IMG/VR virus record: IMGVR_UViG_3300032829_000001
Reading direction: 5' to 3' (one strand)
DNA: 64,000 nt
Source: an uncultured virus (IMG/VR IMGVR_UViG_3300032829_000001)
Taxonomy: Duplodnaviria > Heunggongvirae > Uroviricota > Caudoviricetes
Below the pieces are notes generated by a model. That model was given only the letters and a program-made list of their open reading frames with translations. It searched no databases and had not been told where the DNA came from. This document shows, in pieces, positions 1 through 64,000 of the stretch. The translations under genes were made by a program, and so were the position numbers. Each line of letters begins with the position of its first letter. Positions within the stretch are counted from its first letter, which is position 1.

Positions 1-162
1 TGAACGAGCAGGGCAGGCCCGTCGCGTGGGATGACCTGCCGGCGGAGGCCAAGGAAGCGCATCGGCTCGTTGCGGCGGCGGTCGTGGGTGCTGCGGTTGC
101 ACACAACCCGCCGCCGAAAACGCCGCTGGTTCGGGTCTAGACCACTGGAGTAAAATCCCGCC

Positions 163-423
163 ATGGCCATCTACAACCCCGACCGGACTGCCCCGCCGCC
201 ACCCGTCACCGCCCCGACGCTCGACGCGCTCGTCGCCCAGATCGCCGCGCTCGCGCCGAAGATGGGCGTGGTGGAGGTGATCATCATCGGCCGCGATCCG
301 CGCACGCGCGGCGTGAAGCTCTACGGCGACCCGAAGCTGAACTCGGACCCGGAGATCCGCGAGGTCGTGGCCGCGAAGTTCGGGCTCTTCGACAGCGGCG
401 AGACGGGCTGGCCGAGCGAGTAG
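163..423 (+). CDS. hypothetical protein
   Basis: ORF with GC3-biased codons; TAAAAT -10-like hexamer at 151-156 just upstream of ATG. Confidence 0.7.
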   Translation: MAIYNPDRTAPPPPVTAPTLDALVAQIAALAPKMGVVEVIIIGRDPRTRGVKLYGDPKLNSDPEIREVVAAKFGLFDSGETGWPSE

Positions 424-426
424 GAT

Positions 427-711
427 GTGAGCGTCAGACGCGTACAGGTACGTCGGTTCAGCGACCTGCACGAGGGGATGGACGTGCTGTGCACTGCGTG
501 TCGACACTGTGGTGGCGAGCATCGGGTCACGCTCAGGGAGCTGAAAACGGCTCCGACGTGCGCACCAGGGGGGTACATCCGGCACCAGCGTGTCTGGATA
601 GCAGAGCCCGCGCCACACATTATGGCTAGAGTAGCGGAGGGCGGATTCGGTGTCGCCGAGGAGAACGTGCGACGCGGAACCATCTATCGTGAGGTCGCAG
701 GACAGGCGTGA
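427..711 (+). CDS. hypothetical protein (CxxCxxC motif)
   Basis: Tightly packed ORF, GTGA overlap with next gene. Confidence 0.55.
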   Translation: MSVRRVQVRRFSDLHEGMDVLCTACRHCGGEHRVTLRELKTAPTCAPGGYIRHQRVWIAEPAPHIMARVAEGGFGVAEENVRRGTIYREVAGQA

Positions 712-2099
712 TCAAGCACCGCTTCATCGTTCGCGGCGCGGACGACTTCAAGATCTTCGCCGCGATCCCGTGTGAGCGGCAGGTGCTCACGTGGAAGAAG
801 TGGGTGCGGCCGCCGGACTGGGAGGGGCTACACGAGGTTGGCAACCGACTGCTGCACATCTTGACTGTGCTGCTGGAGTGTCTGGTGCCAGGGCGTGAGA
901 AGCTGGAGGACTTGAGCCAGTATGGTATCTCACTTACGCGCGACAGAACCAGAACCGCAGACGAACTGGCCAAGGTCGACTCGGCCTCAAACAAGCTCAA
1001 AGAAGAACGGCGCGAGCAGGCAGAGCGTGTGCGCCAGGCCGAGTCGACCTATCGGGCGGGGGTTGCGGCTCTTCAGGCGCTGCTGGCTGAGCCTGCTGGT
1101 GGAGATTTCGCCAGTCGTGCAATAGAGATCCGACGGGTCATCCTGACGTGTGCTGGTGATGATGGCGGCGCGCAGGATATTTTGGCTCTCGTAGAGAATG
1201 ACACGCGGACTGCCGTCGAATTTTTCAATAGCTACCGCTCAAACCACGATCGCAGCAATGAAGCTCGGCAAACCGTCACACGCCTGCTGCACATGTACGA
1301 CCAACTGTTGAACCACCTGGACAGTGTGCAGGTGCACCGCCGCGATCTCGTGCGTTGCCTCGACACAGCTATGATCGAGCTTCTCTCCTCCGAGCCACTC
1401 CCCGATACGCCCTGCCCGCCTGGCACTCCGTTCGCGGCGTACACGATTGAGTTTCAGGGCTCGGTCTTCAGCATCGTCGAGGGGCACGCCTGGGTCGCAG
1501 CGCGGCCGCGCCCGCCCCAAGCTGTCATCGACCGTGCAGCGGCACTGGTCACGGACGCCGCGCTCGACAAGCTCGCAGAGGGGGTCATCACTGACGACGC
1601 CCGGCGCGTGGTGGATACGCTGACCGATCACGCCTTCGACGCGACCGACGACGAGAAGCGCGTCGTCGAGATCGTCACGCAGATGCTGGTCGAGCGTGGG
1701 CTCAACCCGAAGGCGCCCGAGCGCATTCCGGTCGTGGAGGTCGACGCGAGGGACGCCAACCACGTGCGCGAGGCCGAGCGTCGTGACGAGCTGGCGCAAC
1801 GTGCGCCGAAGGTCCGCACGATCAAGTTCCACGTCTCGCCGCCGCGCTACCTGCGCGAGGCCGCGGAGCGCATCTTCGCGACGCCAGGCAAGCACAAGAA
1901 GGCCCATTGGGTCATCGGGCACTGGCGCAACCAGGCGTACGGGACCGAGCACAGGGAGCACCGCCAGAAGTGGATCAAGCCGCACATCCGCGGGCTCGGC
2001 GAGGCCGGCGCGGTCGTGGCGCGCGTGGCGGCGAGCGACGAGGAAGTGGCGGCGATCGAGCCGCCAACGAGCCCCCCGCCCCCGCCGACTTTGCACTAG
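708..2099 (+). CDS. phage hypothetical protein with C-terminal HWVxGHWRNQ...WIxPH motif
   Basis: 463-aa ORF; C-terminal motif resembles one common in uncharacterised phage proteins. Confidence 0.65.
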   Translation: MIKHRFIVRGADDFKIFAAIPCERQVLTWKKWVRPPDWEGLHEVGNRLLHILTVLLECLVPGREKLEDLSQYGISLTRDRTRTADELAKVDSASNKLKEERREQAERVRQAESTYRAGVAALQALLAEPAGGDFASRAIEIRRVILTCAGDDGGAQDILALVENDTRTAVEFFNSYRSNHDRSNEARQTVTRLLHMYDQLLNHLDSVQVHRRDLVRCLDTAMIELLSSEPLPDTPCPPGTPFAAYTIEFQGSVFSIVEGHAWVAARPRPPQAVIDRAAALVTDAALDKLAEGVITDDARRVVDTLTDHAFDATDDEKRVVEIVTQMLVERGLNPKAPERIPVVEVDARDANHVREAERRDELAQRAPKVRTIKFHVSPPRYLREAAERIFATPGKHKKAHWVIGHWRNQAYGTEHREHRQKWIKPHIRGLGEAGAVVARVAASDEEVAAIEPPTSPPPPPTLH

Positions 2100-2112
2100 C
2101 TGAAAAAACTGC

Positions 2113-2141
2113 TTGACACTCTCGCCGCCCGAGTTCACCTT
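2113..2141 (+). promoter_or_regulatory. sigma70-type promoter of the leader/tRNA array
   Basis: TTGACA (2113-2118), 17-nt spacer, CACCTT (2136-2141); A-tract upstream. Confidence 0.65.
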
Positions 2142-2153
2142 CGACTCGTCACC

Positions 2154-2315
2154 ATGAAGCTCCGATCGTCGTACTCGATTTTGCGCCTGGGCCATCTGGC
2201 CGGCGCAGTCGTGTGCCCGATGGGTCAGGATCAGAACTTCGCGCCCACCACAGTCCAAAGTTCATCCCCAACGAAACTTTGGACCGAAAAGCAGGAGGGG
2301 CGGCCGACGCGGTAA
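2154..2315 (+). CDS. putative attenuator leader peptide (53 aa, MKLRSSYSILRLGHLAGAVVCPMGQDQNFAPTTVQSSSPTKLWTEKQEGRPTR)
   Basis: ATG just downstream of promoter; all 20 amino acids, 40 distinct codons; TAA lies inside the antiterminator 5' arm. Confidence 0.65.
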   Translation: MKLRSSYSILRLGHLAGAVVCPMGQDQNFAPTTVQSSSPTKLWTEKQEGRPTR

Positions 2316-2355
2316 CCACGCACGCAGATTCGCTGGTTACCGACGAGGCCGCCCT
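2297..2355 (+). promoter_or_regulatory. antiterminator hairpin
   Basis: GGGCGGCC-gacg-CGGTAACCA (2298-2318) pairs with TGGTTACCG-acga-GGCCGCCC (2334-2354), sequestering the terminator 5' arm. Confidence 0.7.
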
Positions 2356-2374
2356 GAAGAGGGTGGCCTTTTTT
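2346..2374 (+). terminator. intrinsic terminator (attenuator) just before the first tRNA
   Basis: AGGCCGCCCT-gaag-AGGGTGGCCT followed by T-run. Confidence 0.85.
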
Positions 2375-2381
2375 CGTTTCT

Positions 2382-2460
2382 GGCCGGGAGCACTGGGATG
2401 CAAGGACGCCTGTAAAGCGACCGCCTCTGGCTCGCGTGGTTCGATTCCACGGCCCGGCAC
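2382..2460 (+). tRNA. tRNA-Tyr(GTA)
   Basis: cgc-CT GTA AA-gcg; variable arm; GGTTCGATTCC T arm. Confidence 0.75.
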
Positions 2461-2505
2461 GAGGTGAACGACATGAAGAGAAAACGCACGGCGCTGACGG
2501 CGATC

Positions 2506-2580
2506 TGCCGCTGGCGCCCGACAGGACGGGCACCGGTCTTTTAAACCGGCCTGAGTGGGTTCGAGCCCCACCGGCGGCAC
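2506..2580 (+). tRNA. tRNA-Lys(TTT)
   Basis: ccggt-CT TTT AA-accgg. Confidence 0.85.
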
Positions 2581-2585
2581 GACAT

Positions 2586-2659
2586 GGGTCACAAACTTTG
2601 CTGGTGAAGCCCCGCCTCTTAAGCGGTGAGAACGCAGTTCGAGTCTGCGGTGACCCACA
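2586..2659 (+). tRNA. tRNA-Lys(CTT)
   Basis: ccgc-CT CTT AA-gcgg; tgggtca/tgaccca acceptor. Confidence 0.8.
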
Positions 2660-2735
2660 ACGCGAGTAGCTCTCGCGCGGTTCTCTGACAATCGAATAGA
2701 AGACGCGAAGGGGCGGGCACCAACCCGCTCCACTA

Positions 2736-2809
2736 GCCCCGGAAGCTCTCATGGTGACGAGCGCGCCGCTGAAGACGGCGAGGGTGCGGTTCGATTCCGC
2801 GACGGGGCA
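2736..2809 (+). tRNA. tRNA-Phe(GAA)
   Basis: gccg-CT GAA GA-cggc; gccccg/cggggc acceptor. Confidence 0.8.
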
Positions 2810-2861
2810 CGAAGCTCTTGCAACGCGAGTGTGTGGTGTGGACGGGGAGCAAGAGCATCAT

Positions 2862-2935
2862 CGGCGTGTGGCGCAGCCTGGAAGCGCATCTGCTTCGGGA
2901 GCAGAGGGTCGGTGGTTCAAATCCACTCACGCCGA
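2862..2935 (+). tRNA. tRNA-Pro(CGG)
   Basis: tctgc-TT CGG GA-gcaga; canonical cloverleaf. Confidence 0.92.
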
Positions 2936-2941
2936 CAGCAC

Positions 2942-3012
2942 GCGAGGTTGGTCTACTGGCTGGGCCGCGGTCCTACACGCCGCAGAAGAGTGTTCGATTC
3001 ACTCACCTCGTA
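2942..3012 (+). tRNA. tRNA-Val(TAC)
   Basis: gcggt-CC TAC AC-gccgc (C33). Confidence 0.8.
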
Positions 3013-3013
3013 C

Positions 3014-3084
3014 GGAGGGTTCGTCCAATGGCAGGGCCCGCGCCCGATTAGCGCGAGACGAGTGTTCGATTCACTCACCCTCTA
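3014..3084 (+). tRNA. tRNA-Ile(GAT)
   Basis: cgcgc-CC GAT TA-gcgcg (C33, T37). Confidence 0.8.
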
Positions 3085-3085
3085 C

Positions 3086-3156
3086 TCCCTTGTCGGCTAA
3101 TGGCAGGCCGCTCGGTTCTGACCCGAGTAATTCACGTTCGAGTCGTGACGAGGGAA
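3086..3156 (+). tRNA. tRNA-Gln(CTG)
   Basis: ctcgg-TT CTG AC-ccgag. Confidence 0.88.
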
Positions 3157-3163
3157 CCTGTGA

Positions 3164-3234
3164 TCGGGAATCGGCTAACGGCAGGCCGACGGACTTTGAC
3201 TCCGTCTATACAGGTTCGAATCCTGTTTCCCGAA
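3164..3234 (+). tRNA. tRNA-Gln(TTG)
   Basis: acgga-CT TTG AC-tccgt. Confidence 0.9.
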
Positions 3235-3240
3235 CCGCAT

Positions 3241-3316
3241 GGTGGTCGTGGGTCAGAGGTTGACCGGCTGGCTGTGAACCAGTCCTAGGCGAGTTCGAGT
3301 CTCGTCGACCACCCCA
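3241..3316 (+). tRNA. tRNA-His(GTG)
   Basis: gctgg-CT GTG AA-ccagt; G-1 and encoded CCA. Confidence 0.9.
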
Positions 3317-3317
3317 T

Positions 3318-3390
3318 CCGGGTGTAGCTCATCTGGTAGAGCGCGCGCTTTGGGAGCGTGAGGCGGCAGGTTCGAGTCCTGCTACCCGGA
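3318..3390 (+). tRNA. tRNA-Pro(TGG)
   Basis: cgcgc-TT TGG GA-gcgtg. Confidence 0.92.
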
Positions 3391-3396
3391 CGAAAA

Positions 3397-3469
3397 GAAG
3401 GGGGGCCCGCCGGGGCGGAGGGATGCCTTGCAAGCAACCCGCGACGAGTTCAACTCTCGTGCTCTCCAC
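3397..3469 (+). tRNA. tRNA-Ala(TGC), divergent
   Basis: tgc-CT TGC AA-gca; T arm acgag-TTCAACT-ctcgt; weak acceptor pairing. Confidence 0.6.
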
Positions 3470-3578
3470 AAACCGTTACCACAAGCCCTCAACCGCGCAG
3501 GCGGATGCGGAGGATCTCTCCAAGATGCGCTCGCATACGGAGGTGAAACCGCGAGGGGCCCACTACAAGTGGGTGGCG

Positions 3579-3656
3579 GCGGGCTTGGGCAGCGATCTGG
3601 GTATCAGCGGGGACTCCAAATCCCTGCAGCGGGGTTCGATTCCTCGGCAGCCCGCG
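3579..3656 (+). tRNA. tRNA-Trp(CCA)
   Basis: gggga-CT CCA AA-tccct; gcgggct/agcccgc acceptor. Confidence 0.8.
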
Positions 3657-3744
3657 GAGAGTGCGTGGCAATGGTGCCTAACCGGTCCCGAAAACCGGCG
3701 TGACGTGATGAGCGTCAGGAGTTCGATCCTTCCACTCTCCTCCA
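3656..3744 (+). tRNA. tRNA-Ser(CGA)
   Basis: ccggt-CC CGA AA-accgg (C33); long variable arm; CCA. Confidence 0.85.
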
Positions 3745-3748
3745 GCTC

Positions 3749-3819
3749 GGCGCCATCGTTCATCGGCAGGACAGCGCCCTTTCAAGGCGCGAAGGCGAGT
3801 TCGACTCTCGCTGGCGCTA
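3749..3819 (+). tRNA. tRNA-Glu(TTC)
   Basis: gcgcc-CT TTC AA-ggcgc. Confidence 0.9.
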
Positions 3820-3820
3820 C

Positions 3821-3894
3821 GACCTGTTCGTCTAGACGGCTCAGGACAGCGGCCCCTCAAGCCGCGAACACCGGTTCGAATCCGGTACAGGTCA
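3821..3894 (+). tRNA. tRNA-Glu(CTC)
   Basis: gcggc-CC CTC AA-gccgc (C33). Confidence 0.9.
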
Positions 3895-3900
3895 CTTCAT

Positions 3901-3978
3901 GGCCCCGTAGCTCATTTGGATCAGAGCGCTCCGCTACGAACGGAGAGGCGGGAGGTTCGAATCCTCTCGGGGCCGCCA
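3901..3978 (+). tRNA. tRNA-Arg(ACG)
   Basis: ctccg-CT ACG AA-cggag; CCA. Confidence 0.93.
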
Positions 3979-3979
3979 C

Positions 3980-4049
3980 GGCAGTGAGCGCAGGGCGCAC
4001 GCGAGCTTCATAAGCTCGGCGGCGAGGGTTCGAGATCCCTCCACTGCTA
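3980..4049 (+). tRNA. tRNA-Met/Ile2(CAT), elongator type, short D arm
   Basis: cgagc-TT CAT AA-gctcg; ggcagtg/cactgct acceptor. Confidence 0.7.
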
Positions 4050-4050
4050 C

Positions 4051-4122
4051 GCGCACGGAGCCGGCCGGAAAGGCGCCACCTCGACAAGATGGAGACAGCA
4101 GGTTCAATTCCTGCCGTGCGCA
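4051..4122 (+). tRNA. tRNA-Val(GAC)
   Basis: ccacc-TC GAC AA-gatgg (C33, one stem mismatch); gcgcacg/cgtgcgc acceptor. Confidence 0.75.
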
Positions 4123-4123
4123 C

Positions 4124-4207
4124 GGAGAGTTGCCCGAGTGGTAATGGGGTCCGGTTGCTAACCGGAAGCCGACGACAGTCGCGCAGGTTCGATCCCTGCA
4201 CTCTCCT
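4124..4207 (+). tRNA. tRNA-Ser(GCT)
   Basis: tccgg-TT GCT AA-ccgga; long variable arm. Confidence 0.9.
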
Positions 4208-4212
4208 CTCAC

Positions 4213-4283
4213 GGCTCCGTGTCCGAGTGGTCAGGTGGCGGTCTGCAAAATCGTCTACATCGGTTCGAATCCGATCGGAGCCT
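4213..4283 (+). tRNA. tRNA-Cys(GCA)
   Basis: gcggt-CT GCA AA-atcgt; U73. Confidence 0.9.
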
Positions 4284-4287
4284 CCGT

Positions 4288-4360
4288 GAGGACGGAGCTG
4301 GGCTGGTTCAGCGTCGCGTTGCCAACGCGAAGTCCGCGGGTTCGATCCCCGTCGTCCTCT
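4288..4360 (+). tRNA. tRNA-Gly(GCC)
   Basis: tcgcg-TT GCC AA-cgcga; U73. Confidence 0.85.
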
Positions 4361-4364
4361 CTAC

Positions 4365-4439
4365 GCGCACGTGGCCGAACGGTTAGGCGGCTGCCTTCCA
4401 AGCAGTTCCAAGCAGGTCCGACTCCTGTCGTGCGCTCCA
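4365..4439 (+). tRNA. tRNA-Gly(TCC)
   Basis: gctgc-CT TCC AA-gcagt; CCA. Confidence 0.88.
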
Positions 4440-4514
4440 TGCAGAAGGCCCGAGGCCCGGAAACGGGAGGCGCCGGATTCACCACGGCGGACTGGCCCCT
4501 CGGGCCGAGTTCGT

Positions 4515-4586
4515 GCCCCTGAAGCATTGACGGCGATGCGCTCGCTTCGTAAGCGAGAGAATCCGATTCGACTTCGGACGGGGGCT
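4515..4586 (+). tRNA. tRNA-Thr(CGT)
   Basis: ctcgc-TT CGT AA-gcgag. Confidence 0.85.
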
Positions 4587-4587
4587 C

Positions 4588-4684
4588 TGCGGGGTTGGAA
4601 AGTGGAGAGCGGGCCGCGAGGCTTCGCTCGTAATCCGCTGGGCTCATAACCCGGAGATCGCAGGTTCGATCCCTGCCCCCGCTA
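4588..4684 (+). tRNA. initiator tRNA-fMet(CAT) with a hairpin insertion in the D loop
   Basis: ctGGG-CT CAT AA-CCCgg (three G-C pairs), 1:72 mismatch, extra gagcg...cgctc stem in D loop. Confidence 0.8.
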
Positions 4685-4685
4685 C

Positions 4686-4758
4686 GCCCGACAAGCATTG
4701 CTGGCGATGCGGCCGATCTGTAATCGGCAGACACTCGGTTCGACTCCGGGGTCGGGCT
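4686..4758 (+). tRNA. tRNA-Thr(TGT)
   Basis: gccga-TC TGT AA-tcggc (C33). Confidence 0.85.
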
Positions 4759-4763
4759 CTCAT

Positions 4764-4836
4764 TCCAGAGTAGCTTCAAGGCAGAGGCGCCTGGCTGTTA
4801 ACCAGGAGGTTGTCCGTTCGAGTCGGACCTCTGGAG
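4764..4836 (+). tRNA. tRNA-Asn(GTT)
   Basis: cctgg-CT GTT AA-ccagg; G73. Confidence 0.9.
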
Positions 4837-4844
4837 CTTTCCGT

Positions 4845-4921
4845 GCGCGCGCCCCGAGCTGGATCGGGCTCCCGCCTTCTAAGCAGGATGACTGCAGGTT
4901 CGAATCCTGTCGCGCGCTCCA
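4845..4921 (+). tRNA. tRNA-Arg(TCT)
   Basis: cccgc-CT TCT AA-gcagg; CCA. Confidence 0.8.
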
Positions 4922-4922
4922 T

Positions 4923-4995
4923 CTCGCCGAAGCTCAAGTGGATGAGCGACGCTCTCCGAAGGCGTAGGCTGCCGGTTCGAATCCGGCCGGCGAGA
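4923..4995 (+). tRNA. tRNA-Arg(CCG)
   Basis: acgct-CT CCG AA-ggcgt. Confidence 0.88.
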
Positions 4996-5000
4996 CGACT

Positions 5001-5072
5001 GGTCCCGTATGCATCTGGTGAGGCAGGGCGCCTGTCCAGCGCTTGAGGAGGGTTCAATTCCCTTCGGGATCG
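5001..5072 (+). tRNA. tRNA-Asp(GTC)
   Basis: ggcgc-CT GTC CA-gcgct; G73. Confidence 0.85.
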
Positions 5073-5081
5073 CTGTAACAT

Positions 5082-5531
5082 ATGAGGATGAGAAAACGCG
5101 ATCTCATCTGGTTAGCTGGGGTGCTTGAGGGTGAAGGTTCATTCATGAAGGGCCCACCGTCTCGGCCCGGCGCGCCATGCATAGCAGTCGAGATGACAGA
5201 TCGAGATATCATCGAGAGCGTCGCAAAGATGTTCGGTAACAAATTGGCAAAACTGAGGGCCAGGGGTGGGAACAGGCCGAGTTATAGTGCCCGCCTTCGA
5301 GGAGAGCGTGCCGTCTTATTGATGCGCCTGCTTCGACCATTGATGGGGGCCCGAAGAAGGCATCAGATCGATGTCGCTATTCGCTCTTGGTCTGGTATGT
5401 GTCGTCCGTCCGTTATTCTTCCTGCTGCGGAGGTGCTGCGCGAGATGCTGACAAGATCATCGACGCGAGACCTCGGTCGCCGGTTCGGATGCGCGCATCA
5501 AACTATTTTCAGGCGGGCCTTCGGGAGGTGA
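5082..5531 (+). CDS. single-motif LAGLIDADG homing endonuclease with C-terminal HTH
   Basis: WLAGVLEGEGSF motif, downstream MTD motif, lower GC than neighbours. Confidence 0.85.
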   Translation: MRMRKRDLIWLAGVLEGEGSFMKGPPSRPGAPCIAVEMTDRDIIESVAKMFGNKLAKLRARGGNRPSYSARLRGERAVLLMRLLRPLMGARRRHQIDVAIRSWSGMCRPSVILPAAEVLREMLTRSSTRDLGRRFGCAHQTIFRRAFGR

Positions 5532-5561
5532 TCGAAGCGGTTCAACTCCCGGTGGGACCGC
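5532..5561 (+). pseudogene. degenerate 3' half of a tRNA (Asp-like)
   Basis: GGTTCAACTCCCggtGGGACCG resembles the T arm and acceptor 3' strand of upstream tRNA-Asp (GGTTCAATTCCCttcGGGATCG). Confidence 0.5.
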
Positions 5562-5566
5562 GAAGA

Positions 5567-5639
5567 GCTGGCGTAGCTCAGTGGTAGAGCGATGGCCATT
5601 ATAAGCCGTGCGTCGTCTGTTCGATTCAGACCGCCAGTA
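5567..5639 (+). tRNA. tRNA with 8-nt anticodon loop (Ile(TAT)-like; TTA suppressor reading also possible)
   Basis: canonical D/T arms; atggc-CATTATAA-gccgt; A73. Confidence 0.7.
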
Positions 5640-5644
5640 CGCGT

Positions 5645-5719
5645 GGGGGCGTGGCGCAAGCGGAGACGCGCCGGACTCAAAATCCGGACACAGCACCGGT
5701 TCGATTCCGGTAGCCCCTA
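5645..5719 (+). tRNA. tRNA-Leu(CAA), short variable arm
   Basis: ccgga-CT CAA AA-tccgg. Confidence 0.8.
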
Positions 5720-5720
5720 A

Positions 5721-5803
5721 GCGCTCGTGGCGGAATGGTAGACGCGCCAGCTTGAGGTGCTGGTGGCCGAAAGGCCGTGGGAGTTCAAATCTCCCCGAGC
5801 GCA
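5721..5803 (+). tRNA. tRNA-Leu(GAG)
   Basis: ccagc-TT GAG GT-gctgg; long variable arm. Confidence 0.92.
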
Positions 5804-5813
5804 CGAAGAATCT

Positions 5814-5901
5814 GTCGGCGTGACGGAACTAGGTATACGTGCTGCGTTCAGACCGCAGCGGGGGCAACCCTGTAGGAGTTCGATTCTCCTCGCCGACACC
5901 A
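5814..5901 (+). tRNA. tRNA-Leu(CAG)
   Basis: ctgcg-TT CAG AC-cgcag; variable arm; CCA. Confidence 0.88.
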
Positions 5902-5930
5902 CGTGTAGAATCACGAGAAAGGAGGAGACC

Positions 5931-6470
5931 ATGTCCGCTGCTGCAACGATCCCGGTTCTGTACCTCGACATCGACTTCCGCCGCCTTCGCGTCTCGACCT
6001 GGCGCAAGGCCATGCGCGACTGGGAGAAGGGCAAGATCGAAGTCGTCGAGTACAGCCGCGACCACACGATCAAGGGCGTGTCGCAGGACTACCCGATGCC
6101 GGCGGTCGTGCGTCTGCTCCGGCGCTTCAAGCGCGACAAGCTGCGCATCAAGTTCTCGCGGCTCAACATCTACGCGCGCGACGGCTTCCGCTGCCAGTAC
6201 GACGGCAAGCGGTACGCGGCCGAGGATCTGACCTTCGATCACGTGGTCCCGCGCGCCCAGGGCGGCAAGACGAACTGGGAGAACATCGTCACGTGCTGCC
6301 GGGCGTGCAACCACGCGAAGGCCGACCGCACGCCGTACGAGGCGGGGATGGCACTCGTGCGGATGCCGAAGAAGCCCCACGACGTCCCGGCCATCACCGT
6401 GAAGATGGATGTCAAGCACATGCCGCCCGAGTGGGCCGGCTACTGGTCGGACACGCTGGAGGACAGTTAG
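5931..6470 (+). CDS. HNH endonuclease (McrA/HNH_5-like)
   Basis: RxNIYARDxFRCQY...LTFDHVVPRAQGG.TNWENIVTCCRACNHAK; AGGAGG RBS before ATG 5931. Confidence 0.9.
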   Translation: MSAAATIPVLYLDIDFRRLRVSTWRKAMRDWEKGKIEVVEYSRDHTIKGVSQDYPMPAVVRLLRRFKRDKLRIKFSRLNIYARDGFRCQYDGKRYAAEDLTFDHVVPRAQGGKTNWENIVTCCRACNHAKADRTPYEAGMALVRMPKKPHDVPAITVKMDVKHMPPEWAGYWSDTLEDS

Positions 6471-6479
6471 GTTCTCCAA

Positions 6480-6552
6480 GGCCCGGAAGCTCAAGTGGAT
6501 GAGCGCCGCACTCCTAACGCGGAGGCTGTGAGTTCGAATCTCACGCGGGCCA
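6480..6552 (+). tRNA. tRNA-Arg(CCT)
   Basis: ccgca-CT CCT AA-cgcgg. Confidence 0.8.
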
Positions 6553-6558
6553 CGAAAC

Positions 6559-6634
6559 GCCCCTGAAGCTCATGAGGCTGAGCGCTCCGTTGGTATCGGA
6601 GAGGCAGCCGGTTCGAATCCGGTCGGGGGCTCCA
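6559..6634 (+). tRNA. tRNA-Thr(GGT)
   Basis: ctccg-TT GGT AT-cggag; CCA. Confidence 0.88.
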
Positions 6635-7007
6635 ACGAAAGCTGTTCGCGCTGTGGAAGCGCAAGGGGCCGTGTGCGCTCCACGAGCAGCAGAGCGATCT
6701 GCATGAGGTCGTGCTTCAGACGCTCGTCGGATGCGATCGCCTTCTTCACTCGGTGCTCCGCCGCGATCATCGAGCTGTGGTCGAACCCGCCGAGCACCGC
6801 CGCGATCTCGGGCCAGCTCAGGGTCGTCGCGTGTCGTAGCACATACACAGAGACAGACCGTGCACGCGTGATCGACCGAATCCGGCGGCGCCCGCGGATC
6901 TTGTCGGGCGAGACGCCGAAGTAGTCTCCCACGACATCGATCACGGCGAACGCGAACGGCTGCGTGGATAGGAAGCGCTCTCGGCAGGTAGCGCGCATGC
7001 GAGTCAC
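6570..7007 (-). CDS. stand-alone DnaA C-terminal (domain IV) DNA-binding protein
   Basis: VVGDYFGVS..IRGRRR.RSITRAR.V.VYVLR..T.LSWPEIA.VLGGFDHSSMI matches Bac_DnaA_C pattern; GTG overlaps upstream stop. Confidence 0.85.
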   Translation of the reverse strand: MTRMRATCRERFLSTQPFAFAVIDVVGDYFGVSPDKIRGRRRIRSITRARSVSVYVLRHATTLSWPEIAAVLGGFDHSSMIAAEHRVKKAIASDERLKHDLMQIALLLVERTRPLALPQREQLSLEPPTGFEPAASPIPTERSAS

Positions 7008-7288
7008 GCTGCACTCGCGACGAGCTTGTGGATGGCCAGCAGCTCGCGAGCCTTCTCGCTGTTCGAGTTGTGGTGGCCGCGAATCCAAGCCACGCCTTCG
7101 TCGTTCACGGCGAGCAGAGCGGGGTTGCTGCGGCTGACGGACATGAAGACCGCGCTGTCACCGTCGTGCGGCCCGATCTGTGGGGTCCACCTCTGTCCGC
7201 TTTCGTAGTCCTCGTCGGAGACGTATGAGCGCACGACGTCGCCGTCTAGGCCAATGTACGTGATCGGATCGCCCGCCACGATGCTCAC
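7004..7288 (-). CDS. hypothetical protein, EGxxWIRG paralogue 3
   Basis: EGVAWIRGHH...ARELLAIHKL. Confidence 0.75.
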   Translation of the reverse strand: MSIVAGDPITYIGLDGDVVRSYVSDEDYESGQRWTPQIGPHDGDSAVFMSVSRSNPALLAVNDEGVAWIRGHHNSNSEKARELLAIHKLVASAA

Positions 7289-7569
7289 GCTGCGCCCCGC
7301 ACCAGCTTGTAGGCCGCGAGCAGGGCTTGTCCCTCCGGGCTGCTCTCGCGGTGGTGACCCCGAATCCAGCGGAGCCCCTCAGTCTCCATCCAGAGCACCG
7401 GCGTGCCGTTTGCACGCAGCCAGAAGCCCATCTCGTTCGGGAGGGGGATCTTGTCGTGACCACCGTCGACGTGACCGGGCCGGAGACCGTATCGGATTTC
7501 CTCCGTACTTGGCGACCCAGACACGACGTCCACGTATGTGATCGGGTCGCCGACGCTCATCGCGCTCAC
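7285..7569 (-). CDS. hypothetical protein, EGxxWIRG paralogue 2
   Basis: EGLRWIRGHH...EGQALLAAYKL. Confidence 0.75.
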   Translation of the reverse strand: MSAMSVGDPITYVDVVSGSPSTEEIRYGLRPGHVDGGHDKIPLPNEMGFWLRANGTPVLWMETEGLRWIRGHHRESSPEGQALLAAYKLVRGAA

Positions 7570-7868
7570 GCGGACCTCGCAAGCATGTGCGCGGCGAGCA
7601 GTGCTTTACCCTCCGCGTCGTCCACGTGCTCGCCACGAATCCAGTCGACGCCCTCGACGAGATTGGCGTTGGCGAACTCCCACAGTGACACGTCCCGGTG
7701 GACCACGTGTAGACGGAGCGGGACGTGAACAAGCTGAAGGTGCTCGTCGTGGTAGTTGTACGCGCGCTCGATGTGGGTGATCCCGCCGCGAATCATTTCG
7801 ATCGGCTCGATCGGTCCCAGCGGGCCCGTCAGCTCGATAGAAGCGCTGGTGTATCGCTTGCCCGTCAC
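7566..7868 (-). CDS. hypothetical protein, EGxxWIRG paralogue 1
   Basis: EGVDWIRGEH...EGKALLAAHML. Confidence 0.75.
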   Translation of the reverse strand: MTGKRYTSASIELTGPLGPIEPIEMIRGGITHIERAYNYHDEHLQLVHVPLRLHVVHRDVSLWEFANANLVEGVDWIRGEHVDDAEGKALLAAHMLARSA

Positions 7869-9112
7869 GGCGTGCCTACCGGCTTCAGTGGGATGACGAG
7901 CCCGCCGCTCGGCGAGCCGCCGTGGTGCTGCTGCACGCGACGATAGAACGTGTCCTTCACGCCGTTAATCTGCGCGATCGTGCCTTCAGCCTTGAGCGTG
8001 TTGATGACCTCATCGAACAGAGGAAGAGATACTTTCGCTCGGGAAAGGATCTCTTTCTGCGTCGCGCCTTGTTGCCCCTTCTTGTCGATGATGTTGAGGA
8101 TCTTCTGGCGGTCCCGCTCCCAGATCCCGAGCGCGAGCGTGTCGCCGAGGTGCTTGATGCTCGGCAGGTACAGGTTCTCGACGAAGATGATCGCGCGGCG
8201 GATGGCGTCGAGCGAGATCGACCAGCCGTCGTAGCAGGCATCGCCCGAGTCGGCGGCGTAGAGCAGTGCGACCTTCACGGCCAGCGTGGGGATGCCCGAC
8301 ACGAACGTCTGCACGCGCTCGGGGAACTCGTTCATCGTCGAGTCGCGGTAGCGTGCCCAGCGCTCGTGCTCGATCCAGGCGTACTGTGAGAAGCCCGCGC
8401 ACTGCCCGATCGGCATGTGGATGATCTGGTGCAGCACGGTCGTGAGGTAGTCGCGGGCCGCGTCCCACTGCTGCGGGAGCCGGAACGTGCCGCGGTCGCC
8501 GTAGAGCATGACCATGCGGCCGAAGAAGCCGCCCTGCCACTCCTCCGTGTCGCTGTAGTTGAAGAGCAGATCCGTCGAGCACGTAGAGATCATCGACATG
8601 CAGATCGGCGGCTCGACGATCGTCTTGCCCTTGCGCAAGTTGCGGATGTAGGGCACGTCGGGCGGATGGTCGTAGAGGTCCATCAAGGCCGTGCGGATCT
8701 GCTCGCCGTACCCGCGCTGCGTGGTCTTCAGGAAGTGGCCGAATTCGCGGTACGTGAGCAGCCCCGAGGGCGTCTGCCGGATCTGCGCGATCATCTCCTC
8801 GTAGCTGCCCGGGATGGGGATGACCGCCTCGGGGTTCGCGCGGCGGAGCAGCTTGATCCCCGTGTCGACGCTCGACGTCTTGCGGCCCGACCGGCTCGTG
8901 CCGACCAGAAGGGTGTAGAGGTTGGGCACGATCGCGCCGCCGGCAAGGTACGGGCAGGCGAGGCGCCGCGCGATCGCTCCGGCGAGTACAGTCAAACCCG
9001 TCCCGACATGGTAGATCTCGGGCGCGTCGCTGGTCTGGGACGCGTACTCAACGTAGCCCCTCAGAAAGGCCGACTGCTGAGGGAGAGCATCGCTGATGTG
9101 CTGGGGCAGCAC
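7865..9112 (-). CDS. DUF3987/YfjI-like P-loop ATPase (putative replicative helicase) with C-terminal winged helix
   Basis: PNLYTLLVGTSRSGRKTSS Walker A-like; LMDLYD and GGFFGR motifs. Confidence 0.75.
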   Translation of the reverse strand: MLPQHISDALPQQSAFLRGYVEYASQTSDAPEIYHVGTGLTVLAGAIARRLACPYLAGGAIVPNLYTLLVGTSRSGRKTSSVDTGIKLLRRANPEAVIPIPGSYEEMIAQIRQTPSGLLTYREFGHFLKTTQRGYGEQIRTALMDLYDHPPDVPYIRNLRKGKTIVEPPICMSMISTCSTDLLFNYSDTEEWQGGFFGRMVMLYGDRGTFRLPQQWDAARDYLTTVLHQIIHMPIGQCAGFSQYAWIEHERWARYRDSTMNEFPERVQTFVSGIPTLAVKVALLYAADSGDACYDGWSISLDAIRRAIIFVENLYLPSIKHLGDTLALGIWERDRQKILNIIDKKGQQGATQKEILSRAKVSLPLFDEVINTLKAEGTIAQINGVKDTFYRRVQQHHGGSPSGGLVIPLKPVGTP

Positions 9113-9221
9113 GGGGGTTCTGGGATATCAGACTTGAGGTTGAGCTGGCAAGTTCTGTCGTTTCACACGATTAAAATTTCCTAGATCAAAAAACTTGACG
9201 GTTGAGGTCGGGCGGAGCTAC

Positions 9222-10982
9222 ATGGACGCCCTGCACTTCGATGAGGACGACATCGAACAGACCGGGAGCCCGCGCGTGACCGCCAGTCACGTGATTCCAT
9301 TCCCGGTTTTGGGTCCGCCGCCCCCTCCGCAGCCGGCGCGGGCGATGCTGCAGCCGAGCCTGCATCCAAGAGGTGGGCGCCCCTATTCGTACGTCGGCAA
9401 GATCGACGACTGGCACGCACCGGGGGCGATCCCGACCAAGCACGGCAACACGCGGTGCGCCGTGGACTGTGCCTGGCTGGTGGAGCGCGTCATGGGGCGG
9501 CCACAGCACGCCCCGTCAATGTGGCCCGGCGTACCCGGCGTGCGCGAGCGCGCGCTCTGGGCCGGGCAGCAGCTCGGGCTCACCGCCGGCCAGGCCGAGG
9601 GCGCGGCGTTCCTGGCCGAGCGCGACTACGCGATCCTGGCCGACCAGCCCGGCGCGGGGAAGACCGCGCAGGCGATCGTGGCCGCTGAGGCGCGCCTCTC
9701 GATGGCCGCGATCCCGGACGTGAACACGCCCGTGTGCCTCATCGTCTGCCCGGCGGTCGTCAAGCACCACTGGCAGGACGAGCTGAAGGAATGGGTCGGC
9801 CACGACTCGGTCGTTCTGGAGACGCTCCGCCCCGATCCTGAAGAGCTGTGCAAGCGGTACGTGATCTGCAACTACGACATCCTGTACAGCGGGCAGAAGC
9901 GCGACGCCGCCGGAGTCGTCTACGACGTCGCACACCTGCCGGGCTGGGGCGCGACGCTCGCGGGTCGGTTCCTCATCGTGATCTTCGACGAGGCCCACAT
10001 GCTGCGCGGCCGGCAGTCGCGCCGCACGAAGGCCGCCAAGCTGATGACCAAGGGCGTCCCTGTCGTGTGGGGCCTGACTGGCACGCCGATGCCAAACTAC
10101 GTGCGGGATCTCTACTCGCTCGTCGACGTCGTGAGCGACGGGCTCTTCGGGTTCGCGTACTGGCCATGGGCCAAGGCGTACGCGGGGGCAGCGCAGGGCG
10201 CGTACGGCTGGTCGGACAACGGCTCGTCGCGGCTCGACGAGCTGCAGGGCCGGCTCTCGTACTTCATGATCGGCCGCCCGGTCGACATGCAGCTCCCCGA
10301 GAAGCGCCGCGAAGTCGTGCGCATCGACGTGGAGGTCAGCGCACCGACCGTGCACGAGGGGCGGCAGGCGCTCGACCGCAAGCAGGCAGTGATGAGCGCG
10401 CTGCGAGCGACGGCGAACGCCAAGCGCCCCGCGGTCGTCAACGGCGCGGTCGAGGCGCTCGAAGCGAAGCAGAAGGTGATCGTCTTCGTGTACATGCGCT
10501 CGCAAGCCGACGCGATCGCCAAGGACATCCGCAAGCGCATCGACTGCACGGTCTTCTGCGTGCACGGGGATCTGAGTCCCGAGGGCCGGCACGCCCAGGC
10601 CGCGCAGTTCCGCGAGGCGAGCGCGCCCGCGTGCTTCGTGGCGACGATCGACTCGATGGGCGTGGGCCTCTCGCTGGTCGGCGCGCACCTGATGATCTTC
10701 GGCGACCTCGTGCCCGAGCCGTGGAAGATGCTGCAGGCCGAGAAGCGCGGGCACCGCTTCGACTCGGTCGTGCGGCTGCTCGTGCGCTACTTCATCGCCA
10801 CCGGGACCGTGGACGAAGGGATCGCCGAGGCGGTCATCGCCAAGATCCCGGTCATCGAGCAGACGCTCGGCTCGCAGGACGACTCGGCGGAGATGGTCAC
10901 CATGCTCGGCGGCAAGAGTGACGAGGAGATCGTCGGGGCGCTGTTCGAGAAGCTCAAGAGCTGGAGCGCGAGCAGTGAGTGA
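9222..10982 (+). CDS. SNF2-family helicase (start uncertain)
   Basis: LADQPGAGKT, DEAH, LTGTPMPN, QAEKRGHR motifs. Confidence 0.9.
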   Translation: MDALHFDEDDIEQTGSPRVTASHVIPFPVLGPPPPPQPARAMLQPSLHPRGGRPYSYVGKIDDWHAPGAIPTKHGNTRCAVDCAWLVERVMGRPQHAPSMWPGVPGVRERALWAGQQLGLTAGQAEGAAFLAERDYAILADQPGAGKTAQAIVAAEARLSMAAIPDVNTPVCLIVCPAVVKHHWQDELKEWVGHDSVVLETLRPDPEELCKRYVICNYDILYSGQKRDAAGVVYDVAHLPGWGATLAGRFLIVIFDEAHMLRGRQSRRTKAAKLMTKGVPVVWGLTGTPMPNYVRDLYSLVDVVSDGLFGFAYWPWAKAYAGAAQGAYGWSDNGSSRLDELQGRLSYFMIGRPVDMQLPEKRREVVRIDVEVSAPTVHEGRQALDRKQAVMSALRATANAKRPAVVNGAVEALEAKQKVIVFVYMRSQADAIAKDIRKRIDCTVFCVHGDLSPEGRHAQAAQFREASAPACFVATIDSMGVGLSLVGAHLMIFGDLVPEPWKMLQAEKRGHRFDSVVRLLVRYFIATGTVDEGIAEAVIAKIPVIEQTLGSQDDSAEMVTMLGGKSDEEIVGALFEKLKSWSASSE

Positions 10983-11424
10983 CACGGTGACGCTGACTCG
11001 CGAGGATGAAGTGATCGTCTTGCGCTATGACGATCGCTTCGGCCTAGGTGTGGGAGGCGCCGTTCATATCCAGATCTACACCCGCGACGGGATGCGCGAA
11101 GGGCTTGTGCACGCGGACGAGCTGACCGCAGTCGTCGAGCTGTTTCAGCATGCTGCCGCGCGTGCCGCCGAGATCAAGCTGCGAAAGAGCGAGCAGATTC
11201 CGCAGGACGCTCAGCCCCTCATCGGCCAAGCCTTCCCTGGTGGTTTCGTCGGCAGCGGGGGCGGAACGGGGCCGACAGGTCCGGTCGGTCCGCCTGGTAG
11301 TGCAGGCCCAGGCAGCCCTCCGTCGCGCGCGCTGATGAAGACGGTACTCGGTGCGGCATTGGGTGGCATGCTCGGGGACTTACTGATCGATGGATCGGCA
11401 CCTGACTCGAAAGGCGGCTCCTGA
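10975..11424 (+). CDS. hypothetical protein with Gly/Pro-rich tail
   Basis: ORF fills gap, overlapping start/stop. Confidence 0.55.
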   Translation: MSDTVTLTREDEVIVLRYDDRFGLGVGGAVHIQIYTRDGMREGLVHADELTAVVELFQHAAARAAEIKLRKSEQIPQDAQPLIGQAFPGGFVGSGGGTGPTGPVGPPGSAGPGSPPSRALMKTVLGAALGGMLGDLLIDGSAPDSKGGS

Positions 11425-12020
11425 TGCCCGGGGCGCGTCGCAAGCGACGTTCTCACGGCGTCGCAGACATGCCTGAATGGGAAGCCTGGAGCATGATGCG
11501 CAGGCGCTGCTACAGCCGAAACCGCAAAGACTATGCGCAGTACGGCGGGCGCGGGATACGCGTGTGTCGACGATGGCGCTACAACTTCAGAGCGTTCCTT
11601 GCCGACATGGGACTGCGTCCGTCCCCGAAGCACTCACTCGATCGCAAGGACGGCAAGAAGGGGTACAACCCAAAAAACTGTCGATGGGCCACGCAACAAG
11701 AACAGGTAGAAAACCGAGCCTGTACAGTGCGAATCACGCACCGTAAACAGACGCGGCTACTGCGCGAATGGGCCCAACACACTGGTATTGGAGCGCAGAC
11801 GCTGCTACATCGTTTGCGTGCTGGGTGGTCCACTTCTCGCCTGCTCAACAAGCCAGCTAGTATTCAAGGCGAACACCATCCAGCGGCGAAATTGACGAAG
11901 CGTGCGGTTTTGGCGATTCGGGCTTCATCTTCTTCCAGCATCGCGCTCGCACGCCGGTACGGTATCACCGCGCGCTCCGTGCGTCGTATACGTGCCGGGG
12001 AAAGGTGGGCACATGCCTGA
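11424..12020 (+). CDS. phage HNH homing endonuclease with C-terminal HTH
   Basis: W..MRRRC...YGGRGIRVC.RW..F.AFLADMG.RPS..HSLDR.D...Y.P.NCRWAT; lower GC. Confidence 0.88.
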   Translation: MPGARRKRRSHGVADMPEWEAWSMMRRRCYSRNRKDYAQYGGRGIRVCRRWRYNFRAFLADMGLRPSPKHSLDRKDGKKGYNPKNCRWATQQEQVENRACTVRITHRKQTRLLREWAQHTGIGAQTLLHRLRAGWSTSRLLNKPASIQGEHHPAAKLTKRAVLAIRASSSSSIALARRYGITARSVRRIRAGERWAHA

Positions 12021-12894
12021 TGCGCATCTCGGGCAGCCCAACACGGGTGTGATTTTTCCTGGCGGTAGCTCCAAACAGGGCCCGCACCGCGTAGGCGCCT
12101 TCATGCTCTGCGCGCAGCTCGAAGGCTTCGGCTACGAGCTGAACCTGCGGCCCGTCATCGAGAAGGACGCGACCAAGATCGGCACGCTCGTGCACGTCGG
12201 CATGGCTTACCGCTACGGGATGTTGCTCGCGGCCCGCCCCGACTGGCTGGTCTATCCCGATGCGCGCTGGGCCATCTGGATCTGCGGGCAGGACCGCCCC
12301 GACCTCGCGCAGGAGGCCCTGCGCATCTACGACGCGTACGTGGCGCACTACGACCGCCTCATCGCCACGGGCGTGGTCGCGCCGTGGCGGCCGCTGCTGG
12401 TCGAGCACCAGTTCGAGGTCGCGTTCACGATGCCCGACGGCAGCGCCGAGCCGTATACGACGCGCATCGACTTGCTGGTCGAGTGCCAAGGGGAGGTGTG
12501 GTTGGTCGATCACAAAGTGGGGGGCAAGACGTCATACCACACAGGCAAGCACTACGCGGCCGATCGGCAAATGCTCACGCAGCTCGCGCTCGCGCGGAAC
12601 GCCGGCTACCCAGTGAATCGGCTCTTCATCAACGCGCTCTCGCGCGAGTACCCTGATCCGCGCTTCGGCCGCTTCGAGGTCCCGATCTCGCACGAGGCGT
12701 ACGGCAAGCTCGGTCAGGACACCGCGTGGGCGCTGCAGCAGATCAACGCCGTGCGGAAGCAGTTCCCCGATCCCATGAACCGGCCGCGCACGCTCGAATC
12801 GTGCGTGCGCAAGTACGGCGCGTGCGACTTCGCAGCGCTCTGCCACGATGGTCCCCACCGGCTCGTCGAGTACGTGAAAAGAGGCCCCGGATGA
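12013..12894 (+). CDS. PD-(D/E)XK nuclease (RecB/Cas4-like exonuclease)
   Basis: GTLVH, VEHQF, RIDLL, VDHK and C-terminal C..YG.CDF..LC motifs. Confidence 0.8.
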   Translation: MPDAHLGQPNTGVIFPGGSSKQGPHRVGAFMLCAQLEGFGYELNLRPVIEKDATKIGTLVHVGMAYRYGMLLAARPDWLVYPDARWAIWICGQDRPDLAQEALRIYDAYVAHYDRLIATGVVAPWRPLLVEHQFEVAFTMPDGSAEPYTTRIDLLVECQGEVWLVDHKVGGKTSYHTGKHYAADRQMLTQLALARNAGYPVNRLFINALSREYPDPRFGRFEVPISHEAYGKLGQDTAWALQQINAVRKQFPDPMNRPRTLESCVRKYGACDFAALCHDGPHRLVEYVKRGPG

Positions 12895-13145
12895 GCAAAC
12901 CAACGCTGACCGAAGAACAGAAGCTCGTTCGCAAGATCGCGAGGATCGTCAATACGGCGAAGTGTCACCCGAGCAAGTCCGTCGAGACTCTGCTCGCCAT
13001 CGCCGCGCGTGCCGCCGTGAACAGCGGCAGCCACTGCTGCGAGGCGTTCCAGGACGCGGCGCACGAGATGTATCACAACGCCGAGGACATCCGTGTGCAG
13101 CACGTCGAGGTCGTGATCGAAGGGGCCGGCGGGCACAAGAACTGA
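12891..13145 (+). CDS. hypothetical protein
   Basis: ATGA overlap, GC3 bias. Confidence 0.6.
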   Translation: MSKPTLTEEQKLVRKIARIVNTAKCHPSKSVETLLAIAARAAVNSGSHCCEAFQDAAHEMYHNAEDIRVQHVEVVIEGAGGHKN

Positions 13146-13155
13146 GGAGACGGAG

Positions 13156-13938
13156 ATGCCGATCGAGATCGTTACAGGCGCGGACGCCCAGGCCAACGTC
13201 GTCGGACAGCCGGCCAACGTCATGCTCTATGGCGGGCCGGGGCTGCTCAAGACGACGGACGCCGTCCAGGCGTTCACGCAGAACGGACGCTGCAACGCCT
13301 TCTTCATCCCGTGCGAGGACGGCGCGCTCAAGGGCGTGGCGGCTCGCGGCTTCCCCGTGCCTGACCATCCCAAGAGCACGGTCAAGTCGTGGGGCGCGAT
13401 GGTCGAGTCGATCGGTTGGCTCTATCAGAACCGCGCGAACTACGTGGCCGCGGTCATCGACGGCTTCTCCGCGTTCTCGTCGTACATCTACCGGGAGGCG
13501 GAGGAGCAGCACCGCGGGAACAAGAACAAGTTCCTCGTGCCGGTGCAGGTGCGCAACTGCCTCTTCCAGTTGCGGGAATGGATTCGCGGGCTCGGCATGC
13601 ACAGCGTGTTCATCGCGCATCCGCTGCCACCCGCGGTGATCGACAACATCTTCTACCAGGGCGGGTTCGCGCTCAGCCCGAAGTCGATCGTGCCCGAATA
13701 CTTCGGCCAGACCGACACCGTGCTCCGCGTCGACACTCTCGTGCTGCCCGGCCGTCCGGCGATGCGCGTCTACTACACGGGTGGCGACGACTGGCCGCAG
13801 GAGCTGGGCACATTTGGGCAGCCCACGGACATGCGCCTGTGGCGGACGAAGAACCGCGAGGGCGTCGGACAGGCCGTGGTGCCTGCTGACCTCGGTGCGT
13901 TTCTGCGTGCCCGCAAGCCGCCGTATTGGGGGGTGTGA
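13156..13938 (+). CDS. AAA_24 / Sak4-like ATPase
   Basis: MLYGGPGLLKTT, VIDGFS, VFIAH, TKNR motifs; sits between nuclease and SSB-like gene. Confidence 0.8.
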   Translation: MPIEIVTGADAQANVVGQPANVMLYGGPGLLKTTDAVQAFTQNGRCNAFFIPCEDGALKGVAARGFPVPDHPKSTVKSWGAMVESIGWLYQNRANYVAAVIDGFSAFSSYIYREAEEQHRGNKNKFLVPVQVRNCLFQLREWIRGLGMHSVFIAHPLPPAVIDNIFYQGGFALSPKSIVPEYFGQTDTVLRVDTLVLPGRPAMRVYYTGGDDWPQELGTFGQPTDMRLWRTKNREGVGQAVVPADLGAFLRARKPPYWGV

Positions 13939-14234
13939 TGTCGATCGACGACGACACCGAGGCCGAGACGTACGAGCGCGTGACAGAGGCGTTGGAGAAC
14001 ACGATCGTAGCCTGCGGCTTCGGCCTCGTGTGCGCCGTGGGCAGGCTGTTCGGCCTCACCAGCGGTGCTCTCTATGAGGTGTTCGAGGGGATGGAGCATG
14101 AGGTCGACGAGCTTGTCGATCTCATGGAGAAGGGAACCGGCCAGCTCAAAAAACCGCCCCTCAAAGTCGTCCCCAGCCCTCCAACCACCGACGGTTCTTC
14201 CGCAACCACCAAACCACCGACAGAGGAGACCTAG
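13938..14234 (+). CDS. hypothetical protein
   Basis: TGATG coupling. Confidence 0.6.
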   Translation: MSIDDDTEAETYERVTEALENTIVACGFGLVCAVGRLFGLTSGALYEVFEGMEHEVDELVDLMEKGTGQLKKPPLKVVPSPPTTDGSSATTKPPTEET

Positions 14235-14237
14235 AAC

Positions 14238-15203
14238 ATGACCACAACTGGATTTGGAATTCCCGGCGCGCCCGGGATGATGCCGGGGGCCGCGCCAGCC
14301 CCGGCGGCGATGGCGCCGCAGGCCGGCTTCATCCTCGACATCCCCCCGGATCCGACCTGGGAGCCGTTCGACACCACCGACGTGCTCGACAAGGACGGCA
14401 TCTACCAGTGCCGTATCTCCAAGGAGTCGGGCCGCAATGACGCCAACAAGTCGCAGGGCGTGTTCCTGACGCTGGAGGTCCAGGACGAGGACGCTCGCGG
14501 CAAGATCCTCTCGCGGTTCCTGCCCGACCCGCGCACGGCGAAGGGGAACGTCTGGTTCCTTTGGCGTGGGCTGCTCCGCTCGATCACGGGGTCGCTCGAC
14601 GGTGCGCGCCAGGGCATGCGCTACCAGCCGGGCATGTTCGTCAACCAGCTCGTCTACGTGAAGACCGAGCGCAGCTACCGCGACGAGCGAATGAGCACCG
14701 ACATCGACTCCTGGGTCACGCAGACCGACTGGGCCAACGCCGTGCAGGCGAACAAGCACCGCTGGCCGGCGCGGCAGGTCCAGCAGCAGGGTGCGGGTGG
14801 CGTCGGCGCGCTCCCCGGCGGTCTGCCGGGCGGGTTCCCGGGCATGCCCGGCGCGGCGCCGCCCGTCGCACCGATGGTCGGCATGGGCCTTCCAGGTGCA
14901 CCAGGCCCCGCGGCTCCGGTCGCTCCGCAGCCTGGCGCGGCGCCGTTCGCCGCTCCGCCAGTCGCCCCCGCGGCCGTAGCTCCCGCCCCGGCGCCGGTGG
15001 CCGCTCCTGCCGCTCCGCCGCCCGTCGCTCCTCCGGCCGCGACCGCGCCGGCTCCGGCGGCTCCGGGACAGCCGTTCTCGTTCGCGCAGTTCCCCGGCAT
15101 GCCGGCTCCGCCGCCCGTGGCCGGCACGAACGGCGCGCCCGCCCCGACGACGGCCGCCGGGATCGCCGGCTCGTTCCCGGGCATGCCGCAGCAGCCGCGC
15201 TAA
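14238..15203 (+). CDS. SSB-like (DUF669-type OB fold) protein with long Pro/Ala-rich tail
   Basis: DGIYQCRI...LTLEV.D...GK pattern; position after Sak4-like ATPase; GAGGAG RBS. Confidence 0.65.
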   Translation: MTTTGFGIPGAPGMMPGAAPAPAAMAPQAGFILDIPPDPTWEPFDTTDVLDKDGIYQCRISKESGRNDANKSQGVFLTLEVQDEDARGKILSRFLPDPRTAKGNVWFLWRGLLRSITGSLDGARQGMRYQPGMFVNQLVYVKTERSYRDERMSTDIDSWVTQTDWANAVQANKHRWPARQVQQQGAGGVGALPGGLPGGFPGMPGAAPPVAPMVGMGLPGAPGPAAPVAPQPGAAPFAAPPVAPAAVAPAPAPVAAPAAPPPVAPPAATAPAPAAPGQPFSFAQFPGMPAPPPVAGTNGAPAPTTAAGIAGSFPGMPQQPR

Positions 15204-15217
15204 TCAGCGCGCTCAAG

Positions 15218-15278
15218 GCCGGCGCGAGCAGCAGGACGACGCTCGCGCCGGCTCATCTTCTTCGCTCTTTTCTCTTTC
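15218..15278 (+). terminator. putative terminator or stabilising hairpin after SSB-like gene
   Basis: perfect 12-bp stem GCCGGCGCGAGC/GCTCGCGCCGGC followed by pyrimidine-rich tract. Confidence 0.6.
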
Positions 15279-15291
15279 CGGAGGACGACCT

Positions 15292-16215
15292 GTGAGCTAC
15301 TTGATTTTCGACATCGAGACGATCCCAGACCTGAGTGTGTGGACGCCACCACCGGTCGAGACACCCGACCAGGCCCCGCCCGCCGACGCGCCTCTTCCCG
15401 GCCAGCTCCAGCTCGTTGGAGCCCCGGCGCCTGCCGGTCCCATTGGCGCTCCGCCGGCCGAGCCGGGCGCGCCGCCGCCCGCCGATGGCGGCATCGTGAT
15501 CCCGCCGATGAGCGCGCCGAAGAAGTCGCGCTCGCGCAAGAAGGCCGCCGCGCCGGGCGAGCCGCCGAAGGAACCGTTCCCGCCCCACTACGCCCACCGG
15601 GTCATCGCGATCGGCTGGACGTGGCTGGAGCTGGACGCGGGCGCCGCCGAGGTCAAGGGGATCGGCTGCGTCGGCACGAGCGTCTTCAAGGACGACGAGG
15701 GCTCGCTCATCACGGCGTGGGACGACTTCGTGCGGAGGGAGAGCCCCACGATCGTGACCTTCGCCGGGCGGGGATTCGACGTGCCGGTGCTGAGCCTGCG
15801 CGCGTTCCGCCACGGAGTCTCGCAGGCGTGGGCGGACAGGGAGTACCGGCACCGTTACAGTGAGCGCCACCTCGATCTCTTCGAGCAGCTCACCGAGTAC
15901 GGGATCCTGCCCCGTACCGGATTCTCGCTCGACACGTTCGCGCAGCTCATGGGGCTGCCGGGCAAGATGGGGGTCGACGGCAGCCAGGTCAAGGCGCTCT
16001 GGACGGCCGGCGAGATCGGGAAGATCGAAGCCTACTGCGCGTGTGACGCCGTGCGGACCGCGTTCGTGCTCCTGCGGTTCCTGCTCATTCGCGGCCGCAT
16101 CAGCAAGGCCCAGTACGTGACGGCGGCCCGCAGTCTGCTCGAAACGAGCAACGGGATGGGACTCGGCGCGATCACCTTCGGCGTCGACGCGAAGAGACTC
16201 CTGCTGGAGGGGTAG
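15292..16215 (+). CDS. PolB-related 3'-5' exonuclease (DEDD)
   Basis: IFDIET, TFAGRGFDVP, HLDL, YCACDAV motifs; Pro-rich insertion. Confidence 0.85.
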   Translation: MSYLIFDIETIPDLSVWTPPPVETPDQAPPADAPLPGQLQLVGAPAPAGPIGAPPAEPGAPPPADGGIVIPPMSAPKKSRSRKKAAAPGEPPKEPFPPHYAHRVIAIGWTWLELDAGAAEVKGIGCVGTSVFKDDEGSLITAWDDFVRRESPTIVTFAGRGFDVPVLSLRAFRHGVSQAWADREYRHRYSERHLDLFEQLTEYGILPRTGFSLDTFAQLMGLPGKMGVDGSQVKALWTAGEIGKIEAYCACDAVRTAFVLLRFLLIRGRISKAQYVTAARSLLETSNGMGLGAITFGVDAKRLLLEG

Positions 16216-16217
16216 CG

Positions 16218-16427
16218 GTGGGCGTTCCAGCGTATCGGGCTTCGGCCATTCAGCTCCTGCGCAAGGCGGGCGAAGTGCTCGCGGGCACCCGGCAGGAGCT
16301 GTCCGCGGCGCTCCTGGCGAAGGCCGACAAGATGGAGCGGATCAAGCGCGAGGAATCTGAACGCTGCGCGCAGGGACACCGGATGGGGTGTGCCTGTGTC
16401 GTTCTAGCCGCGATCGACGAAGCGTGA
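16218..16427 (+). CDS. hypothetical protein
   Basis: short ORF with GGAGG RBS. Confidence 0.5.
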   Translation: MGVPAYRASAIQLLRKAGEVLAGTRQELSAALLAKADKMERIKREESERCAQGHRMGCACVVLAAIDEA

Positions 16428-16560
16428 GGCGCAAGCTCTACATAGTGCTCCCGCTCGTGGCGTGCGCGCTGGTGCTCGCGTGGCCGTGGTCCCGGCCGTC
16501 GACTGAGCGGCTGGCGTTCGCGTTCGGCGTGCTGTGCGTGTGCGCGAGGATCGTGCTGCA

Positions 16561-16860
16561 ATGACGAGAAGGCATCTACTGCCCGCCTCGATAACTGAGA
16601 TCGCTCTACGGCTCGGCTGCAGCCGTCAGGTGATCGATGGGCGATTGCGTCTGGGCTGGCCGATTAGCCGTGTCATCACTGAGCCTGTCCTCTTCGCCGT
16701 ACCGCTGTTCCGCCGGGAGGGGAAGTGCCGAAACGGTCACGATCTGACCGATTCCAAGAATCAGCTCAAATTCAAGAGCGAGCCCAAGAAGGTTCGGTGC
16801 CGACGTTGCCGAGACAAGGCGCGTGCGCTTCGTCGCGCTAGAAGGAGCCGGGCTGAATGA
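16561..16860 (+). CDS. small DNA-binding protein (HTH plus CxxGH...CxxC), possibly endonuclease remnant
   Basis: ITEIALRLG...RLRLGW; CRNGH...RCRRC. Confidence 0.55.
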   Translation: MTRRHLLPASITEIALRLGCSRQVIDGRLRLGWPISRVITEPVLFAVPLFRREGKCRNGHDLTDSKNQLKFKSEPKKVRCRRCRDKARALRRARRSRAE

Positions 16861-19301
16861 CCGTCGCGCTTCCGGTCGTGCAGCCCGAGCCGCAGCACCA
16901 CGCCGCGATGGCGATGGGCGCGAACTGCGCCGCCTGTCCGCTCGTCAACACGCATAGAGGTCCGGTCCCCTCGACGCGGCCGGGACACGCGACGTTCGGG
17001 GTCGTCGCCGAGGCGCCCGGCGCCAGCGAGGTCGCTCAAGGCCAGGTGCTGGTCGGGGCTTCCGGGCGCGAGATCAGAGGCGCGCTCAGCAACGCGGGCG
17101 TCGACACGAGCCGAGTGGCGTTCATGAACGCGCTTAGCTGCCAGCCGCCGGGCGACCTCAAGGCGTACCTGCGCCAGTGCAAGAAGCAGGGGCTCCCCTC
17201 CCCCATCGATATGTGCCGGCCACGTCTCGACCGCGAGCTGCAGGGCCTGCAGTACGTCGTGCTGATGGGCGGCGCAAGCCTGGCCGCGGTGGGCCTCAAG
17301 CACAGCGTGATGCAGGTGCGGGGTACGCCACTGACCCTGCCGAACGGCACGCCGGGGATGGCCATCCCGCACGCTGCGTTCGTGCTGCGTGACGAGGGCC
17401 GGACGTTCCGGCCGCTCTTCCACGCCGACGTCAACAAGGCGGTGCGGCTCTCGCGCGGCGGGAACACCTGGAAGGACCCGTGGTACTTCGTGCCCAAGAG
17501 CGCGGCCGAGGTCGAGAACTTCCTGCAGGCCCAACAGGACCGCACGGCCGTGGACGTCGAGACCGACGGCGTCGACACCTGGACGTGCAACCTGCGGCGC
17601 ATCGGCATCGGCAACAACCGCGAGGTGATGATCTACTCGCCGTTGTCCGTGCACGGGCAGTGGATGCTGAGGCGCGACGAGATCATCGGGCAGGCCCGCG
17701 CGATCGCCAACTACTTCCAGCGCGCGCCGCGGCTCGACACGCACAACGGTGTGGTGTTCGACTCGGTCGTGCTCTACCGGCATGGAATGCCGATGCCAGA
17801 CGATAAGATCGTCGACAGTCTCATAGGGCACCAAATCGGGCAGACCTCTGAGCTGCCGCACGGCTTGGACTTCCTCGCGAGCATCTACACGGACGCCCCG
17901 CGCTGGAAGGACGATGTGAAGCACTCGAACGTTCGCGACGACGGTGTGCTCGACCGCTACCTCTCGTTCGACATCGCGACCACGTGGAGCTGTGTGCCGT
18001 ACGTCGAGCAGAACCTCATCTCGGCGCAGCAGATGCCGATCTACACGCTCGACAAGGAGCTGTTCCAGATTGGGCGGAGCATGTCCGCGCTGGGCCTCTA
18101 CGTGGACCAGGCCGCCCGACTGAAGTTCGCGGGCGAGTACCAGGAGAAGGCCGACCGGCTGCGCAAGGAGCTGACCGACGTCGCCGGGCGGGACGTGAAC
18201 CCGAACTCGCCACCGCAGATCCGGAACCTGCTCTATCACGACCTCGGACTGCCGGCGCTCGAAGAGCACGTGACCGACAGCGGCGATCCGTCGACGGACG
18301 AGAACACGCTACTGGACCTGCTCTCGCTGGGCGTCGACGAGCGTGCGCGGAAGGTGATCCACGGCATCCTCGGCTGCCGCGAGGCGGAGAAGATCCTCGG
18401 GACGTATACCGGGCACGTCGTCGACGGGCGCCTGGAGGGCGGACCTCTCATCCACAGCGACGGCTGCGTGCGGCCGGTCTGGCGCCCAGGCAAGCGCTCG
18501 GGCCGCTGGGGCTCGAACGACCCGAACGCCCAGAACATCGGCAAGAAGCTGCGCGCGATGTACGTGGCCAAGCCCGGCAACGTGCTGGTCGCGGCCGACA
18601 TGCAGGCCGTAGAGCTGCGCATGATCGCATGGCTCGCGAACGACGCGCCGCTGATCGAGGCGTTCCGCGCCTTCGACGCCGGCACCGGGCCCGACGTGCA
18701 CATCGCGAACGCCTGCACCGTGTTCAAGTGCACGCCCGATCAGGTGAAGGATGAGATCCGCACCTTCATCAAGCGCTTCGTGTACGCGCTCAACTACGAC
18801 GCTGAGCCCCCCAAGATCTATCAGACGCTATCGCTGCTCCGCGACGACAACCTGCGGCCGATGTTCCCAGACATCACATTGGCGGCGGTCGAGCGGCTCT
18901 ACACGCTGTGGTGGCAGCTCCACCCCGCCATCCCCGAGTGGAAGAAGAAGCTCATCTACGGCTGGCGCAGCACGGGAGCCATCGCCACGCGCCTCGGAGG
19001 CCGGAAGCGCTTCTTCGTGGGCGGCGAGAAGCCGACGGAGATGCCGAACCATGACGTGCAGGGCTCAAGTGCGACGATGCAGAACGAGGCGATCAAGGCG
19101 CTGGTCGCGTCCTACCCGTTCGACTTCACGAACCACCGCGGGCTGCTCGTGAATGGTCACGATCAGCTCGTCGTCGAGTGTGCCGAGCGCGAGGCCGAGG
19201 ACGTGAAGAGGCTCGTGCGCTACTGCATGGAGAGGACGCTCGGGCCGATGAAGTTCCCGGCCGAACCCAAGGCAGGCCCCAACTGGAAGGTCGTTTCGTG
19301 A
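16857..19301 (+). CDS. polA: family A DNA polymerase with N-terminal family-4 uracil-DNA glycosylase domain and 3'-5' exonuclease
   Basis: CxxCPL, AEAPG, CQPP, HAAFVLR (UDG); DVET, HNGVFD, YLSFD (exo); DMQAVELR, KRFVYALNY, HDQL (pol motifs A-C). Confidence 0.9.
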   Translation: MTVALPVVQPEPQHHAAMAMGANCAACPLVNTHRGPVPSTRPGHATFGVVAEAPGASEVAQGQVLVGASGREIRGALSNAGVDTSRVAFMNALSCQPPGDLKAYLRQCKKQGLPSPIDMCRPRLDRELQGLQYVVLMGGASLAAVGLKHSVMQVRGTPLTLPNGTPGMAIPHAAFVLRDEGRTFRPLFHADVNKAVRLSRGGNTWKDPWYFVPKSAAEVENFLQAQQDRTAVDVETDGVDTWTCNLRRIGIGNNREVMIYSPLSVHGQWMLRRDEIIGQARAIANYFQRAPRLDTHNGVVFDSVVLYRHGMPMPDDKIVDSLIGHQIGQTSELPHGLDFLASIYTDAPRWKDDVKHSNVRDDGVLDRYLSFDIATTWSCVPYVEQNLISAQQMPIYTLDKELFQIGRSMSALGLYVDQAARLKFAGEYQEKADRLRKELTDVAGRDVNPNSPPQIRNLLYHDLGLPALEEHVTDSGDPSTDENTLLDLLSLGVDERARKVIHGILGCREAEKILGTYTGHVVDGRLEGGPLIHSDGCVRPVWRPGKRSGRWGSNDPNAQNIGKKLRAMYVAKPGNVLVAADMQAVELRMIAWLANDAPLIEAFRAFDAGTGPDVHIANACTVFKCTPDQVKDEIRTFIKRFVYALNYDAEPPKIYQTLSLLRDDNLRPMFPDITLAAVERLYTLWWQLHPAIPEWKKKLIYGWRSTGAIATRLGGRKRFFVGGEKPTEMPNHDVQGSSATMQNEAIKALVASYPFDFTNHRGLLVNGHDQLVVECAEREAEDVKRLVRYCMERTLGPMKFPAEPKAGPNWKVVS

Positions 19302-19636
19302 GCCGTCGTCAGTGCGCGAAGTGCCCGTGGCGCGTCGATGTCGATCCGAACGATATCCCCAACGGCTACTGCGCGACCAAGCACGCCAACCTGCGTGACA
19401 CGGTCGCGAGGCCCGGCGAGCTGCGACTTGGGGGCCCGCTGCGGATGATGGCCTGCCACGAGACGATGCCTGGCAAGGAGCTGCCATGCGTGGGCTGGCT
19501 CGCGCACCAACTCGGGCCCGGGAACAACCTGACGCTGCGGCTGCGCGCGATGCGGGACCGATCGCTGACCGACTTCGAGCTGGTCGGCGAGCAGCACGAA
19601 CGGTTCGAAGACACTCTGCCCGAAGAGGAGCGCTGA
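19298..19636 (+). CDS. Cys/His-rich protein (DUF6283-like)
   Basis: CAKCPWRVD...MACH...CVGWL. Confidence 0.6.
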   Translation: MSRRQCAKCPWRVDVDPNDIPNGYCATKHANLRDTVARPGELRLGGPLRMMACHETMPGKELPCVGWLAHQLGPGNNLTLRLRAMRDRSLTDFELVGEQHERFEDTLPEEER

Positions 19637-19869
19637 TGCCGATTGTCCGAGACATCCAATTTCCGGCGTTGCCGATCGACCTGCCGGAGTTCCTCGCGGC
19701 GATCGAGGAGGCGTACATCCACGAGGCGCTGACGAGCACGGACAACAAGAAGGACGCAGCCGCGCTCATCGGGCTGAGGCGGACCACGCTCGTCGAGAAG
19801 TTGAAGAGGCGCGGGACGGTCTCGCGCCGAAACACCGGTCGATCTGGCCGGCATCTAGGAGGCATCTGA
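19636..19869 (+). CDS. Fis-family HTH protein
   Basis: IEEAYIHEAL...NKKDAAALIGLRRTTLVEKLKR. Confidence 0.85.
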   Translation: MPIVRDIQFPALPIDLPEFLAAIEEAYIHEALTSTDNKKDAAALIGLRRTTLVEKLKRRGTVSRRNTGRSGRHLGGI

Positions 19870-20123
19870 TGGCCATCGTCACCCGGCCCGCGACGAAAGA
19901 GTACCGCGACAACTTCGACGCCACGTTCGGGAAGAAGAGAGATAGCCCGAAATCAGCCGCGCTGCTGTCCGACGGAGAAATCGCAGCCGAACTCGCCGAC
20001 CTCGGGAAGAAGTGGGACGCGTTCACGGCCAGCGACGATGAGGGCCACGGTGGGTCGCCAGGCGAGTGGATGGTCGAGCGGATGGACGAGCTGGAGACCG
20101 AGCAGAAGCGGCGCGCGCGATGA
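19869..20123 (+). CDS. hypothetical protein
   Basis: coupled ORF, EYRDNFDATFGKK. Confidence 0.65.
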   Translation: MAIVTRPATKEYRDNFDATFGKKRDSPKSAALLSDGEIAAELADLGKKWDAFTASDDEGHGGSPGEWMVERMDELETEQKRRAR

Positions 20124-20455
20124 ACCACACCTGCCACGCCCACGGCTGTGAGACGCGCATCTCACCGCGCCTCTTCGCCTGCCGTGTGCACTGGTTCAGG
20201 CTGCGCAAACCGCTGCAGGACGCGATCTGGAACGAGTACCGTGTGGGGCAGGAGAAGACGAAGGACCCGTCGCCGCGGTACATGGCCGTGCAGCGCCGGG
20301 CGGTCGCCGAGCTGGCGTTTAAGCCCAACGACGAAGAGGCCGCGCGCATCGCCGCCACGTACCTCTGGGAGAGCGAGAAGTGGCGGCGGGTCGCCATCGA
20401 GATGGGGCAGGGCGATCCGTTGGAAGGAATCGAAGAAGGGAGCCCGATGCAATGA
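20120..20455 (+). CDS. hypothetical Zn-binding protein
   Basis: HTCHAHGC...ACRVHW. Confidence 0.65.
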   Translation: MNHTCHAHGCETRISPRLFACRVHWFRLRKPLQDAIWNEYRVGQEKTKDPSPRYMAVQRRAVAELAFKPNDEEAARIAATYLWESEKWRRVAIEMGQGDPLEGIEEGSPMQ

Positions 20456-20898
20456 CACCGGCGTACATCGGAACGCACATCGAACGAATTGCTGGCCTCG
20501 CGTGGTGCGGCGCGAAGATCGCAGCGGAGGAGTGGCGCGTGATCAGGGGCGAACGCGACTCGTTCTACGCTCGCACGACTGCTCCTAAGACAAGCCTTCC
20601 ACCGGAACAAGCACTCTGCGGTGCCTGCAACGCGCAGGCGCCGTTCCTGGTAGGGCAGACAGCCCAGACACCGTTCCTGGTAGAACAGGCTCTGCAGGTC
20701 GACTTCGACCTCACGATCGGGCGCCTCGACAACGTGTTGTCGAAGCTCGTGAACTGGGGGCGCGGGCACGAGCATCTCGACGTCGCCAACAAGCAGACGC
20801 TCAAGCACCACGCCGAGGACATGATCGCCGCGGGGCAGAAGATCCTGAAGGACTTGGGCGCGGTCGAAGGGCTGCCCCAGCCGGGAGGTACGTCGTGA
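20452..20898 (+). CDS. hypothetical protein
   Basis: coupled ORF. Confidence 0.6.
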   Translation: MTPAYIGTHIERIAGLAWCGAKIAAEEWRVIRGERDSFYARTTAPKTSLPPEQALCGACNAQAPFLVGQTAQTPFLVEQALQVDFDLTIGRLDNVLSKLVNWGRGHEHLDVANKQTLKHHAEDMIAAGQKILKDLGAVEGLPQPGGTS

Positions 20899-21251
20899 GC
20901 GCGCCGACGAAACCGGAACACAAGATCATCTGCGAGGCGCTCGCGGCGCACGAGGTGTTCCGCAGGCTGGGCTTTACCCCGGACGAGATCTTCATCCACC
21001 CGCACTCGGACGAGCTGTTCGTAGTGGTGAAGCGCGCCGCGCTGATGTTCAGTCTCACCCTCGGCAAGCACGACATCAACGACGTCAACAGCGTCATCGA
21101 GAAGTGGACAGCGGCGGCCGACTGGTGGAACACCGGCCCGGAGCCCGAGCGCCGCGAGCTGTTCGACCGATCCGAGGTTCGGAAGAACGTCGTCATGATC
21201 ATCGCCGCGATGCAGGCCAAGGGCTTCGCGGTGCACAGGAGCGACGCCTGA
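20895..21251 (+). CDS. hypothetical protein
   Basis: GGAGG RBS, GTGA overlap. Confidence 0.65.
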   Translation: MSAPTKPEHKIICEALAAHEVFRRLGFTPDEIFIHPHSDELFVVVKRAALMFSLTLGKHDINDVNSVIEKWTAAADWWNTGPEPERRELFDRSEVRKNVVMIIAAMQAKGFAVHRSDA

Positions 21252-21697
21252 TGGCGTACGTCAACACCTACGTCTGCGACTTCGACAAGTGCCGCTCGCT
21301 TGCTGATGCCGCGTGCGTCTTCTGCGAGAAGCACGGCTGCTACAAGCACTTGCCCAAAGCGATTCGCGTGGCGTTCGAATACGCAGAAGGGTTCCTTGCT
21401 CAGCCGGCGCTGCCGCTGCCGGGAATTGCCGTGCACGACGTGACGGCTCCGATTCTGCTTTTCGGAGAACGCGAACGCCTCAAAAGAGACGGCAAAGCGG
21501 AGGATTTCCCTATTGCGCGCGAGTTCTGTGAGCAACTGGCCTGTGATGAGTGCTGTGCAGAAATCGGAACGCTCACGTTTCCGTATCGTGAGGCCGGGGG
21601 CGATGCTGCGATACGAGCGGCGCTTCACACGTTCATTTCGACATTGCGGGCCGCGTTTTCGACGAGGCGGCTCACTGAAAGCGAGACGAACTCATGA
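21251..21697 (+). CDS. hypothetical Cys-rich protein
   Basis: CxxxxC..CxxC..CxxH motifs; TGATG coupling. Confidence 0.6.
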   Translation: MAYVNTYVCDFDKCRSLADAACVFCEKHGCYKHLPKAIRVAFEYAEGFLAQPALPLPGIAVHDVTAPILLFGERERLKRDGKAEDFPIAREFCEQLACDECCAEIGTLTFPYREAGGDAAIRAALHTFISTLRAAFSTRRLTESETNS

Positions 21698-22248
21698 CCA
21701 CTCGAACCATCGCTTGCATCGGCTCCCGCGTCACCCCCGCGCCGATCCTGTCGTGGATGGAGGAGACGGCTGCCAAGCTCGTGCGGCTCGGCTACCTCAT
21801 CGCGTCGGGGAACGCTCCCGGCGCCGATCAGGCGTGGGCGCGTGGCGCGAACTCGGTCAACCCCAAGGCCGTCACGCTCTTTCTGCCGGAGGACAGCTTC
21901 GAGCGTGCGGCCGTGCACCCCGACAACAACGTGCACGTGTTCGATCCCGGGACCGACCAGAAGTACGTCGAGGCTGCGGCCCGCGGCGCGTCGATGCGCG
22001 GGACGAAGACCCGGATCGCACTGCTCGCCCGCAACGCGATGATCGTCGAGGACGTGCACTGCGTGCTGGGCTACCTGGGCGCGGGGGGCGGGGGCACGAT
22101 GCACGCGTTCGGCGTCGCCCAGCGCGCTGACATCATCACGATGAACGTCGGGGATGCGCTGGTGCGCGCCGGCATCGACAAGCGCCTCGCGGCGGGCGAG
22201 GACGTGCGCGGCAAGGTCTACGAAGTGACGAGAGGAAGGCGCTGGTGA
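21694..22248 (+). CDS. SLOG/DprA-like Rossmann-fold protein
   Basis: IACIGSR, SGNAPGADQAW, LARN..IV, GGGT motifs. Confidence 0.75.
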   Translation: MTTRTIACIGSRVTPAPILSWMEETAAKLVRLGYLIASGNAPGADQAWARGANSVNPKAVTLFLPEDSFERAAVHPDNNVHVFDPGTDQKYVEAAARGASMRGTKTRIALLARNAMIVEDVHCVLGYLGAGGGGTMHAFGVAQRADIITMNVGDALVRAGIDKRLAAGEDVRGKVYEVTRGRRW

Positions 22249-23846
22249 CTGCTCAACAAGTACCGGTCTCGACGAACTGCGCCGCCTGTGGCATGGCCCT
22301 GCGCGATCTGACTGACGCGCAGACGGGGCTCGATCAGCAGTGCCGCGCGATGTACGGCTACCGGCGCATCTCGGCGTTGCCGACCGCCGAGCGGGCCGAG
22401 CTGAACACGCTCGTTCACACGCTCGGGCAGGACACACTCCGAGGAACTGAGCTTCGCGACGCCATCTTTCGTGTGTGCGCGCTGGGCTTCTCCGACCTCG
22501 GCCAGCGCATCGAGCGGCGTGTCGGCGCCGCGACCGTCGAAGTCGTCGCCCCTCCCCCGCCTCCCGCGCCCGAGCCTCCGCCGCCCCCGCCAGCACCGAG
22601 CTACACGCTCACGCAGGGGCAAGAGCGCGCGATGGGGGCTGTCGGGCGTCTCATGAACTCAGGCAACCACGGGTGCGCCGTGATCGTCGGGTTCGCCGGC
22701 ACCGGCAAGACGTTCCTGGCTGGCGTCATCGCCAAGGAGTACAAGCCGCCCGTCATCATCACGCCGACCGGCAAGGCCGCGCTCCGCGTGCGCCAGGCGA
22801 CCGGACTACCTGCCCGCACGATTCACTCTTGGCTGTACCACGCGATCCCTGATGAGAAGACGGGCTCCATCAAGTTCATGCGGCGGGCGAGCGACGACAT
22901 CGAGATCCCGGAGTCGCGGCTCGTCCTACTGGACGAAGGGTCGATGGTCGGACCGGAGATCTGGCGGGACGTCTACAGCGTCTGCGAGCAGAACGACCTG
23001 CGTCTCGTGATCATCGGCGATGGCTTCCAGCTCCCGCCGGTGCAGCGGTCGGACGCCCCGCCCTTCTCGGTGCTCACGCCGGAGTTCGCGCACGAGCTGG
23101 GCGCCGAGCGCGTGGAGATGACGGAGATTCTGCGGCAGGCACAGGACTCGCCCGTCATCCGCGCGTCGATGCTGCTGCGTGCGGGGCACGGGATCAGCGC
23201 TCTCCGTGACCTGCCCCGCATCACGCGGGACGACTTCGGGCGCGTCGCTTTGGCCGTGCACGCGGAGAACGGGGTAACCATCTGCCACCGGAACGCGACG
23301 CGGTTCCAGCTCAACGCAATGTTTCGTGCCTCCCTCGGGATATACGACGAGATGCCGCAGAAGGGTGAGCCGCTTCTCGTGCTGCGCAACGTTCACGAGG
23401 CGGGCTTGGTGAACGGCGAGTCGTTCAAGTTCAACGGCTGGGAGAAGGAGCCCTCGCAACCGGAGCGAGTCCGTGACCGCTTCAAGCACACGGAGGAGAG
23501 TGGGCGCTTCGGCGGCATCAAGACGCCTGCAGGAGGGTACGCGACGGTCTGCATCGAGGAGATGCATGGGCGCCTGGAGGCCGGGATCGGCGCCATCGCT
23601 GCTGCTGGGAGTGCCTGGGCGCGCCTGGAGAACTTCTTCAACGGCGACAGGGTCGCGAGCCACGTCTCGGCGAACTTCGGCTACGTCTATACGGCTCACA
23701 AATCGCAGGGTAGCTCGTGGCCCCACGTGCTGATCGTCCTGGAGTCATCCGTGCGCCTCGACGAAGAGGACGGCAAGCGCTGGGCGTACGTCGCTGTGAC
23801 CCGTGCCGAGCAGATGGCCGCCGTCTGCACAGACAGGATCGTCTGA
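22245..23846 (+). CDS. Dda/RecD-like SF1B helicase
   Basis: GFAGTGKT, PTGKAA, TIHS, DEGSMV, GDGFQLPPV, TAHKSQGS, YVAVTRA. Confidence 0.9.
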   Translation: MTAQQVPVSTNCAACGMALRDLTDAQTGLDQQCRAMYGYRRISALPTAERAELNTLVHTLGQDTLRGTELRDAIFRVCALGFSDLGQRIERRVGAATVEVVAPPPPPAPEPPPPPPAPSYTLTQGQERAMGAVGRLMNSGNHGCAVIVGFAGTGKTFLAGVIAKEYKPPVIITPTGKAALRVRQATGLPARTIHSWLYHAIPDEKTGSIKFMRRASDDIEIPESRLVLLDEGSMVGPEIWRDVYSVCEQNDLRLVIIGDGFQLPPVQRSDAPPFSVLTPEFAHELGAERVEMTEILRQAQDSPVIRASMLLRAGHGISALRDLPRITRDDFGRVALAVHAENGVTICHRNATRFQLNAMFRASLGIYDEMPQKGEPLLVLRNVHEAGLVNGESFKFNGWEKEPSQPERVRDRFKHTEESGRFGGIKTPAGGYATVCIEEMHGRLEAGIGAIAAAGSAWARLENFFNGDRVASHVSANFGYVYTAHKSQGSSWPHVLIVLESSVRLDEEDGKRWAYVAVTRAEQMAAVCTDRIV

Positions 23847-24883
23847 TGGCCCTCGAAGAGAACTACCGGCACGCGGTGTCGCTCATCTCGCTACTGCACC
23901 CGGCGCCGCACGCACAGGCGCTCATCGAGATCACATCGATGCCGTCGAAGAAGCGTGCGTTCAAGAGCTACTTCTTCTACGCGACGCTCGCCGCCGAGCA
24001 CGCGATGGAGGAGACCGTGAAGGGGCACAGCGTGTTCGTCGGGCTAAATCCCCGCTCGCAGATGTCGGCGTTCGAGACTGACGTGCCTTACGTGAGCACG
24101 ATCGGGCTCGACCTCCAGCCTGAGAAGAACGGCTTCAATGGCGAGGACGCGCTGACCAGGATGCGCGACGAGATGGACCGGCGGTTCACGCTCGGCGGAA
24201 TCTTCCCGACTGCGTGGGCGTGTAGTGGCGGCGGCCTGCACGCGTACTTTCGACTGTCGGAGGCGGCCGAGCCCACCACAGCGAAGACAGTTTGGCAGCG
24301 GCTCTGTCGGTTCACCGGCAGCGATCCAGTGCACAACCCGAACCGTATCTTCCGAGTGCCGGGCACTTACAACTGGAAAAGCCTGCCACCGCGTCCGTGC
24401 TACCTCATGGCGTACCAGCCCGATCAGCTCTACACGATCGAGCAGATCAACGCTGCGCTCGACAAGCTCGGTGCCGGGCCTGCGACGCCGCCGCGGCCGG
24501 GCATTCCTGTGCCGGAAGGCGAGCCCGAGGATCTGATCGACCTGCTGAACCGCCTGCCCGAGGCCGTGCGGTTCGCAATCCAGACGGGCGAGCGGAACCT
24601 GCTCAGCGAGGGGCAGCCGTCGCGCTCGGAGACCGACTGGCTCGTGGTCTGCGCGCTCGTGCGGGCCGGGGTCTCGGACGCGCAGATCGCGCAGATCTAT
24701 GCGACCCAGCCGATCGGCCTTTCGAAATACTACGAGGCCGGGGCGCACTACTTGTCGAAGACCATCGAGTCGGCACGTCGCGCGACCGCAGAGCCTCTCG
24801 ATGTCACTGTGCGGTCGCGATACAGCCGGAAGCTGCCAAGCGGAAGCGCCGCCGACAAATACAGGAACAGGAGACGACGATGA
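23846..24883 (+). CDS. RepB-like (AEP superfamily) DNA primase
   Basis: FVGLNPR, LDLQ, SGGGLHAYF, RIFRVPGTYN, SRSETDW. Confidence 0.8.
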   Translation: MALEENYRHAVSLISLLHPAPHAQALIEITSMPSKKRAFKSYFFYATLAAEHAMEETVKGHSVFVGLNPRSQMSAFETDVPYVSTIGLDLQPEKNGFNGEDALTRMRDEMDRRFTLGGIFPTAWACSGGGLHAYFRLSEAAEPTTAKTVWQRLCRFTGSDPVHNPNRIFRVPGTYNWKSLPPRPCYLMAYQPDQLYTIEQINAALDKLGAGPATPPRPGIPVPEGEPEDLIDLLNRLPEAVRFAIQTGERNLLSEGQPSRSETDWLVVCALVRAGVSDAQIAQIYATQPIGLSKYYEAGAHYLSKTIESARRATAEPLDVTVRSRYSRKLPSGSAADKYRNRRRR

Positions 24884-25695
24884 CCGTAACACCGAACGCA
24901 GTACCGCCCGAAGCTGTGCTTGGAGCGCGCACGATCGGGGAGATGCCCTTCGAGGGCGGGGACGTGACACGTGCGCTGCTCCAGCGCTGCGGGGTCAAGC
25001 TCGCACGCGACATCGAGCTGCTCGGCTGCACCGGCGCCGCCGCGGCGGGGCTGTCGATCGAAGAGATCTCCGAGCTGCGCATCGGCCTCGCGGGCGGCGG
25101 CACCGGGCTGCCGTGCTTCGTCGACATCAACCGGTTCTGCCTCGCGCACAACACGATCGGCGGGCTCCAAGACGGCCAGGAGCAGCGGCACCGCGATCAT
25201 GTGGAGGCGGTATCGAGGGCTCTGACGCGCGAGGAGCGCGGCCGCGTCGAGCTGATCGAGGCCGCCCGGCGAAAGCAGGGGAAGACCCTGGACGAGCGCC
25301 TCGTTGCGACGGGCGACATCCTGGCCGGGCGCGAGCTGCCCGACGGCTTCGAGGCCGAGGGGAAGCGCGACCCGCTCGCCGCAGCCGCGCAGGCCGCACG
25401 CACGATGGCGCCTGTGCCGCTGGCCGAGGCGGCGTGGGTCTGCCCCGAGCACAAGAAGACGGACTGGGCGTGCCGCTACTGCGTGGCGCAGGCGGTGGTG
25501 CAGGGCCCCCTCGTGCCAACGTACGCGCTCCATGCGGACGATGACGGCGCCGAGAGCGCCCCAGACCGTGTTGGGCTCACGCCCGAAGAGATGCGCACCG
25601 CCATGAAGGACGCGGACGCCAAGAAGCTGGAGTACATGGGCGTGTACGTACTCGCCGCAACGTTCGAACGGCGCCTCGCGCGCGTGGAGGAGTAG
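24880..25695 (+). CDS. hypothetical protein
   Basis: ATGA overlap; CPEH..ACRYC motif. Confidence 0.6.
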   Translation: MTVTPNAVPPEAVLGARTIGEMPFEGGDVTRALLQRCGVKLARDIELLGCTGAAAAGLSIEEISELRIGLAGGGTGLPCFVDINRFCLAHNTIGGLQDGQEQRHRDHVEAVSRALTREERGRVELIEAARRKQGKTLDERLVATGDILAGRELPDGFEAEGKRDPLAAAAQAARTMAPVPLAEAAWVCPEHKKTDWACRYCVAQAVVQGPLVPTYALHADDDGAESAPDRVGLTPEEMRTAMKDADAKKLEYMGVYVLAATFERRLARVEE

Positions 25696-25697
25696 AG

Positions 25698-26351
25698 ATG
25701 CTGATGTGCTTGGAGGGCTGTGACGCAGTTGGGAAGCAGACCCAGTCGAAGCGACTGGTCGAGAAGTTCGACTCGATCGGACGCAACGCCGTGGTGATGT
25801 CGTTCCCGCGCTACGGCACGCCGGTGGGACAGGCGATGCGGCGGCACCTGCTGGGGGAGACGATGCTGATGGAGCGTGGACACGAACACGATCCTGTCCG
25901 TCGTGCGCCCGAAGACGCGCTCATGTTTCAGTGCCTGCACCTCGCCGACAAGACGCATGCCGCGCACGACATCGAGGCGCACATCTACGCCGGCCGCACG
26001 GTCATCTGCGACCGGTGGACGCCGAGCGCCATCGCGTTCGGCGAGGCTGACGGACTCGACCCTGTGTGGCTGCAGCAAATCCAGGAGCTACTGCCCCAGC
26101 CAGCGCTGAACGTCTTCATCGACGTGCCCGAGGAAGAGGCGCTCCGGCGGCGCCCCGACATGCGGGACCGCTACGAGAAGGACCGCGAGAAGCAGAAGAT
26201 CATTCGCCAGAACTACAAGACGCTGTGGGAGGCGGGCGCCGAAGACGATGCTCTCCAGTGGGTGGTCGTCGACGGCGTCGGCACGGTCGAAGAGGTCACC
26301 GAGCGCATCTGGAAGCACGTGCTGGCCGTGCTGGAGCTGGAGCCACGATGA
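25698..26351 (+). CDS. tmk: thymidylate kinase
   Basis: EGCDAVGKQTQ P-loop, FPRY, ICDRW, RDRYE. Confidence 0.9.
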   Translation: MLMCLEGCDAVGKQTQSKRLVEKFDSIGRNAVVMSFPRYGTPVGQAMRRHLLGETMLMERGHEHDPVRRAPEDALMFQCLHLADKTHAAHDIEAHIYAGRTVICDRWTPSAIAFGEADGLDPVWLQQIQELLPQPALNVFIDVPEEEALRRRPDMRDRYEKDREKQKIIRQNYKTLWEAGAEDDALQWVVVDGVGTVEEVTERIWKHVLAVLELEPR

Positions 26352-26902
26352 AGCGGATCGTCTACGTGGCTGGTGCGCTCATCGCGGACGACCACTACAA
26401 GATTCGGCTCAACATCGACCGCGCGGCGGCGGTCGGCTTCGAAGTCGCGAAGGCTGGTGCCTATCCGGCCATTCCCCATACGAACACTGGCGCGTGGTTC
26501 ATCGGAACGATGACACCCGAGTTCTGGTACGAAGGCACGCTGGAGCTGCTGCGGCGCTGCGACGCCGTGGCGCTCGTGCCGGGCTGGGAGCAGTCGAAGG
26601 GAACGCGGGCCGAGATCGAAGAGGCGAAGCTGCGGGCCATCCCCATCTTCGATTCGATCCCAGCCCTCAAGGCGTGGCTCGCTGACCACGACGTGATCGA
26701 GCGGGCGAAGCGCCTGTTCGGGCCGTTCGCTTGCATCGGCCGGAACGAACAGTACCCCGACAAGCCGTTCTATGTCGGCGTAAAGGAGCACGGCTTCTGG
26801 AAGATGTTCGGCGCAGGTGCGACGTGGGACGAAGCGATCGCGGCCGTGCGCAAAGTGAAATTGCAGAGGGCAGACCAATCGTTCGTCTACGAGGAGGAGT
26901 GA
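26348..26902 (+). CDS. DUF1937/DUF4406 nucleoside-deoxyribosyltransferase-like protein
   Basis: VYVAG, PH.N, LLRRCDAV..VPGWEQSKGTRAE. Confidence 0.75.
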   Translation: MKRIVYVAGALIADDHYKIRLNIDRAAAVGFEVAKAGAYPAIPHTNTGAWFIGTMTPEFWYEGTLELLRRCDAVALVPGWEQSKGTRAEIEEAKLRAIPIFDSIPALKAWLADHDVIERAKRLFGPFACIGRNEQYPDKPFYVGVKEHGFWKMFGAGATWDEAIAAVRKVKLQRADQSFVYEEE

Positions 26903-27831
26903 CCGTGGACATGAAGATCGTTGATGCAGACAGCACGTTCGACAGACTGGGCGGGCTGGCCGGGCGCTTCCCGGGATTCGTCGCAAAGCCGCACGAGACC
27001 GGAGCCGGTCAGCGGTACTTCATCGAGCCTGGGGTCGTGCTCCTTGCGCGTCCGGAGTTCAATCGTGGACCACTCGGGGCTTTCCTCGACGGCTTCCCGT
27101 CCGAGCTTGGATTCAACGACTTCATGCAGGACGAGCCGATCCGAGACCAGGCTGGTACCGAGCTGATCAAGACGGCAGGGCAGCTCTGCTACATGTCGTT
27201 CGGCACAAACCGCACGAAGAACGCGGACGCGCAGAAGTACATCGACAACATTCTCAAGTCGGGCCACGGCAGTGTGCTCGAACACGCGCAGTATTCGTTT
27301 CTGATCTGGGGCGTGGGGCGCGACTTCACTCACGAGCTGGTCCGCCACCGCACCGGAGTGGCGTTCTCGCAGGTATCGCAGCGCTACGTCGACGGGCAGG
27401 TGCTCCGCTTCGTCGAGCGGCCGGAGTACCAGGAGGACAATGAGCTGCACAGCGACTTCGCGAACCGCATGCGTCTCACAGTCATGGCGTACGATCGGAC
27501 CGCGCAGGCACTCATCAAGCGACAAAGCGAAGGTGATGCGGCGTTGTCAGGGGAGAAGAAGACCGAGCTGCGCAAGAGGGTCAATCAGGCCGCGCGCAGC
27601 TTGCTGCCGAACGAGACCGAAGCCCCGATCGTGTTCTCGGGCAACATCCGTGCGCTCAGGCACGTCGTCGAGATGCGCTCGTCGAACGCTGCCGACGTTC
27701 CGATCCGGATGGTCACGACTCGCATCTTCCTGGCGATGCGCCACATCGAGCCCGTTCTCTTCAACGACTACAAGCTCTACGAGCTGCCCGACGGCACGAA
27801 CGCCGTGGCGACGGAGTGGAGGAAGGTTTAG
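26899..27831 (+). CDS. thyX: FAD-dependent thymidylate synthase
   Basis: GHGSVLEH, THELVRHR...SQVSQRYV, ARSLLPN. Confidence 0.93.
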   Translation: MTVDMKIVDADSTFDRLGGLAGRFPGFVAKPHETGAGQRYFIEPGVVLLARPEFNRGPLGAFLDGFPSELGFNDFMQDEPIRDQAGTELIKTAGQLCYMSFGTNRTKNADAQKYIDNILKSGHGSVLEHAQYSFLIWGVGRDFTHELVRHRTGVAFSQVSQRYVDGQVLRFVERPEYQEDNELHSDFANRMRLTVMAYDRTAQALIKRQSEGDAALSGEKKTELRKRVNQAARSLLPNETEAPIVFSGNIRALRHVVEMRSSNAADVPIRMVTTRIFLAMRHIEPVLFNDYKLYELPDGTNAVATEWRKV

Positions 27832-27868
27832 CCTCGTTGTCTTGATCCACCCACAAAGGAGGTTCGTG

Positions 27869-28039
27869 ATGCTGCTCCTACTCATCCTCGCCGTCATCGG
27901 CCTGCTCGTCTACGCACTGTCCAACGGGAAGGCTGCCGAGATCGGCCGCCTGGTCTTCGCCTGCGCCACGCTCGTCATCTGCTTCGAGCTGGCCCACGGG
28001 CTGAACGCCATCGCGCAGCTTCAAAGGCTCGGGCGGTGA
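27869..28039 (+). CDS. small two-TM membrane protein
   Basis: AGGAGG RBS, two hydrophobic segments. Confidence 0.65.
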   Translation: MLLLLILAVIGLLVYALSNGKAAEIGRLVFACATLVICFELAHGLNAIAQLQRLGR

Positions 28040-28677
28040 AGCTCGACGAAACCCTCGTCGCGCGCGTGCTTGGCGACTTCGCTGCCCTCATCAAGGGTGC
28101 GGCGGAGTCGACCGAGCGCAGCCGCTTCTCCGTGATCGGGAACCTGGCGCGACAGGCGACCGACTTTCAGCTCCTCACCAGCACGCGGGTCGAGGAGTTC
28201 GACGAGCAGGATCAGGGCGTCATGATCGGCGGCAACCACCCCATCATCATGGGACAGAATATCCGCGGCGGCGGCTTCAACGACCAGGCCGAGATGGTGC
28301 GGACTCTGATCGATTCGCTCAAGGATCTCAACACCCGCCGCACCACCACGTCACCGGCAGCCGAACTTAGAGAGCTGCTCGACGTGCGCCACACCTTGAA
28401 AGAGGATGGCGAGACGACCGACGACATCGACACCAGAATCGCTCAGCTACGAAAGGAGATCGCAAATGGAAGCACCGAGCCTGTGGTACATCCCCAGCTT
28501 CTACGGGGACCTTCGTCTCCGTCGGACATCCCCGGGGACGACGAAGCTGGAATGGGAGAACGTGACGCCGACGGAGCGGAGGGTCCTGCAGTCGCTCCTG
28601 GCCCACGCGGTGACGAAGGGTTGGGCGAAGGACACGGAGCACGATCTGTCGAAGGGCTCCTTCAACCTCAAGGCTGA
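28036..28677 (+). CDS. hypothetical protein
   Basis: GTGA overlap; tail overlaps next gene. Confidence 0.6.
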   Translation: MKLDETLVARVLGDFAALIKGAAESTERSRFSVIGNLARQATDFQLLTSTRVEEFDEQDQGVMIGGNHPIIMGQNIRGGGFNDQAEMVRTLIDSLKDLNTRRTTTSPAAELRELLDVRHTLKEDGETTDDIDTRIAQLRKEIANGSTEPVVHPQLLRGPSSPSDIPGDDEAGMGERDADGAEGPAVAPGPRGDEGLGEGHGARSVEGLLQPQG

Positions 28678-29200
28678 ACTGCCGAAGGTCCAGAAGTTCC
28701 TGGCCAAGGCGCTCAAGCCGGGACGCCAGATGGTCGACTTCGTGCAGTTCAGCGACGGGAAGATCGAGGAGATCCGCCACGGCGAGCTGCCGACCCCGTC
28801 CGACAAGGAGCTGGAGGACCTCGCCCCACCGGTACCGGCGCCTACGAAGGGAACGTCCGTGGCCAAGCCGACGCTGGGATGCCCCGAGCCGAACCTCGTG
28901 AAGGCCGAGCTGCGCGCTCGGGAGGTGCTGTTCGCCTTCCTGAACGACGAGCAGCGCGAGGACTTCGTGAAGCGCAACGCCTTCGTGACCGAGGGCGCTG
29001 GTACGGGGCACCGCTACATCGTGACCTCTCGGCACGCGCGCGACCAGCTCTCGCACACGCGCCGGCAGCTCTACGACGTCGACGAGAAGATGCCCTACTG
29101 CGTGCACGACTACAGCGTGCCGGCGGCAGAGGAGATGCTCGCGCTCCACCTGCTGTTGAAGTCCCCCGAGCACGAGCGGTACCTTCGCCATCTGGAGTAG
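28466..29200 (+). CDS. hypothetical protein
   Basis: AAGGAG RBS before ATG 28466; strong GC3 bias. Confidence 0.7.
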   Translation: MEAPSLWYIPSFYGDLRLRRTSPGTTKLEWENVTPTERRVLQSLLAHAVTKGWAKDTEHDLSKGSFNLKAELPKVQKFLAKALKPGRQMVDFVQFSDGKIEEIRHGELPTPSDKELEDLAPPVPAPTKGTSVAKPTLGCPEPNLVKAELRAREVLFAFLNDEQREDFVKRNAFVTEGAGTGHRYIVTSRHARDQLSHTRRQLYDVDEKMPYCVHDYSVPAAEEMLALHLLLKSPEHERYLRHLE

Positions 29201-29203
29201 CTC

Positions 29204-29434
29204 ATGACCACGACAACGCCGCCCATCTGTTCGGCCTGCAACGAGCGAAACGCGGCCAGCTACTTCCGCGTCCAGCGCGTGTCGCCTGCCGGAGCCGAGA
29301 CTCCGCTCACGACGGTTTGCAGCGTCAAGTGCCTCCTGCAGTGGACGTACGCCTTCGCCTCGATGCGCGGGATGCAGCTCGCCTACAATGCACGTACGGC
29401 CGTACGACAGTTCCTCGACGCGCTCAAGCCGTGA
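29204..29434 (+). CDS. small Zn-finger protein
   Basis: CSAC...CSVKC. Confidence 0.6.
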   Translation: MTTTTPPICSACNERNAASYFRVQRVSPAGAETPLTTVCSVKCLLQWTYAFASMRGMQLAYNARTAVRQFLDALKP

Positions 29435-29625
29435 CCTCGATCTTCATCTGCGACTTCGGGCGCGACAAGCCGATCTGCCAAAGCTGCGGCGGCGTCGCGC
29501 CCACCACGTGTACGTTCGAGCTGCGCGGACGCCTCGAAGGAAAGAAGTGTGGGCGGGCCGTCTGCGCGAAGTGCGCGAAGGGCACGGGGCTCTGTCCGCC
29601 GCATCAGAGGATCAGGCGGACGTGA
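29431..29625 (+). CDS. small Cys-rich protein
   Basis: CQSC, C.F, CGRAVCAKC, LCPPH. Confidence 0.6.
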   Translation: MTSIFICDFGRDKPICQSCGGVAPTTCTFELRGRLEGKKCGRAVCAKCAKGTGLCPPHQRIRRT

Positions 29626-30206
29626 TGCCACTGTGGTTCAACGCGGTCCTGCTCGCAATCGGGCTACTGCTCCACGTGCACAAGCGCTGGAGAGAGCGGC
29701 GCCGCGAGCTACCACCCGCCGAGCGCCCGACGCTCGATCTGGACGACCCGCTGATCCGTGAGGCGCTTCGCGAACTCGACGCGCTGGCGCCGAACATGCC
29801 GGTCGCTCCGCCGCGGGACGAGCGGGACTGGACTGAGGAGGAGCGCGTGGCCGCGGCGGGTGCACGATCGCGCCTGCTTTCGGTGCTGGTGGAAAAGCGC
29901 CGAGCGGATCAGCGGCGCGAGTACGAAGTGACGATCACGCGCGAGCAGATGCGGGTGCGCCAGCAGCGGGAAGAAGACTTGAAGCGCACGCACAGCTTCG
30001 AAAGTTGGGTGGCAGCTCGTTGGCGACAGAGCGCGACCTGGGACGCCTCGGGGAGCTGTACGCTGCCGAATCTCACCGTCGTTACTAGAGAGGAAATCGA
30101 CCTGTTCGGTTGGGAAGAGGTGGTCAAAGACATCCTCCAGCATGACCAGGATGCGTGCCGGCGCGCGTTCCTCGCCTGGAACCAGTGGCGGGTGTACCAC
30201 GGGTGA
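29625..30206 (+). CDS. hypothetical protein with N-terminal TM
   Basis: TGATG coupling; hydrophobic N-terminus. Confidence 0.6.
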   Translation: MPLWFNAVLLAIGLLLHVHKRWRERRRELPPAERPTLDLDDPLIREALRELDALAPNMPVAPPRDERDWTEEERVAAAGARSRLLSVLVEKRRADQRREYEVTITREQMRVRQQREEDLKRTHSFESWVAARWRQSATWDASGSCTLPNLTVVTREEIDLFGWEEVVKDILQHDQDACRRAFLAWNQWRVYHG

Positions 30207-30207
30207 T

Positions 30208-30236
30208 TTGACGGCGAGCGCGTTGTAGCCGAGACT
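30208..30236 (+). promoter_or_regulatory. sigma70-type promoter
   Basis: TTGACG-17-GAGACT, ATG 7 nt later. Confidence 0.5.
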
Positions 30237-30243
30237 GCACGAC

Positions 30244-30516
30244 ATGCTTCTCGGTTCAAACGGAATGGTTCTTCCTGCAGGCATGGCCGGCGAGAGTCAG
30301 TACGCGGGGGCCGCAGAGGCTCAGGCGACGACGGCTCCGATTCCGTCGGCCCCGTCGCAGTTGTCCCCCCAGGATCTGCAGGCGATGCAGCAGAAGAACG
30401 CGCTCATGCAACAGCAGCACGCGCAGTCGCAGCGGCGCACGAACTGGATCGTCGGCGGCACGATCGTCGCGCTGCTCGCGATCGGCGGCATGATGTTCTG
30501 GAAGTCGCGCTCCTGA
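30244..30516 (+). CDS. small protein with C-terminal TM and basic tail
   Basis: WIVGGTIVALLAIGGMMFWKSRS. Confidence 0.7.
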   Translation: MLLGSNGMVLPAGMAGESQYAGAAEAQATTAPIPSAPSQLSPQDLQAMQQKNALMQQQHAQSQRRTNWIVGGTIVALLAIGGMMFWKSRS

Positions 30517-30523
30517 AGCTGAT

Positions 30524-30553
30524 TTGACGACACCGGCGAGGTAGCTGTACCTT
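30524..30553 (+). promoter_or_regulatory. sigma70-type promoter
   Basis: TTGACG-18-TACCTT. Confidence 0.55.
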
Positions 30554-30564
30554 CTTTCTACGAG

Positions 30565-31485
30565 GTGAATCTGATGATTCTCGGCCAAACCCGCACCGCC
30601 TTCGACCCACCCGGACCGCCACACGCGAAGCTGCCACACACCGGCTTCTACAGCGGCAACTTCTGGCCCTTCTCGCAGGTGATGCACCGGATGCACGCCT
30701 TCCCGGCGTACCGGCCGCCGCTGGTTCCGGGCGCGGGGCCGCAGGCGCTTCCGCCGGTGCCGCCACCAGTCGCACCCGCACCGGGTCCGGCCGTCGCGGC
30801 GACGCAGGTTCCCTCGTCCGCACCCGCCCCGACGCCGCTGCCGACCGCAGCCGGCACGAACGGCTTCGGCGGATCGGGCTTCGGATCGACCGGCGGCGTG
30901 CGTGGGCACTTCCACGTCGACCCCTACATGGTGATGCGCTCGGGATGGATTCCCGGCGTGAGCCCGAGCGGCTCGAACATCCGCGCGGGCGTCAACAATG
31001 CGGGCGCGCGCATCCAGCGCTCGATGCCGTTCCAGACGGCGCCGCTGCCCGAGCCCCCGCCGCCCCCTCCCCCGCCGCCGGCCGCCGCACCAGCACCGGC
31101 CGCCACCCACGGCTTCGGCTACGCGCACCACGGCCGCCCGCGCCGCCGGCACTGGTTCTCGCGGATGATCAACCCGGAGACCGTCGCCGAGGTGCAGTCG
31201 CGCGAGGCATCCAACCCCTCCGGCTGCGAGACCTACCCGCCGCGCGCGGACGGCATCAAGGTGACCGTGTGCAACGGCCGAGCGGTCAAGTACGAGGACG
31301 CGCAGGGCAACGTGCTCAACCCGGCCGACTACGGGGCCTACCCCAGCGGCGGCGGGATGGCCGGGTTCGGCTTCCCGGGATGGCACAGCCGATGGAACCC
31401 GGCGAACTACACGCCGGCCGGGATGGCGTACAACGCACTCGCGCCGCACCACCCGCACCACCGGCATCCCCACCGCGGCTGGTAA
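30565..31485 (+). CDS. Pro-rich protein with repeated GFG motifs and His-rich end
   Basis: NGFGG, SGFGS, HGFGY, AGFGF; GC3 bias. Confidence 0.7.
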   Translation: MNLMILGQTRTAFDPPGPPHAKLPHTGFYSGNFWPFSQVMHRMHAFPAYRPPLVPGAGPQALPPVPPPVAPAPGPAVAATQVPSSAPAPTPLPTAAGTNGFGGSGFGSTGGVRGHFHVDPYMVMRSGWIPGVSPSGSNIRAGVNNAGARIQRSMPFQTAPLPEPPPPPPPPPAAAPAPAATHGFGYAHHGRPRRRHWFSRMINPETVAEVQSREASNPSGCETYPPRADGIKVTVCNGRAVKYEDAQGNVLNPADYGAYPSGGGMAGFGFPGWHSRWNPANYTPAGMAYNALAPHHPHHRHPHRGW

Positions 31486-31498
31486 GGAAGCGCCCGGC

Positions 31499-31945
31499 GT
31501 GGAGCGCCGCTATCCCGATCCAGACGCCGTCGTCTACGCGACGACGATGCCGCCGCGGCACCCGTGCCAGATGACGACGGACGCCGCGGGGCGCATCTAC
31601 CCGATGCACCACCACGGCGCCTGGATCGACAAGCACGGGAACGGGAACACCGATCTCGACGCCGCACACTGGCACTACGTGCGCGACTTCAAGGTCGAGC
31701 CCGACCCGCGTGACGGGCACACACACGAGCTGACGATGCTCCCGTGCGGCGCTGGCGGCGCGCGGCCGGTCGAGCGCCCGTCGGCGATGGTGCCGCAGAC
31801 GTACTCCTACGGCAGCCAGTTCGCCGGGGCGGGCCCGAGCATGCTCCCCAAGGGGCGGCCGCCCAGCGTCGGGGTGATTCTGCTCGGCGCCGTCATCTCG
31901 CTCGGCGTGACGATCGCTGGGCTGTGGATGATCCGAAAGGACTGA
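31499..31945 (+). CDS. His-rich protein with C-terminal TM
   Basis: HHH/HWH/GHTH motifs; VILLGAVISLGVTIAGLWMIRKD. Confidence 0.7.
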   Translation: MERRYPDPDAVVYATTMPPRHPCQMTTDAAGRIYPMHHHGAWIDKHGNGNTDLDAAHWHYVRDFKVEPDPRDGHTHELTMLPCGAGGARPVERPSAMVPQTYSYGSQFAGAGPSMLPKGRPPSVGVILLGAVISLGVTIAGLWMIRKD

Positions 31946-31949
31946 CGCC

Positions 31950-32255
31950 GTGATCTTTGGCGTCCCCGGCCGGTCCGAGGCGAGCGCCTACTTCGGCGCG
32001 GCGTCCGGCGGCCCCATCCGCGGAATCCAGCACACCCTCGCCGCCATGGGCATGCCGGTGCGGCCGACAGGCGTGCTCGACCAGCCGACGGTCGAGGCCG
32101 TCAACGGTGTGCTGAACGGCTGGGACGACGCCCCGCCCGCGCTCCGCACTGGCAAGCTGACCCAGCACGACATCGCCCGGCAGATCGGGCTCGTGGCGAA
32201 GCTGATCAAGCAGGCGGCCGGCGGCGCGCTCGTCTTCCACGACGTCAACAGTTAG
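31950..32255 (+). CDS. protein with peptidoglycan-binding-like three-helix domain
   Basis: IRGIQHTLAAMG....TGVLDQPTVEAV. Confidence 0.55.
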   Translation: MIFGVPGRSEASAYFGAASGGPIRGIQHTLAAMGMPVRPTGVLDQPTVEAVNGVLNGWDDAPPALRTGKLTQHDIARQIGLVAKLIKQAAGGALVFHDVNS

Positions 32256-32267
32256 GGGGAGGCTGCA

Positions 32268-32603
32268 GTGAAGCTCGTCGAGCTGCAGGCGCATTTCGCG
32301 CGCATCATCGACGACAAGGGCTCGTCCGAGACCGTCGACGACATCGCGCAGGCCGACGGGATCTGGTTTCTTTGCCCCAAGTGCTACATCGCGAACGGCA
32401 ACAGCGACGTCGGTACGCACTGGATCGTCTGCTGGTCGCCGAAGGTGCCACAGACTATCTCGCCGACGCCCGGTCGCTGGGAGCTGCGCGGGATGGGGCT
32501 TGCCGATCTGAGCCTCGTCGCCGGCTCGTCCTCGGTGAGGCTGACCGGAGGATGCGCGGCGCATTTCTTCGTGCAGAACGGTGAGATCACGTCCCTGACC
32601 TAA
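32268..32603 (+). CDS. Cys/His protein (DUF6527-like)
   Basis: FLCPKC...H...W...SSSV...GC.AHFFVQNG. Confidence 0.6.
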   Translation: MKLVELQAHFARIIDDKGSSETVDDIAQADGIWFLCPKCYIANGNSDVGTHWIVCWSPKVPQTISPTPGRWELRGMGLADLSLVAGSSSVRLTGGCAAHFFVQNGEITSLT

Positions 32604-32604
32604 T

Positions 32605-32634
32605 TTGACCGTCACCGGCCGGGCAGCGTACGAT
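32605..32634 (+). promoter_or_regulatory. sigma70-type promoter of the microprotein operon
   Basis: TTGACC-18-TACGAT, ATG 7 nt later. Confidence 0.6.
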
Positions 32635-32641
32635 TCGATCC

Positions 32642-32845
32642 ATGACGTTCGGCGCCGCGCCCATCGACACCACGAAGGATCTCGCACCGACCGTCCCGCA
32701 CGATGTGGCGCTCACGCACCTCATCTGCATGGCGAAGCGGCAGGAGTGCTTGATCCAGCGCAACCGCGGGATCACCTTCTTCGGCGCGTTCCTCGCCGCC
32801 GGGCTCGCCATCTGGATCTTCTCGCCGAGGGGCTGCTCGCGGTGA
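32642..32845 (+). CDS. small protein with C-terminal TM
   Basis: ITFFGAFLAAGLAIWIF. Confidence 0.65.
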   Translation: MTFGAAPIDTTKDLAPTVPHDVALTHLICMAKRQECLIQRNRGITFFGAFLAAGLAIWIFSPRGCSR

Positions 32846-32955
32846 AGCACGGATTGCGAAAGCGGCGGATGGCGCGCGGCGGGATGCGCGACGAGCGCCG
32901 CCGGCAGTGCGAGCGCGGCGACGGCGTGCGTTCGGCGACGAGGTGTGCACGCTGA
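32842..32955 (+). CDS. basic microprotein (37 aa)
   Basis: GTGA and TGATG coupling on both sides; Arg-rich. Confidence 0.45.
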   Translation: MKHGLRKRRMARGGMRDERRRQCERGDGVRSATRCAR

Positions 32956-33230
32956 TGGCCAACTACAAGCTGTTCATCAAGGGCGATCCCAAGAACGCCA
33001 AGCGCGCAGCCGCCCGGCGAGACATCCCGGTGCGTGACTGCACGTGGCGACGCCCATTCGGATCACTGAAGAGCGAGACCACGTGCACCGTGGTGAACCC
33101 GAGCCAGCCCGTGCGCGTTCGCATCATGCAGTGGTTCGGGGAGCACGAGACGATGCGCCCGGGGCGCGGCGGTGCGCCCGGCTCGCTACTCTTCTTCAAC
33201 GGTGCGAAGCGCCGACGGAGGCGGCGATGA
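32955..33230 (+). CDS. basic microprotein ending FNGAKRRRRRR
   Basis: coupled; GGAGG inside tail codons. Confidence 0.7.
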   Translation: MANYKLFIKGDPKNAKRAAARRDIPVRDCTWRRPFGSLKSETTCTVVNPSQPVRVRIMQWFGEHETMRPGRGGAPGSLLFFNGAKRRRRRR

Positions 33231-33529
33231 AGTGGAGCACGGCACCGAAGGTCAAGCTCACCGAGTGCATCAAGCTGCTGGTGTCGCGACCGGGGATCAC
33301 GAAGCAGCGCGAGTATCGGCTCTGCCCGGTCGGCGGGCAGGGACACGGCGCGCAGCTTCAGATCATGTCGTCCGACGGCGAGGGCAACAAGCCCTTCATC
33401 GTCGGCAGCACGCAGAAGGCGTGCCGCTTCACCTGGCCGCTCGTGGCCTACGAGAAGGACTACTCGCCCGAGGCGATGGCGTCGATTCGCGAGCTGCACG
33501 GTTCGGCGCGCAGACGGAGGCGTCGCTGA
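33227..33529 (+). CDS. basic microprotein ending LHGSARRRRRR
   Basis: ATGA overlap, RBS in previous tail. Confidence 0.7.
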   Translation: MKWSTAPKVKLTECIKLLVSRPGITKQREYRLCPVGGQGHGAQLQIMSSDGEGNKPFIVGSTQKACRFTWPLVAYEKDYSPEAMASIRELHGSARRRRRR

Positions 33530-33729
33530 TGCGCCACGCGACGGCCACTGCGATCAAGCGAATCCGCACCCTCGTGCGCGCAGGAGACTGTCAGAAGGCG
33601 CGCCAGCGTTTCAACGCGCTCCTGCCGCTGTTCGGGTCGCGTGGACACCGCGCAGGCGTACACCTCAAGCCGAAGACAGTCGCGCGCCTGTGGGGACTCG
33701 TGGAGTCCTGCCGCTGGAGGCCGCGGTGA
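33529..33729 (+). CDS. basic microprotein ending CRWRPR
   Basis: TGATG coupling. Confidence 0.65.
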   Translation: MRHATATAIKRIRTLVRAGDCQKARQRFNALLPLFGSRGHRAGVHLKPKTVARLWGLVESCRWRPR

Positions 33730-33950
33730 AGGCGTGCCCGAAGTCGCTGCACGTGCGGATCAGCCGTATGCGCCGAATCGCGTACGACATCGCGCACATG
33801 GGAGGCAGCAGCTACCCCGACGTCGCGGTCAAGGAAGCCGAGCGCGCCGCCCGCAACGGCGAGTGCATCGAGGCGCACGCAGCACTGCGAGCGGCTGTGC
33901 ATTCGGCGCGCAAGGCGCTCAAGAAGTACGATCGGAGGGCACGCCGATGA
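33726..33950 (+). CDS. basic microprotein ending DRRARR
   Basis: GTGA overlap with GGAGG. Confidence 0.65.
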   Translation: MKACPKSLHVRISRMRRIAYDIAHMGGSSYPDVAVKEAERAARNGECIEAHAALRAAVHSARKALKKYDRRARR

Positions 33951-34267
33951 GTCTTCGCGACGGAACGCCAACGCACATCTACGGCTACCCGAAGGACAAC
34001 GGGACGCGCCTCACCGATTGGCACGGCAAGACCATCGCCAGGGGCCGCAAGGTCAACTGCACGAAGGTGCACGGCTATCAGCGCGGCGGCTGGATCTCGA
34101 ACGAGCGCTGCAGCTACCAGTTCAAGTTCCAGGGGCTTTGGTACGCGTGCCGGGGCCGCGGTGATGGCATCTCGGCGAGCTGCCGGATCATGAAGAAGGC
34201 GCCGCCGAACTCGTCGTCGCCGTACTGGGACAAGCTCGACGGCTCGAAGCGCCGGAGGCGTCGCTGA
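33947..34267 (+). CDS. basic microprotein ending LDGSKRRRRR
   Basis: ATGA overlap. Confidence 0.7.
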   Translation: MSLRDGTPTHIYGYPKDNGTRLTDWHGKTIARGRKVNCTKVHGYQRGGWISNERCSYQFKFQGLWYACRGRGDGISASCRIMKKAPPNSSSPYWDKLDGSKRRRRR

Positions 34268-34521
34268 TGGCCGACAAGCTGTGTGTCTACTGGCAGGGCC
34301 GCAAGTCGATGGGCGGTGGCGTCGTGCGCAAGTACGGGGTCTTCAAGCGCTGCTACAAGAACCTAGATCAAGCGCTCCACGCGACGCGTACCATCGCCAA
34401 GCGGCGAGTGGGCGGCGCTGCGTTGCTACAGGAGAAGTCGACCGGGCTGTCGCTGACGCTCATCACGTGCTTCAGGTCGAGGTGCAAGGCCACGCACTTC
34501 GGCAGAAAGCTGGGACTCTGA
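34267..34521 (+). CDS. basic microprotein ending RKLGL
   Basis: TGATG coupling. Confidence 0.7.
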   Translation: MADKLCVYWQGRKSMGGGVVRKYGVFKRCYKNLDQALHATRTIAKRRVGGAALLQEKSTGLSLTLITCFRSRCKATHFGRKLGL

Positions 34522-34952
34522 TGGCCCGTGCATGCAGATTCACCGCGCCGTACGGCAGCCGCGAGATTTATCACGACGGCAAGCCGTTCATCGAGATCCA
34601 TCGCGCCCTCAACAAGTACGGGACCGGATCCTCGCGTCCGGTCGACGTGGACGACACTGCACGCGAGATCCTCGGACTGCTTTGCGGCACGCGAAAGAAG
34701 AAGTCCGCGCTCGCCGGTGCCCGGTTTCGCGACGGCACCCCCGGCGCCGCGCCGACAGCCCCAACCGCGGCCGCGCCCGCCCCGAACAAGCCCGCGGCCG
34801 CGCCGGTCGCTGGCTGGTGGCCGTTCGGCAAGAAGAAGCAGCTCCCGCGCGACCCGCGCAAGATGGCGCAGACGATCATGATCGTGCCGACGCCGAGCGG
34901 TCGCTACGTGCCGCTGCGTGGGGCAAAGCGGAAGCGGCGGAGGCGTCGGTGA
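34521..34952 (+). CDS. basic protein ending LRGAKRKRRRRR (internal LAGA)
   Basis: TGATG coupling. Confidence 0.7.
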   Translation: MARACRFTAPYGSREIYHDGKPFIEIHRALNKYGTGSSRPVDVDDTAREILGLLCGTRKKKSALAGARFRDGTPGAAPTAPTAAAPAPNKPAAAPVAGWWPFGKKKQLPRDPRKMAQTIMIVPTPSGRYVPLRGAKRKRRRRR

Positions 34953-35227
34953 GGCACTACGGCGAAGGGCTCGCGCCGCGCAAGCCGGGGACGTACAACG
35001 TCTACTGGTGCGACGGCTCGCGCCAGAACATCCCATCGGCCCGTAAGGCGATGGAGATCGCGCGCCGCGCAAGCTCGAAGCGCTTCGCCAACGAGACGTG
35101 TGGGGGCTCGACGGTCACCCGCAACATCAGCACGACCTCGGCCGTGCAGGTTGCGGTGTGCCGCGAGCGGGCGTGTGCCTCTTCGCGTGCTGGACTGTCG
35201 GGCGCGAAGAGGCGGAGGCGACGCTGA
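34949..35227 (+). CDS. basic microprotein ending LSGAKRRRRR
   Basis: GTGA overlap. Confidence 0.7.
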   Translation: MRHYGEGLAPRKPGTYNVYWCDGSRQNIPSARKAMEIARRASSKRFANETCGGSTVTRNISTTSAVQVAVCRERACASSRAGLSGAKRRRRR

Positions 35228-35349
35228 TGGCCCGCCGGAACCACGCCGACTTCATGATCAACACGCTGGCGCCCGACCTGCGCGAGAGCGGGCAGAAGTT
35301 CACCGCGGCCGATCTCGCACGCTGCGCTCGTACCATCGGAGGTCGCTAA
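35227..35349 (+). CDS. microprotein (40 aa) ending IGGR
   Basis: TGATG and TAATG coupling. Confidence 0.6.
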   Translation: MARRNHADFMINTLAPDLRESGQKFTAADLARCARTIGGR

Positions 35350-35648
35350 TGGCCGACGAGAAGCTCACCTATTGCGTCGCGAAGGGCTCGCGCGTCTTCG
35401 AGCAGAACGGCAGCAAATGGAAGGTCGCGTACTCCTCGACGCCCAAGACCGTCTGCGGCCGCCTCGTGCGCGTCACCTCGATCAAGGCGGGGGACATCCG
35501 CAACTGGATGGACATGGCCATCGTCCGTGTGCGCGGGCACGAACTCGGGACGCACCCGAGGAACCTCAAGCTCGTCGGCGGCGAGGGCTTTCGCTCCAAG
35601 CGCGCGATCCAGGCCGACATCGACTGCTTGCTCAAGGGAGGACGCTGA
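35349..35648 (+). CDS. basic microprotein ending LKGGR
   Basis: TAATG coupling. Confidence 0.7.
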   Translation: MADEKLTYCVAKGSRVFEQNGSKWKVAYSSTPKTVCGRLVRVTSIKAGDIRNWMDMAIVRVRGHELGTHPRNLKLVGGEGFRSKRAIQADIDCLLKGGR

Positions 35649-35881
35649 TGCCACGTCGTCGCCAGCACAGAAAGCGCCTGCACCTCAGCAAGCGCTTCCC
35701 GTTCGTCAAGTTCAGCGGCGGGCTCGGGGAGCCCACCAAGCAGGACTTCGTGGCCGTCGCGAAGATCTTCTGCCGCCGCGGCGCGAGCGATGGGCTCGTG
35801 AGCGACTTCGCCGACTACTTCGGCTCGCAGAACCCGCGGTTCCGGCGCGACCTGTTCATCAGCGCCACGAAGAAGTGCTGA
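35648..35881 (+). CDS. basic microprotein with N-terminal Arg run and GGLG
   Basis: MPRRRQHRKR...GGLGEPTKQDF...NPRF.RDLF. Confidence 0.7.
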   Translation: MPRRRQHRKRLHLSKRFPFVKFSGGLGEPTKQDFVAVAKIFCRRGASDGLVSDFADYFGSQNPRFRRDLFISATKKC

Positions 35882-35885
35882 CGCC

Positions 35886-36113
35886 GTGATCTGCCGCATC
35901 GAACGCAAGGGCCTGCGCTACCAGGCGGTCGTGATCCAGGAGGGTCGCCCCCGGGTCACCACACGTATCACCACTCTCACACGCAAGGGCGCCGAGAAGG
36001 TGCTGCGCGAGGAGGGCTGCGGTGGGAACGGGCTCGGCTTCCCCGTCTACTGGTTTGTCGACCGGGCGCACCGGGCCATGCCGAAGAAGCGCCGGCATCG
36101 GAGGCGGCGCTGA
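35886..36113 (+). CDS. basic microprotein ending KKRRHRRRR
   Basis: GTG start 4 nt after stop. Confidence 0.65.
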   Translation: MICRIERKGLRYQAVVIQEGRPRVTTRITTLTRKGAEKVLREEGCGGNGLGFPVYWFVDRAHRAMPKKRRHRRRR

Positions 36114-36349
36114 TGCCCGCCTCCCGCCGCTGCAACATCCGACTCGTCGACGACACCGCGCAGCTCTTTCACAGCGTGCGGCGCTCGTTGCCCCACCCGA
36201 CCGCGCGCGCCGCGCAGAAGTACATCCTGGCGGCGAACACGGCTGCGCGGCAGGGCCAGTGCGCCCAGATGCACGCACACGCACAGGCAGCTCGTGGCCT
36301 CCTGGAGCGGCGCCTCGACGCGATGCTGGGGCCGCCGCGGAGGCGCTGA
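36113..36349 (+). CDS. basic microprotein ending LGPPRRR
   Basis: TGATG coupling; AARxGxC motif shared with 33726 ORF. Confidence 0.65.
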   Translation: MPASRRCNIRLVDDTAQLFHSVRRSLPHPTARAAQKYILAANTAARQGQCAQMHAHAQAARGLLERRLDAMLGPPRRR

Positions 36350-36576
36350 TGGCGATCCAAGTCCGCCCGAAAGTCTATCGTGACACGCCGGGATTTGCCG
36401 TGACTGGTAGCCCGCGAGGTCAAAAGGGATTTCCAATCTCCATCTTCGTTCGCTGCCGCAGCACCGCTGTGCGCATCAGGAAAGTGCTCAACGCCGGGCT
36501 GCCGTTCGAGCAGCGCGCAGCGAAGATCGACATGTTGATCCATGCCGATTCACGCGTGAAGAGCTGCCGGAGGTAA
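36349..36576 (+). CDS. basic microprotein ending CRR
   Basis: TGATG coupling. Confidence 0.65.
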
Positions 36577-36589
36577 AGGGAGACCGCCT

Positions 36590-38593
36590 GTGTTGGTTAC
36601 CAATAGCTCTGGCTCTGCGCTCGTCCGGGGCATGGTCGTAGTTATTGACACGGGTGCTAAAACTTGCACCCTCGCGCAGGCGACAGCTCCAATCTCGGCG
36701 CTGTGTGGCGTCACCGTCGGCGACGAGCCAACGGGCAGTGGAACCGTCGGTGTCAGCGTGAGCGCCGCCGAACTCATGCTGTTCGAAGCCGACCTGCCTG
36801 TGCCCGCTTACGGTGCGGCTGTTTTTCTCTCCGCTACCACCGCAGGTTATGCCACCACGGTCGCGCCCGAAGTAGCTGTGTGCCTCGGAAAGATCGTAGA
36901 CGGTTCGAACTACACAGCCACCGCGCTTGCGACGGTAAACATGCTGCTGGCGCGCGGTCTTCAGGGTGCGCAAGGCGCAACCGGCTCACAGGGATTGCAA
37001 GGCGCTGTGGGCGGAACTGGATTGCAGGGCGCGCAGGGAGCTGTGGGTGCGGGCGGTGCGCAAGGATCAACTGGCGCCCAGGGGCCGACGGGCGCGACCG
37101 GTGGGACAGGACTGCAAGGTGCGCAGGGCGCGACTGGATCGACGGGCGGTGGTGGCGCACAGGGCGCGCAGGGCGCAACCGGCACGACGGGTGCGCAGGG
37201 ATTTCAAGGCGCGACGGGCACCACGGGGGGCGCTGGCCCGCAAGGTGCAACCGGATCGACAGGTGGGACCGGTCCGCAAGGTTTTCAAGGTGCCACTGGA
37301 TCGACTGGCAGTCAGGGGTTCCAGGGAGCGACCGGCGGCACCGGAGCCCAAGGTGCCACTGGAGCGCAAGGAGCGACGGGATCCGGATCGCAAGGTGCCA
37401 CTGGAGCGCAGGGAGCCACGGGCGCGCAAGGAGCGGTCGGGGCGACAGGAAGCGGCGCGCAGGGTGCGCAGGGCGCCACGGGCACCACTGGTCTGCAAGG
37501 TGCACAGGGAGCGACCGGATCGACAGGCCCGCAAGGTGCGACCGGATCGGGCGCCCAGGGGGCACAGGGCGCGACTGGCGTGCAAGGGTTTCAAGGCGCG
37601 ACAGGCGCCGGGAGCCAGGGCGCGACGGGATCGCAGGGCGCGACCGGCACGCAGGGTTTCCAAGGTGCGCAGGGCTCGGGCTTTCAGGGAGCGCAAGGTG
37701 CACAGGGTTTTCAGGGGGCCACGCCCACCGACATCAACGTGCAGTATTTCGCCGCGAGCGGCACCTGGACGAAGCCGGCGAACGCACGGCTCGTACAGGT
37801 GTTCGTCGTCGGCGCCGGTGGGGGCGGCGGTGGGGGCCGCGCAGACATTGCAGGAACCGTGCGCTGCGGGGGCGGCGGTGGGGGCTCGGGCGGCACCGGC
37901 ATGCGCCTCTACACCGCCGGGCAGCTCGGCGCCACGGAGACCGTGACCGTGGGGCTTGGCGGAACCTCGGGCGCCACGTCGGGAACGGGCATCGCGAACG
38001 GTGGCACTGGCGGAAACGGCGGCAGCACCACCTTCTCGGCGACATCGAATGTGCAAATTGTGGCTGGCGGTGGCGGAGGTGGAGGTGGCGGAACGACATC
38101 GACAGGAACTGCTGGTGCGGCCGGAGCCGTGGCCACGGGGATCGAGGCGCGTTCAGGGTCGGCCGGAAAGATCGGCGCGGCCGCCTCGACGACGGGCGGC
38201 TCTGGCGTCGCTGGCACGTTGGGAGTGGTCTCGACGGACAAGATCTGCAACAGCGGCGGCTCAGGTGGGTCGGGCGGCGGGATCACGTCGAGCAACGGGA
38301 CATCGGCCGGCGGCACCGGTGGCCCTGGCACCTCGAACTTCAGCTCCGTGCCCACGGCCGGCACTGCAGGAACGAATGCGAATGGTGGCAGTGGCGGCGG
38401 CGGACCAGCAAACGAGGCCCAGGGTGGAGGTGGCGGTGGCGGCGGTTCGAGTGGCACGAACAACACTGGAGGAAACGGTGGCACGCCCGGCGGCGGCGCT
38501 GGTGGTGGCGGGGCAGCGGTCAGCGGCACGGCGTCCGGCGCGGGCGGCGTCGGTGGCGCCGGAGCGTGCCTCGTGATTACGTACTGTGGCTAA
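36590..38593 (+). CDS. collagen-like fibre protein: N-terminal anchor, GXY stalk, glycine-rich C-terminal domain
   Basis: long GAQ/GAT/GFQ triplet run; [20 protein letters not shown] head. Confidence 0.85.
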
Positions 38594-38602
38594 ACTTATA
38601 GC

Positions 38603-38845
38603 GTGTCCGACGACACTGACGATAACCCGTTCTTCGACCCCGAAGAGCCGACGATCGTCACCTCTGGCACCCCGACGCCGCCGCGGGGCCTGCCGTTGCC
38701 CGACTTCGAGCAGGGCTACGACCTCGGGCACACGCGCGGGCTCGCCGACTTCGCCCATGGCCTTCGCCTGGCGCTTCTGAGCGTCGGCGTGCCGGCCGAA
38801 GAGGTCGAGCCCATCGTGATGAACGTGCGGCGCTGGGTGCGCTGA
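38603..38845 (+). CDS. hypothetical protein
   Basis: short ORF between fibre genes. Confidence 0.6.
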   Translation: MSDDTDDNPFFDPEEPTIVTSGTPTPPRGLPLPDFEQGYDLGHTRGLADFAHGLRLALLSVGVPAEEVEPIVMNVRRWVR

Positions 38846-38852
38846 GGCCAAT

Positions 38853-38882
38853 TTGACCTGATCGAGCATTTTCCTCTACGCT
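38853..38882 (+). promoter_or_regulatory. sigma70-type promoter
   Basis: TTGACC-18-TACGCT. Confidence 0.55.
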
Positions 38883-38893
38883 GCTCTGTACAG

Positions 38894-40276
38894 ATGGCAC
38901 TCGACGGTACAATCGTCCCCCCGCTCTACAACGGCGACAGCGTACCGCTCACGCAGGGCATGATCGTCCGGCAGGTCGTTGGCAGCTCGAACACCGTCGT
39001 GCGAGCCCAGGCGGATACCACCGTGCATGCCACGGGCGTTCTCGGTGTCGTTGTGGACGGCAGCGTGGCGCCAACCGGCCCGGTCGTCGTGCAGATGTCG
39101 GGGCGCCGGCCGCTGCAACTCGCGAGCGGGCTCACGCCCACGAATGGGCAGATCGTGTTCTTGTCGGCGGCGACTCCAGGTGTCGCGACGACGGTGCAGC
39201 CGACGATCGGCGTGGCGATCGGCACGATTCTCGACGCCTCGAACTACACGCGGCTCGGGACAGTCATCGCGGCCATCGCCGTCGACTTCTCCAGCGTCGG
39301 GATTCCCGGCGCGCAGGGAGCCCAGGGTGCGCAGGGCGCCACGGGCGCACAGGGCCCGACGGGCACAGGCCCGCAAGGTGCGCAAGGCACTGCCGGCGCT
39401 CAAGGTGCGCAGGGTGCGAACGGCGCGCAGGGGGCGACCGGCGTCGGCGCCCAAGGAGCACAAGGCGCGGCCGGCACGGCGGGGGCGCAGGGGGCGACCG
39501 GCCCCCAGGGATCGCAGGGTGCGCAGGGTTCGACGCTCGGGTCGCAGGGTGCGCAAGGCGCTCAAGGGGCGACCGGCGCGGGGGGCGGAGCCCAGGGTGC
39601 GACGGGTGCCCAGGGCGCGAACGGCGCTCAGGGCGCGCAGGGGGCGACGGGCGCCGGATCGCAAGGCGCGCAGGGGGCGACGGGCGCTCAGGGTGCGACC
39701 GGGACGACCGGCGCTCAGGGTGCCACTGGTGCTCAGGGCGCGCAGGGTGCGACCGGCGCTCAGGGAACAACCGGCTCGCAGGGCGCGACAGGTGCGCAGG
39801 GCGCGACGGGGACGCAAGGCTTCCAAGGCGCGATCGGGAGCAACTTCTTCGAGATGGACTTCTCGTTCGGCGGCGGCGTGTCGCCGGGCGCGGACACGCT
39901 CACCGCGGGTGCGTCGTTCTGGATGTTGGAAGCAACCAACACCAAAAGCCTGAGCGGCCAGGGAGCGACGGGCGACAGCAAGGTCTGGGAGTGGTACGTC
40001 CCGATCAACACGACGAAGGCTGTTCTCAGCGTCAACATCATCACGTTCAGTCCTGTATCCGGGTCAGCGCAGAACATTACTGTCGCCATGACGATCAACG
40101 GTGTGCTGTCTGGCTCCGTTGGTCTCGGTGTCCTGAACGCAACTGGCACCTTCACGACCGGTGTGCTTGCGCAGACGGTCACTGCTGGACAGACGGTCGG
40201 CCTCAAGGTGATATTCGCGGGAAGTCTCAACGCCACAGCAATCGTCGACTTCACCGCTGATCTGAAGCTCACCTAG
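38894..40276 (+). CDS. collagen-like fibre protein with beta-sandwich (C1q/BclA-like) head
   Basis: [15 protein letters not shown] anchor; GXY run; VWEWYVP head. Confidence 0.85.
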
Positions 40277-40286
40277 GCGTGCGCTT

Positions 40287-41669
40287 GTGGCAGTCGATGG
40301 AACCATAATTCCTCCGCTGTACAACGGAGACTCCGTCCCGCTCACGTGCGGAATGGTGGTCCGCCAGGTGACCAGCGCACCAAACACGGTTGTGCGCGCA
40401 CAGGCAGACAGCACTCCACACTCGACTGGTGTTCTGGGTGTTGTCGTCGACGGCAGCGTGGCGCCCGGTGGCCCCGTCGTCGTGCAGACGGACGGGAGAA
40501 GGCCCGTCGCGCTCGTGAGCGGGCTGACCCTCTCGACGGGACAGCAGCTCTACTTGTCGAGCAGTACCCCCGGTCTCGCGACCAACATCCAGCCGGCGAT
40601 CGTCGTCTCGCTTGGCACGCTCGTGGACGCCGGCACGTATGCGCGCCTTGGCCGCGCGGTCGCCACGATCACGGTGAACGATGTCAGCACTGGCAGCAGT
40701 GGTGTGCAGGGAGCGCAGGGCGCGACGGGTGCGCCCGGGTCGACCGGGGCTGCAGGTGCAGGCGTGCAGGGCACTCAGGGTGCGGCTGGCGGTGCCGGCG
40801 CGCAGGGCGCGAGCGGCGCGCAAGGATCGACCGGCGGCGCTGGTGCGCAGGGATCGCAAGGCGCAACGGGCACGAGCGGTGCTCAGGGCTCAGCCGGAGC
40901 GCAGGGGTCGACTGGGTTCCAAGGATCGACCGGCGGCCCTCAGGGCGCGCAGGGCGCGACGGGGACGCAAGGATCGACCGGCGGGGCGCAAGGCGCACAG
41001 GGACCGCAGGGCGCGACGGGCGCGGGCGGGGCGCAGGGCGCGACAGGTGCAGGACCGCAGGGCGCGACGGGCGCGGGCGGGGCGCAGGGCGCGACAGGTG
41101 CGCAGGGCGCCGCCGGTGCATCCCCCACCGGTGCACAGGGCGCCCGAGGACTTGGCGGCGCGCAGGGCGCGACCGGTGCACAAGGGGCAACGGGGGTGCA
41201 GGGGCACCAAGGCGCGACCGGCGCGATCGGCAGCTATTTTGTGCTCCGCGCCTCTTTCGGCGGAGGTCCGTCTCCAGGAAACAACGTTCTGTCGTCCGGT
41301 GCTGAGTTCTGGGCTCTCCCGACAGCGGACACCAACAGCTACTTCGGCGGCGGCCTGTCAGGCGATTCCACTGTGTGGGAATGGCGCGTCCCGATCGCCA
41401 CCACACAAGCTCTGCTCGTGGTCAACGTGCTGACCTTCACGCCGATTTCAGGGGCGGTGCAGAACTTCAACGTCACGCTGACGATCAACGGCACGCCGAT
41501 AGGCGGAGTCGCTCTATTGGGCGTCAACAGCACCGGGATCACCTCGTCTGGAACGGTCGCGCAGAATGTCTCGGCGGGCGACAAGGTGGGGCTTCGGATC
41601 GATGCCAATGGATTCGGAGCTTCCACGTTCTCCACCGACTTCACAGTCCTGCTCTACCTGACGCCGTGA
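40287..41669 (+). CDS. collagen-like fibre protein, tandem paralogue of 38894
   Basis: [15 protein letters not shown] anchor; GXY run; VWEWRVP head; both 460 aa. Confidence 0.85.
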
Positions 41670-42577
41670 TTCACGTCGTCCTTCCGCCAGCACACCGGCC
41701 AAGCTCGTGTCCGTTCGTGCAGCGGACCGTGAGCCTGCTGCGCGTGCTCGACATTCTCGGTGAAGCGTACGCGGCTCACGGCGACGAGACGTGGGGCTGG
41801 GCTGAGGGCGATCTCATCTTCTACACCTACCCTCCCGAACTCGGATACGCCCCGCTGGTCAAGAATGCAACGGCCGTCATTCAGGTCGAGTGCGGCGTCG
41901 GCTATGACGTCGCGCCGTGGGGACCGCTGCGCGTGTACGAGTCGGAGATCTGGCGCCACTACTGCTTCGCAAAGCACAACGAGCCGCTCGCGCGAAGGCG
42001 CAACTCATGGGTCATCCCGTGGGCCTTCGATCGAGCTGCGTGGCCGCTCGGCAGCGGCACAGGAAAGTACGTGTCGTTTCTAGGGCGCCTGATGCCGGAC
42101 AAAGGGATCCGCGCTCTCGTCGAGCTGGCGCGGAAGCTGCCCGACACGCTCTTCAAGGTGGCGAGCACGGATGCCATGAACGGTCTGTGGGTGAGAAACG
42201 AGCCGCCTCCGTCCAACGTAGAATTCGTCGGCCCTGTGCTCGGGGGAGACCGGGCTCAGTTTCTCGGCGCCGCGTTCGCACACCTGTGTCCGACGGAGTT
42301 CGTTGAGCCTCTGTGTGGCAGCGCGATCGAGGCGATGCTGTGCGGGACGCCCGTGGTGACCAGTAACTATGGAGGCTTCGTCGAGACGGTCGAGGAAGGC
42401 GTCACGGGGTTTCGCTGCACCTCCGTGGACGAGATGGTCGACGCGATCAAGCGTGCGGACGACCTGGACCGAAGATGGTGCCGGGCCCTGACGCAGCAGA
42501 AGTTTTCGATCGAGGCGGCGGTCCCGCGGTGGCGAAAAGCGCTGGCGCAGATGCGCGCGCTACAGTGTTCATCGTAG
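41666..42577 (+). CDS. GT4-like (GT-B) glycosyltransferase
   Basis: [38 protein letters not shown]. Confidence 0.85.
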
Positions 42578-42635
42578 GTGCCGCACCGGAGCGCCGGTTT
42601 TGTAACAATCAACCCACCATGCGAAGGTAGTACAA

Positions 42636-44015
42636 ATGGGCAGCGGACTGATGCCGGGTGGCTTCGACGGTTGGCTCGGCCCGTCTCTTGGTGGTGGCGG
42701 TGGAGGGGGAGCCCAGGGTGCGCAGGGGGCGCAGGGCGCTCAAGGGGCTCAGGGGGCCCAAGGTGGAACTGGCGCGCAGGGCCCCGCGGGCGCTCAAGGA
42801 TCGCCAGGGGCTCAAGGTGCGCAGGGGGCCACTGGCGCGCAGGGTCCGATCGGTGCCCAGGGAGCGACTGGGGCCCAGGGTGCAACGGGAGCACAAGGAG
42901 CTACTGGGGCGCAGGGAGCCACTGGGGCTCAAGGGCCAGCGGGCCCTCAAGGCGCGACCGGGGCTCAAGGATCGACAGGCGCACAGGGCGCCACTGGTGC
43001 GCAGGGCGCGACAGGAGCGCAAGGGGCCACCGGAGCACAAGGATCAACGGGGGCTCAGGGAGCGACCGGCGCGCAGGGGGCCACCGGCGCTCAAGGCGCG
43101 ACGGGTGCGCAGGGAGCCCAGGGTGCGCAGGGATCGACAGGGATTTCCAACGTCCAGTTTTTCACCTCGTCGGGCACGTGGACCAAGCCAACCAACGCGT
43201 TCGTCGTGGACGTGTTCGTCCTCGGGGCCGGGGGCGGCGGCGGTTCCGGCCGTCTAGGTGCAGCATCTTCTGTGCGTGGCGGCGGGGGCGGCGGCGGTGC
43301 GGGTGGCCTCGTCTACTGTCGCTTCTTGGCTAGCCAGCTCGCTGCTACTGAAGCGGTGACAGTAGGAGCGGGTGGAGGTGGCGGGGCTTCGCAGAGTTCT
43401 TCAGACACGAACGGAAACATAGGTACGGCCGGCGGGAACAGCATTTTCTCCAACAACGTCTACCAGTTGATTGGCGGTGGCGGCAACCCCGGCCCTGGCG
43501 GGTCTAACACCGCAGTCACGGGGGGCACGGGAGGTACGATTCTTTCGCCTCTGATCACGGCCGTCGGTGCGACTGGCGCCAACGGCGGCAATGGATCTGG
43601 CACCGGAGCGGCGACCCAGGGCGGCGGTGGCAACGCCATTCAGCAGCAGATCTCGTGGCCCCTCGGTGGCGGCGGCGGTGGTGGGGGTGGCGGAGGCACC
43701 GACGCCAGCAACACCACACAGGCTTCGGCAGCGGGGGGCATCAGCGGACAGACCACGGCGGCACCTCCAGCAGGCGGCGGGGCCGGGACCGGAGCTGGCG
43801 GCAACGGGGGAAACGTTGTTGGTTCCAACGATCCTGAAGGTGGCGGTGGCGGTGGAGGCGGTGGTGCCGCTTCTGGCGCGCACCAGGGTGGGAATGGAGG
43901 AAACTACGGTGCCGGTGGCGGTGGCGGTGCGGCCCGCACCGATGGCGGTTCGTCAGGTGCAGGCGGCAGCGGATCCGGCGGCGCGGTTCTCGTGATCACG
44001 TATACCGGAATGTGA
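42636..44015 (+). CDS. collagen-like fibre protein with FDGWLG N-terminus and glycine-rich head
   Basis: uninterrupted GAQGAT run; [10 protein letters not shown] head. Confidence 0.85.
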
Positions 44016-44017
44016 TT

Positions 44018-44197
44018 TTAGGGCTCGCGCAGCTTCGCGTCGTCGTGGGACTTCCACGCCTTCGCGCCGAGCCGCTGCACCAACTCCTGAAGGCGGCCGC
44101 TGCCGGCCATGCGCGCGAGGATCGCGAGCGGGATGAGGCCCGCAGCCACGATCGCGAGGCGGATGCGCGACCACGCGAGGGGAGACAGCCGGATCAC
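44018..44197 (-). CDS. small membrane protein
   Basis: GTGA overlap; hydrophobic segment. Confidence 0.5.
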   Translation of the reverse strand: MIRLSPLAWSRIRLAIVAAGLIPLAILARMAGSGRLQELVQRLGAKAWKSHDDAKLREP

Positions 44198-44619
44198 GCG
44201 GCCTTGGGTGGCTCGGGAGGTGGCGCCGGAACGGGGATCGGGACGGGCGCGGAAGCGGGCTGCTCGGTCTCGAACTGTGGCGTCGAGCCGGCGATCCCAA
44301 GCAGCGTGCCGAGGACACCACCGCCGTGGATCAGGTGCACGAGCAGCAAATGGGCAGGCGCGTACGTCGGGTGACCAGCACTGTACGTCGCGAAGGCACC
44401 TTCGCCAGCCAAGATGAACAGGCTCAGCTCCGTGAAGATCTTGGCCGTGTTCGGGCTGAACTTCTTTGGCGAGATGCCGAGGACACCGAGAAGGTTGCCA
44501 CCAGCCAGGATGAAGGCGACAAGGCTCGGGCCGATGTGCAGAACCGTGGTGGCCTCGCCGACACCGACGACGGCGATCGCGAGGGCGATGATGGAGAGGA
44601 GGCCGCGAAAGATCTTCAT
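44194..44619 (-). CDS. four-TM membrane protein (holin-like)
   Basis: four hydrophobic segments, Pro-rich tail; own promoter. Confidence 0.65.
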   Translation of the reverse strand: MKIFRGLLSIIALAIAVVGVGEATTVLHIGPSLVAFILAGGNLLGVLGISPKKFSPNTAKIFTELSLFILAGEGAFATYSAGHPTYAPAHLLLVHLIHGGGVLGTLLGIAGSTPQFETEQPASAPVPIPVPAPPPEPPKAA

Positions 44620-44628
44620 GACCCACTC

Positions 44629-44658
44629 ATGGTAGCGGGCGGGCGGGGAGGCTGTCAA
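44629..44658 (-). promoter_or_regulatory. sigma70-type promoter
   Basis: TTGACA-18-TACCAT on minus strand. Confidence 0.6.
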
Positions 44659-44664
44659 AATCGC

Positions 44665-45174
44665 TCAGGCGCCGGTGGGCGCGCCCAGGCCGAACCCGCC
44701 GTTCATCACGAAGCCGGGCAGCGCCGCCGCACCCCCGCTGCCGTCGACCTTCTTCTCCAGCTCCAGCACGCGGGCGATGTAGGGATCGCACGCACGCAGG
44801 CGCTCAGCGTGCTGGTCCTGGAGCTGCGTGATGAGCTGCCGCACGGCGACCGGGTCGTATCCGGCGGCCTTGATCGCCTCGCGGCCGACCATCTCCTCCA
44901 ACGTGTCCATGAGGATGAGCGCGTACGAGGCGTGCGTCAGCCCGACGATCGGCGACTGGTCTTGCATCGCCGCGAAGGTGTAGCGCTTGATCTGCCGGAC
45001 ACATACACTCGGGTCCGCGTTCGTGGGCAGCCCGACCAGCGGTCGGTTGTCTCCGAACCCACGCATCGTCACTCGGCGGAAGAGTGCGGCGATGGACTGG
45101 CGCTTCCGCCACACGACGATGCCGGCCACGCCGATGATCACGCCGATCAGAACTGGGTGCCGGTTCTTCTCCAC
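44665..45174 (-). CDS. protein with N-terminal TM and GFG motifs
   Basis: VLIGVIIGVAGIVVWRKR; MRGFGD; GGFGLGA. Confidence 0.7.
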   Translation of the reverse strand: MEKNRHPVLIGVIIGVAGIVVWRKRQSIAALFRRVTMRGFGDNRPLVGLPTNADPSVCVRQIKRYTFAAMQDQSPIVGLTHASYALILMDTLEEMVGREAIKAAGYDPVAVRQLITQLQDQHAERLRACDPYIARVLELEKKVDGSGGAAALPGFVMNGGFGLGAPTGA

Positions 45175-45261
45175 GACTCGTCCAGGGTACACCGAGAGAC
45201 CTCCGGGCTCCAAACGCGTCGATTTTGCAGGGCCCTGCCTCGTCGTGCTACCGTCGATCTC

Positions 45262-45663
45262 GTGGCCGTCACCCTGCTCAACAAGGCACTGACCGGCGCC
45301 TTTCAGGCATCGGGCTATGTGCTGATCCCAGGCAACAGGCTGACGCTCGACTGGGACATCACTGCGTCGGGCGGCCCCACGACGCTCCAGTGGTACTTGG
45401 AGTTCGCGTCCGATCCGATCAACGGTCCGTGGCGCCGCGAGGTCGCGGAGGAAGACGCGGGCAAGGGCGTGGTCTCGATGCCCGAGGTCGTCCGCACGTT
45501 CGCGAACAACAACGGCACGGCGCTCGCGGACGGCTCGTACGGATACTCGGTCCAGTTCACACGTCAAGAAGCGTTCGCGCGCGTGCAAGCGTGCGTCACC
45601 GCCGGAGCGGCCACCGTCGTCGTGTCGTGTCCGAACGGCACGCAGCCCTCAGCGCCCAAGTGA
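45262..45663 (+). CDS. beta-rich putative virion protein
   Basis: GC3 bias from GTG 45262; alternating beta pattern. Confidence 0.6.
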   Translation: MAVTLLNKALTGAFQASGYVLIPGNRLTLDWDITASGGPTTLQWYLEFASDPINGPWRREVAEEDAGKGVVSMPEVVRTFANNNGTALADGSYGYSVQFTRQEAFARVQACVTAGAATVVVSCPNGTQPSAPK

Positions 45664-46232
45664 TGGCTGAAGTGTTCACCATATCCGATGCATCCAGCCC
45701 ATTCTCGCCGGAGCACTTTGCGCAGATCGAGCAGCAGAACGCGCAGGTGATCCAGCGGCAGACTGCACGCTCGAAGATCTCCCCCGCCGTGCTGCTGCAG
45801 AACGCGCTCAAGGCACTCGGTGTCTCCCGCGGTGACCCGGCACTAGCGAAGCTCAAGGTCGATGGCATCATCGGCCCCAACACCGTGAAGGCAGCGAACC
45901 TGGCCTTCTCGAAGTACATCGGCGCCCTGCCCTCGCCGCTCGGCATCGACACCGTGCGGAAGCAGGCAGACCAGCTCGCGCAGCAGGTCACCGCCTACGT
46001 CGAGGCGCACGGGGGGACGGTGCCGCAGCCTCCCCCGCCCGCGCGCCGTGTGAAGAACCCCGCAGTGATTCTGCCCCCATCGATCCCGTCCGCGCCCGCG
46101 CAGGCGATCGGAACGACAGACAACAAGTGGATCTGGTACGTCGTGGGCGGCGTGGGCGTTCTGCTCAGCCTCGCAATCGTGGCCAAGATCATTCGTGGTG
46201 GCCGCAAGGCCCCTGAGCCCCCGAAAGCGTAG
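45663..46232 (+). CDS. peptidoglycan-binding-like domain protein with C-terminal TM
   Basis: LQNALKALG...LKVDGIIGPNTVKA; WYVVGGVGVLLSLAIV. Confidence 0.7.
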   Translation: MAEVFTISDASSPFSPEHFAQIEQQNAQVIQRQTARSKISPAVLLQNALKALGVSRGDPALAKLKVDGIIGPNTVKAANLAFSKYIGALPSPLGIDTVRKQADQLAQQVTAYVEAHGGTVPQPPPPARRVKNPAVILPPSIPSAPAQAIGTTDNKWIWYVVGGVGVLLSLAIVAKIIRGGRKAPEPPKA

Positions 46233-46250
46233 CCGATCCAGTGAACACAA

Positions 46251-46514
46251 ATGGCGGAGAGAAAAGATGAGTTTGGCAGCGAAGAGCCCACCAAGCCCGG
46301 CGGACCCCCAACTGTCGAATCCGCCATCCAAAGCTTCACCCTTGCCATTGCTGAACTTGGTGTCGATTGTCGCGAGTCTGCACGCGCTCTCTCACAGTTG
46401 GAAGGCGATGAACGCAGGCGACGACTCGTTGAGCTGGCGGACAAGATGGAAAAGAGCAACCAGCTCATTGGAGACGCTGCAAGGGTTGTCCGAGCCATCG
46501 CCGATCTGAGCTGA
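46251..46514 (+). CDS. hypothetical helical protein
   Basis: ORF fills gap. Confidence 0.55.
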   Translation: MAERKDEFGSEEPTKPGGPPTVESAIQSFTLAIAELGVDCRESARALSQLEGDERRRRLVELADKMEKSNQLIGDAARVVRAIADLS

Positions 46515-46521
46515 GAAGAGC

Positions 46522-47850
46522 ATGGGCAGCGGTACGATGGTCGGATCGTTCGACGGCTGGCTGGGGGCGTCCCCCGGGTCGGGCGCGGGCGGCGGCGGTG
46601 GGGGCGGAACGCTCGCGTCGATCTACGCCTTCGGGCTCGCGGCACCGAATACCGACAACATTTTCGCGCAGCCGGCCGGGAAACGGCTCTTCACCAGCAT
46701 CGTCAGCAATAGCCCTTCGAACAAGGACGCGCCGGAAGAGTGGTACGCGGACCGCACCGCGATCGATCTCGCCGTGCCTCCGGCCGCGAATCTGCGCGTG
46801 AACGTCGCGAACCTCTCCGGCGTGGGTGGCAACGGGTGCGGCACCTTCGACGTCAACGGCCTCAGCGATCCGAGCTGGAACGGGACGTTCAACGCGATCT
46901 CGAACATGGCCTGGCTTGTGGAAGAGGTGATGTTCTCGGCGGTCAATACCAAGCTTCCCCCCTTCACCGGCACCGTCTATGCGCGCCGAGAGTGGCTCCC
47001 CAACGGCGCCTCCCCCTACATCCCCGGCGCCGGGCAGACGAACTCGGCGATGGTCCATCAGATCGAGCTTTACGACAACTTCACCGCGGCCGTTTCGCAG
47101 ACGAGCCGGCTTGACGGCTTCGGCATGACCGAGCAGCGGCTTCGCGCGATCCAGAACGGTGCGAACGCGCAATGGGTTACGCACTGGCTCAACAGTGCGG
47201 GCGTGCCCGCGGCGGGTGACGGACCGACGTGGTGGATCGACAAGGATTCGCGCTTCGCGCACTTCGATCCCGCGGCGGGCCTGCAAGCCTACCAGGAGGG
47301 TGCAGATCAGGTCGCCAGCGCGTGGGGCTGGCGCATGTGGGCCTACGACGGCGCGGGCCACCTGAACGTCGTCCTCGACGTCGACAACACGCGGGGCCTT
47401 CTAAACAGCATCCCGTTCCCGACCACCTGCTCGTTCATCTCCGACGAATTCGACATGACGGTGCCTGGGGTCTACGGGTTTTCGTCGATGCCCTCCCTCC
47501 CCGGCTACACGCTCTCTCAGGTGTCGGCGCGCATCGTGTTCGACAACCTCGCGGCCACCACCTTCGCGACGGGCCCGACCCTTAGCGTCGGCAACAACGT
47601 CACCCATGACAACATCCTCACCTCCGCCGTCCAGCCCACCGCCGCGACCATCAACATCTACGTCGCGCTCGGGCCCGGCGGTACCTATCCGGGCGGAAAT
47701 CTCGCGACGCAGTCGACGGGGAAATTTCCTGACCTCACCACCGTGCCGTCGGTGAGCGTGACCGTCGGGGCGACCGGCACCGCCATCACTCAGGCGAAGG
47801 CGCGGATCATTCTGACCGGGCTCCTCTCGAAAGTGCTTCCATTCCACTAG
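46522..47850 (+). CDS. putative virion spike protein with FDGWLG N-terminus
   Basis: MGSGTMVGSFDGWLGAS matches N-terminus of 42636; beta-rich. Confidence 0.7.
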   Translation: MGSGTMVGSFDGWLGASPGSGAGGGGGGGTLASIYAFGLAAPNTDNIFAQPAGKRLFTSIVSNSPSNKDAPEEWYADRTAIDLAVPPAANLRVNVANLSGVGGNGCGTFDVNGLSDPSWNGTFNAISNMAWLVEEVMFSAVNTKLPPFTGTVYARREWLPNGASPYIPGAGQTNSAMVHQIELYDNFTAAVSQTSRLDGFGMTEQRLRAIQNGANAQWVTHWLNSAGVPAAGDGPTWWIDKDSRFAHFDPAAGLQAYQEGADQVASAWGWRMWAYDGAGHLNVVLDVDNTRGLLNSIPFPTTCSFISDEFDMTVPGVYGFSSMPSLPGYTLSQVSARIVFDNLAATTFATGPTLSVGNNVTHDNILTSAVQPTAATINIYVALGPGGTYPGGNLATQSTGKFPDLTTVPSVSVTVGATGTAITQAKARIILTGLLSKVLPFH

Positions 47851-47891
47851 GCGGTGACCGTGAACCCCATCAGCCCAAACGAGATCAAGCT

Positions 47892-48230
47892 GTGACCTCC
47901 ACCGCACAGACCGACAGGCCACTGCCACAGAAGCTGACAGACGTGCAGATCGATCTGCTCGTGAAGCAGGCCGAACAGCGCGAGTCCATCTCGATCGATC
48001 AGGAAGACGCCCAGATCGACATCGGGCTTCTCAAGCGCAGTAAAGCAAGCCACGAGGAAAGAGCGCTTCGAATTCGCCAACGTGGCGAGGTGGCTCGCCT
48101 GGAGATGATCACACAGAACCAGATGATTGCCCTCGGTGAGGAAGCCGAGAGTCGTCGTCGAGCGCTCCTCTCGCGACACGCTGCTGAGAAGGAGGAACTC
48201 GCGGTAGGTCAGAAGTCGACCAAGCCGTAG
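47892..48230 (+). CDS. coiled-coil protein
   Basis: heptad-like charged helical sequence after spike gene. Confidence 0.55.
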   Translation: MTSTAQTDRPLPQKLTDVQIDLLVKQAEQRESISIDQEDAQIDIGLLKRSKASHEERALRIRQRGEVARLEMITQNQMIALGEEAESRRRALLSRHAAEKEELAVGQKSTKP

Positions 48231-48233
48231 CGG

Positions 48234-48803
48234 CTACGCGGCGTCGAAGAAGAACATCCAGAACAGCCGAGCGTTCGAAAGCTCGGTGCCGAAGTAGCAG
48301 CTCGGAGCGTGGTTGAGGCGCCCGTTGAACAGGACGAGACGGTTGTACACGTTCCCGATCTTGTCGACCGTCTCCCACTTCGTCGAGTCGAACAGGTTGC
48401 CGCCGTAGGTCGCGCCGGAGTTCTGGTCGCGCGCCGAGTCGCGCGCGCCGGTGATGCGGCTGCGAACGAGCGATAGCCCAGACTCGGCTGGCGCATCCGG
48501 CGTGAGGAAGATGATGCCTGCGTGAGACTGCTCATCGGCGTGGTAGACGAGGGGGTCCTCGGCCGTGCAAAACTGGAAGCGCCCGTTGATCGGGTAGTGG
48601 TCCCATGGCTGGGCGAGCTTGCGGCCGAGCAGGCGCTCGAATACGGCGTAGTCGATCAGGTGACGGAACGTATCGATCGAGCGCTTGCCAGCGGAGCCCA
48701 TCTTCTCGTACGTCTGCCGGAGCGCAAGCGCCCGAGTGGCGTCCGGGTCGGGCAAGAAGTCATCGACGATGACGACCTCGGGCAGCTTCCAGTGCGCGCT
48801 CAC
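48234..48803 (-). CDS. DUF6445-like (2OG-Fe(II) oxygenase-related) protein
   Basis: IVDDFLPDPD..R..AL, YHAD, AGIIFLTPDAP, NVYNRLVLF...H, RL..MFFFD. Confidence 0.75.
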   Translation of the reverse strand: MSAHWKLPEVVIVDDFLPDPDATRALALRQTYEKMGSAGKRSIDTFRHLIDYAVFERLLGRKLAQPWDHYPINGRFQFCTAEDPLVYHADEQSHAGIIFLTPDAPAESGLSLVRSRITGARDSARDQNSGATYGGNLFDSTKWETVDKIGNVYNRLVLFNGRLNHAPSCYFGTELSNARLFWMFFFDAA

Positions 48804-50788
48804 AGCTTCACCAGATCCGCGCGGACGTAGGGAACCGTCACGCCCTGGATGTTGATCATGATGGTGTCGAGATGGACTTCGGCGAAGCGCATCGTGGTGT
48901 TGCGAATGTACCGCGCCGAGGCGTCACGGGTGTAGTACCAAAACGACATAGGGTTCCAGTACGAGACGTGCGTTGGATCGGCGTGCGCACCCCACCCTTC
49001 TGAGCTGGGCGTCATCGAGATGAGCCAGCCGCCCGGTCGCAGGCAGCGGTGAATCTCGCTCATTGTGTGCATCTTGTCGGGCAGGTGTTCGAGGAGATCG
49101 CTCGCACGGAACGCTCCGACCGAGCCGTCCTCGAACGGCCAGCGCTCGCGGAGATCTGCGATGACGGGCGCGTCCTGTAGGTCGCACGGGATCCACCCGG
49201 CGCGGGGATCGATCCCGCCGCCCAGCTCGATCGCCGGCACCCCGAGCAGTGCACATTCTCGCAGCACCAGGCGCTCCAGATAGTCGTCCTGGATGCGGTC
49301 GCTCGTCGTCTTGATCTCGGCGATGTTCTGCGCCCACGTGTTCTCGCCAGTGATCCGGTAGAGGTAGAGCGGCTTCTCGATGTGATGAAACTTGGTCGCC
49401 AGATACGTGCGGCAGACCAGCTCGTGGTCGTCTGCGATGCGGAAGCCCGGGTCGTGTCCACCGATGGCCTGATAGACGCTGCGCCGCCACGCGCGCACAT
49501 GGTTGGGTGCGGTGTGGATGTGCGAGACCTTGCGGGCCGAGGGCTCGGGAGAGTGCACGCACTCGTACTTGCCGGGCCGAACACGCGCGAGCACGTTGGC
49601 GTCGTAGAAGCTGAAGCCGCTCTGCAGCCAGCCGGCGCGGACCTCGGGGTGCCGATAGGTCAGGTTGCCCTGGATCGGCTTCCCCCTCGGGTCGACCGCA
49701 CCGTCGTGAAAGTCAGCGAAGTCAGAGTAGACGAAGCCGATGGTCGGGTCGGAGAACGCCTTGGCGATCTCGTCGAGCGCGTCGGGCGTCAGGAGATCGT
49801 CGTGGTCATACTCGATGACGGCGTCGCCGATCGCCTCCCCGAACGCGAACGCCTTCCGCTGACCTACGTGCGAGAATGGTGCGTGGTCGAGCAGAATCCG
49901 CACGCGGGGGTCTTCGCCGACGATCGCGCGGACCTCGTCCGCGAGCTTGTGCAGCGCCTCGCGCTTGCCCCTGGCGTCGTTGACCGAGACGAGCCACTCG
50001 AAGTTCGTGTACGTCTGGCTCTTGAGCGACGCCCAGCAGTCTGCGAGCCACTTCACGTTGTGCGTCGGCGTGACCACGGAGAGGAGCGGGTTCGTGGAGA
50101 CGGCGGTGGGCGGCGCAGGCGTGTCGACGGCAGGTGCGGGCTTCGCCGGGTCAGGCGTCGGGGTCCACGTGTGAAAGGCGGTCTTGTAAACGCTGCCGGG
50201 AATCACTCCGGGCTGAACATCGTGCTTCCACAGCACGTAGGGGAGGCTGAGCTGATCCTGGTACGACCACTTCTTGCACTCCTCCCACCAGTCGGCCTCG
50301 AATATGCCGCGCTTCAGGCTGTGCCGCCGAGCGATCACCCCGCCTGCCCACAGCCCCGAGTCCTGTGGCAGCCCCTCCTCGCGGTACGACTCGACCTGCG
50401 CGAGCAGGGGCAGCCCGGCGTACTTGTTCGGCATCTGCAGTGAGGCGATGGCCTCGTCGAAGATGTTGGTGCGCTCGGGGTGCTTAAAGAAGGCGACGTC
50501 GTGGTCTCGAAGGGCCGCCTTGCAGACGCGCACCATCTCGTGAACGTCGGTGACGGTGATGGACGCGTCGATCCAGATCGAGATGTCCCCGGTCGCCGTG
50601 CCAGGCGGAAACAGCTTCCACCACTTCGCGGCCATTCTGGGGTTGTCATGCTTCGGCGGAGCCTCGTGAATCTCCCACGTCTTCGACTCGATCTTCCGGT
50701 CGGTGTAGCAGCGGAACTCGAAGCCTTTCGTATCGAACTCCGGCAGGACGATGTGGTCGCCGTACACGGCCGTGTAGAAGTAGAGCAT
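48800..50788 (-). CDS. three-domain enzyme: DUF616-like GT + GT2 + SAM-methyltransferase-like
   Basis: YTAVYG, WIDAS, F.HP.R..I..E, QDQLSLPY; SVVTPTHN, DHDD, ADDHEL; LLEHL..EIHRCLRPGG, DPTH. Confidence 0.85.
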   Translation of the reverse strand: MLYFYTAVYGDHIVLPEFDTKGFEFRCYTDRKIESKTWEIHEAPPKHDNPRMAAKWWKLFPPGTATGDISIWIDASITVTDVHEMVRVCKAALRDHDVAFFKHPERTNIFDEAIASLQMPNKYAGLPLLAQVESYREEGLPQDSGLWAGGVIARRHSLKRGIFEADWWEECKKWSYQDQLSLPYVLWKHDVQPGVIPGSVYKTAFHTWTPTPDPAKPAPAVDTPAPPTAVSTNPLLSVVTPTHNVKWLADCWASLKSQTYTNFEWLVSVNDARGKREALHKLADEVRAIVGEDPRVRILLDHAPFSHVGQRKAFAFGEAIGDAVIEYDHDDLLTPDALDEIAKAFSDPTIGFVYSDFADFHDGAVDPRGKPIQGNLTYRHPEVRAGWLQSGFSFYDANVLARVRPGKYECVHSPEPSARKVSHIHTAPNHVRAWRRSVYQAIGGHDPGFRIADDHELVCRTYLATKFHHIEKPLYLYRITGENTWAQNIAEIKTTSDRIQDDYLERLVLRECALLGVPAIELGGGIDPRAGWIPCDLQDAPVIADLRERWPFEDGSVGAFRASDLLEHLPDKMHTMSEIHRCLRPGGWLISMTPSSEGWGAHADPTHVSYWNPMSFWYYTRDASARYIRNTTMRFAEVHLDTIMINIQGVTVPYVRADLVKL

Positions 50789-50827
50789 GTTGGGAACATA
50801 GCACAGGTTGGGAACGTAGCATCGTGC

Positions 50828-50857
50828 TTGACTTCGACACCGTGCAGCCCGGATCAT
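50828..50857 (+). promoter_or_regulatory. sigma70-type promoter
   Basis: TTGACT-18-GATCAT, ATG 7 nt later. Confidence 0.5.
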
Positions 50858-50864
50858 CCCGACA

Positions 50865-52163
50865 ATGGAAAACCTGCACGACGAAGCCTTCTTCGAGTTC
50901 ATGCGCACGTGCCGTGATCCCTATCGGCGGCTCGCTGACTGCATCCATGCTGTCGTCGGGGTCCAGACGAGCGCCGTCGACATCGGGTGTGGGATCGGGC
51001 TGCAGACGAAGCGGTTGCTGGAGCACGGCTGGGCGATCAGCGGCCTCGACGATGCCCCCGCCGCGGTCGAGATGCGCGAGGCTGGCGTGGACGTCACGCG
51101 GTTCGATCTGACTGTGCCTGCCACTGCCGAGCGTCGCGTCGACACCGTGATCTGCACAGAAACGGCCGAGCACGTGCCTATCGAACACGCCGATCAGGTC
51201 GTGGCTAACGTCGCCGGGCTCGCCACGAAGTTCATCGTATGGTCGGCCGCGGCGCCGGGGCAGGACTGGCCTGGCCACGTGAACCTGCAGGCCCCCGCCT
51301 ACTGGCTCGAACGCTTCGCGCGCCTCGGCTGGGTTCCGGCTCGGGCGAAGACGAACCGGCTGCGCGACCTGATGCTGGCCACCAACGCCCAGCACGTGCT
51401 CGGTCGTCAGAACTTCTTCGTGTTGGTGCCGAAGCCGTCGCTGCACATGACGGTCGTCTCGACCGCGCTGAACAAGGAGCGGTGGGTCCAGCGGTGCATC
51501 GAGAGCGTGCGCCAGCAGACGTTCAAGGCCCGCAACCACATCTTCATCGACGCGGCCAGCGACGACGAGACCGCGCGCGAGGCCAAGCACTTCCCCTACC
51601 CGCAGCTCACCGTGCAGGTGAATCCGACGCGGAAGGCCGCGCTGCAGAACGCGGTCGAGACCTGGAACGAGCTGCCCGACGACGAGATCGTGGTGTGGCT
51701 CGACGGAGACGACTGGCTCGCGCACGACCGCGCGCTCGAAGTCGTGGCCGAGGCGTACACCGACCCGGACGTGTGGCTCACCTACGGCCAGTTCATGATG
51801 CCGGACGGCACGATCGGCTTTGCCTCGCGCTACCCGGCGGGCGGGAACGTTCGGCAGATCGACTGGCGTGCGACGCACCTCAAGACGTTCCGTGCAGGGC
51901 TCGCAAAGAAGATCAGACCCGCCGACCTATTGAAGCCCGATGGGACGTGGTGCGACCTCGCGATCGACCACGCCGTGATGTATCCGCTGCTGGAGATGGC
52001 GGGTGAGCGCTACGCCTGCATCGACAAGATCGTGTGCGTCTACAACTTCGAGGCATCGTGGTGGGCGAACCAGGACACCGCCGCGCGTGCCGTGGAGCGC
52101 GCCGAGGACGACCGGTTTCGGGCGATGCCCTCGTACGAGCGCCTCCTGACGCGTCCGTGGTGA
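50865..52163 (+). CDS. SAM-dependent methyltransferase fused to GT2 glycosyltransferase
   Basis: VDIGCGIG, ETAEH, GHVN; IDAASDD, LDGDDWL, HLKTFR. Confidence 0.85.
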   Translation: MENLHDEAFFEFMRTCRDPYRRLADCIHAVVGVQTSAVDIGCGIGLQTKRLLEHGWAISGLDDAPAAVEMREAGVDVTRFDLTVPATAERRVDTVICTETAEHVPIEHADQVVANVAGLATKFIVWSAAAPGQDWPGHVNLQAPAYWLERFARLGWVPARAKTNRLRDLMLATNAQHVLGRQNFFVLVPKPSLHMTVVSTALNKERWVQRCIESVRQQTFKARNHIFIDAASDDETAREAKHFPYPQLTVQVNPTRKAALQNAVETWNELPDDEIVVWLDGDDWLAHDRALEVVAEAYTDPDVWLTYGQFMMPDGTIGFASRYPAGGNVRQIDWRATHLKTFRAGLAKKIRPADLLKPDGTWCDLAIDHAVMYPLLEMAGERYACIDKIVCVYNFEASWWANQDTAARAVERAEDDRFRAMPSYERLLTRPW

Positions 52164-52164
52164 T

Positions 52165-52193
52165 TTGACAGGCCCGAGGCGGTCCACGATCAT
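52165..52193 (+). promoter_or_regulatory. sigma70-type promoter
   Basis: TTGACA-17-GATCAT. Confidence 0.55.
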
Positions 52194-52319
52194 AGCGGCT
52201 ACATAGGGCCTCTATCCTGAGGCTCACCCCTGTGACGACTCGAAGAACGGGCGTCCATTCGAGAAGAAGTGGTTTTTCTTCCCGAGCGGATGCCCGTTTG
52301 CCGTTTTTCAAGGAGCTGC

Positions 52320-55300
52320 ATGGCGTCTTCTGGTGTAGTGACTGCAAGCCCACTGATCAACGGAACAGGCACGCCGCTGCTGCAGGGTGAGCTGGTTCGC
52401 ATTTCAGCGCCGAACACGCTGGCGCGCGCTCAGGCCGACTCTGACGCCCATCTTCTTGGGTACATCGGCGTCGTGTACTCGGGGAAGTGCAACCCGAACG
52501 GCGCCGTGCAGGTGTGGAACGTCGGGACGCCTCCGAAGGTGCTGCTGGAGCCCGGCCTGACGCCACACGCCGGTGAGACGTTGTGGATCTCGGCGACGAT
52601 GGCCGGGCGCGCGACGAACGTCGAGCCGGTTGGGCCGCCAGCCAGCCCCAGCATCGGCACGATCATCGATGCGACAAGGTACAGCAAAGACTTCTCGTGC
52701 GTCGTCGTGTTCGCGTCGGGCGGCACTGGCGCGCAGGGCCCGTCGGGCGGCGCACAGGGAGCCCAGGGAGCTACCGGTGCAACGGGAGCGACGGGCGCGA
52801 CAGGGGCCACGGGAGCCACCGGTGCGACAGGCGCAACGGGCGCAGCGGGCGGGCCAGGTCCACAGGGTTCGCCGGGACCGGCGGGAACGCCGGGCGCACA
52901 GGGAGCGCAGGGCGCGCCGGGTGGGCCGCAGGGATTCCAGGGGCCGCAGGGCGCACCGGGTGGGAACCAGGGCTTTCAGGGCGCGAACGGTGCACAGGGT
53001 GCGCAAGGCGCACAGGGTTCGGGATTCCAGGGCGCCACCGGCGCCACCGGATCGCCCGGCGCCACGGGGGCGACTGGCGCACCGGGTGCTGCCGGCGCTA
53101 CTGGTGCGAGCGGCGCGACAGGTGCGACAGGTGCGTCGGGCCCGGCCGGGCCACAGGGCGCCACCGGCGCGAACGGTTCGAACGGCGCAACAGGTGCGCA
53201 GGGAGCGCAAGGATTTCAGGGTGCGAAGGGTGCGCAGGGGTTTCAAGGTTCGGGCTTTCAGGGCGCTCAAGGGGCGCCGGGCGGCCCGCAGGGGTTTCAG
53301 GGGCCTCAAGGATCGCCCGGCGGCGCCCAGGGGTTTCAGGGCGCGAGCGGACAGATCGGTCCGCAAGGGTTTCAGGGTGCCGCGGGCACGAGCGGGACAC
53401 AGGGGGCGACGGGCGCTCAGGGCGCGACGGGTGCTGCTGGTGCGCCCGGCGCGACGGGGGCCACGGGCGCGACAGGTGCACCAGGGGCCACGGGTGCAAC
53501 CGGCGCCACCGGCGCGACGGGGGCCACGGGTGGAACGGGACCGGCCGGCGCTCAGGGCGCGCAGGGTGCGACAGGTGCACAGGGCTTCCAGGGTTCGGGC
53601 TTTCAGGGCGCTCAAGGGGCGCCAGGTGGGCCGCAAGGGTTCCAAGGTCCACAGGGATCGCCGGGCGGGTCGCAGGGGTTCCAAGGTGCAAATGGTGCGC
53701 AGGGCGCGACCGGTGCTGCCGGCGCGACGGGACCACAGGGTGCTCAAGGCGCGACCGGCACGGCAGGTGCGCAGGGCGCAACCGGCGCCACCGGCGCGAC
53801 AGGCGCCACAGGTGCGACAGGCGGAACAGGCGCGTCAGGCGCAACGGGTGCGCAGGGGGCTCAGGGCGCAAGCGGCGCGCAGGGAGTGACGGGCGCTCAG
53901 GGCGCAAGCGGTGCGACGGGCACGCAAGGTTTTCAGGGCAGCGCGGGCGCACAGGGTGGCCTCGGCGCTCAAGGCGCAACCGGTGCGACTGGCGCGCAAG
54001 GCTTTCAGGGTGCCGGCTTTCAAGGAGCGCAGGGCGCGCCGGGCGGCCCGCAGGGGTTCCAGGGTCCGCAGGGGTCACCGGGTGGCGCGCAGGGGTTTCA
54101 AGGTGCGCAAGGTCTTCAGGGCGCGCAAGGCGCCGGCTTTCAGGGCGCCGCCGGTCCGCAGGGCGCGCAAGGTGCTGGCCAGTTGGGGGCGCAGGGCGCA
54201 CAGGGTGCACGTGGCGCGCAAGGGTTTCAGGGGGCGCAGGGCGCCGGTGCGCAGGGCGCGCAGGGCTCTGCCGGTCCGCAGGGCGCTGCAGGCGCGCCGG
54301 GGGCGGCGGGAGCGACGGGTGCACCGGGCGCCACCGGCGCAACGGGAGCGACCGGGGCCACTGGCGCCACAGGGGCCACGGGCGCGAGCGGCGCGACAGG
54401 TGCGCAGGGAGCCACCGGAGCGCAGGGTGCCACCGGCGCCCAGGGGTTCCAAGGCTCTGGGTTCCAGGGAGCGCAGGGCGCGCCGGGCGGACCGCAGGGG
54501 TTCCAGGGGCCGCAGGGCGCTGCAGGCGGCAGCCAGGGGTTCCAGGGCGCACAGGGCGCGACGGGAGTAACCGGAGCGCAGGGTGCGACAGGGGCAACCG
54601 GACCGGTCGGACCCACGGGAGCGACGGGCGCGACAGGGGCCACGGGAGCCACCGGTGCGACGGGAGCCGCTGGAGCGACGGGCGCGACAGGTGCCACTGG
54701 TGCAACAGGCGCGATGGGGCTCCAGGGTGCACAGGGGGCGAATGGCGGCGGCGTCTCGTCCGTCACCACAGCGACGTTCGGGCTCCAGGCCGTGCCGACG
54801 ACCGGCGATGTCGTGCTGTCGTTCGGGAACTTCCTGCGCGTGCCGGGCGAGCTGCAGGTGCAAGGCGAGCTGGAAGTCGACACGGGCACCCTGCTCACGT
54901 ACCCGCCGCCTCCGGCGCCGCCGCCCATCGCGGCCGTGTCGAGCGCCGGTACGTCCACCGAGGTCGCGCGCGCTGATCACACGCACGGCCCGCAGTTCTC
55001 GGCGTTCGCCGTTCCGGGCAGCGTCGTCTATGCCGCCACCGATCCGTCGGGTGGCAATGACGCCACGGCCGTGTTCAGCACGACGGTCGGCGTGGCCACG
55101 GCGGCACCATTCAGGACTCTCACCGGGCTTCTCGCGGCGATGCCGCGCTCGGGAAACATGTGCGCGTTCGTCTGCCTGATGAAACCGGGCAACTACTACA
55201 AGCCGCTCACGCTCACGCTGGACAACCTCGACGTCGTCGGGTTCAACAACTACCAGTCGATGCTCTTCCGCGGGTCCGACCTCACGAACTCGGCGGCGGA

Positions 55301-57500
55301 CAAGATGCTCGTCGGCGAGCAAACCGTCGCGGCCACATCGACACAGGGGTACGCAGTCCAGACCAACGTCATCACCCCGAACGTGGTGAACTTCTCGACG
55401 GGGAACACGCCCATCCGCGTGCAGACCGCCACACCGCACGGACTGAACACCGGCGACGTTCTGGCCGGGCGCAATTTCTCGGGCGGCTCGCGCCTCTCGA
55501 ACGCCGCGGCCAACGGGTTCTGGACGGTCACCGTCACCAGCAACGTGGAGTTCACGCTCGACGGCTCCACCGGCACGCCCGGCGGGGACACGTGGTCGGG
55601 CAGCGGGACGTTCATTCGCTGGACGCTGTTCGACAACGCAGGGGTTCCCACGCAGTTACTCGCGGTGCCGGGATTCCCGGTGGGGCTGATCGGCAAGCGC
55701 TTCACTTTCGACGCCTCCTCGCCAACAGGAGGGTTGCAGAACGCGTCCTTCCCGATCGTCGCCTACGACTCGAAGCACGTCATCTTCCAGGCCGATCCGG
55801 GCGCCATCGCAGGCGGAGACTTCGGGCGCTTTCAGGAGCCCGCGGTGTTCGTCGCACGGATCACCACGTCCAACACGACCAACAGCAGCAACGGCAACGG
55901 CGTGCAGTTCGTGGGCATCTCTGCGCCGAACATCAACCTGAACGGACCGACGGACGCGCTCGCCGCGTGCGAGCAGACGCTTGCCGGCGGCAGCATGGTC
56001 AGCAACAACAGCCTGAGCGTCGCCAACGCCTACGTGGATGAAACCGGCGCGTTCCAGTTCGTCGGCGTAGGTGCGCGCGTAATCGCGACTGCTCCTACGC
56101 TGACGCGGACGATGGCGCTCACACGGCTGTACCACGCCGTGACCAGCGGGGAGTTTCTCATCACGAGCACACGCGGTCAGTGCAGCATCACCGACGGGTA
56201 TTACGGATGCGGACTCGTCATGACCGATGCTGGCGGTCGTGGCGGGGCGACGCTGGCCGATGGAGCTTTTGTACTTCAGGCAACGAACCCGGCATTCGTT
56301 CGCGGTCCGTGGATCGTGGGAACGACGTCGACAGACGGAATTTTGTTGCAAGGGTCAACCATCGACGTTCAAGGTGCCGATTTGTCCGGCGCTGTGACCG
56401 CCGGACTCGCGGCCATTCGCATCGTCGGATACGACAGCGGCGTCACTTCGTCCGACATCAGCGGGCACAACAACTACTCAAGCATCAGCTTTGTGACAGG
56501 CACGGCTTCTCGGTCATTGCGCGGGAAGGTTGCATTCAGTGTTTCTGGCGGTTCCATCGGGCTATATTCGTTCCTGCACAACCTGCTGCTGTTCAGTGGA
56601 GATGCGCAATACGTATACGACAGCTTCTTCGACTTGCTGTCCGGCGCGATCGGTATCGAGGACAGCTTCGAGAACAGCGTGTTCGACGCGGCTGGTGGTG
56701 CGGCCGGAAGCCTGATCCTCGGAAAGTACCAGTACCAGTACACCACGCTGAGCGCCGCGCAGATCAACCGGGGCCAGTTGGTCAGATTGAACGGGAGCGA
56801 CAGCGTCACTTGGGCCCTCGCCGACACCGAGGCAAATGCACGGCGGACGATCGGGGCAATGGTCGGCACGATTACCAGCGCAGGCGGAGAAGTCTCGCAC
56901 GTGGCCTACGGGCAGGTCGGTTACTGCCTGCTGGATCTCACGGGCGGGCACGGGGGCGCTACGGCTGGGACGGTGCTGTACCTATCTCAGACCCGACCCG
57001 GCTACGCGCAGGCGGATCGGCCAGTCTCGGGCGTCATCCAGAAGATCGGTGTCGCGCTCGAAGACTCTGATGGAACTGGCACCGTACGGACGCTGTTGGG
57101 CGGCCCGAGCTTCGGGACCGAGGGAGATTTCTTCGAGCTGAACCTGTCGTTCAGCGGAGCAATCGCACCGAGCAGCACCTTCACCATGCGGCCGACGACC
57201 GGAACGGGCGACGTCTCGTCCGGTCTCAACTGGGAGTGGGAGTGCCCATTCGACACGACCGGATTCGAGCTATGGATCAACATGCTTGTTTTTGTCGGCA
57301 CCGGAAGCCCTGTGCTTGGTACGTTCGTGAGTAAGGGCGGTTCTAGCGCAGCAGTCGGGCCATCAGCCACCGGTGTCAGTCTCGTCGGGGACTCAGGTGC
57401 GTTGGCTGTTGCCGCCGGCCAGACGATCGGAATCGGAATCACCACGAACGGCGGCAACCTGACCGCTGTCTCCTTCACCGTGCGTCTCCGCCTCGTGTAG
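52320..57500 (+). CDS. very long collagen-like fibre protein (anchor, about 2 kb GXY stalk, beta-rich body, second anchor-like domain, C1q/BclA-like head)
   Basis: [23 protein letters not shown]; repeated [19 protein letters not shown] units; WEWECP head. Confidence 0.85.
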
Positions 57501-57505
57501 CAACG

Positions 57506-59644
57506 ATGGCCGCCGACTCCGTCACTGTCTCCCCCACGTTCAACGGCGACTCCGTCTCGTTGACCGCCGGCATGATCGTCCGGCTGAAGCCGGGGGCGGA
57601 CAACAACGTCGTTCGGGCCAAAGCCGACACTGCACCGAACATTCAAGGAATGAGCGGTGTGGTCGTGAGCGGCGCGGCCGCACCCACCACCGCCGTTCTG
57701 ATAGCGTGCACCGGGCGCGAGACCGTGCAGATGGAGAGTGGACTGACACTCGCCGTCGGCGACACGGTCTATGTCTCTCCGAACGTTGCAGGAAAGGGAA
57801 CGAACGTCCTGCCGACCAACGTGGCGGCGGTCGGAACCGTCGCTGACGTCTCGGAGTACGCGCGTCTGGGCACCGCCGAAGTCCTCGTCAACGTCGGTGG
57901 CGTGACGACGCCAATCGATTTCGGCGCAGCTCCACCAGTCGTTCTCGCCACGAAGAGCGTCGCTGGCACCGCCACGACCGCGGCTCGCTCAGATCACGAC
58001 CACGGACAGTACATGGTCGCGCAGTGGCCCCAGGCCAACCCACGCATCTACGCCGTGGACGGTGTCAATGGCAACGATGCGAACGACGGCTTTGCCGACG
58101 CCGCCAGTGCCTCGACGCCCGATGTGGTGGCGGCGACGCAGGCAGCGGGGCTCGTCGCAAAGAAGACGCTCGCAGGGCTGGCTGCCATTTTCCCGCGACA
58201 GGGAAGCGCCCGAAACTGCGTTGTGGTGATCGCCGCTGGAACGTACGCCGACTCGATCGTGAAAGTCCTCAATGGATGCGAGGGCTACAGAACGTTGATC
58301 GTTCGCGGCACGGGCACAAACCCGACAGCAGGTTGCACGGCCTTCGACGGAAGCCCCGCGGACCTCGTCTACGTAGGCGCTCAGATCGCCACGGGAACGA
58401 ACGCGAACGGGTACAACCCGACAGGTGGCGCCACGACATCTGTGATCCCATGCCAGCTCAACGGCGGGGGGTCGGCCACCTTTGCCGCCGAGCCGGCAGT
58501 TCCTCTCGCTTGTCGTCTTCGCTTCGACGCGAACACGGCCACGGTCGCACTGCGGAACCAGACGGCGCAAATCATTCAGGTGAGCGGGAGTACGCTGACG
58601 CTCAGCAACACGACGAAGCTCAGCACCGCGCCCGCGACGAACGACGTCTTCTACATCGAGCAGCCTGGCGTGGTGTCACCCATTTCGTCTGTGGAGCCGC
58701 TCGCGCTGCGCAGTCTCGCGTACCACAACGTGAGCAGCAACTACCTCGTCGGCATATGGATCACGGGAGGGACAGCAATTCCCAGCGGGGACATGACCCT
58801 CTGTTTTTTCCAGTGCGCCGGCATGGGGGGCGGAAGCGGACTTCCGTTGACGATCGACAACAGCGAGCATCTTGGCGGCGTTTACATATACGTAGACGGA
58901 TCACTGCCAAGAATTGGCGGGGCGGGTCGCATCGACGGATTCACGAGCTTCGACCTCGGGGCGAACGCGCTCAATTTTTCGTCGTTCACAATCTATTTTC
59001 CTGGCTCTGGCGTCAACGTACTCGACATCCAGAACATCTATATCGGCGATGGCGCCGTGGTGTATGGGACGCTGCACTGTGGAGGCAACAGACCAACGAT
59101 TAGTTCGGATAGCATTACCCTAGGGGCGCTTCTCGATTTAGGCGAGAAGACAACGAGGATTTTGGGATCCGGGACGAAGTACGGACTGCATCTAGACAAC
59201 TTCGCCGGAACGGTGGGTGGGTTCGATATAACGGGCGTCGGAGCCCACCCGGCAATAATGCTAGATCGCCAATGCCAGATTACCTTTTTCAATCTGGTCA
59301 GCGGCAGCACCGGCAACTCCGACGTAGGAATGGACCTGACCACCACGTACGGTTCTGTGATCGTGCTGGTCACGATTCCGACTGTCACAGGAACACTTGG
59401 TGATGTACGCCTCGCTGACGGGACGATCATCTCGTGGGCCACAGCCGCTGCGGGGGTGACGGATGTCAACGGGAACCAGATCTACGCGCGCGGCAGCGCG
59501 CCGCTCTCCCCCATACCGGTGGCGAATGGTGGCGCGACTGTCACCATGACGAACGCCCCGGCCGGCTCGCCTGCGGCACCAGTGCGTTACTTCAAACTCC
59601 CTGATGGGCGAGGTGGATTCTTCACGATCGCGAGCCTTACCTGA
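57506..59644 (+). CDS. spike protein with shared anchor, no collagen
   Basis: FNGDSVSLTAGMIVRL; ARSDHDH; YAVDGVNGNDAN. Confidence 0.8.
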   Translation: MAADSVTVSPTFNGDSVSLTAGMIVRLKPGADNNVVRAKADTAPNIQGMSGVVVSGAAAPTTAVLIACTGRETVQMESGLTLAVGDTVYVSPNVAGKGTNVLPTNVAAVGTVADVSEYARLGTAEVLVNVGGVTTPIDFGAAPPVVLATKSVAGTATTAARSDHDHGQYMVAQWPQANPRIYAVDGVNGNDANDGFADAASASTPDVVAATQAAGLVAKKTLAGLAAIFPRQGSARNCVVVIAAGTYADSIVKVLNGCEGYRTLIVRGTGTNPTAGCTAFDGSPADLVYVGAQIATGTNANGYNPTGGATTSVIPCQLNGGGSATFAAEPAVPLACRLRFDANTATVALRNQTAQIIQVSGSTLTLSNTTKLSTAPATNDVFYIEQPGVVSPISSVEPLALRSLAYHNVSSNYLVGIWITGGTAIPSGDMTLCFFQCAGMGGGSGLPLTIDNSEHLGGVYIYVDGSLPRIGGAGRIDGFTSFDLGANALNFSSFTIYFPGSGVNVLDIQNIYIGDGAVVYGTLHCGGNRPTISSDSITLGALLDLGEKTTRILGSGTKYGLHLDNFAGTVGGFDITGVGAHPAIMLDRQCQITFFNLVSGSTGNSDVGMDLTTTYGSVIVLVTIPTVTGTLGDVRLADGTIISWATAAAGVTDVNGNQIYARGSAPLSPIPVANGGATVTMTNAPAGSPAAPVRYFKLPDGRGGFFTIASLT

Positions 59645-59681
59645 ACAGTCTTCCCCAGCGCATTCGAAAAGGACGATTCCA

Positions 59682-62039
59682 ATGGCCACCGACTCTGTCA
59701 CAGTCTCCCCGACTTTCAACGGCGACAGCGTCCCCCTCACCGCGGGAATGATCGTCCGGCTCAAACCAGGAGCCAACAACAACGTCGTTCGTGCGCAGTC
59801 CGATTCCTCCGCACATGTCCAGGGCACCTGCGGCGTCGTGGTCTCAGGCTCCTGCGCACCCGGCGGCGTGGTCATTGTTTCGTCCGTCGGTCGCCAGACC
59901 GTCCAGATAGAGAACGGGCTCACTCCCGGCGTGGGCGACACCGTGTACGTCTCTGCGACGGTCCCCGGCAAGGGCACCAACGTCATTCCTGGTGTCGTCC
60001 TGCCGATCGGCTCGATCGCCGACATCTCGAACTACGCGCGCCTCGGAACTGTCGAAGTCGATGTCGTCGCGGCTGCGTCCGAGGCTGGAGCTGGCGGTAC
60101 TTTTCCGGGCTTCGGCGGAGCACCCCCTGCGGTCGCTGCGGCATCGAGTGGAGGCGCGGCCGGTACAGCATCACGCAGCGACCACACGCATGCGGGCGTC
60201 ACGAGCCTGAACGCCGAGCAGGGCGCCATCGCGTTGGAGTCGACTGGCGCGACCGTGTCGATCACGACTCCGGACAGCGGCCACATCAACCTGGAGGTGG
60301 CGAACCCGCTACCAGCCTTCGCGACGCCGGCCGACCTCGGGCCGAATGAGGGGGTGGCGGGTGTCGCGTCAACGATCATCCGCTCCGACGCGATCCCCGG
60401 CCAGAAAATTCGAGCCGCGTGGCCGATCGCGAACGTGCGTTGGTACGCCGTGGACGGCGTGAACGGCAACGATGCCAACGCAGGCTTCTCTGACGTTTCT
60501 GAGGCTGACGCGGGGACCAAGGCCAAAAAGACGATTGCAGGACTCGCCGCGATCTTCCCGACGGTGGGCAACGGTCGCAAGGTCTCTATCTCCATTGCCA
60601 ACGGGGGCGTGAACACGGCACAGACGTACGCGGAGAGCATTGACGCTCTCACCTTCGGTGTGTCCGGCTACTCCGGCGGCTACACGCTCAAGGCGACCGG
60701 CACGAACTCCAACGCGGGCGCCGTTGCATTCGATGGCAGCGCCAACACCGACGTCTACTGCGGCGGCGTGACGGTGACGGGTCTCAACGCCGCTGGGTAC
60801 AACCCGACTGGCGGCGCCACAACCACAGCCATCCCTTGTCAGCTCAACGGCGGCGGTGCTGCTGCCCTGCCAGCCGAGCCCGCCGCGCCGCTCGGGTGGC
60901 GTATCCGGTTCGACATCAACACCGCGACAGTGGCCCTGCGAGGCATCTGCAAAGAGATCACACAGGTACAGAGCAGCCAGGTCAACGTCAACAACGCGCT
61001 CTCCACGCCCCCTTCGACGAGTGACGTCTTCTACATTGAGCAGGCGGGTGTGAATATCTCCACGACGGTGGTCAACCTATCGATCGGAGCCGGCACGCCC
61101 AACGGTGTCGGCAACTCACCGGCCATCGGCGGATTCAACTTCACGGGGCAGCTCAATGTGTTTCCCTGCTCCGGCGCGACACCCACGCTCTGCTTCAGCG
61201 CGTGCACCGGCGTCTTGTTCGCCCAAAACGCTGTGCTCAATAGCCAGCGCTTCTACACCAACGTGGCGTCCGGATCGGCCCGGTCAGCCGGCGGCGGCCT
61301 CCGCAACAATGGCGGTTTCAGTCAAAACGGGTGGGCCAACAGCACGCAAATGACGTGCTACACGCAGGTGGGGACCAACTCGTTCAGCATCGAGTCACCG
61401 AGTGGCCTCTCTGCGCTCACCGCAGGAGCCTTCGCCACCGGGCTGATCGTCTGGGGCGGCGGTATGCCGAGCGACGGGAACACGCCGCAGATCGGCAGCG
61501 CTGACACCACCGCGCCCACACGCATTTTGGGCCCCAATACCGACGTGACGAAGGTTGCCGGTCTCACCCTGCGAGGCGTGCGCGGGAACGTGGATACCAT
61601 GGTCATAACCGGGGTGGGTGCGCACCCTGCGATAGCTCTCGTGGGCACGAACCAGATCGTCTTCGGGAGCAGCAACTCCGGCGGGGTCTCGGGGAGCACA
61701 GGCAACACCGACGTCGGCCTCGACCTCACGCAGGCGGAGGGCTCCACGGTCGTCCTCGCGACGATTCCGACTGTCACCGGGACCAACGGGGACGTGCGGC
61801 TATCCGACGGGACGATCGTCTCGTGGGCGACCGCGGCGGCGGGGCTCGTGGACACGCGTGGCAATACGGTCTACGCGCTCGGCAACGCTCCGCTCGGCAC
61901 GAAGGTCGCGAGTGCGGCTACGGCCGTCGCCCTCGGCAACGTGGCGCCGGGAACCGTGACGTCATCGACGCCGACGGTCTGGACACCGCTCGTCATCAAC
62001 GGTGTGAAGTACCTCGTGCCGCTGTGGCCATCAACTTGA
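59682..62039 (+). CDS. spike protein, tandem paralogue of 57506
   Basis: [45 protein letters not shown]. Confidence 0.8.
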   Translation: MATDSVTVSPTFNGDSVPLTAGMIVRLKPGANNNVVRAQSDSSAHVQGTCGVVVSGSCAPGGVVIVSSVGRQTVQIENGLTPGVGDTVYVSATVPGKGTNVIPGVVLPIGSIADISNYARLGTVEVDVVAAASEAGAGGTFPGFGGAPPAVAAASSGGAAGTASRSDHTHAGVTSLNAEQGAIALESTGATVSITTPDSGHINLEVANPLPAFATPADLGPNEGVAGVASTIIRSDAIPGQKIRAAWPIANVRWYAVDGVNGNDANAGFSDVSEADAGTKAKKTIAGLAAIFPTVGNGRKVSISIANGGVNTAQTYAESIDALTFGVSGYSGGYTLKATGTNSNAGAVAFDGSANTDVYCGGVTVTGLNAAGYNPTGGATTTAIPCQLNGGGAAALPAEPAAPLGWRIRFDINTATVALRGICKEITQVQSSQVNVNNALSTPPSTSDVFYIEQAGVNISTTVVNLSIGAGTPNGVGNSPAIGGFNFTGQLNVFPCSGATPTLCFSACTGVLFAQNAVLNSQRFYTNVASGSARSAGGGLRNNGGFSQNGWANSTQMTCYTQVGTNSFSIESPSGLSALTAGAFATGLIVWGGGMPSDGNTPQIGSADTTAPTRILGPNTDVTKVAGLTLRGVRGNVDTMVITGVGAHPAIALVGTNQIVFGSSNSGGVSGSTGNTDVGLDLTQAEGSTVVLATIPTVTGTNGDVRLSDGTIVSWATAAAGLVDTRGNTVYALGNAPLGTKVASAATAVALGNVAPGTVTSSTPTVWTPLVINGVKYLVPLWPST

Positions 62040-62064
62040 CCGTTCCGGCGCCCAGTGCGACCAT
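62036..62064 (+). promoter_or_regulatory. sigma70-type promoter
   Basis: TTGACC-17-GACCAT, ATG 7 nt later. Confidence 0.5.
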
Positions 62065-62071
62065 CGTCTCC

Positions 62072-62476
62072 ATGAAGCTCTCTCGCCGCGCCGGACCCAT
62101 CTCGCTCCTCGTGCTCGTCGCCGCCATGTTCGCCGGCTGCCCGGCCACGTGCCAGTCGCCGGGCCCCGGAACACCCGACGGCGGCCCGAGCCCCGGTACG
62201 GTCTTCAAGAACTGCTCCACGCAGGCGATCGAGCAGGCGGCGCAGAGCATCCTCGGGGCCGTCACGCAGGCGCTCGCCACCGGCAACTACATCGGCGCGC
62301 TCGCCACTCTCGTGACCCAGTACGGCGCCGCCGAGGTCGCCTGCGCGGTGGAGCTGGCCGTGAACGAGCTGCAGAAGCGCGTCGAGGCCACACCGAGCAC
62401 GCAGGAGGTCGACCCCGTGCTGCTGACGCAGATCGCGAACGGGAAGAGCTGGCTGGCCACCAACGGGGCGAAGTGA
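62072..62476 (+). CDS. putative lipoprotein
   Basis: MKLSRR + hydrophobic stretch + FAGC lipobox. Confidence 0.7.
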   Translation: MKLSRRAGPISLLVLVAAMFAGCPATCQSPGPGTPDGGPSPGTVFKNCSTQAIEQAAQSILGAVTQALATGNYIGALATLVTQYGAAEVACAVELAVNELQKRVEATPSTQEVDPVLLTQIANGKSWLATNGAK

Positions 62477-62631
62477 GGCTCCTCGCGCTGTGGCTCGTGC
62501 TGGGGGCCGCCGGCTGCTACGCCACGACCAGCACTCCGCCCGGCCCGAACTGCGTGCAGGACCCGAGCAACCCCGCATGCCCGGCGCCGCTGACCGACGC
62601 CAAGAAGCCCGACGCGGGGCCTGCCCGATGA
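62473..62631 (+). CDS. small putative lipoprotein
   Basis: LLALWLVLGAAGC lipobox. Confidence 0.6.
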   Translation: MRLLALWLVLGAAGCYATTSTPPGPNCVQDPSNPACPAPLTDAKKPDAGPAR

Positions 62632-62840
62632 TGTGCCGCTGCGGCCAGGAGGCCGGCACCACACACCTCTGCCCGGCGGCGTCCGGGCCGACGTGCTGGT
62701 GCGGGCAGCCGCTCTGGCAGACGCACGTGCACTACGGGCCGAAGCCGAGCACGACGTGGCCGACGCCGTACCAGTTCCCGACCACCGTGCCGACGAGCGT
62801 GCCATTCGTCGTGCCCACCCCATTCGGAGGACCCCGGTGA
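62628..62840 (+). CDS. small Cys/His/Pro-rich protein
   Basis: coupled both sides; CRCGQ and CWCGQ repeat. Confidence 0.5.
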   Translation: MMCRCGQEAGTTHLCPAASGPTCWCGQPLWQTHVHYGPKPSTTWPTPYQFPTTVPTSVPFVVPTPFGGPR

Positions 62841-63553
62841 TGCCCCAGATCGCGATCGTGTGTACCTCGAAGTCCGTCGACAAGGGCCACCTCGCGCTCA
62901 TGACCGACGCCTGGGATAAGCAGGCGCAGGAGTTCTGCAAGGTGCACGGGCTCGAATACCGGCCGGTCGTGCTCTACGACACGCCCGACGACCTGCCGAC
63001 CGACACCGGCGAGTTCTGGCTACTGGTCATCGAGGACGACATCGAGGCGCCGGGCGCCCTGGGATTCCACGACGATCAGCTCGGCGTCATCTTCGCCAGG
63101 TGCCTCCCCGAGAACGACTGCGAGTCCGTCTCGCACGAGATCCTGGAGATGCTGCTCGACCCCACGTGCGAGCAGTACCGCGACTTTGGCGACGGCACTG
63201 GCCGGCAGCTCGCGCTCGAAGCGTGCGACCCGGTCGAGGAGGATCACTACATGCAGCAGGCGCAGATCGGCGACCAGCCGCCGCAGGACGTGCCCGTGAG
63301 CAATTATGTCCTGCCTTCGTACTTCGACCCGAAGGGGACTGCGCCGTTCGACCGCATGGGCAAGCTCACCGCGCCGTTCTCGATGTCGCCGGGTGGGTAT
63401 GAGATCGTCCGCGAGCCCGACGGCTCGACGAACGACGTGTTCGCCAAGGCGCACGTCGTCGCGCACGAGGTGCAGACCGAGCACTCGATGGCGCGCCGGC
63501 AGCGCAAGGAGAACACGCCCCACTCGCGCCTGGCGCGCCGCCTGGCGGCCTAG
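62840..63553 (+). CDS. zincin-like metalloprotein / putative peptidase
   Basis: GALGFH, SHEILEMLLDP, EACDPVE, VSNYVLP.YF. Confidence 0.6.
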   Translation: MPQIAIVCTSKSVDKGHLALMTDAWDKQAQEFCKVHGLEYRPVVLYDTPDDLPTDTGEFWLLVIEDDIEAPGALGFHDDQLGVIFARCLPENDCESVSHEILEMLLDPTCEQYRDFGDGTGRQLALEACDPVEEDHYMQQAQIGDQPPQDVPVSNYVLPSYFDPKGTAPFDRMGKLTAPFSMSPGGYEIVREPDGSTNDVFAKAHVVAHEVQTEHSMARRQRKENTPHSRLARRLAA

Positions 63554-63942
63554 CGAACGCGCCCAAAGCGGACGATCCGGTTCCAGAGGGGGATACCGTG
63601 GAGGAATGCGCGATCCCCACAGATCGGACACACGTGTGGCTGTGTCGGCAGCACGTACGCGTTGCAGGTAGCACAGCGGCAGACCTCGACGGCGGTATCC
63701 TTTGTACGGATCGCCGTGCGCAGCAGCTCCACGTTCACGTGGCACGTCGCCACGTTCGATAGCAGCTCGAACGCCTTGGCCGTCTTCAAGTCGCAGCGCC
63801 CGTCGAACGTGACGTAGTTGTCGTGGCGGAGGCGCAGGCTGATCTCGTGCCGGCCAGTCTCGTGGAGCCCGCAGGCCACGACGATGCGATGGACCTCGCT
63901 CGCGCCGGGGCGGAGCTGATGGCTCACCTCAGCCACTTCCAA
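63550..63942 (-). CDS. hypothetical Zn-ribbon protein (start uncertain)
   Basis: CATC...CPICG. Confidence 0.55.
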   Translation of the reverse strand: MEVAEVSHQLRPGASEVHRIVVACGLHETGRHEISLRLRHDNYVTFDGRCDLKTAKAFELLSNVATCHVNVELLRTAIRTKDTAVEVCRCATCNAYVLPTQPHVCPICGDRAFLHGIPLWNRIVRFGRVR

Positions 63943-64000
63943 TTGTGCCGCCCGCTGATAGCCGCACGAATCGTGACCGGTCTTACCTGATACTTCTTCG

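Follow-up and report, generated by a model that had tools for sequence, protein, structure and literature searches.

The leader region and the tRNA array

The window, that is, the whole analysed stretch of 64,000 nucleotides from an uncultured virus of the Caudoviricetes (IMG/VR record IMGVR_UViG_3300032829_000001), contains an array of tRNA genes preceded by a promoter-like site, a short leader ORF and an intrinsic terminator (Table 1). The array is broken by two HNH endonuclease ORFs, and its first gene, a tRNA-Tyr, starts at 2380, which is 65 nt from the end of the leader ORF and six bases from the end of the terminator at 2374. ARAGORN found 33 tRNAs by default; with a relaxed threshold the + strand had 36, the three extra genes being supported by Rfam. 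Leader and array both span all 20 amino acids. These results agree with an earlier note on this DNA, in which a complete array of about 36 tRNA genes had been placed 3' of the leader, with a terminator a few nucleotides before the first of them.

Table 1. Position of the features of the leader region and of the tRNA array in the window.
Feature	Position	Strand	Description
Promoter-like site	2113-2141	+	TTGACA, 17-nt spacer, CACCTT; from the sequence
Leader ORF	2154-2315	+	ATG start, 53 sense codons and TAA, 20 amino acids, 40 distinct codons
Hairpin in the ORF, candidate RNA polymerase pause	2253-2284	+	9-10 bp, -12.3 kcal/mol
Antiterminator hairpin	2297-2355	+	5' arm 2297-2317, 3' arm 2335-2355; -39.7 kcal/mol
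Intrinsic terminator	2345-2374	+	T6 run after a stem of 9-11 bp with a GAAG loop
tRNA array	2380-6634	+	36 genes, all 20 amino acids; ARAGORN, Rfam

The TTGACA at 2113-2118 is perfect and the -10 hexamer CACCTT agrees at two of six positions only; a sigma-70 scan of positions 1-9000 listed no promoter, at 2113-2141 or elsewhere. The promoter proposed earlier for this site is a weak point of the observation. The transcript is predicted to start a few bases 5' of the ATG at 2154, which would give a near-leaderless mRNA. No Shine-Dalgarno sequence precedes this ATG; an SD-like 4-mer was present at 9 of 20 starts of the phage's own longest ORFs, about half being without one. Translation of positions 2113-2153 gives LTLSPPEFTFDSS, and the N-terminal extension of one relative of the leader (P0016, see below) is LTTAIAKFTFKVVM. 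The comparison of the two showed that the LT (TTGACA) and FTF (TTCACCTTC) motifs are equally spaced in the window and in P0016, and a 2-nt indel just 5' of the ATG suggests that the promoter stretch is kept as DNA and not as protein.

Amino acid and codon composition of the leader

A recount of the ORF gave the same 53 codons, 40 of them distinct, and the same 20 amino acids as had been noted earlier, and the lists of codons present and missing proved correct. Serine is encoded by TCG, TCA, TCC and AGT and leucine by CTC, TTG, CTG and CTT; Pro, Thr and Ala have three codons each, and Lys, Gln and Glu are present with both of theirs. The 21 missing sense codons include AGA, AGG, GGA, GTA, ATA, CTA and TTA. 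Codon runs are absent, eight amino acids occur once each, and the two Glu codons are at positions 45 and 48.

Samples of 53 codons drawn from the phage codon usage (10 phage genes) contained 29.3 distinct codons on average (sd 2.4), and 40 was reached in none of 20,000. Random bases of the leader composition gave a mean of 34.7 distinct codons, with at least 40 in 2.3%, all 20 amino acids in 2.2% and both in 0.3% of cases. Among the 87 ORFs with 53-65 codons in the six frames of the window, one, presumably the leader ORF, combined the two properties. These figures are post-hoc and concern a single sequence. With the leader peptide fixed and synonymous codons chosen uniformly, 40 distinct codons were ordinary (P = 0.22). 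Similarly, a cognate leader codon exists for 33 of the 35 readable array anticodons (P = 0.002 vs random bases), a match that is ordinary once the peptide is given (P = 0.12-0.19). By strict wobble rules no array tRNA reads the leader codons GCC, CCC, TCA and TCC, and the array contains only two Ser tRNAs (cga and gct); the four Ser tRNA classes claimed previously are thus covered by the codons of the leader and not by the genes of the array. The signal in the leader is at the amino acid and not at the codon level, and the "pan-codon" design of the earlier note is not supported beyond amino acid completeness.

The codon usage of the leader looks non-genic (GC3 of 0.72, vs 0.68-0.92 in genes), and two further frames, one on the + and one on the - strand, are open across it. 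Together with the absent Shine-Dalgarno sequence, these properties would suit a structured non-coding leader or small RNA with its own terminator, in which the ORF would be incidental and the tRNAs would come from longer transcripts that are processed or from a terminator that leaks constitutively and is read through. No Rfam family was found for 2100-2379, and this speaks against such an RNA; nor did any Rfam cis-regulatory leader reach its gathering score in 2090-2900, the best being Phe_leader with 16.7 bits vs a gathering score of 55 (E = 6.6).

Conservation of the leader in metagenomes

The leader ORF is part of a metagenomic family (Logan, JGI and ENA) that comprises 16 full-length ORFs with 44-92% pairwise identity and, in 12 of them, a core of 53 residues; the relatives P0001-P0009, P0012-P0016 and P0018 are encoded on contigs of 502 to 18,254 nt. 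Thirteen of the 16 contain all 20 amino acids, the incomplete members lacking H (P0005) or I, W and Y (P0006 and P0018). Across the family the rare residues W, Y, H, I, C, F and N change column rather than vanish; the sole Tyr, which is in column 7 in the window, moves to column 42. The blocks AGAVVC, QDQNFAP and LWTEKQEGRPTR are kept. The family members were detected as predicted proteins only and broken-frame relatives would escape notice, so that conservation of frame and length is biased evidence. Two longer ORFs (P0010 and P0011, 854 and 394 aa; E = 7e-4 and 1e-3) were discarded as chance matches, and a 31-aa ORF (P0017) as a fragment.

Independent draws from the pooled family composition gave a probability of 0.018 for a complete sequence. 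In a column shuffle of six diverse representatives four were complete vs a mean of 0.92 (P = 0.0008), and when conserved columns were held and variable columns made random, the probability that at least three of the five non-discovery lineages are complete was 1.5e-4 to 1.8e-3. Neutral simulations on a crude UPGMA tree with crude site rates and a complete root yielded a mean of 2.9-3.3 complete tips, and 13 was reached in 0 of 21,000; a half-length tree gave P = 0 to 0.0025. By these comparisons the leader family appears to be under selection, having been kept amino-acid-complete far beyond neutral expectation.

The kept ORF length and blocks, among them AGAVVC and QDQNFAP, which the predicted helices do not explain, could indicate a true small protein gene (53 aa) that has a promoter and a terminator of its own and was placed before the tRNAs by coincidence or for co-expression. 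However, functional residues normally hold their columns, whereas the seven rare residues named above change theirs; radical changes (W to G, Q to P) follow an RNA base pair, and the stop codon is buried in an arm that pairs alternatively with the terminator (see below). The leader peptide matched no Pfam or PHROG family, and its AlphaFold2 model has a mean pLDDT of 57.5 and no secondary structure, a weak point given the shallow alignment. On balance, a small protein gene is considered very unlikely. The family bears also on the non-coding leader. That the relatives were found through ORF calls only leaves room for it, but selection on the RNA leaves unexplained both the completeness of 13 of 16 members and the relocation of rare residues within one frame, and this frame is kept 3' of the ATG though the 2-nt indel is tolerated just 5' of it.

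Relatives were also sought by other routes. Against cultured phages, a search for near DNA matches gave none, a search for distant ones gave tRNA-sized patches only, covering at most 5% of the query, and tblastn with the DNA polymerase gave at most 27.6% identity. The closest IMG/VR relative (L001/L002), with a helicase 81% and an upstream gene 52% identical, carries no tRNA genes and has about 300 unrelated bases in place of positions 2050-6674 of the window, so that it is uninformative on the leader. Viral contigs contained no real relative when searched with a back-translated motif, with two patterns derived from the window and with the alignments A1 and A3, and a search of genome contigs gave nothing; a match within a larger gene (L014) and one in an AT-rich contig (L013), the latter from the metagenome scan with the peptide, were rejected as due to chance. 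In a search of sequencing runs, among which no RNA run was listed, X2 and X3 had contigs identical to parts of the same phage, and X4 had diverged pieces of a related array, with nothing usable over 2100-2400 among those shown.

Terminator and antiterminator

The terminator is the sole + strand terminator-like site in 1-9000; its stem at 2345-2370 has 11 pairs (-21.5 kcal/mol) and is followed by the T run. The antiterminator consists of two pairings, GGGCGGCC at 2298-2305 with 2347-2354 and CGGTAACC at 2310-2317 with 2335-2342, with a 4x4 internal loop between them. Its 5' arm contains the final leader codons and the TAA (2313-2315), and the segment 2347-2355 is common to its 3' arm and to the terminator, in which 2347-2354 alternatively pairs with 2361-2368. 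The earlier observation that the stop codon lies within an antiterminator arm competing with the terminator was thus confirmed (-39.7 vs -21.5 kcal/mol).

In the nascent RNA, freeing 2347-2355 costs 14.4 kcal/mol vs 6.2 +/- 2.3 kcal/mol in shuffles of the upstream sequence, and this sequestration was matched in 0 of 400 and 2 of 400 shuffles. The fold of 2140-2380 is also better than that of shuffled sequences (z = -3.15; equally good in 0 of 200), the minimum-energy structure having the antiterminator and the centroid the terminator. For the nascent RNA 2148-2359 with a ribosome placed at codons 1-45, the 5' arm of the terminator was sequestered by at least 13.1 kcal/mol at all 45 positions; the value decreased to 9.3 kcal/mol at codon 46 and to 2.2-3.7 kcal/mol at codons 47-54. 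The switch boundary is at codon 45/46 for a ribosome footprint reaching +9 to +12, and with a footprint reaching +14 codon position 45 (Glu) already terminates. The geometry of leader, terminator and antiterminator described in the earlier note accordingly exists and is, in silico, stronger than chance, and in the nascent-RNA calculation the predicted state changes with the position of the ribosome footprint.

For the full-length RNA, P(terminator) was 1.00 with the ribosome at codons 45-54; at equilibrium the RNA is bistable, with P(terminator) of 0.58 in the absence of a ribosome and of at least 0.5 at 19 of the 44 upstream codon positions. Since the full-length RNA is no clean switch at equilibrium, the attenuator model relies on kinetic, co-transcriptional folding.

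The 10-bp hairpin 2253-2262/2275-2284, which had been suggested as a pause site, does exist (-12.3 kcal/mol). At its pair 2257-2280 the replacement of Q35/W43 by P35/G43 in P0007, P0008, P0009 and P0014 forces a change from A-U to C-G with the pairing intact; the pair is disrupted in P0006, and the pair 2262-2275 is not kept, these base pairs of the relatives being deduced from amino acids and for helices inside the ORF only. The outer part of a further hairpin at 2160-2232 was dropped because it is not conserved. The covarying hairpin and the z-score of the fold would be expected of a non-coding leader too; weighed together with the evidence of the family, this explanation seems quite unlikely.

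The bistability at equilibrium, a conserved peptide block and an AGGAGG within the leader ORF at 2293-2298 are consistent with a translated leader coupled to termination by another logic, such as a pyrBI-like arrangement, where a hairpin is suppressed by a ribosome following closely, Rho-dependent polarity or nascent-peptide arrest, where stalling would lower tRNA transcription or a specific signal would be sensed. The leaders of phage Lacusarx, whose hairpin begins at or right after the stop codon with no competing antiterminator seen (see below), would also fit. On the other hand, the pairing of 2297-2317 with 2335-2355 is both strong and local and is unusual by its statistics, ribosome position produces a clean two-state response in the nascent-RNA calculation, and the whiB7 precedent shares the polarity proposed here. 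A different logic of this type is judged rather unlikely.

Proposed mechanism

To our knowledge, little has been described of the mode and timing of tRNA array expression in phages. For the present leader we favour, with a probability of roughly 0.55, a ribosome-mediated transcription attenuator in which the amino-acid-complete leader reports slow decoding of any amino acid; too slow a decoding of any one of them would then probably switch on transcription of the phage's own tRNAs. This model starts from sequence elements, energetics, family conservation and an apparent selection for amino acid completeness that were shown by the analysis. The promoter, translation of the leader, the timing, the read-through and the feedback loop are inferred.

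Transcription would begin a few bases 5' of the ATG at 2154, and a ribosome would translate the 53-codon leader right behind the RNA polymerase, which the hairpin 2253-2284 may pause, keeping the two in step. A ribosome at the final codons or at the TAA would cover 2297-2317, so that 2347-2355 would pair with 2360-2368 and transcription would stop at the T run, six bases 5' of the tRNA-Tyr gene. If the ribosome were instead stalled at any of codons 1-45, or had never loaded, 2297-2317 would pair with 2335-2355, the terminator would be blocked and the polymerase would enter the 36 tRNA genes. Phage tRNAs that restore decoding would close the switch by negative feedback and shut tRNA transcription again.

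If so, a viral tRNA set could be controlled on demand in a simple way by a leader that samples 20 amino acids, and such a leader would lend itself naturally to sensing translation elongation in general. Phage tRNAs are reported to rescue infection from tRNA-targeting defences (PMC10264068, PMC11464382, PMC11555353). The earlier interpretation had brought in anticodon nucleases; this link, like the codon-level design, was not supported, whereas the geometry, the position and the completeness of the leader were supported in silico.

Comparison with known attenuators

The trpL, hisL, pheL, thrL and ilvL leaders comprise a short ORF, a pause hairpin and alternative pairings, and their stop codon is so placed that a ribosome finishing there covers an antiterminator arm. 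By these features the layout of the enterobacterial leaders resembles that proposed for the phage leader; they sense one to three amino acids by codon runs and belong to biosynthetic operons, whereas the phage leader has no runs and precedes tRNA genes. T-boxes read tRNA status through competition between antiterminator and terminator. They differ in that one uncharged tRNA is bound via the specifier codon and translation is not needed, and a search of 1900-7000 at E up to 1 gave no T-box match.

The closest known system is the whiB7 (wblC) uORF attenuator of mycobacteria and other Actinobacteria. According to PMC10274678, this uORF is followed by a mutually exclusive antiterminator/terminator pair, and stalls at many of its codons lead to read-through; Trp shortage is sensed even with one Trp codon in the uORF, read-through becomes constitutive without the start codon, and the uORF, enriched in Ala, is variable in length and composition. 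The order of elements and the polarity would thus be those proposed for the phage leader. The two differ in the regulated genes, a cellular transcription-factor gene in one case and tRNA genes of a phage in the other, and in the variability of the uORF as opposed to the apparent selection for 20-amino-acid completeness in the leader, and they have no sequence relationship. With tRNA genes downstream and a contig of phage origin, the leader is not a member of the whiB7/wblC group, in spite of the similar working proposed for it. The statement in the earlier note that no such system was known accordingly needs qualification, as whiB7 senses many amino acids by a like logic (PMC10274678); it holds for tRNA genes, for which no paper on control by a leader peptide was found in the literature searched, a collection lacking most subscription journals.

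A parallel in Sphingobium phage Lacusarx

The cultured Sphingobium phage Lacusarx has two tRNA blocks, each of them preceded by a promoter, a short ORF that is near-leaderless, and a hairpin. The arrangement resembles that of the window in the TTGACA-17 promoter, the ATG 8-10 nt 3' of the -10 hexamer and the hairpin at the stop codon followed by the tRNAs. It differs in that the two ORFs, of 22 and 34 codons, fall short of the window leader in length and match a subset of 6-7 amino acids each, that no clear competing antiterminator was seen, and that there is no sequence similarity to the window leader. The amino acids of its own block make up 19 of 21 residues in one Lacusarx ORF (P = 8e-9) and 19 of 33 in the other (P = 0.009), and swapped controls gave P = 0.37 and 1. 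In the Lacusarx genome paper (PMC5648845) the words "leader" and "attenuat" occur 0 times and the leader ORFs are unmentioned.

It may be suggested, tentatively and at slightly less than even odds, that phages with large arrays carry a dedicated sensor of decoding capacity, a leader peptide held by selection to include every amino acid, by which shortage or destruction of any host tRNA, or a general failure of translation, opens the full replacement tRNA set until decoding is restored, and that leader-peptide attenuation, with the Lacusarx leaders included, is a general and so far undescribed regulation of viral tRNA genes. Lacusarx, together with Sphingobium sp. IP1 as host, constitutes a cultured system in which the same proposed principle could be studied.

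Organization of the leader and of the predicted switch

The most likely reading of the leader region, to which a probability of about 0.55 is assigned, is a putative ribosome-mediated attenuator, in which an amino-acid-complete leader would gate the phage tRNA array. The sequence elements listed in the earlier note were all found: the leader ORF has the codon and amino acid content claimed for it, its stop codon lies within an antiterminator arm, and antiterminator (-39.7 kcal/mol) and terminator (-21.5 kcal/mol) compete, the bases of GGCCGCCC being common to both stems. The inner 10-bp hairpin, which had been put forward as a possible pause site, is present as a structure (-12.3 kcal/mol).

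Coordinates of the features of the leader, the tRNA array and their surroundings
Feature	Position	Strand	Remarks
Genes	up to 2099	+	upstream of the leader
Leader region	2100-2379	+	between genes and array
Leader ORF	2154-2315	+	53 sense codons, 40 distinct codons, 20 amino acids
AGGAGG	2293-2298		perfect; inside the leader ORF, at the base of the antiterminator arm and 15 nt ahead of the stop; not followed by a start codon at a usable distance
Stop codon TAA	2313-2315		inside CGGTAACC
Inner antiterminator pairing	2310-2317 with 2335-2342		CGGTAACC with GGTTACCG
Outer antiterminator pairing	2298-2305 with 2347-2354		GGGCGGCC with GGCCGCCC, four bases outward of the inner pairing
Terminator stem	2347-2354(T) with 2360-2368		GGCCGCCC(T), stem followed by T6
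tRNA array	2380-6634	+	abuts a leftward operon ending near 6650
Ser-cga tRNA	3656-3744		relaxed ARAGORN threshold; Rfam agrees
Val-gac tRNA	4051-4123		relaxed ARAGORN threshold; Rfam agrees
Second Met-cat tRNA	4612-4685		relaxed ARAGORN threshold; Rfam agrees
HNH endonuclease ORFs, two	5082-5531 and about 5940-6470		inside the tRNA array
Primase	7865-9112	-	PHROG match

In the nascent RNA (2148-2359) freeing the 5' arm of the terminator costs 14.4 kcal/mol, compared to 6.2 +/- 2.3 kcal/mol in dinucleotide shuffles; this value was matched by none of 400 shuffles, and by 2 of 400 when 2310-2359 was kept fixed. With a ribosome footprint at codons 1-45 the cost was at least 13.1 kcal/mol at all 45 positions, decreasing to 9.3 kcal/mol at codon 46 and to 2.2-3.7 kcal/mol at codons 47-54. 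The boundary of the switch fell between codons 45 and 46 for footprints reaching +9 to +12, and between codons 44 and 45 for +14, and the invariant T44-E45 element is located there. The full-length RNA at equilibrium was found to be bistable, P(terminator) being 0.58 without a ribosome and at least 0.5 at 19 of the 44 upstream ribosome positions. Therefore the attenuator model needs kinetic control, on which classical attenuators also depend.

The base changes forced at predicted pairs inside the ORF were deduced from the amino acids of the leader-peptide family. The hairpin 2253-2261/2276-2284 is maintained; its pair 2257-2280 changes on both sides in four relatives (Q35/W43 to P35/G43, A-U to C-G) and is broken in one. 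The inner part of a hairpin at 2182-2207 is mostly compatible with the changes in the family; the outer part of another, at 2160-2232, was rejected, not being conserved. The peptide blocks AGAVVC and QDQNFAP (2208-2249) are strongly conserved, without conserved predicted helices behind them. A weak "region 1" or anti-antiterminator could be provided by CGCCC at 2242-2246, the complement of GGGCG at 2298-2302; for the two blocks either this role or a nascent-peptide function is possible.

The promoter is the weakest element of the layout. The one placed at 2113-2141 in the earlier note has a perfect -35 hexamer (TTGACA), as claimed, together with a poor -10 hexamer (CACCTT), and a sigma-70 promoter scan listed nothing in 1-9000. 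Four members of the family carry in-frame N-terminal extensions, (K/E)FTF(K/E)xxM, that of the metagenomic protein P0016 extending back to LT. In the window, 2113-2153 reads LTLSPPEFTFDSS when translated, its frame being offset by 2 nt from that of the ATG, and the reading frame is maintained only from the ATG onward. From this comparison TTGACA and TTCACCTTC appear to be conserved at the DNA level and at a constant distance, in support of a candidate promoter. The distance from the -10 hexamer to the ATG is 12 nt in the window and 10 nt in the extended relatives; with this spacing the leader mRNA would be near-leaderless, and this would explain the missing Shine-Dalgarno sequence.

The leader-peptide family

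The homologues of the leader peptide were all metagenomic. Three proteins of 53 aa (P0001-P0003) showed 72-75% identity, P0004-P0009 came from a profile search of 1.84 billion representatives (8 matches, 2 long proteins being dropped as chance), and P0012-P0016 and P0018 are further members; P0017, a 31-aa fragment, was left out. The family comprises 16 full-length members with pairwise identity of 44-92%, and the core is 53 residues long in 12, the other four cores having 54, 54, 51 and 48. No protein-level account of the peptide was found with Pfam, PHROG or AlphaFold2: it matched no Pfam or PHROG family, and the AlphaFold2 model (16-sequence alignment; pLDDT 57.5, no secondary structure) is weak evidence because the alignment is shallow.

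Codons versus amino acids

The codon count was unusual under every null tried, as a post hoc statistic on one sequence: none of 20,000 samples drawn from the phage codon usage reached 40 distinct codons, and random bases of the leader composition gave 40 codons in 2.3%, 20 amino acids in 2.2% and both in 0.3%. Given the peptide, 40 distinct codons are ordinary under uniform synonymous choice (P = 0.22) and unusual only versus the phage's own codon bias (P = 0.0017). Similarly, a cognate leader codon exists for 33 of 35 array anticodons (P = 0.002 versus random bases, 0.12-0.19 given the peptide), the exceptions being Arg-tct and Arg-cct; under strict wobble rules no array tRNA reads the leader codons GCC, CCC, TCA and TCC. 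The "pan-codon" design of the earlier note was therefore replaced by a "pan-amino-acid" one. From its interpretation the switch geometry and the amino-acid completeness are retained; the codon-level design and the link to anticodon nucleases found no support.

All 20 amino acids occur in 13 of the 16 family cores; I, W and Y are missing from P0006 and P0018, and H from P0005. In each peptide 6-9 amino acids are present as a single copy. In the family alignment the sole copies of rare amino acids relocate instead of vanishing. Y occupies column 7 in the window peptide and column 42 elsewhere, and the clade with W47 replaced by G has W at column 12, 45 or 54. P0009 has lost H14, I9 and C21 and has H at column 43, I at 14 and C at 26; P0013, also without I9, carries I at 19 and at 34. 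P0005 and P0015 no longer have F31 and carry F at column 3 instead; P0006, which has lost N30, has N at column 9. Counted from the alignment tables, 9-10 losses were compensated versus 4 uncompensated, three of the latter in the P0006 lineage.

Independent draws from the pooled family composition are complete with P = 0.018. In column shuffles of 6 diverse representatives the 4 complete peptides observed compare with a mean of 0.92 (P = 0.0008), and with conserved columns fixed and the rest randomised the probability that at least 3 of 5 non-discovery lineages are complete was 1.5e-4 to 1.8e-3. Tree simulations, which started from a complete ancestor and used site-specific frequencies and rates calibrated to the observed identity (a 13-sequence version was also made), gave 2.9-3.3 complete tips and reached 13 in none of 21,000 runs; on a half-length tree P was 0 to 0.0025. 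The completeness signal is not an ascertainment effect, since homology searches do not select for completeness; conservation of the open frame is biased evidence, because the relatives were found as predicted proteins. Completeness of the leader for the 20 amino acids appears, from these comparisons, to be under selection.

Comparison with known systems

An independent parallel was found in Sphingobium phage Lacusarx (NC_041927.1), chosen for its tRNAs, which had given one of the longer patches in the blastn comparison. Two of its tRNA blocks each lie behind a promoter, a near-leaderless short ORF and a hairpin (6628-6807 and 8002-8140). One block (Lys, Lys, Gly, Asp, Glu, Glu, Gly, Arg, Phe) follows TTGACA-17-TACACT, an ATG 10 nt later and a 34-codon ORF, in which 19 of 33 residues are D, E, F, G, K or R (P = 0.009), with 6/6 block amino acids present. 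The other (Ser, Leu, Leu, Thr, His, Gln, Ser, Cys, Trp) follows TTGACA-17-TATCAT, an ATG 8 nt later and a 22-codon ORF with 19 of 21 residues C, H, L, Q, S, T or W (P = 8e-9; 7/7 present). With the amino-acid sets exchanged between these ORFs, P was 0.37 and 1. Both ORFs terminate at the hairpin just ahead of the first tRNA, and no clear antiterminator was seen at these leaders. Lacusarx is thus a cultured phage with leaders that list the amino acids of the tRNA blocks they precede; its genome paper (PMC5648845) makes no mention of leaders or attenuation. The window would be the limiting case of this pattern, a complete leader ahead of a complete array.

Of the known systems, the whiB7 uORF attenuator comes closest. 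Its description (PMC10274678) reports that the M. smegmatis uORF contains every amino acid but Cys, that the attenuator is activated when genes for 18 of 20 amino acids are knocked down, that one Trp codon is enough for sensing, and that loss of the start codon results in constitutive read-through. The phage leader, not a member of that family, is proposed to work alike; it differs in its tRNA gene target, its phage location and its apparently selected completeness. Unlike trp and his leaders it has no codon runs, and no Rfam leader or T-box model matched it. A literature search, covering a minor share of subscription journals, found no published description of leader-peptide control of tRNA genes.

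The tRNA array and its surroundings

ARAGORN found 33 tRNAs in the array with default settings and 36, covering all 20 amino acids, with the relaxed threshold. In the record of the nearest IMG/VR relative, which has no tRNA genes, about 300 unrelated bases (7110-7416) stand in place of window 2050-6674; since both are absent from it, leader and array behave as one accessory cassette. Pieces of a related, diverged array occurred in a soil sequencing run (X4); they lack the first HNH gene, which fits a mobile homing endonuclease. In this relative the positions matching 4996 and 5645 are linked by 155 other nucleotides; it keeps a 35-nt spacer and tRNA-Lys(ttt) (2472-2580, 2 differences in 109 nt) and does not align upstream of 2472. 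A tRNA at 5567-5640, with a two-base anticodon 'ta' and unassigned identity in ARAGORN and a good tRNA in Rfam (57.4 bits), is possibly a tRNA-Leu whose anticodon loop is unusual.

The window is a phage contig of 66% GC, with PHROG matches to the primase, helicases, DNA polymerase and tail fibres, among others. No close cultured phage was found by megablast (0 hits) or distant blastn (tRNA-sized patches only), and the DNA polymerase of the window reached a best identity of 27.6% to cultured phages. An ORF of 1743 aa at 52269-57500 shows many collagen-like tail-fibre repeat matches, including 8 stretches to phrog_6320.
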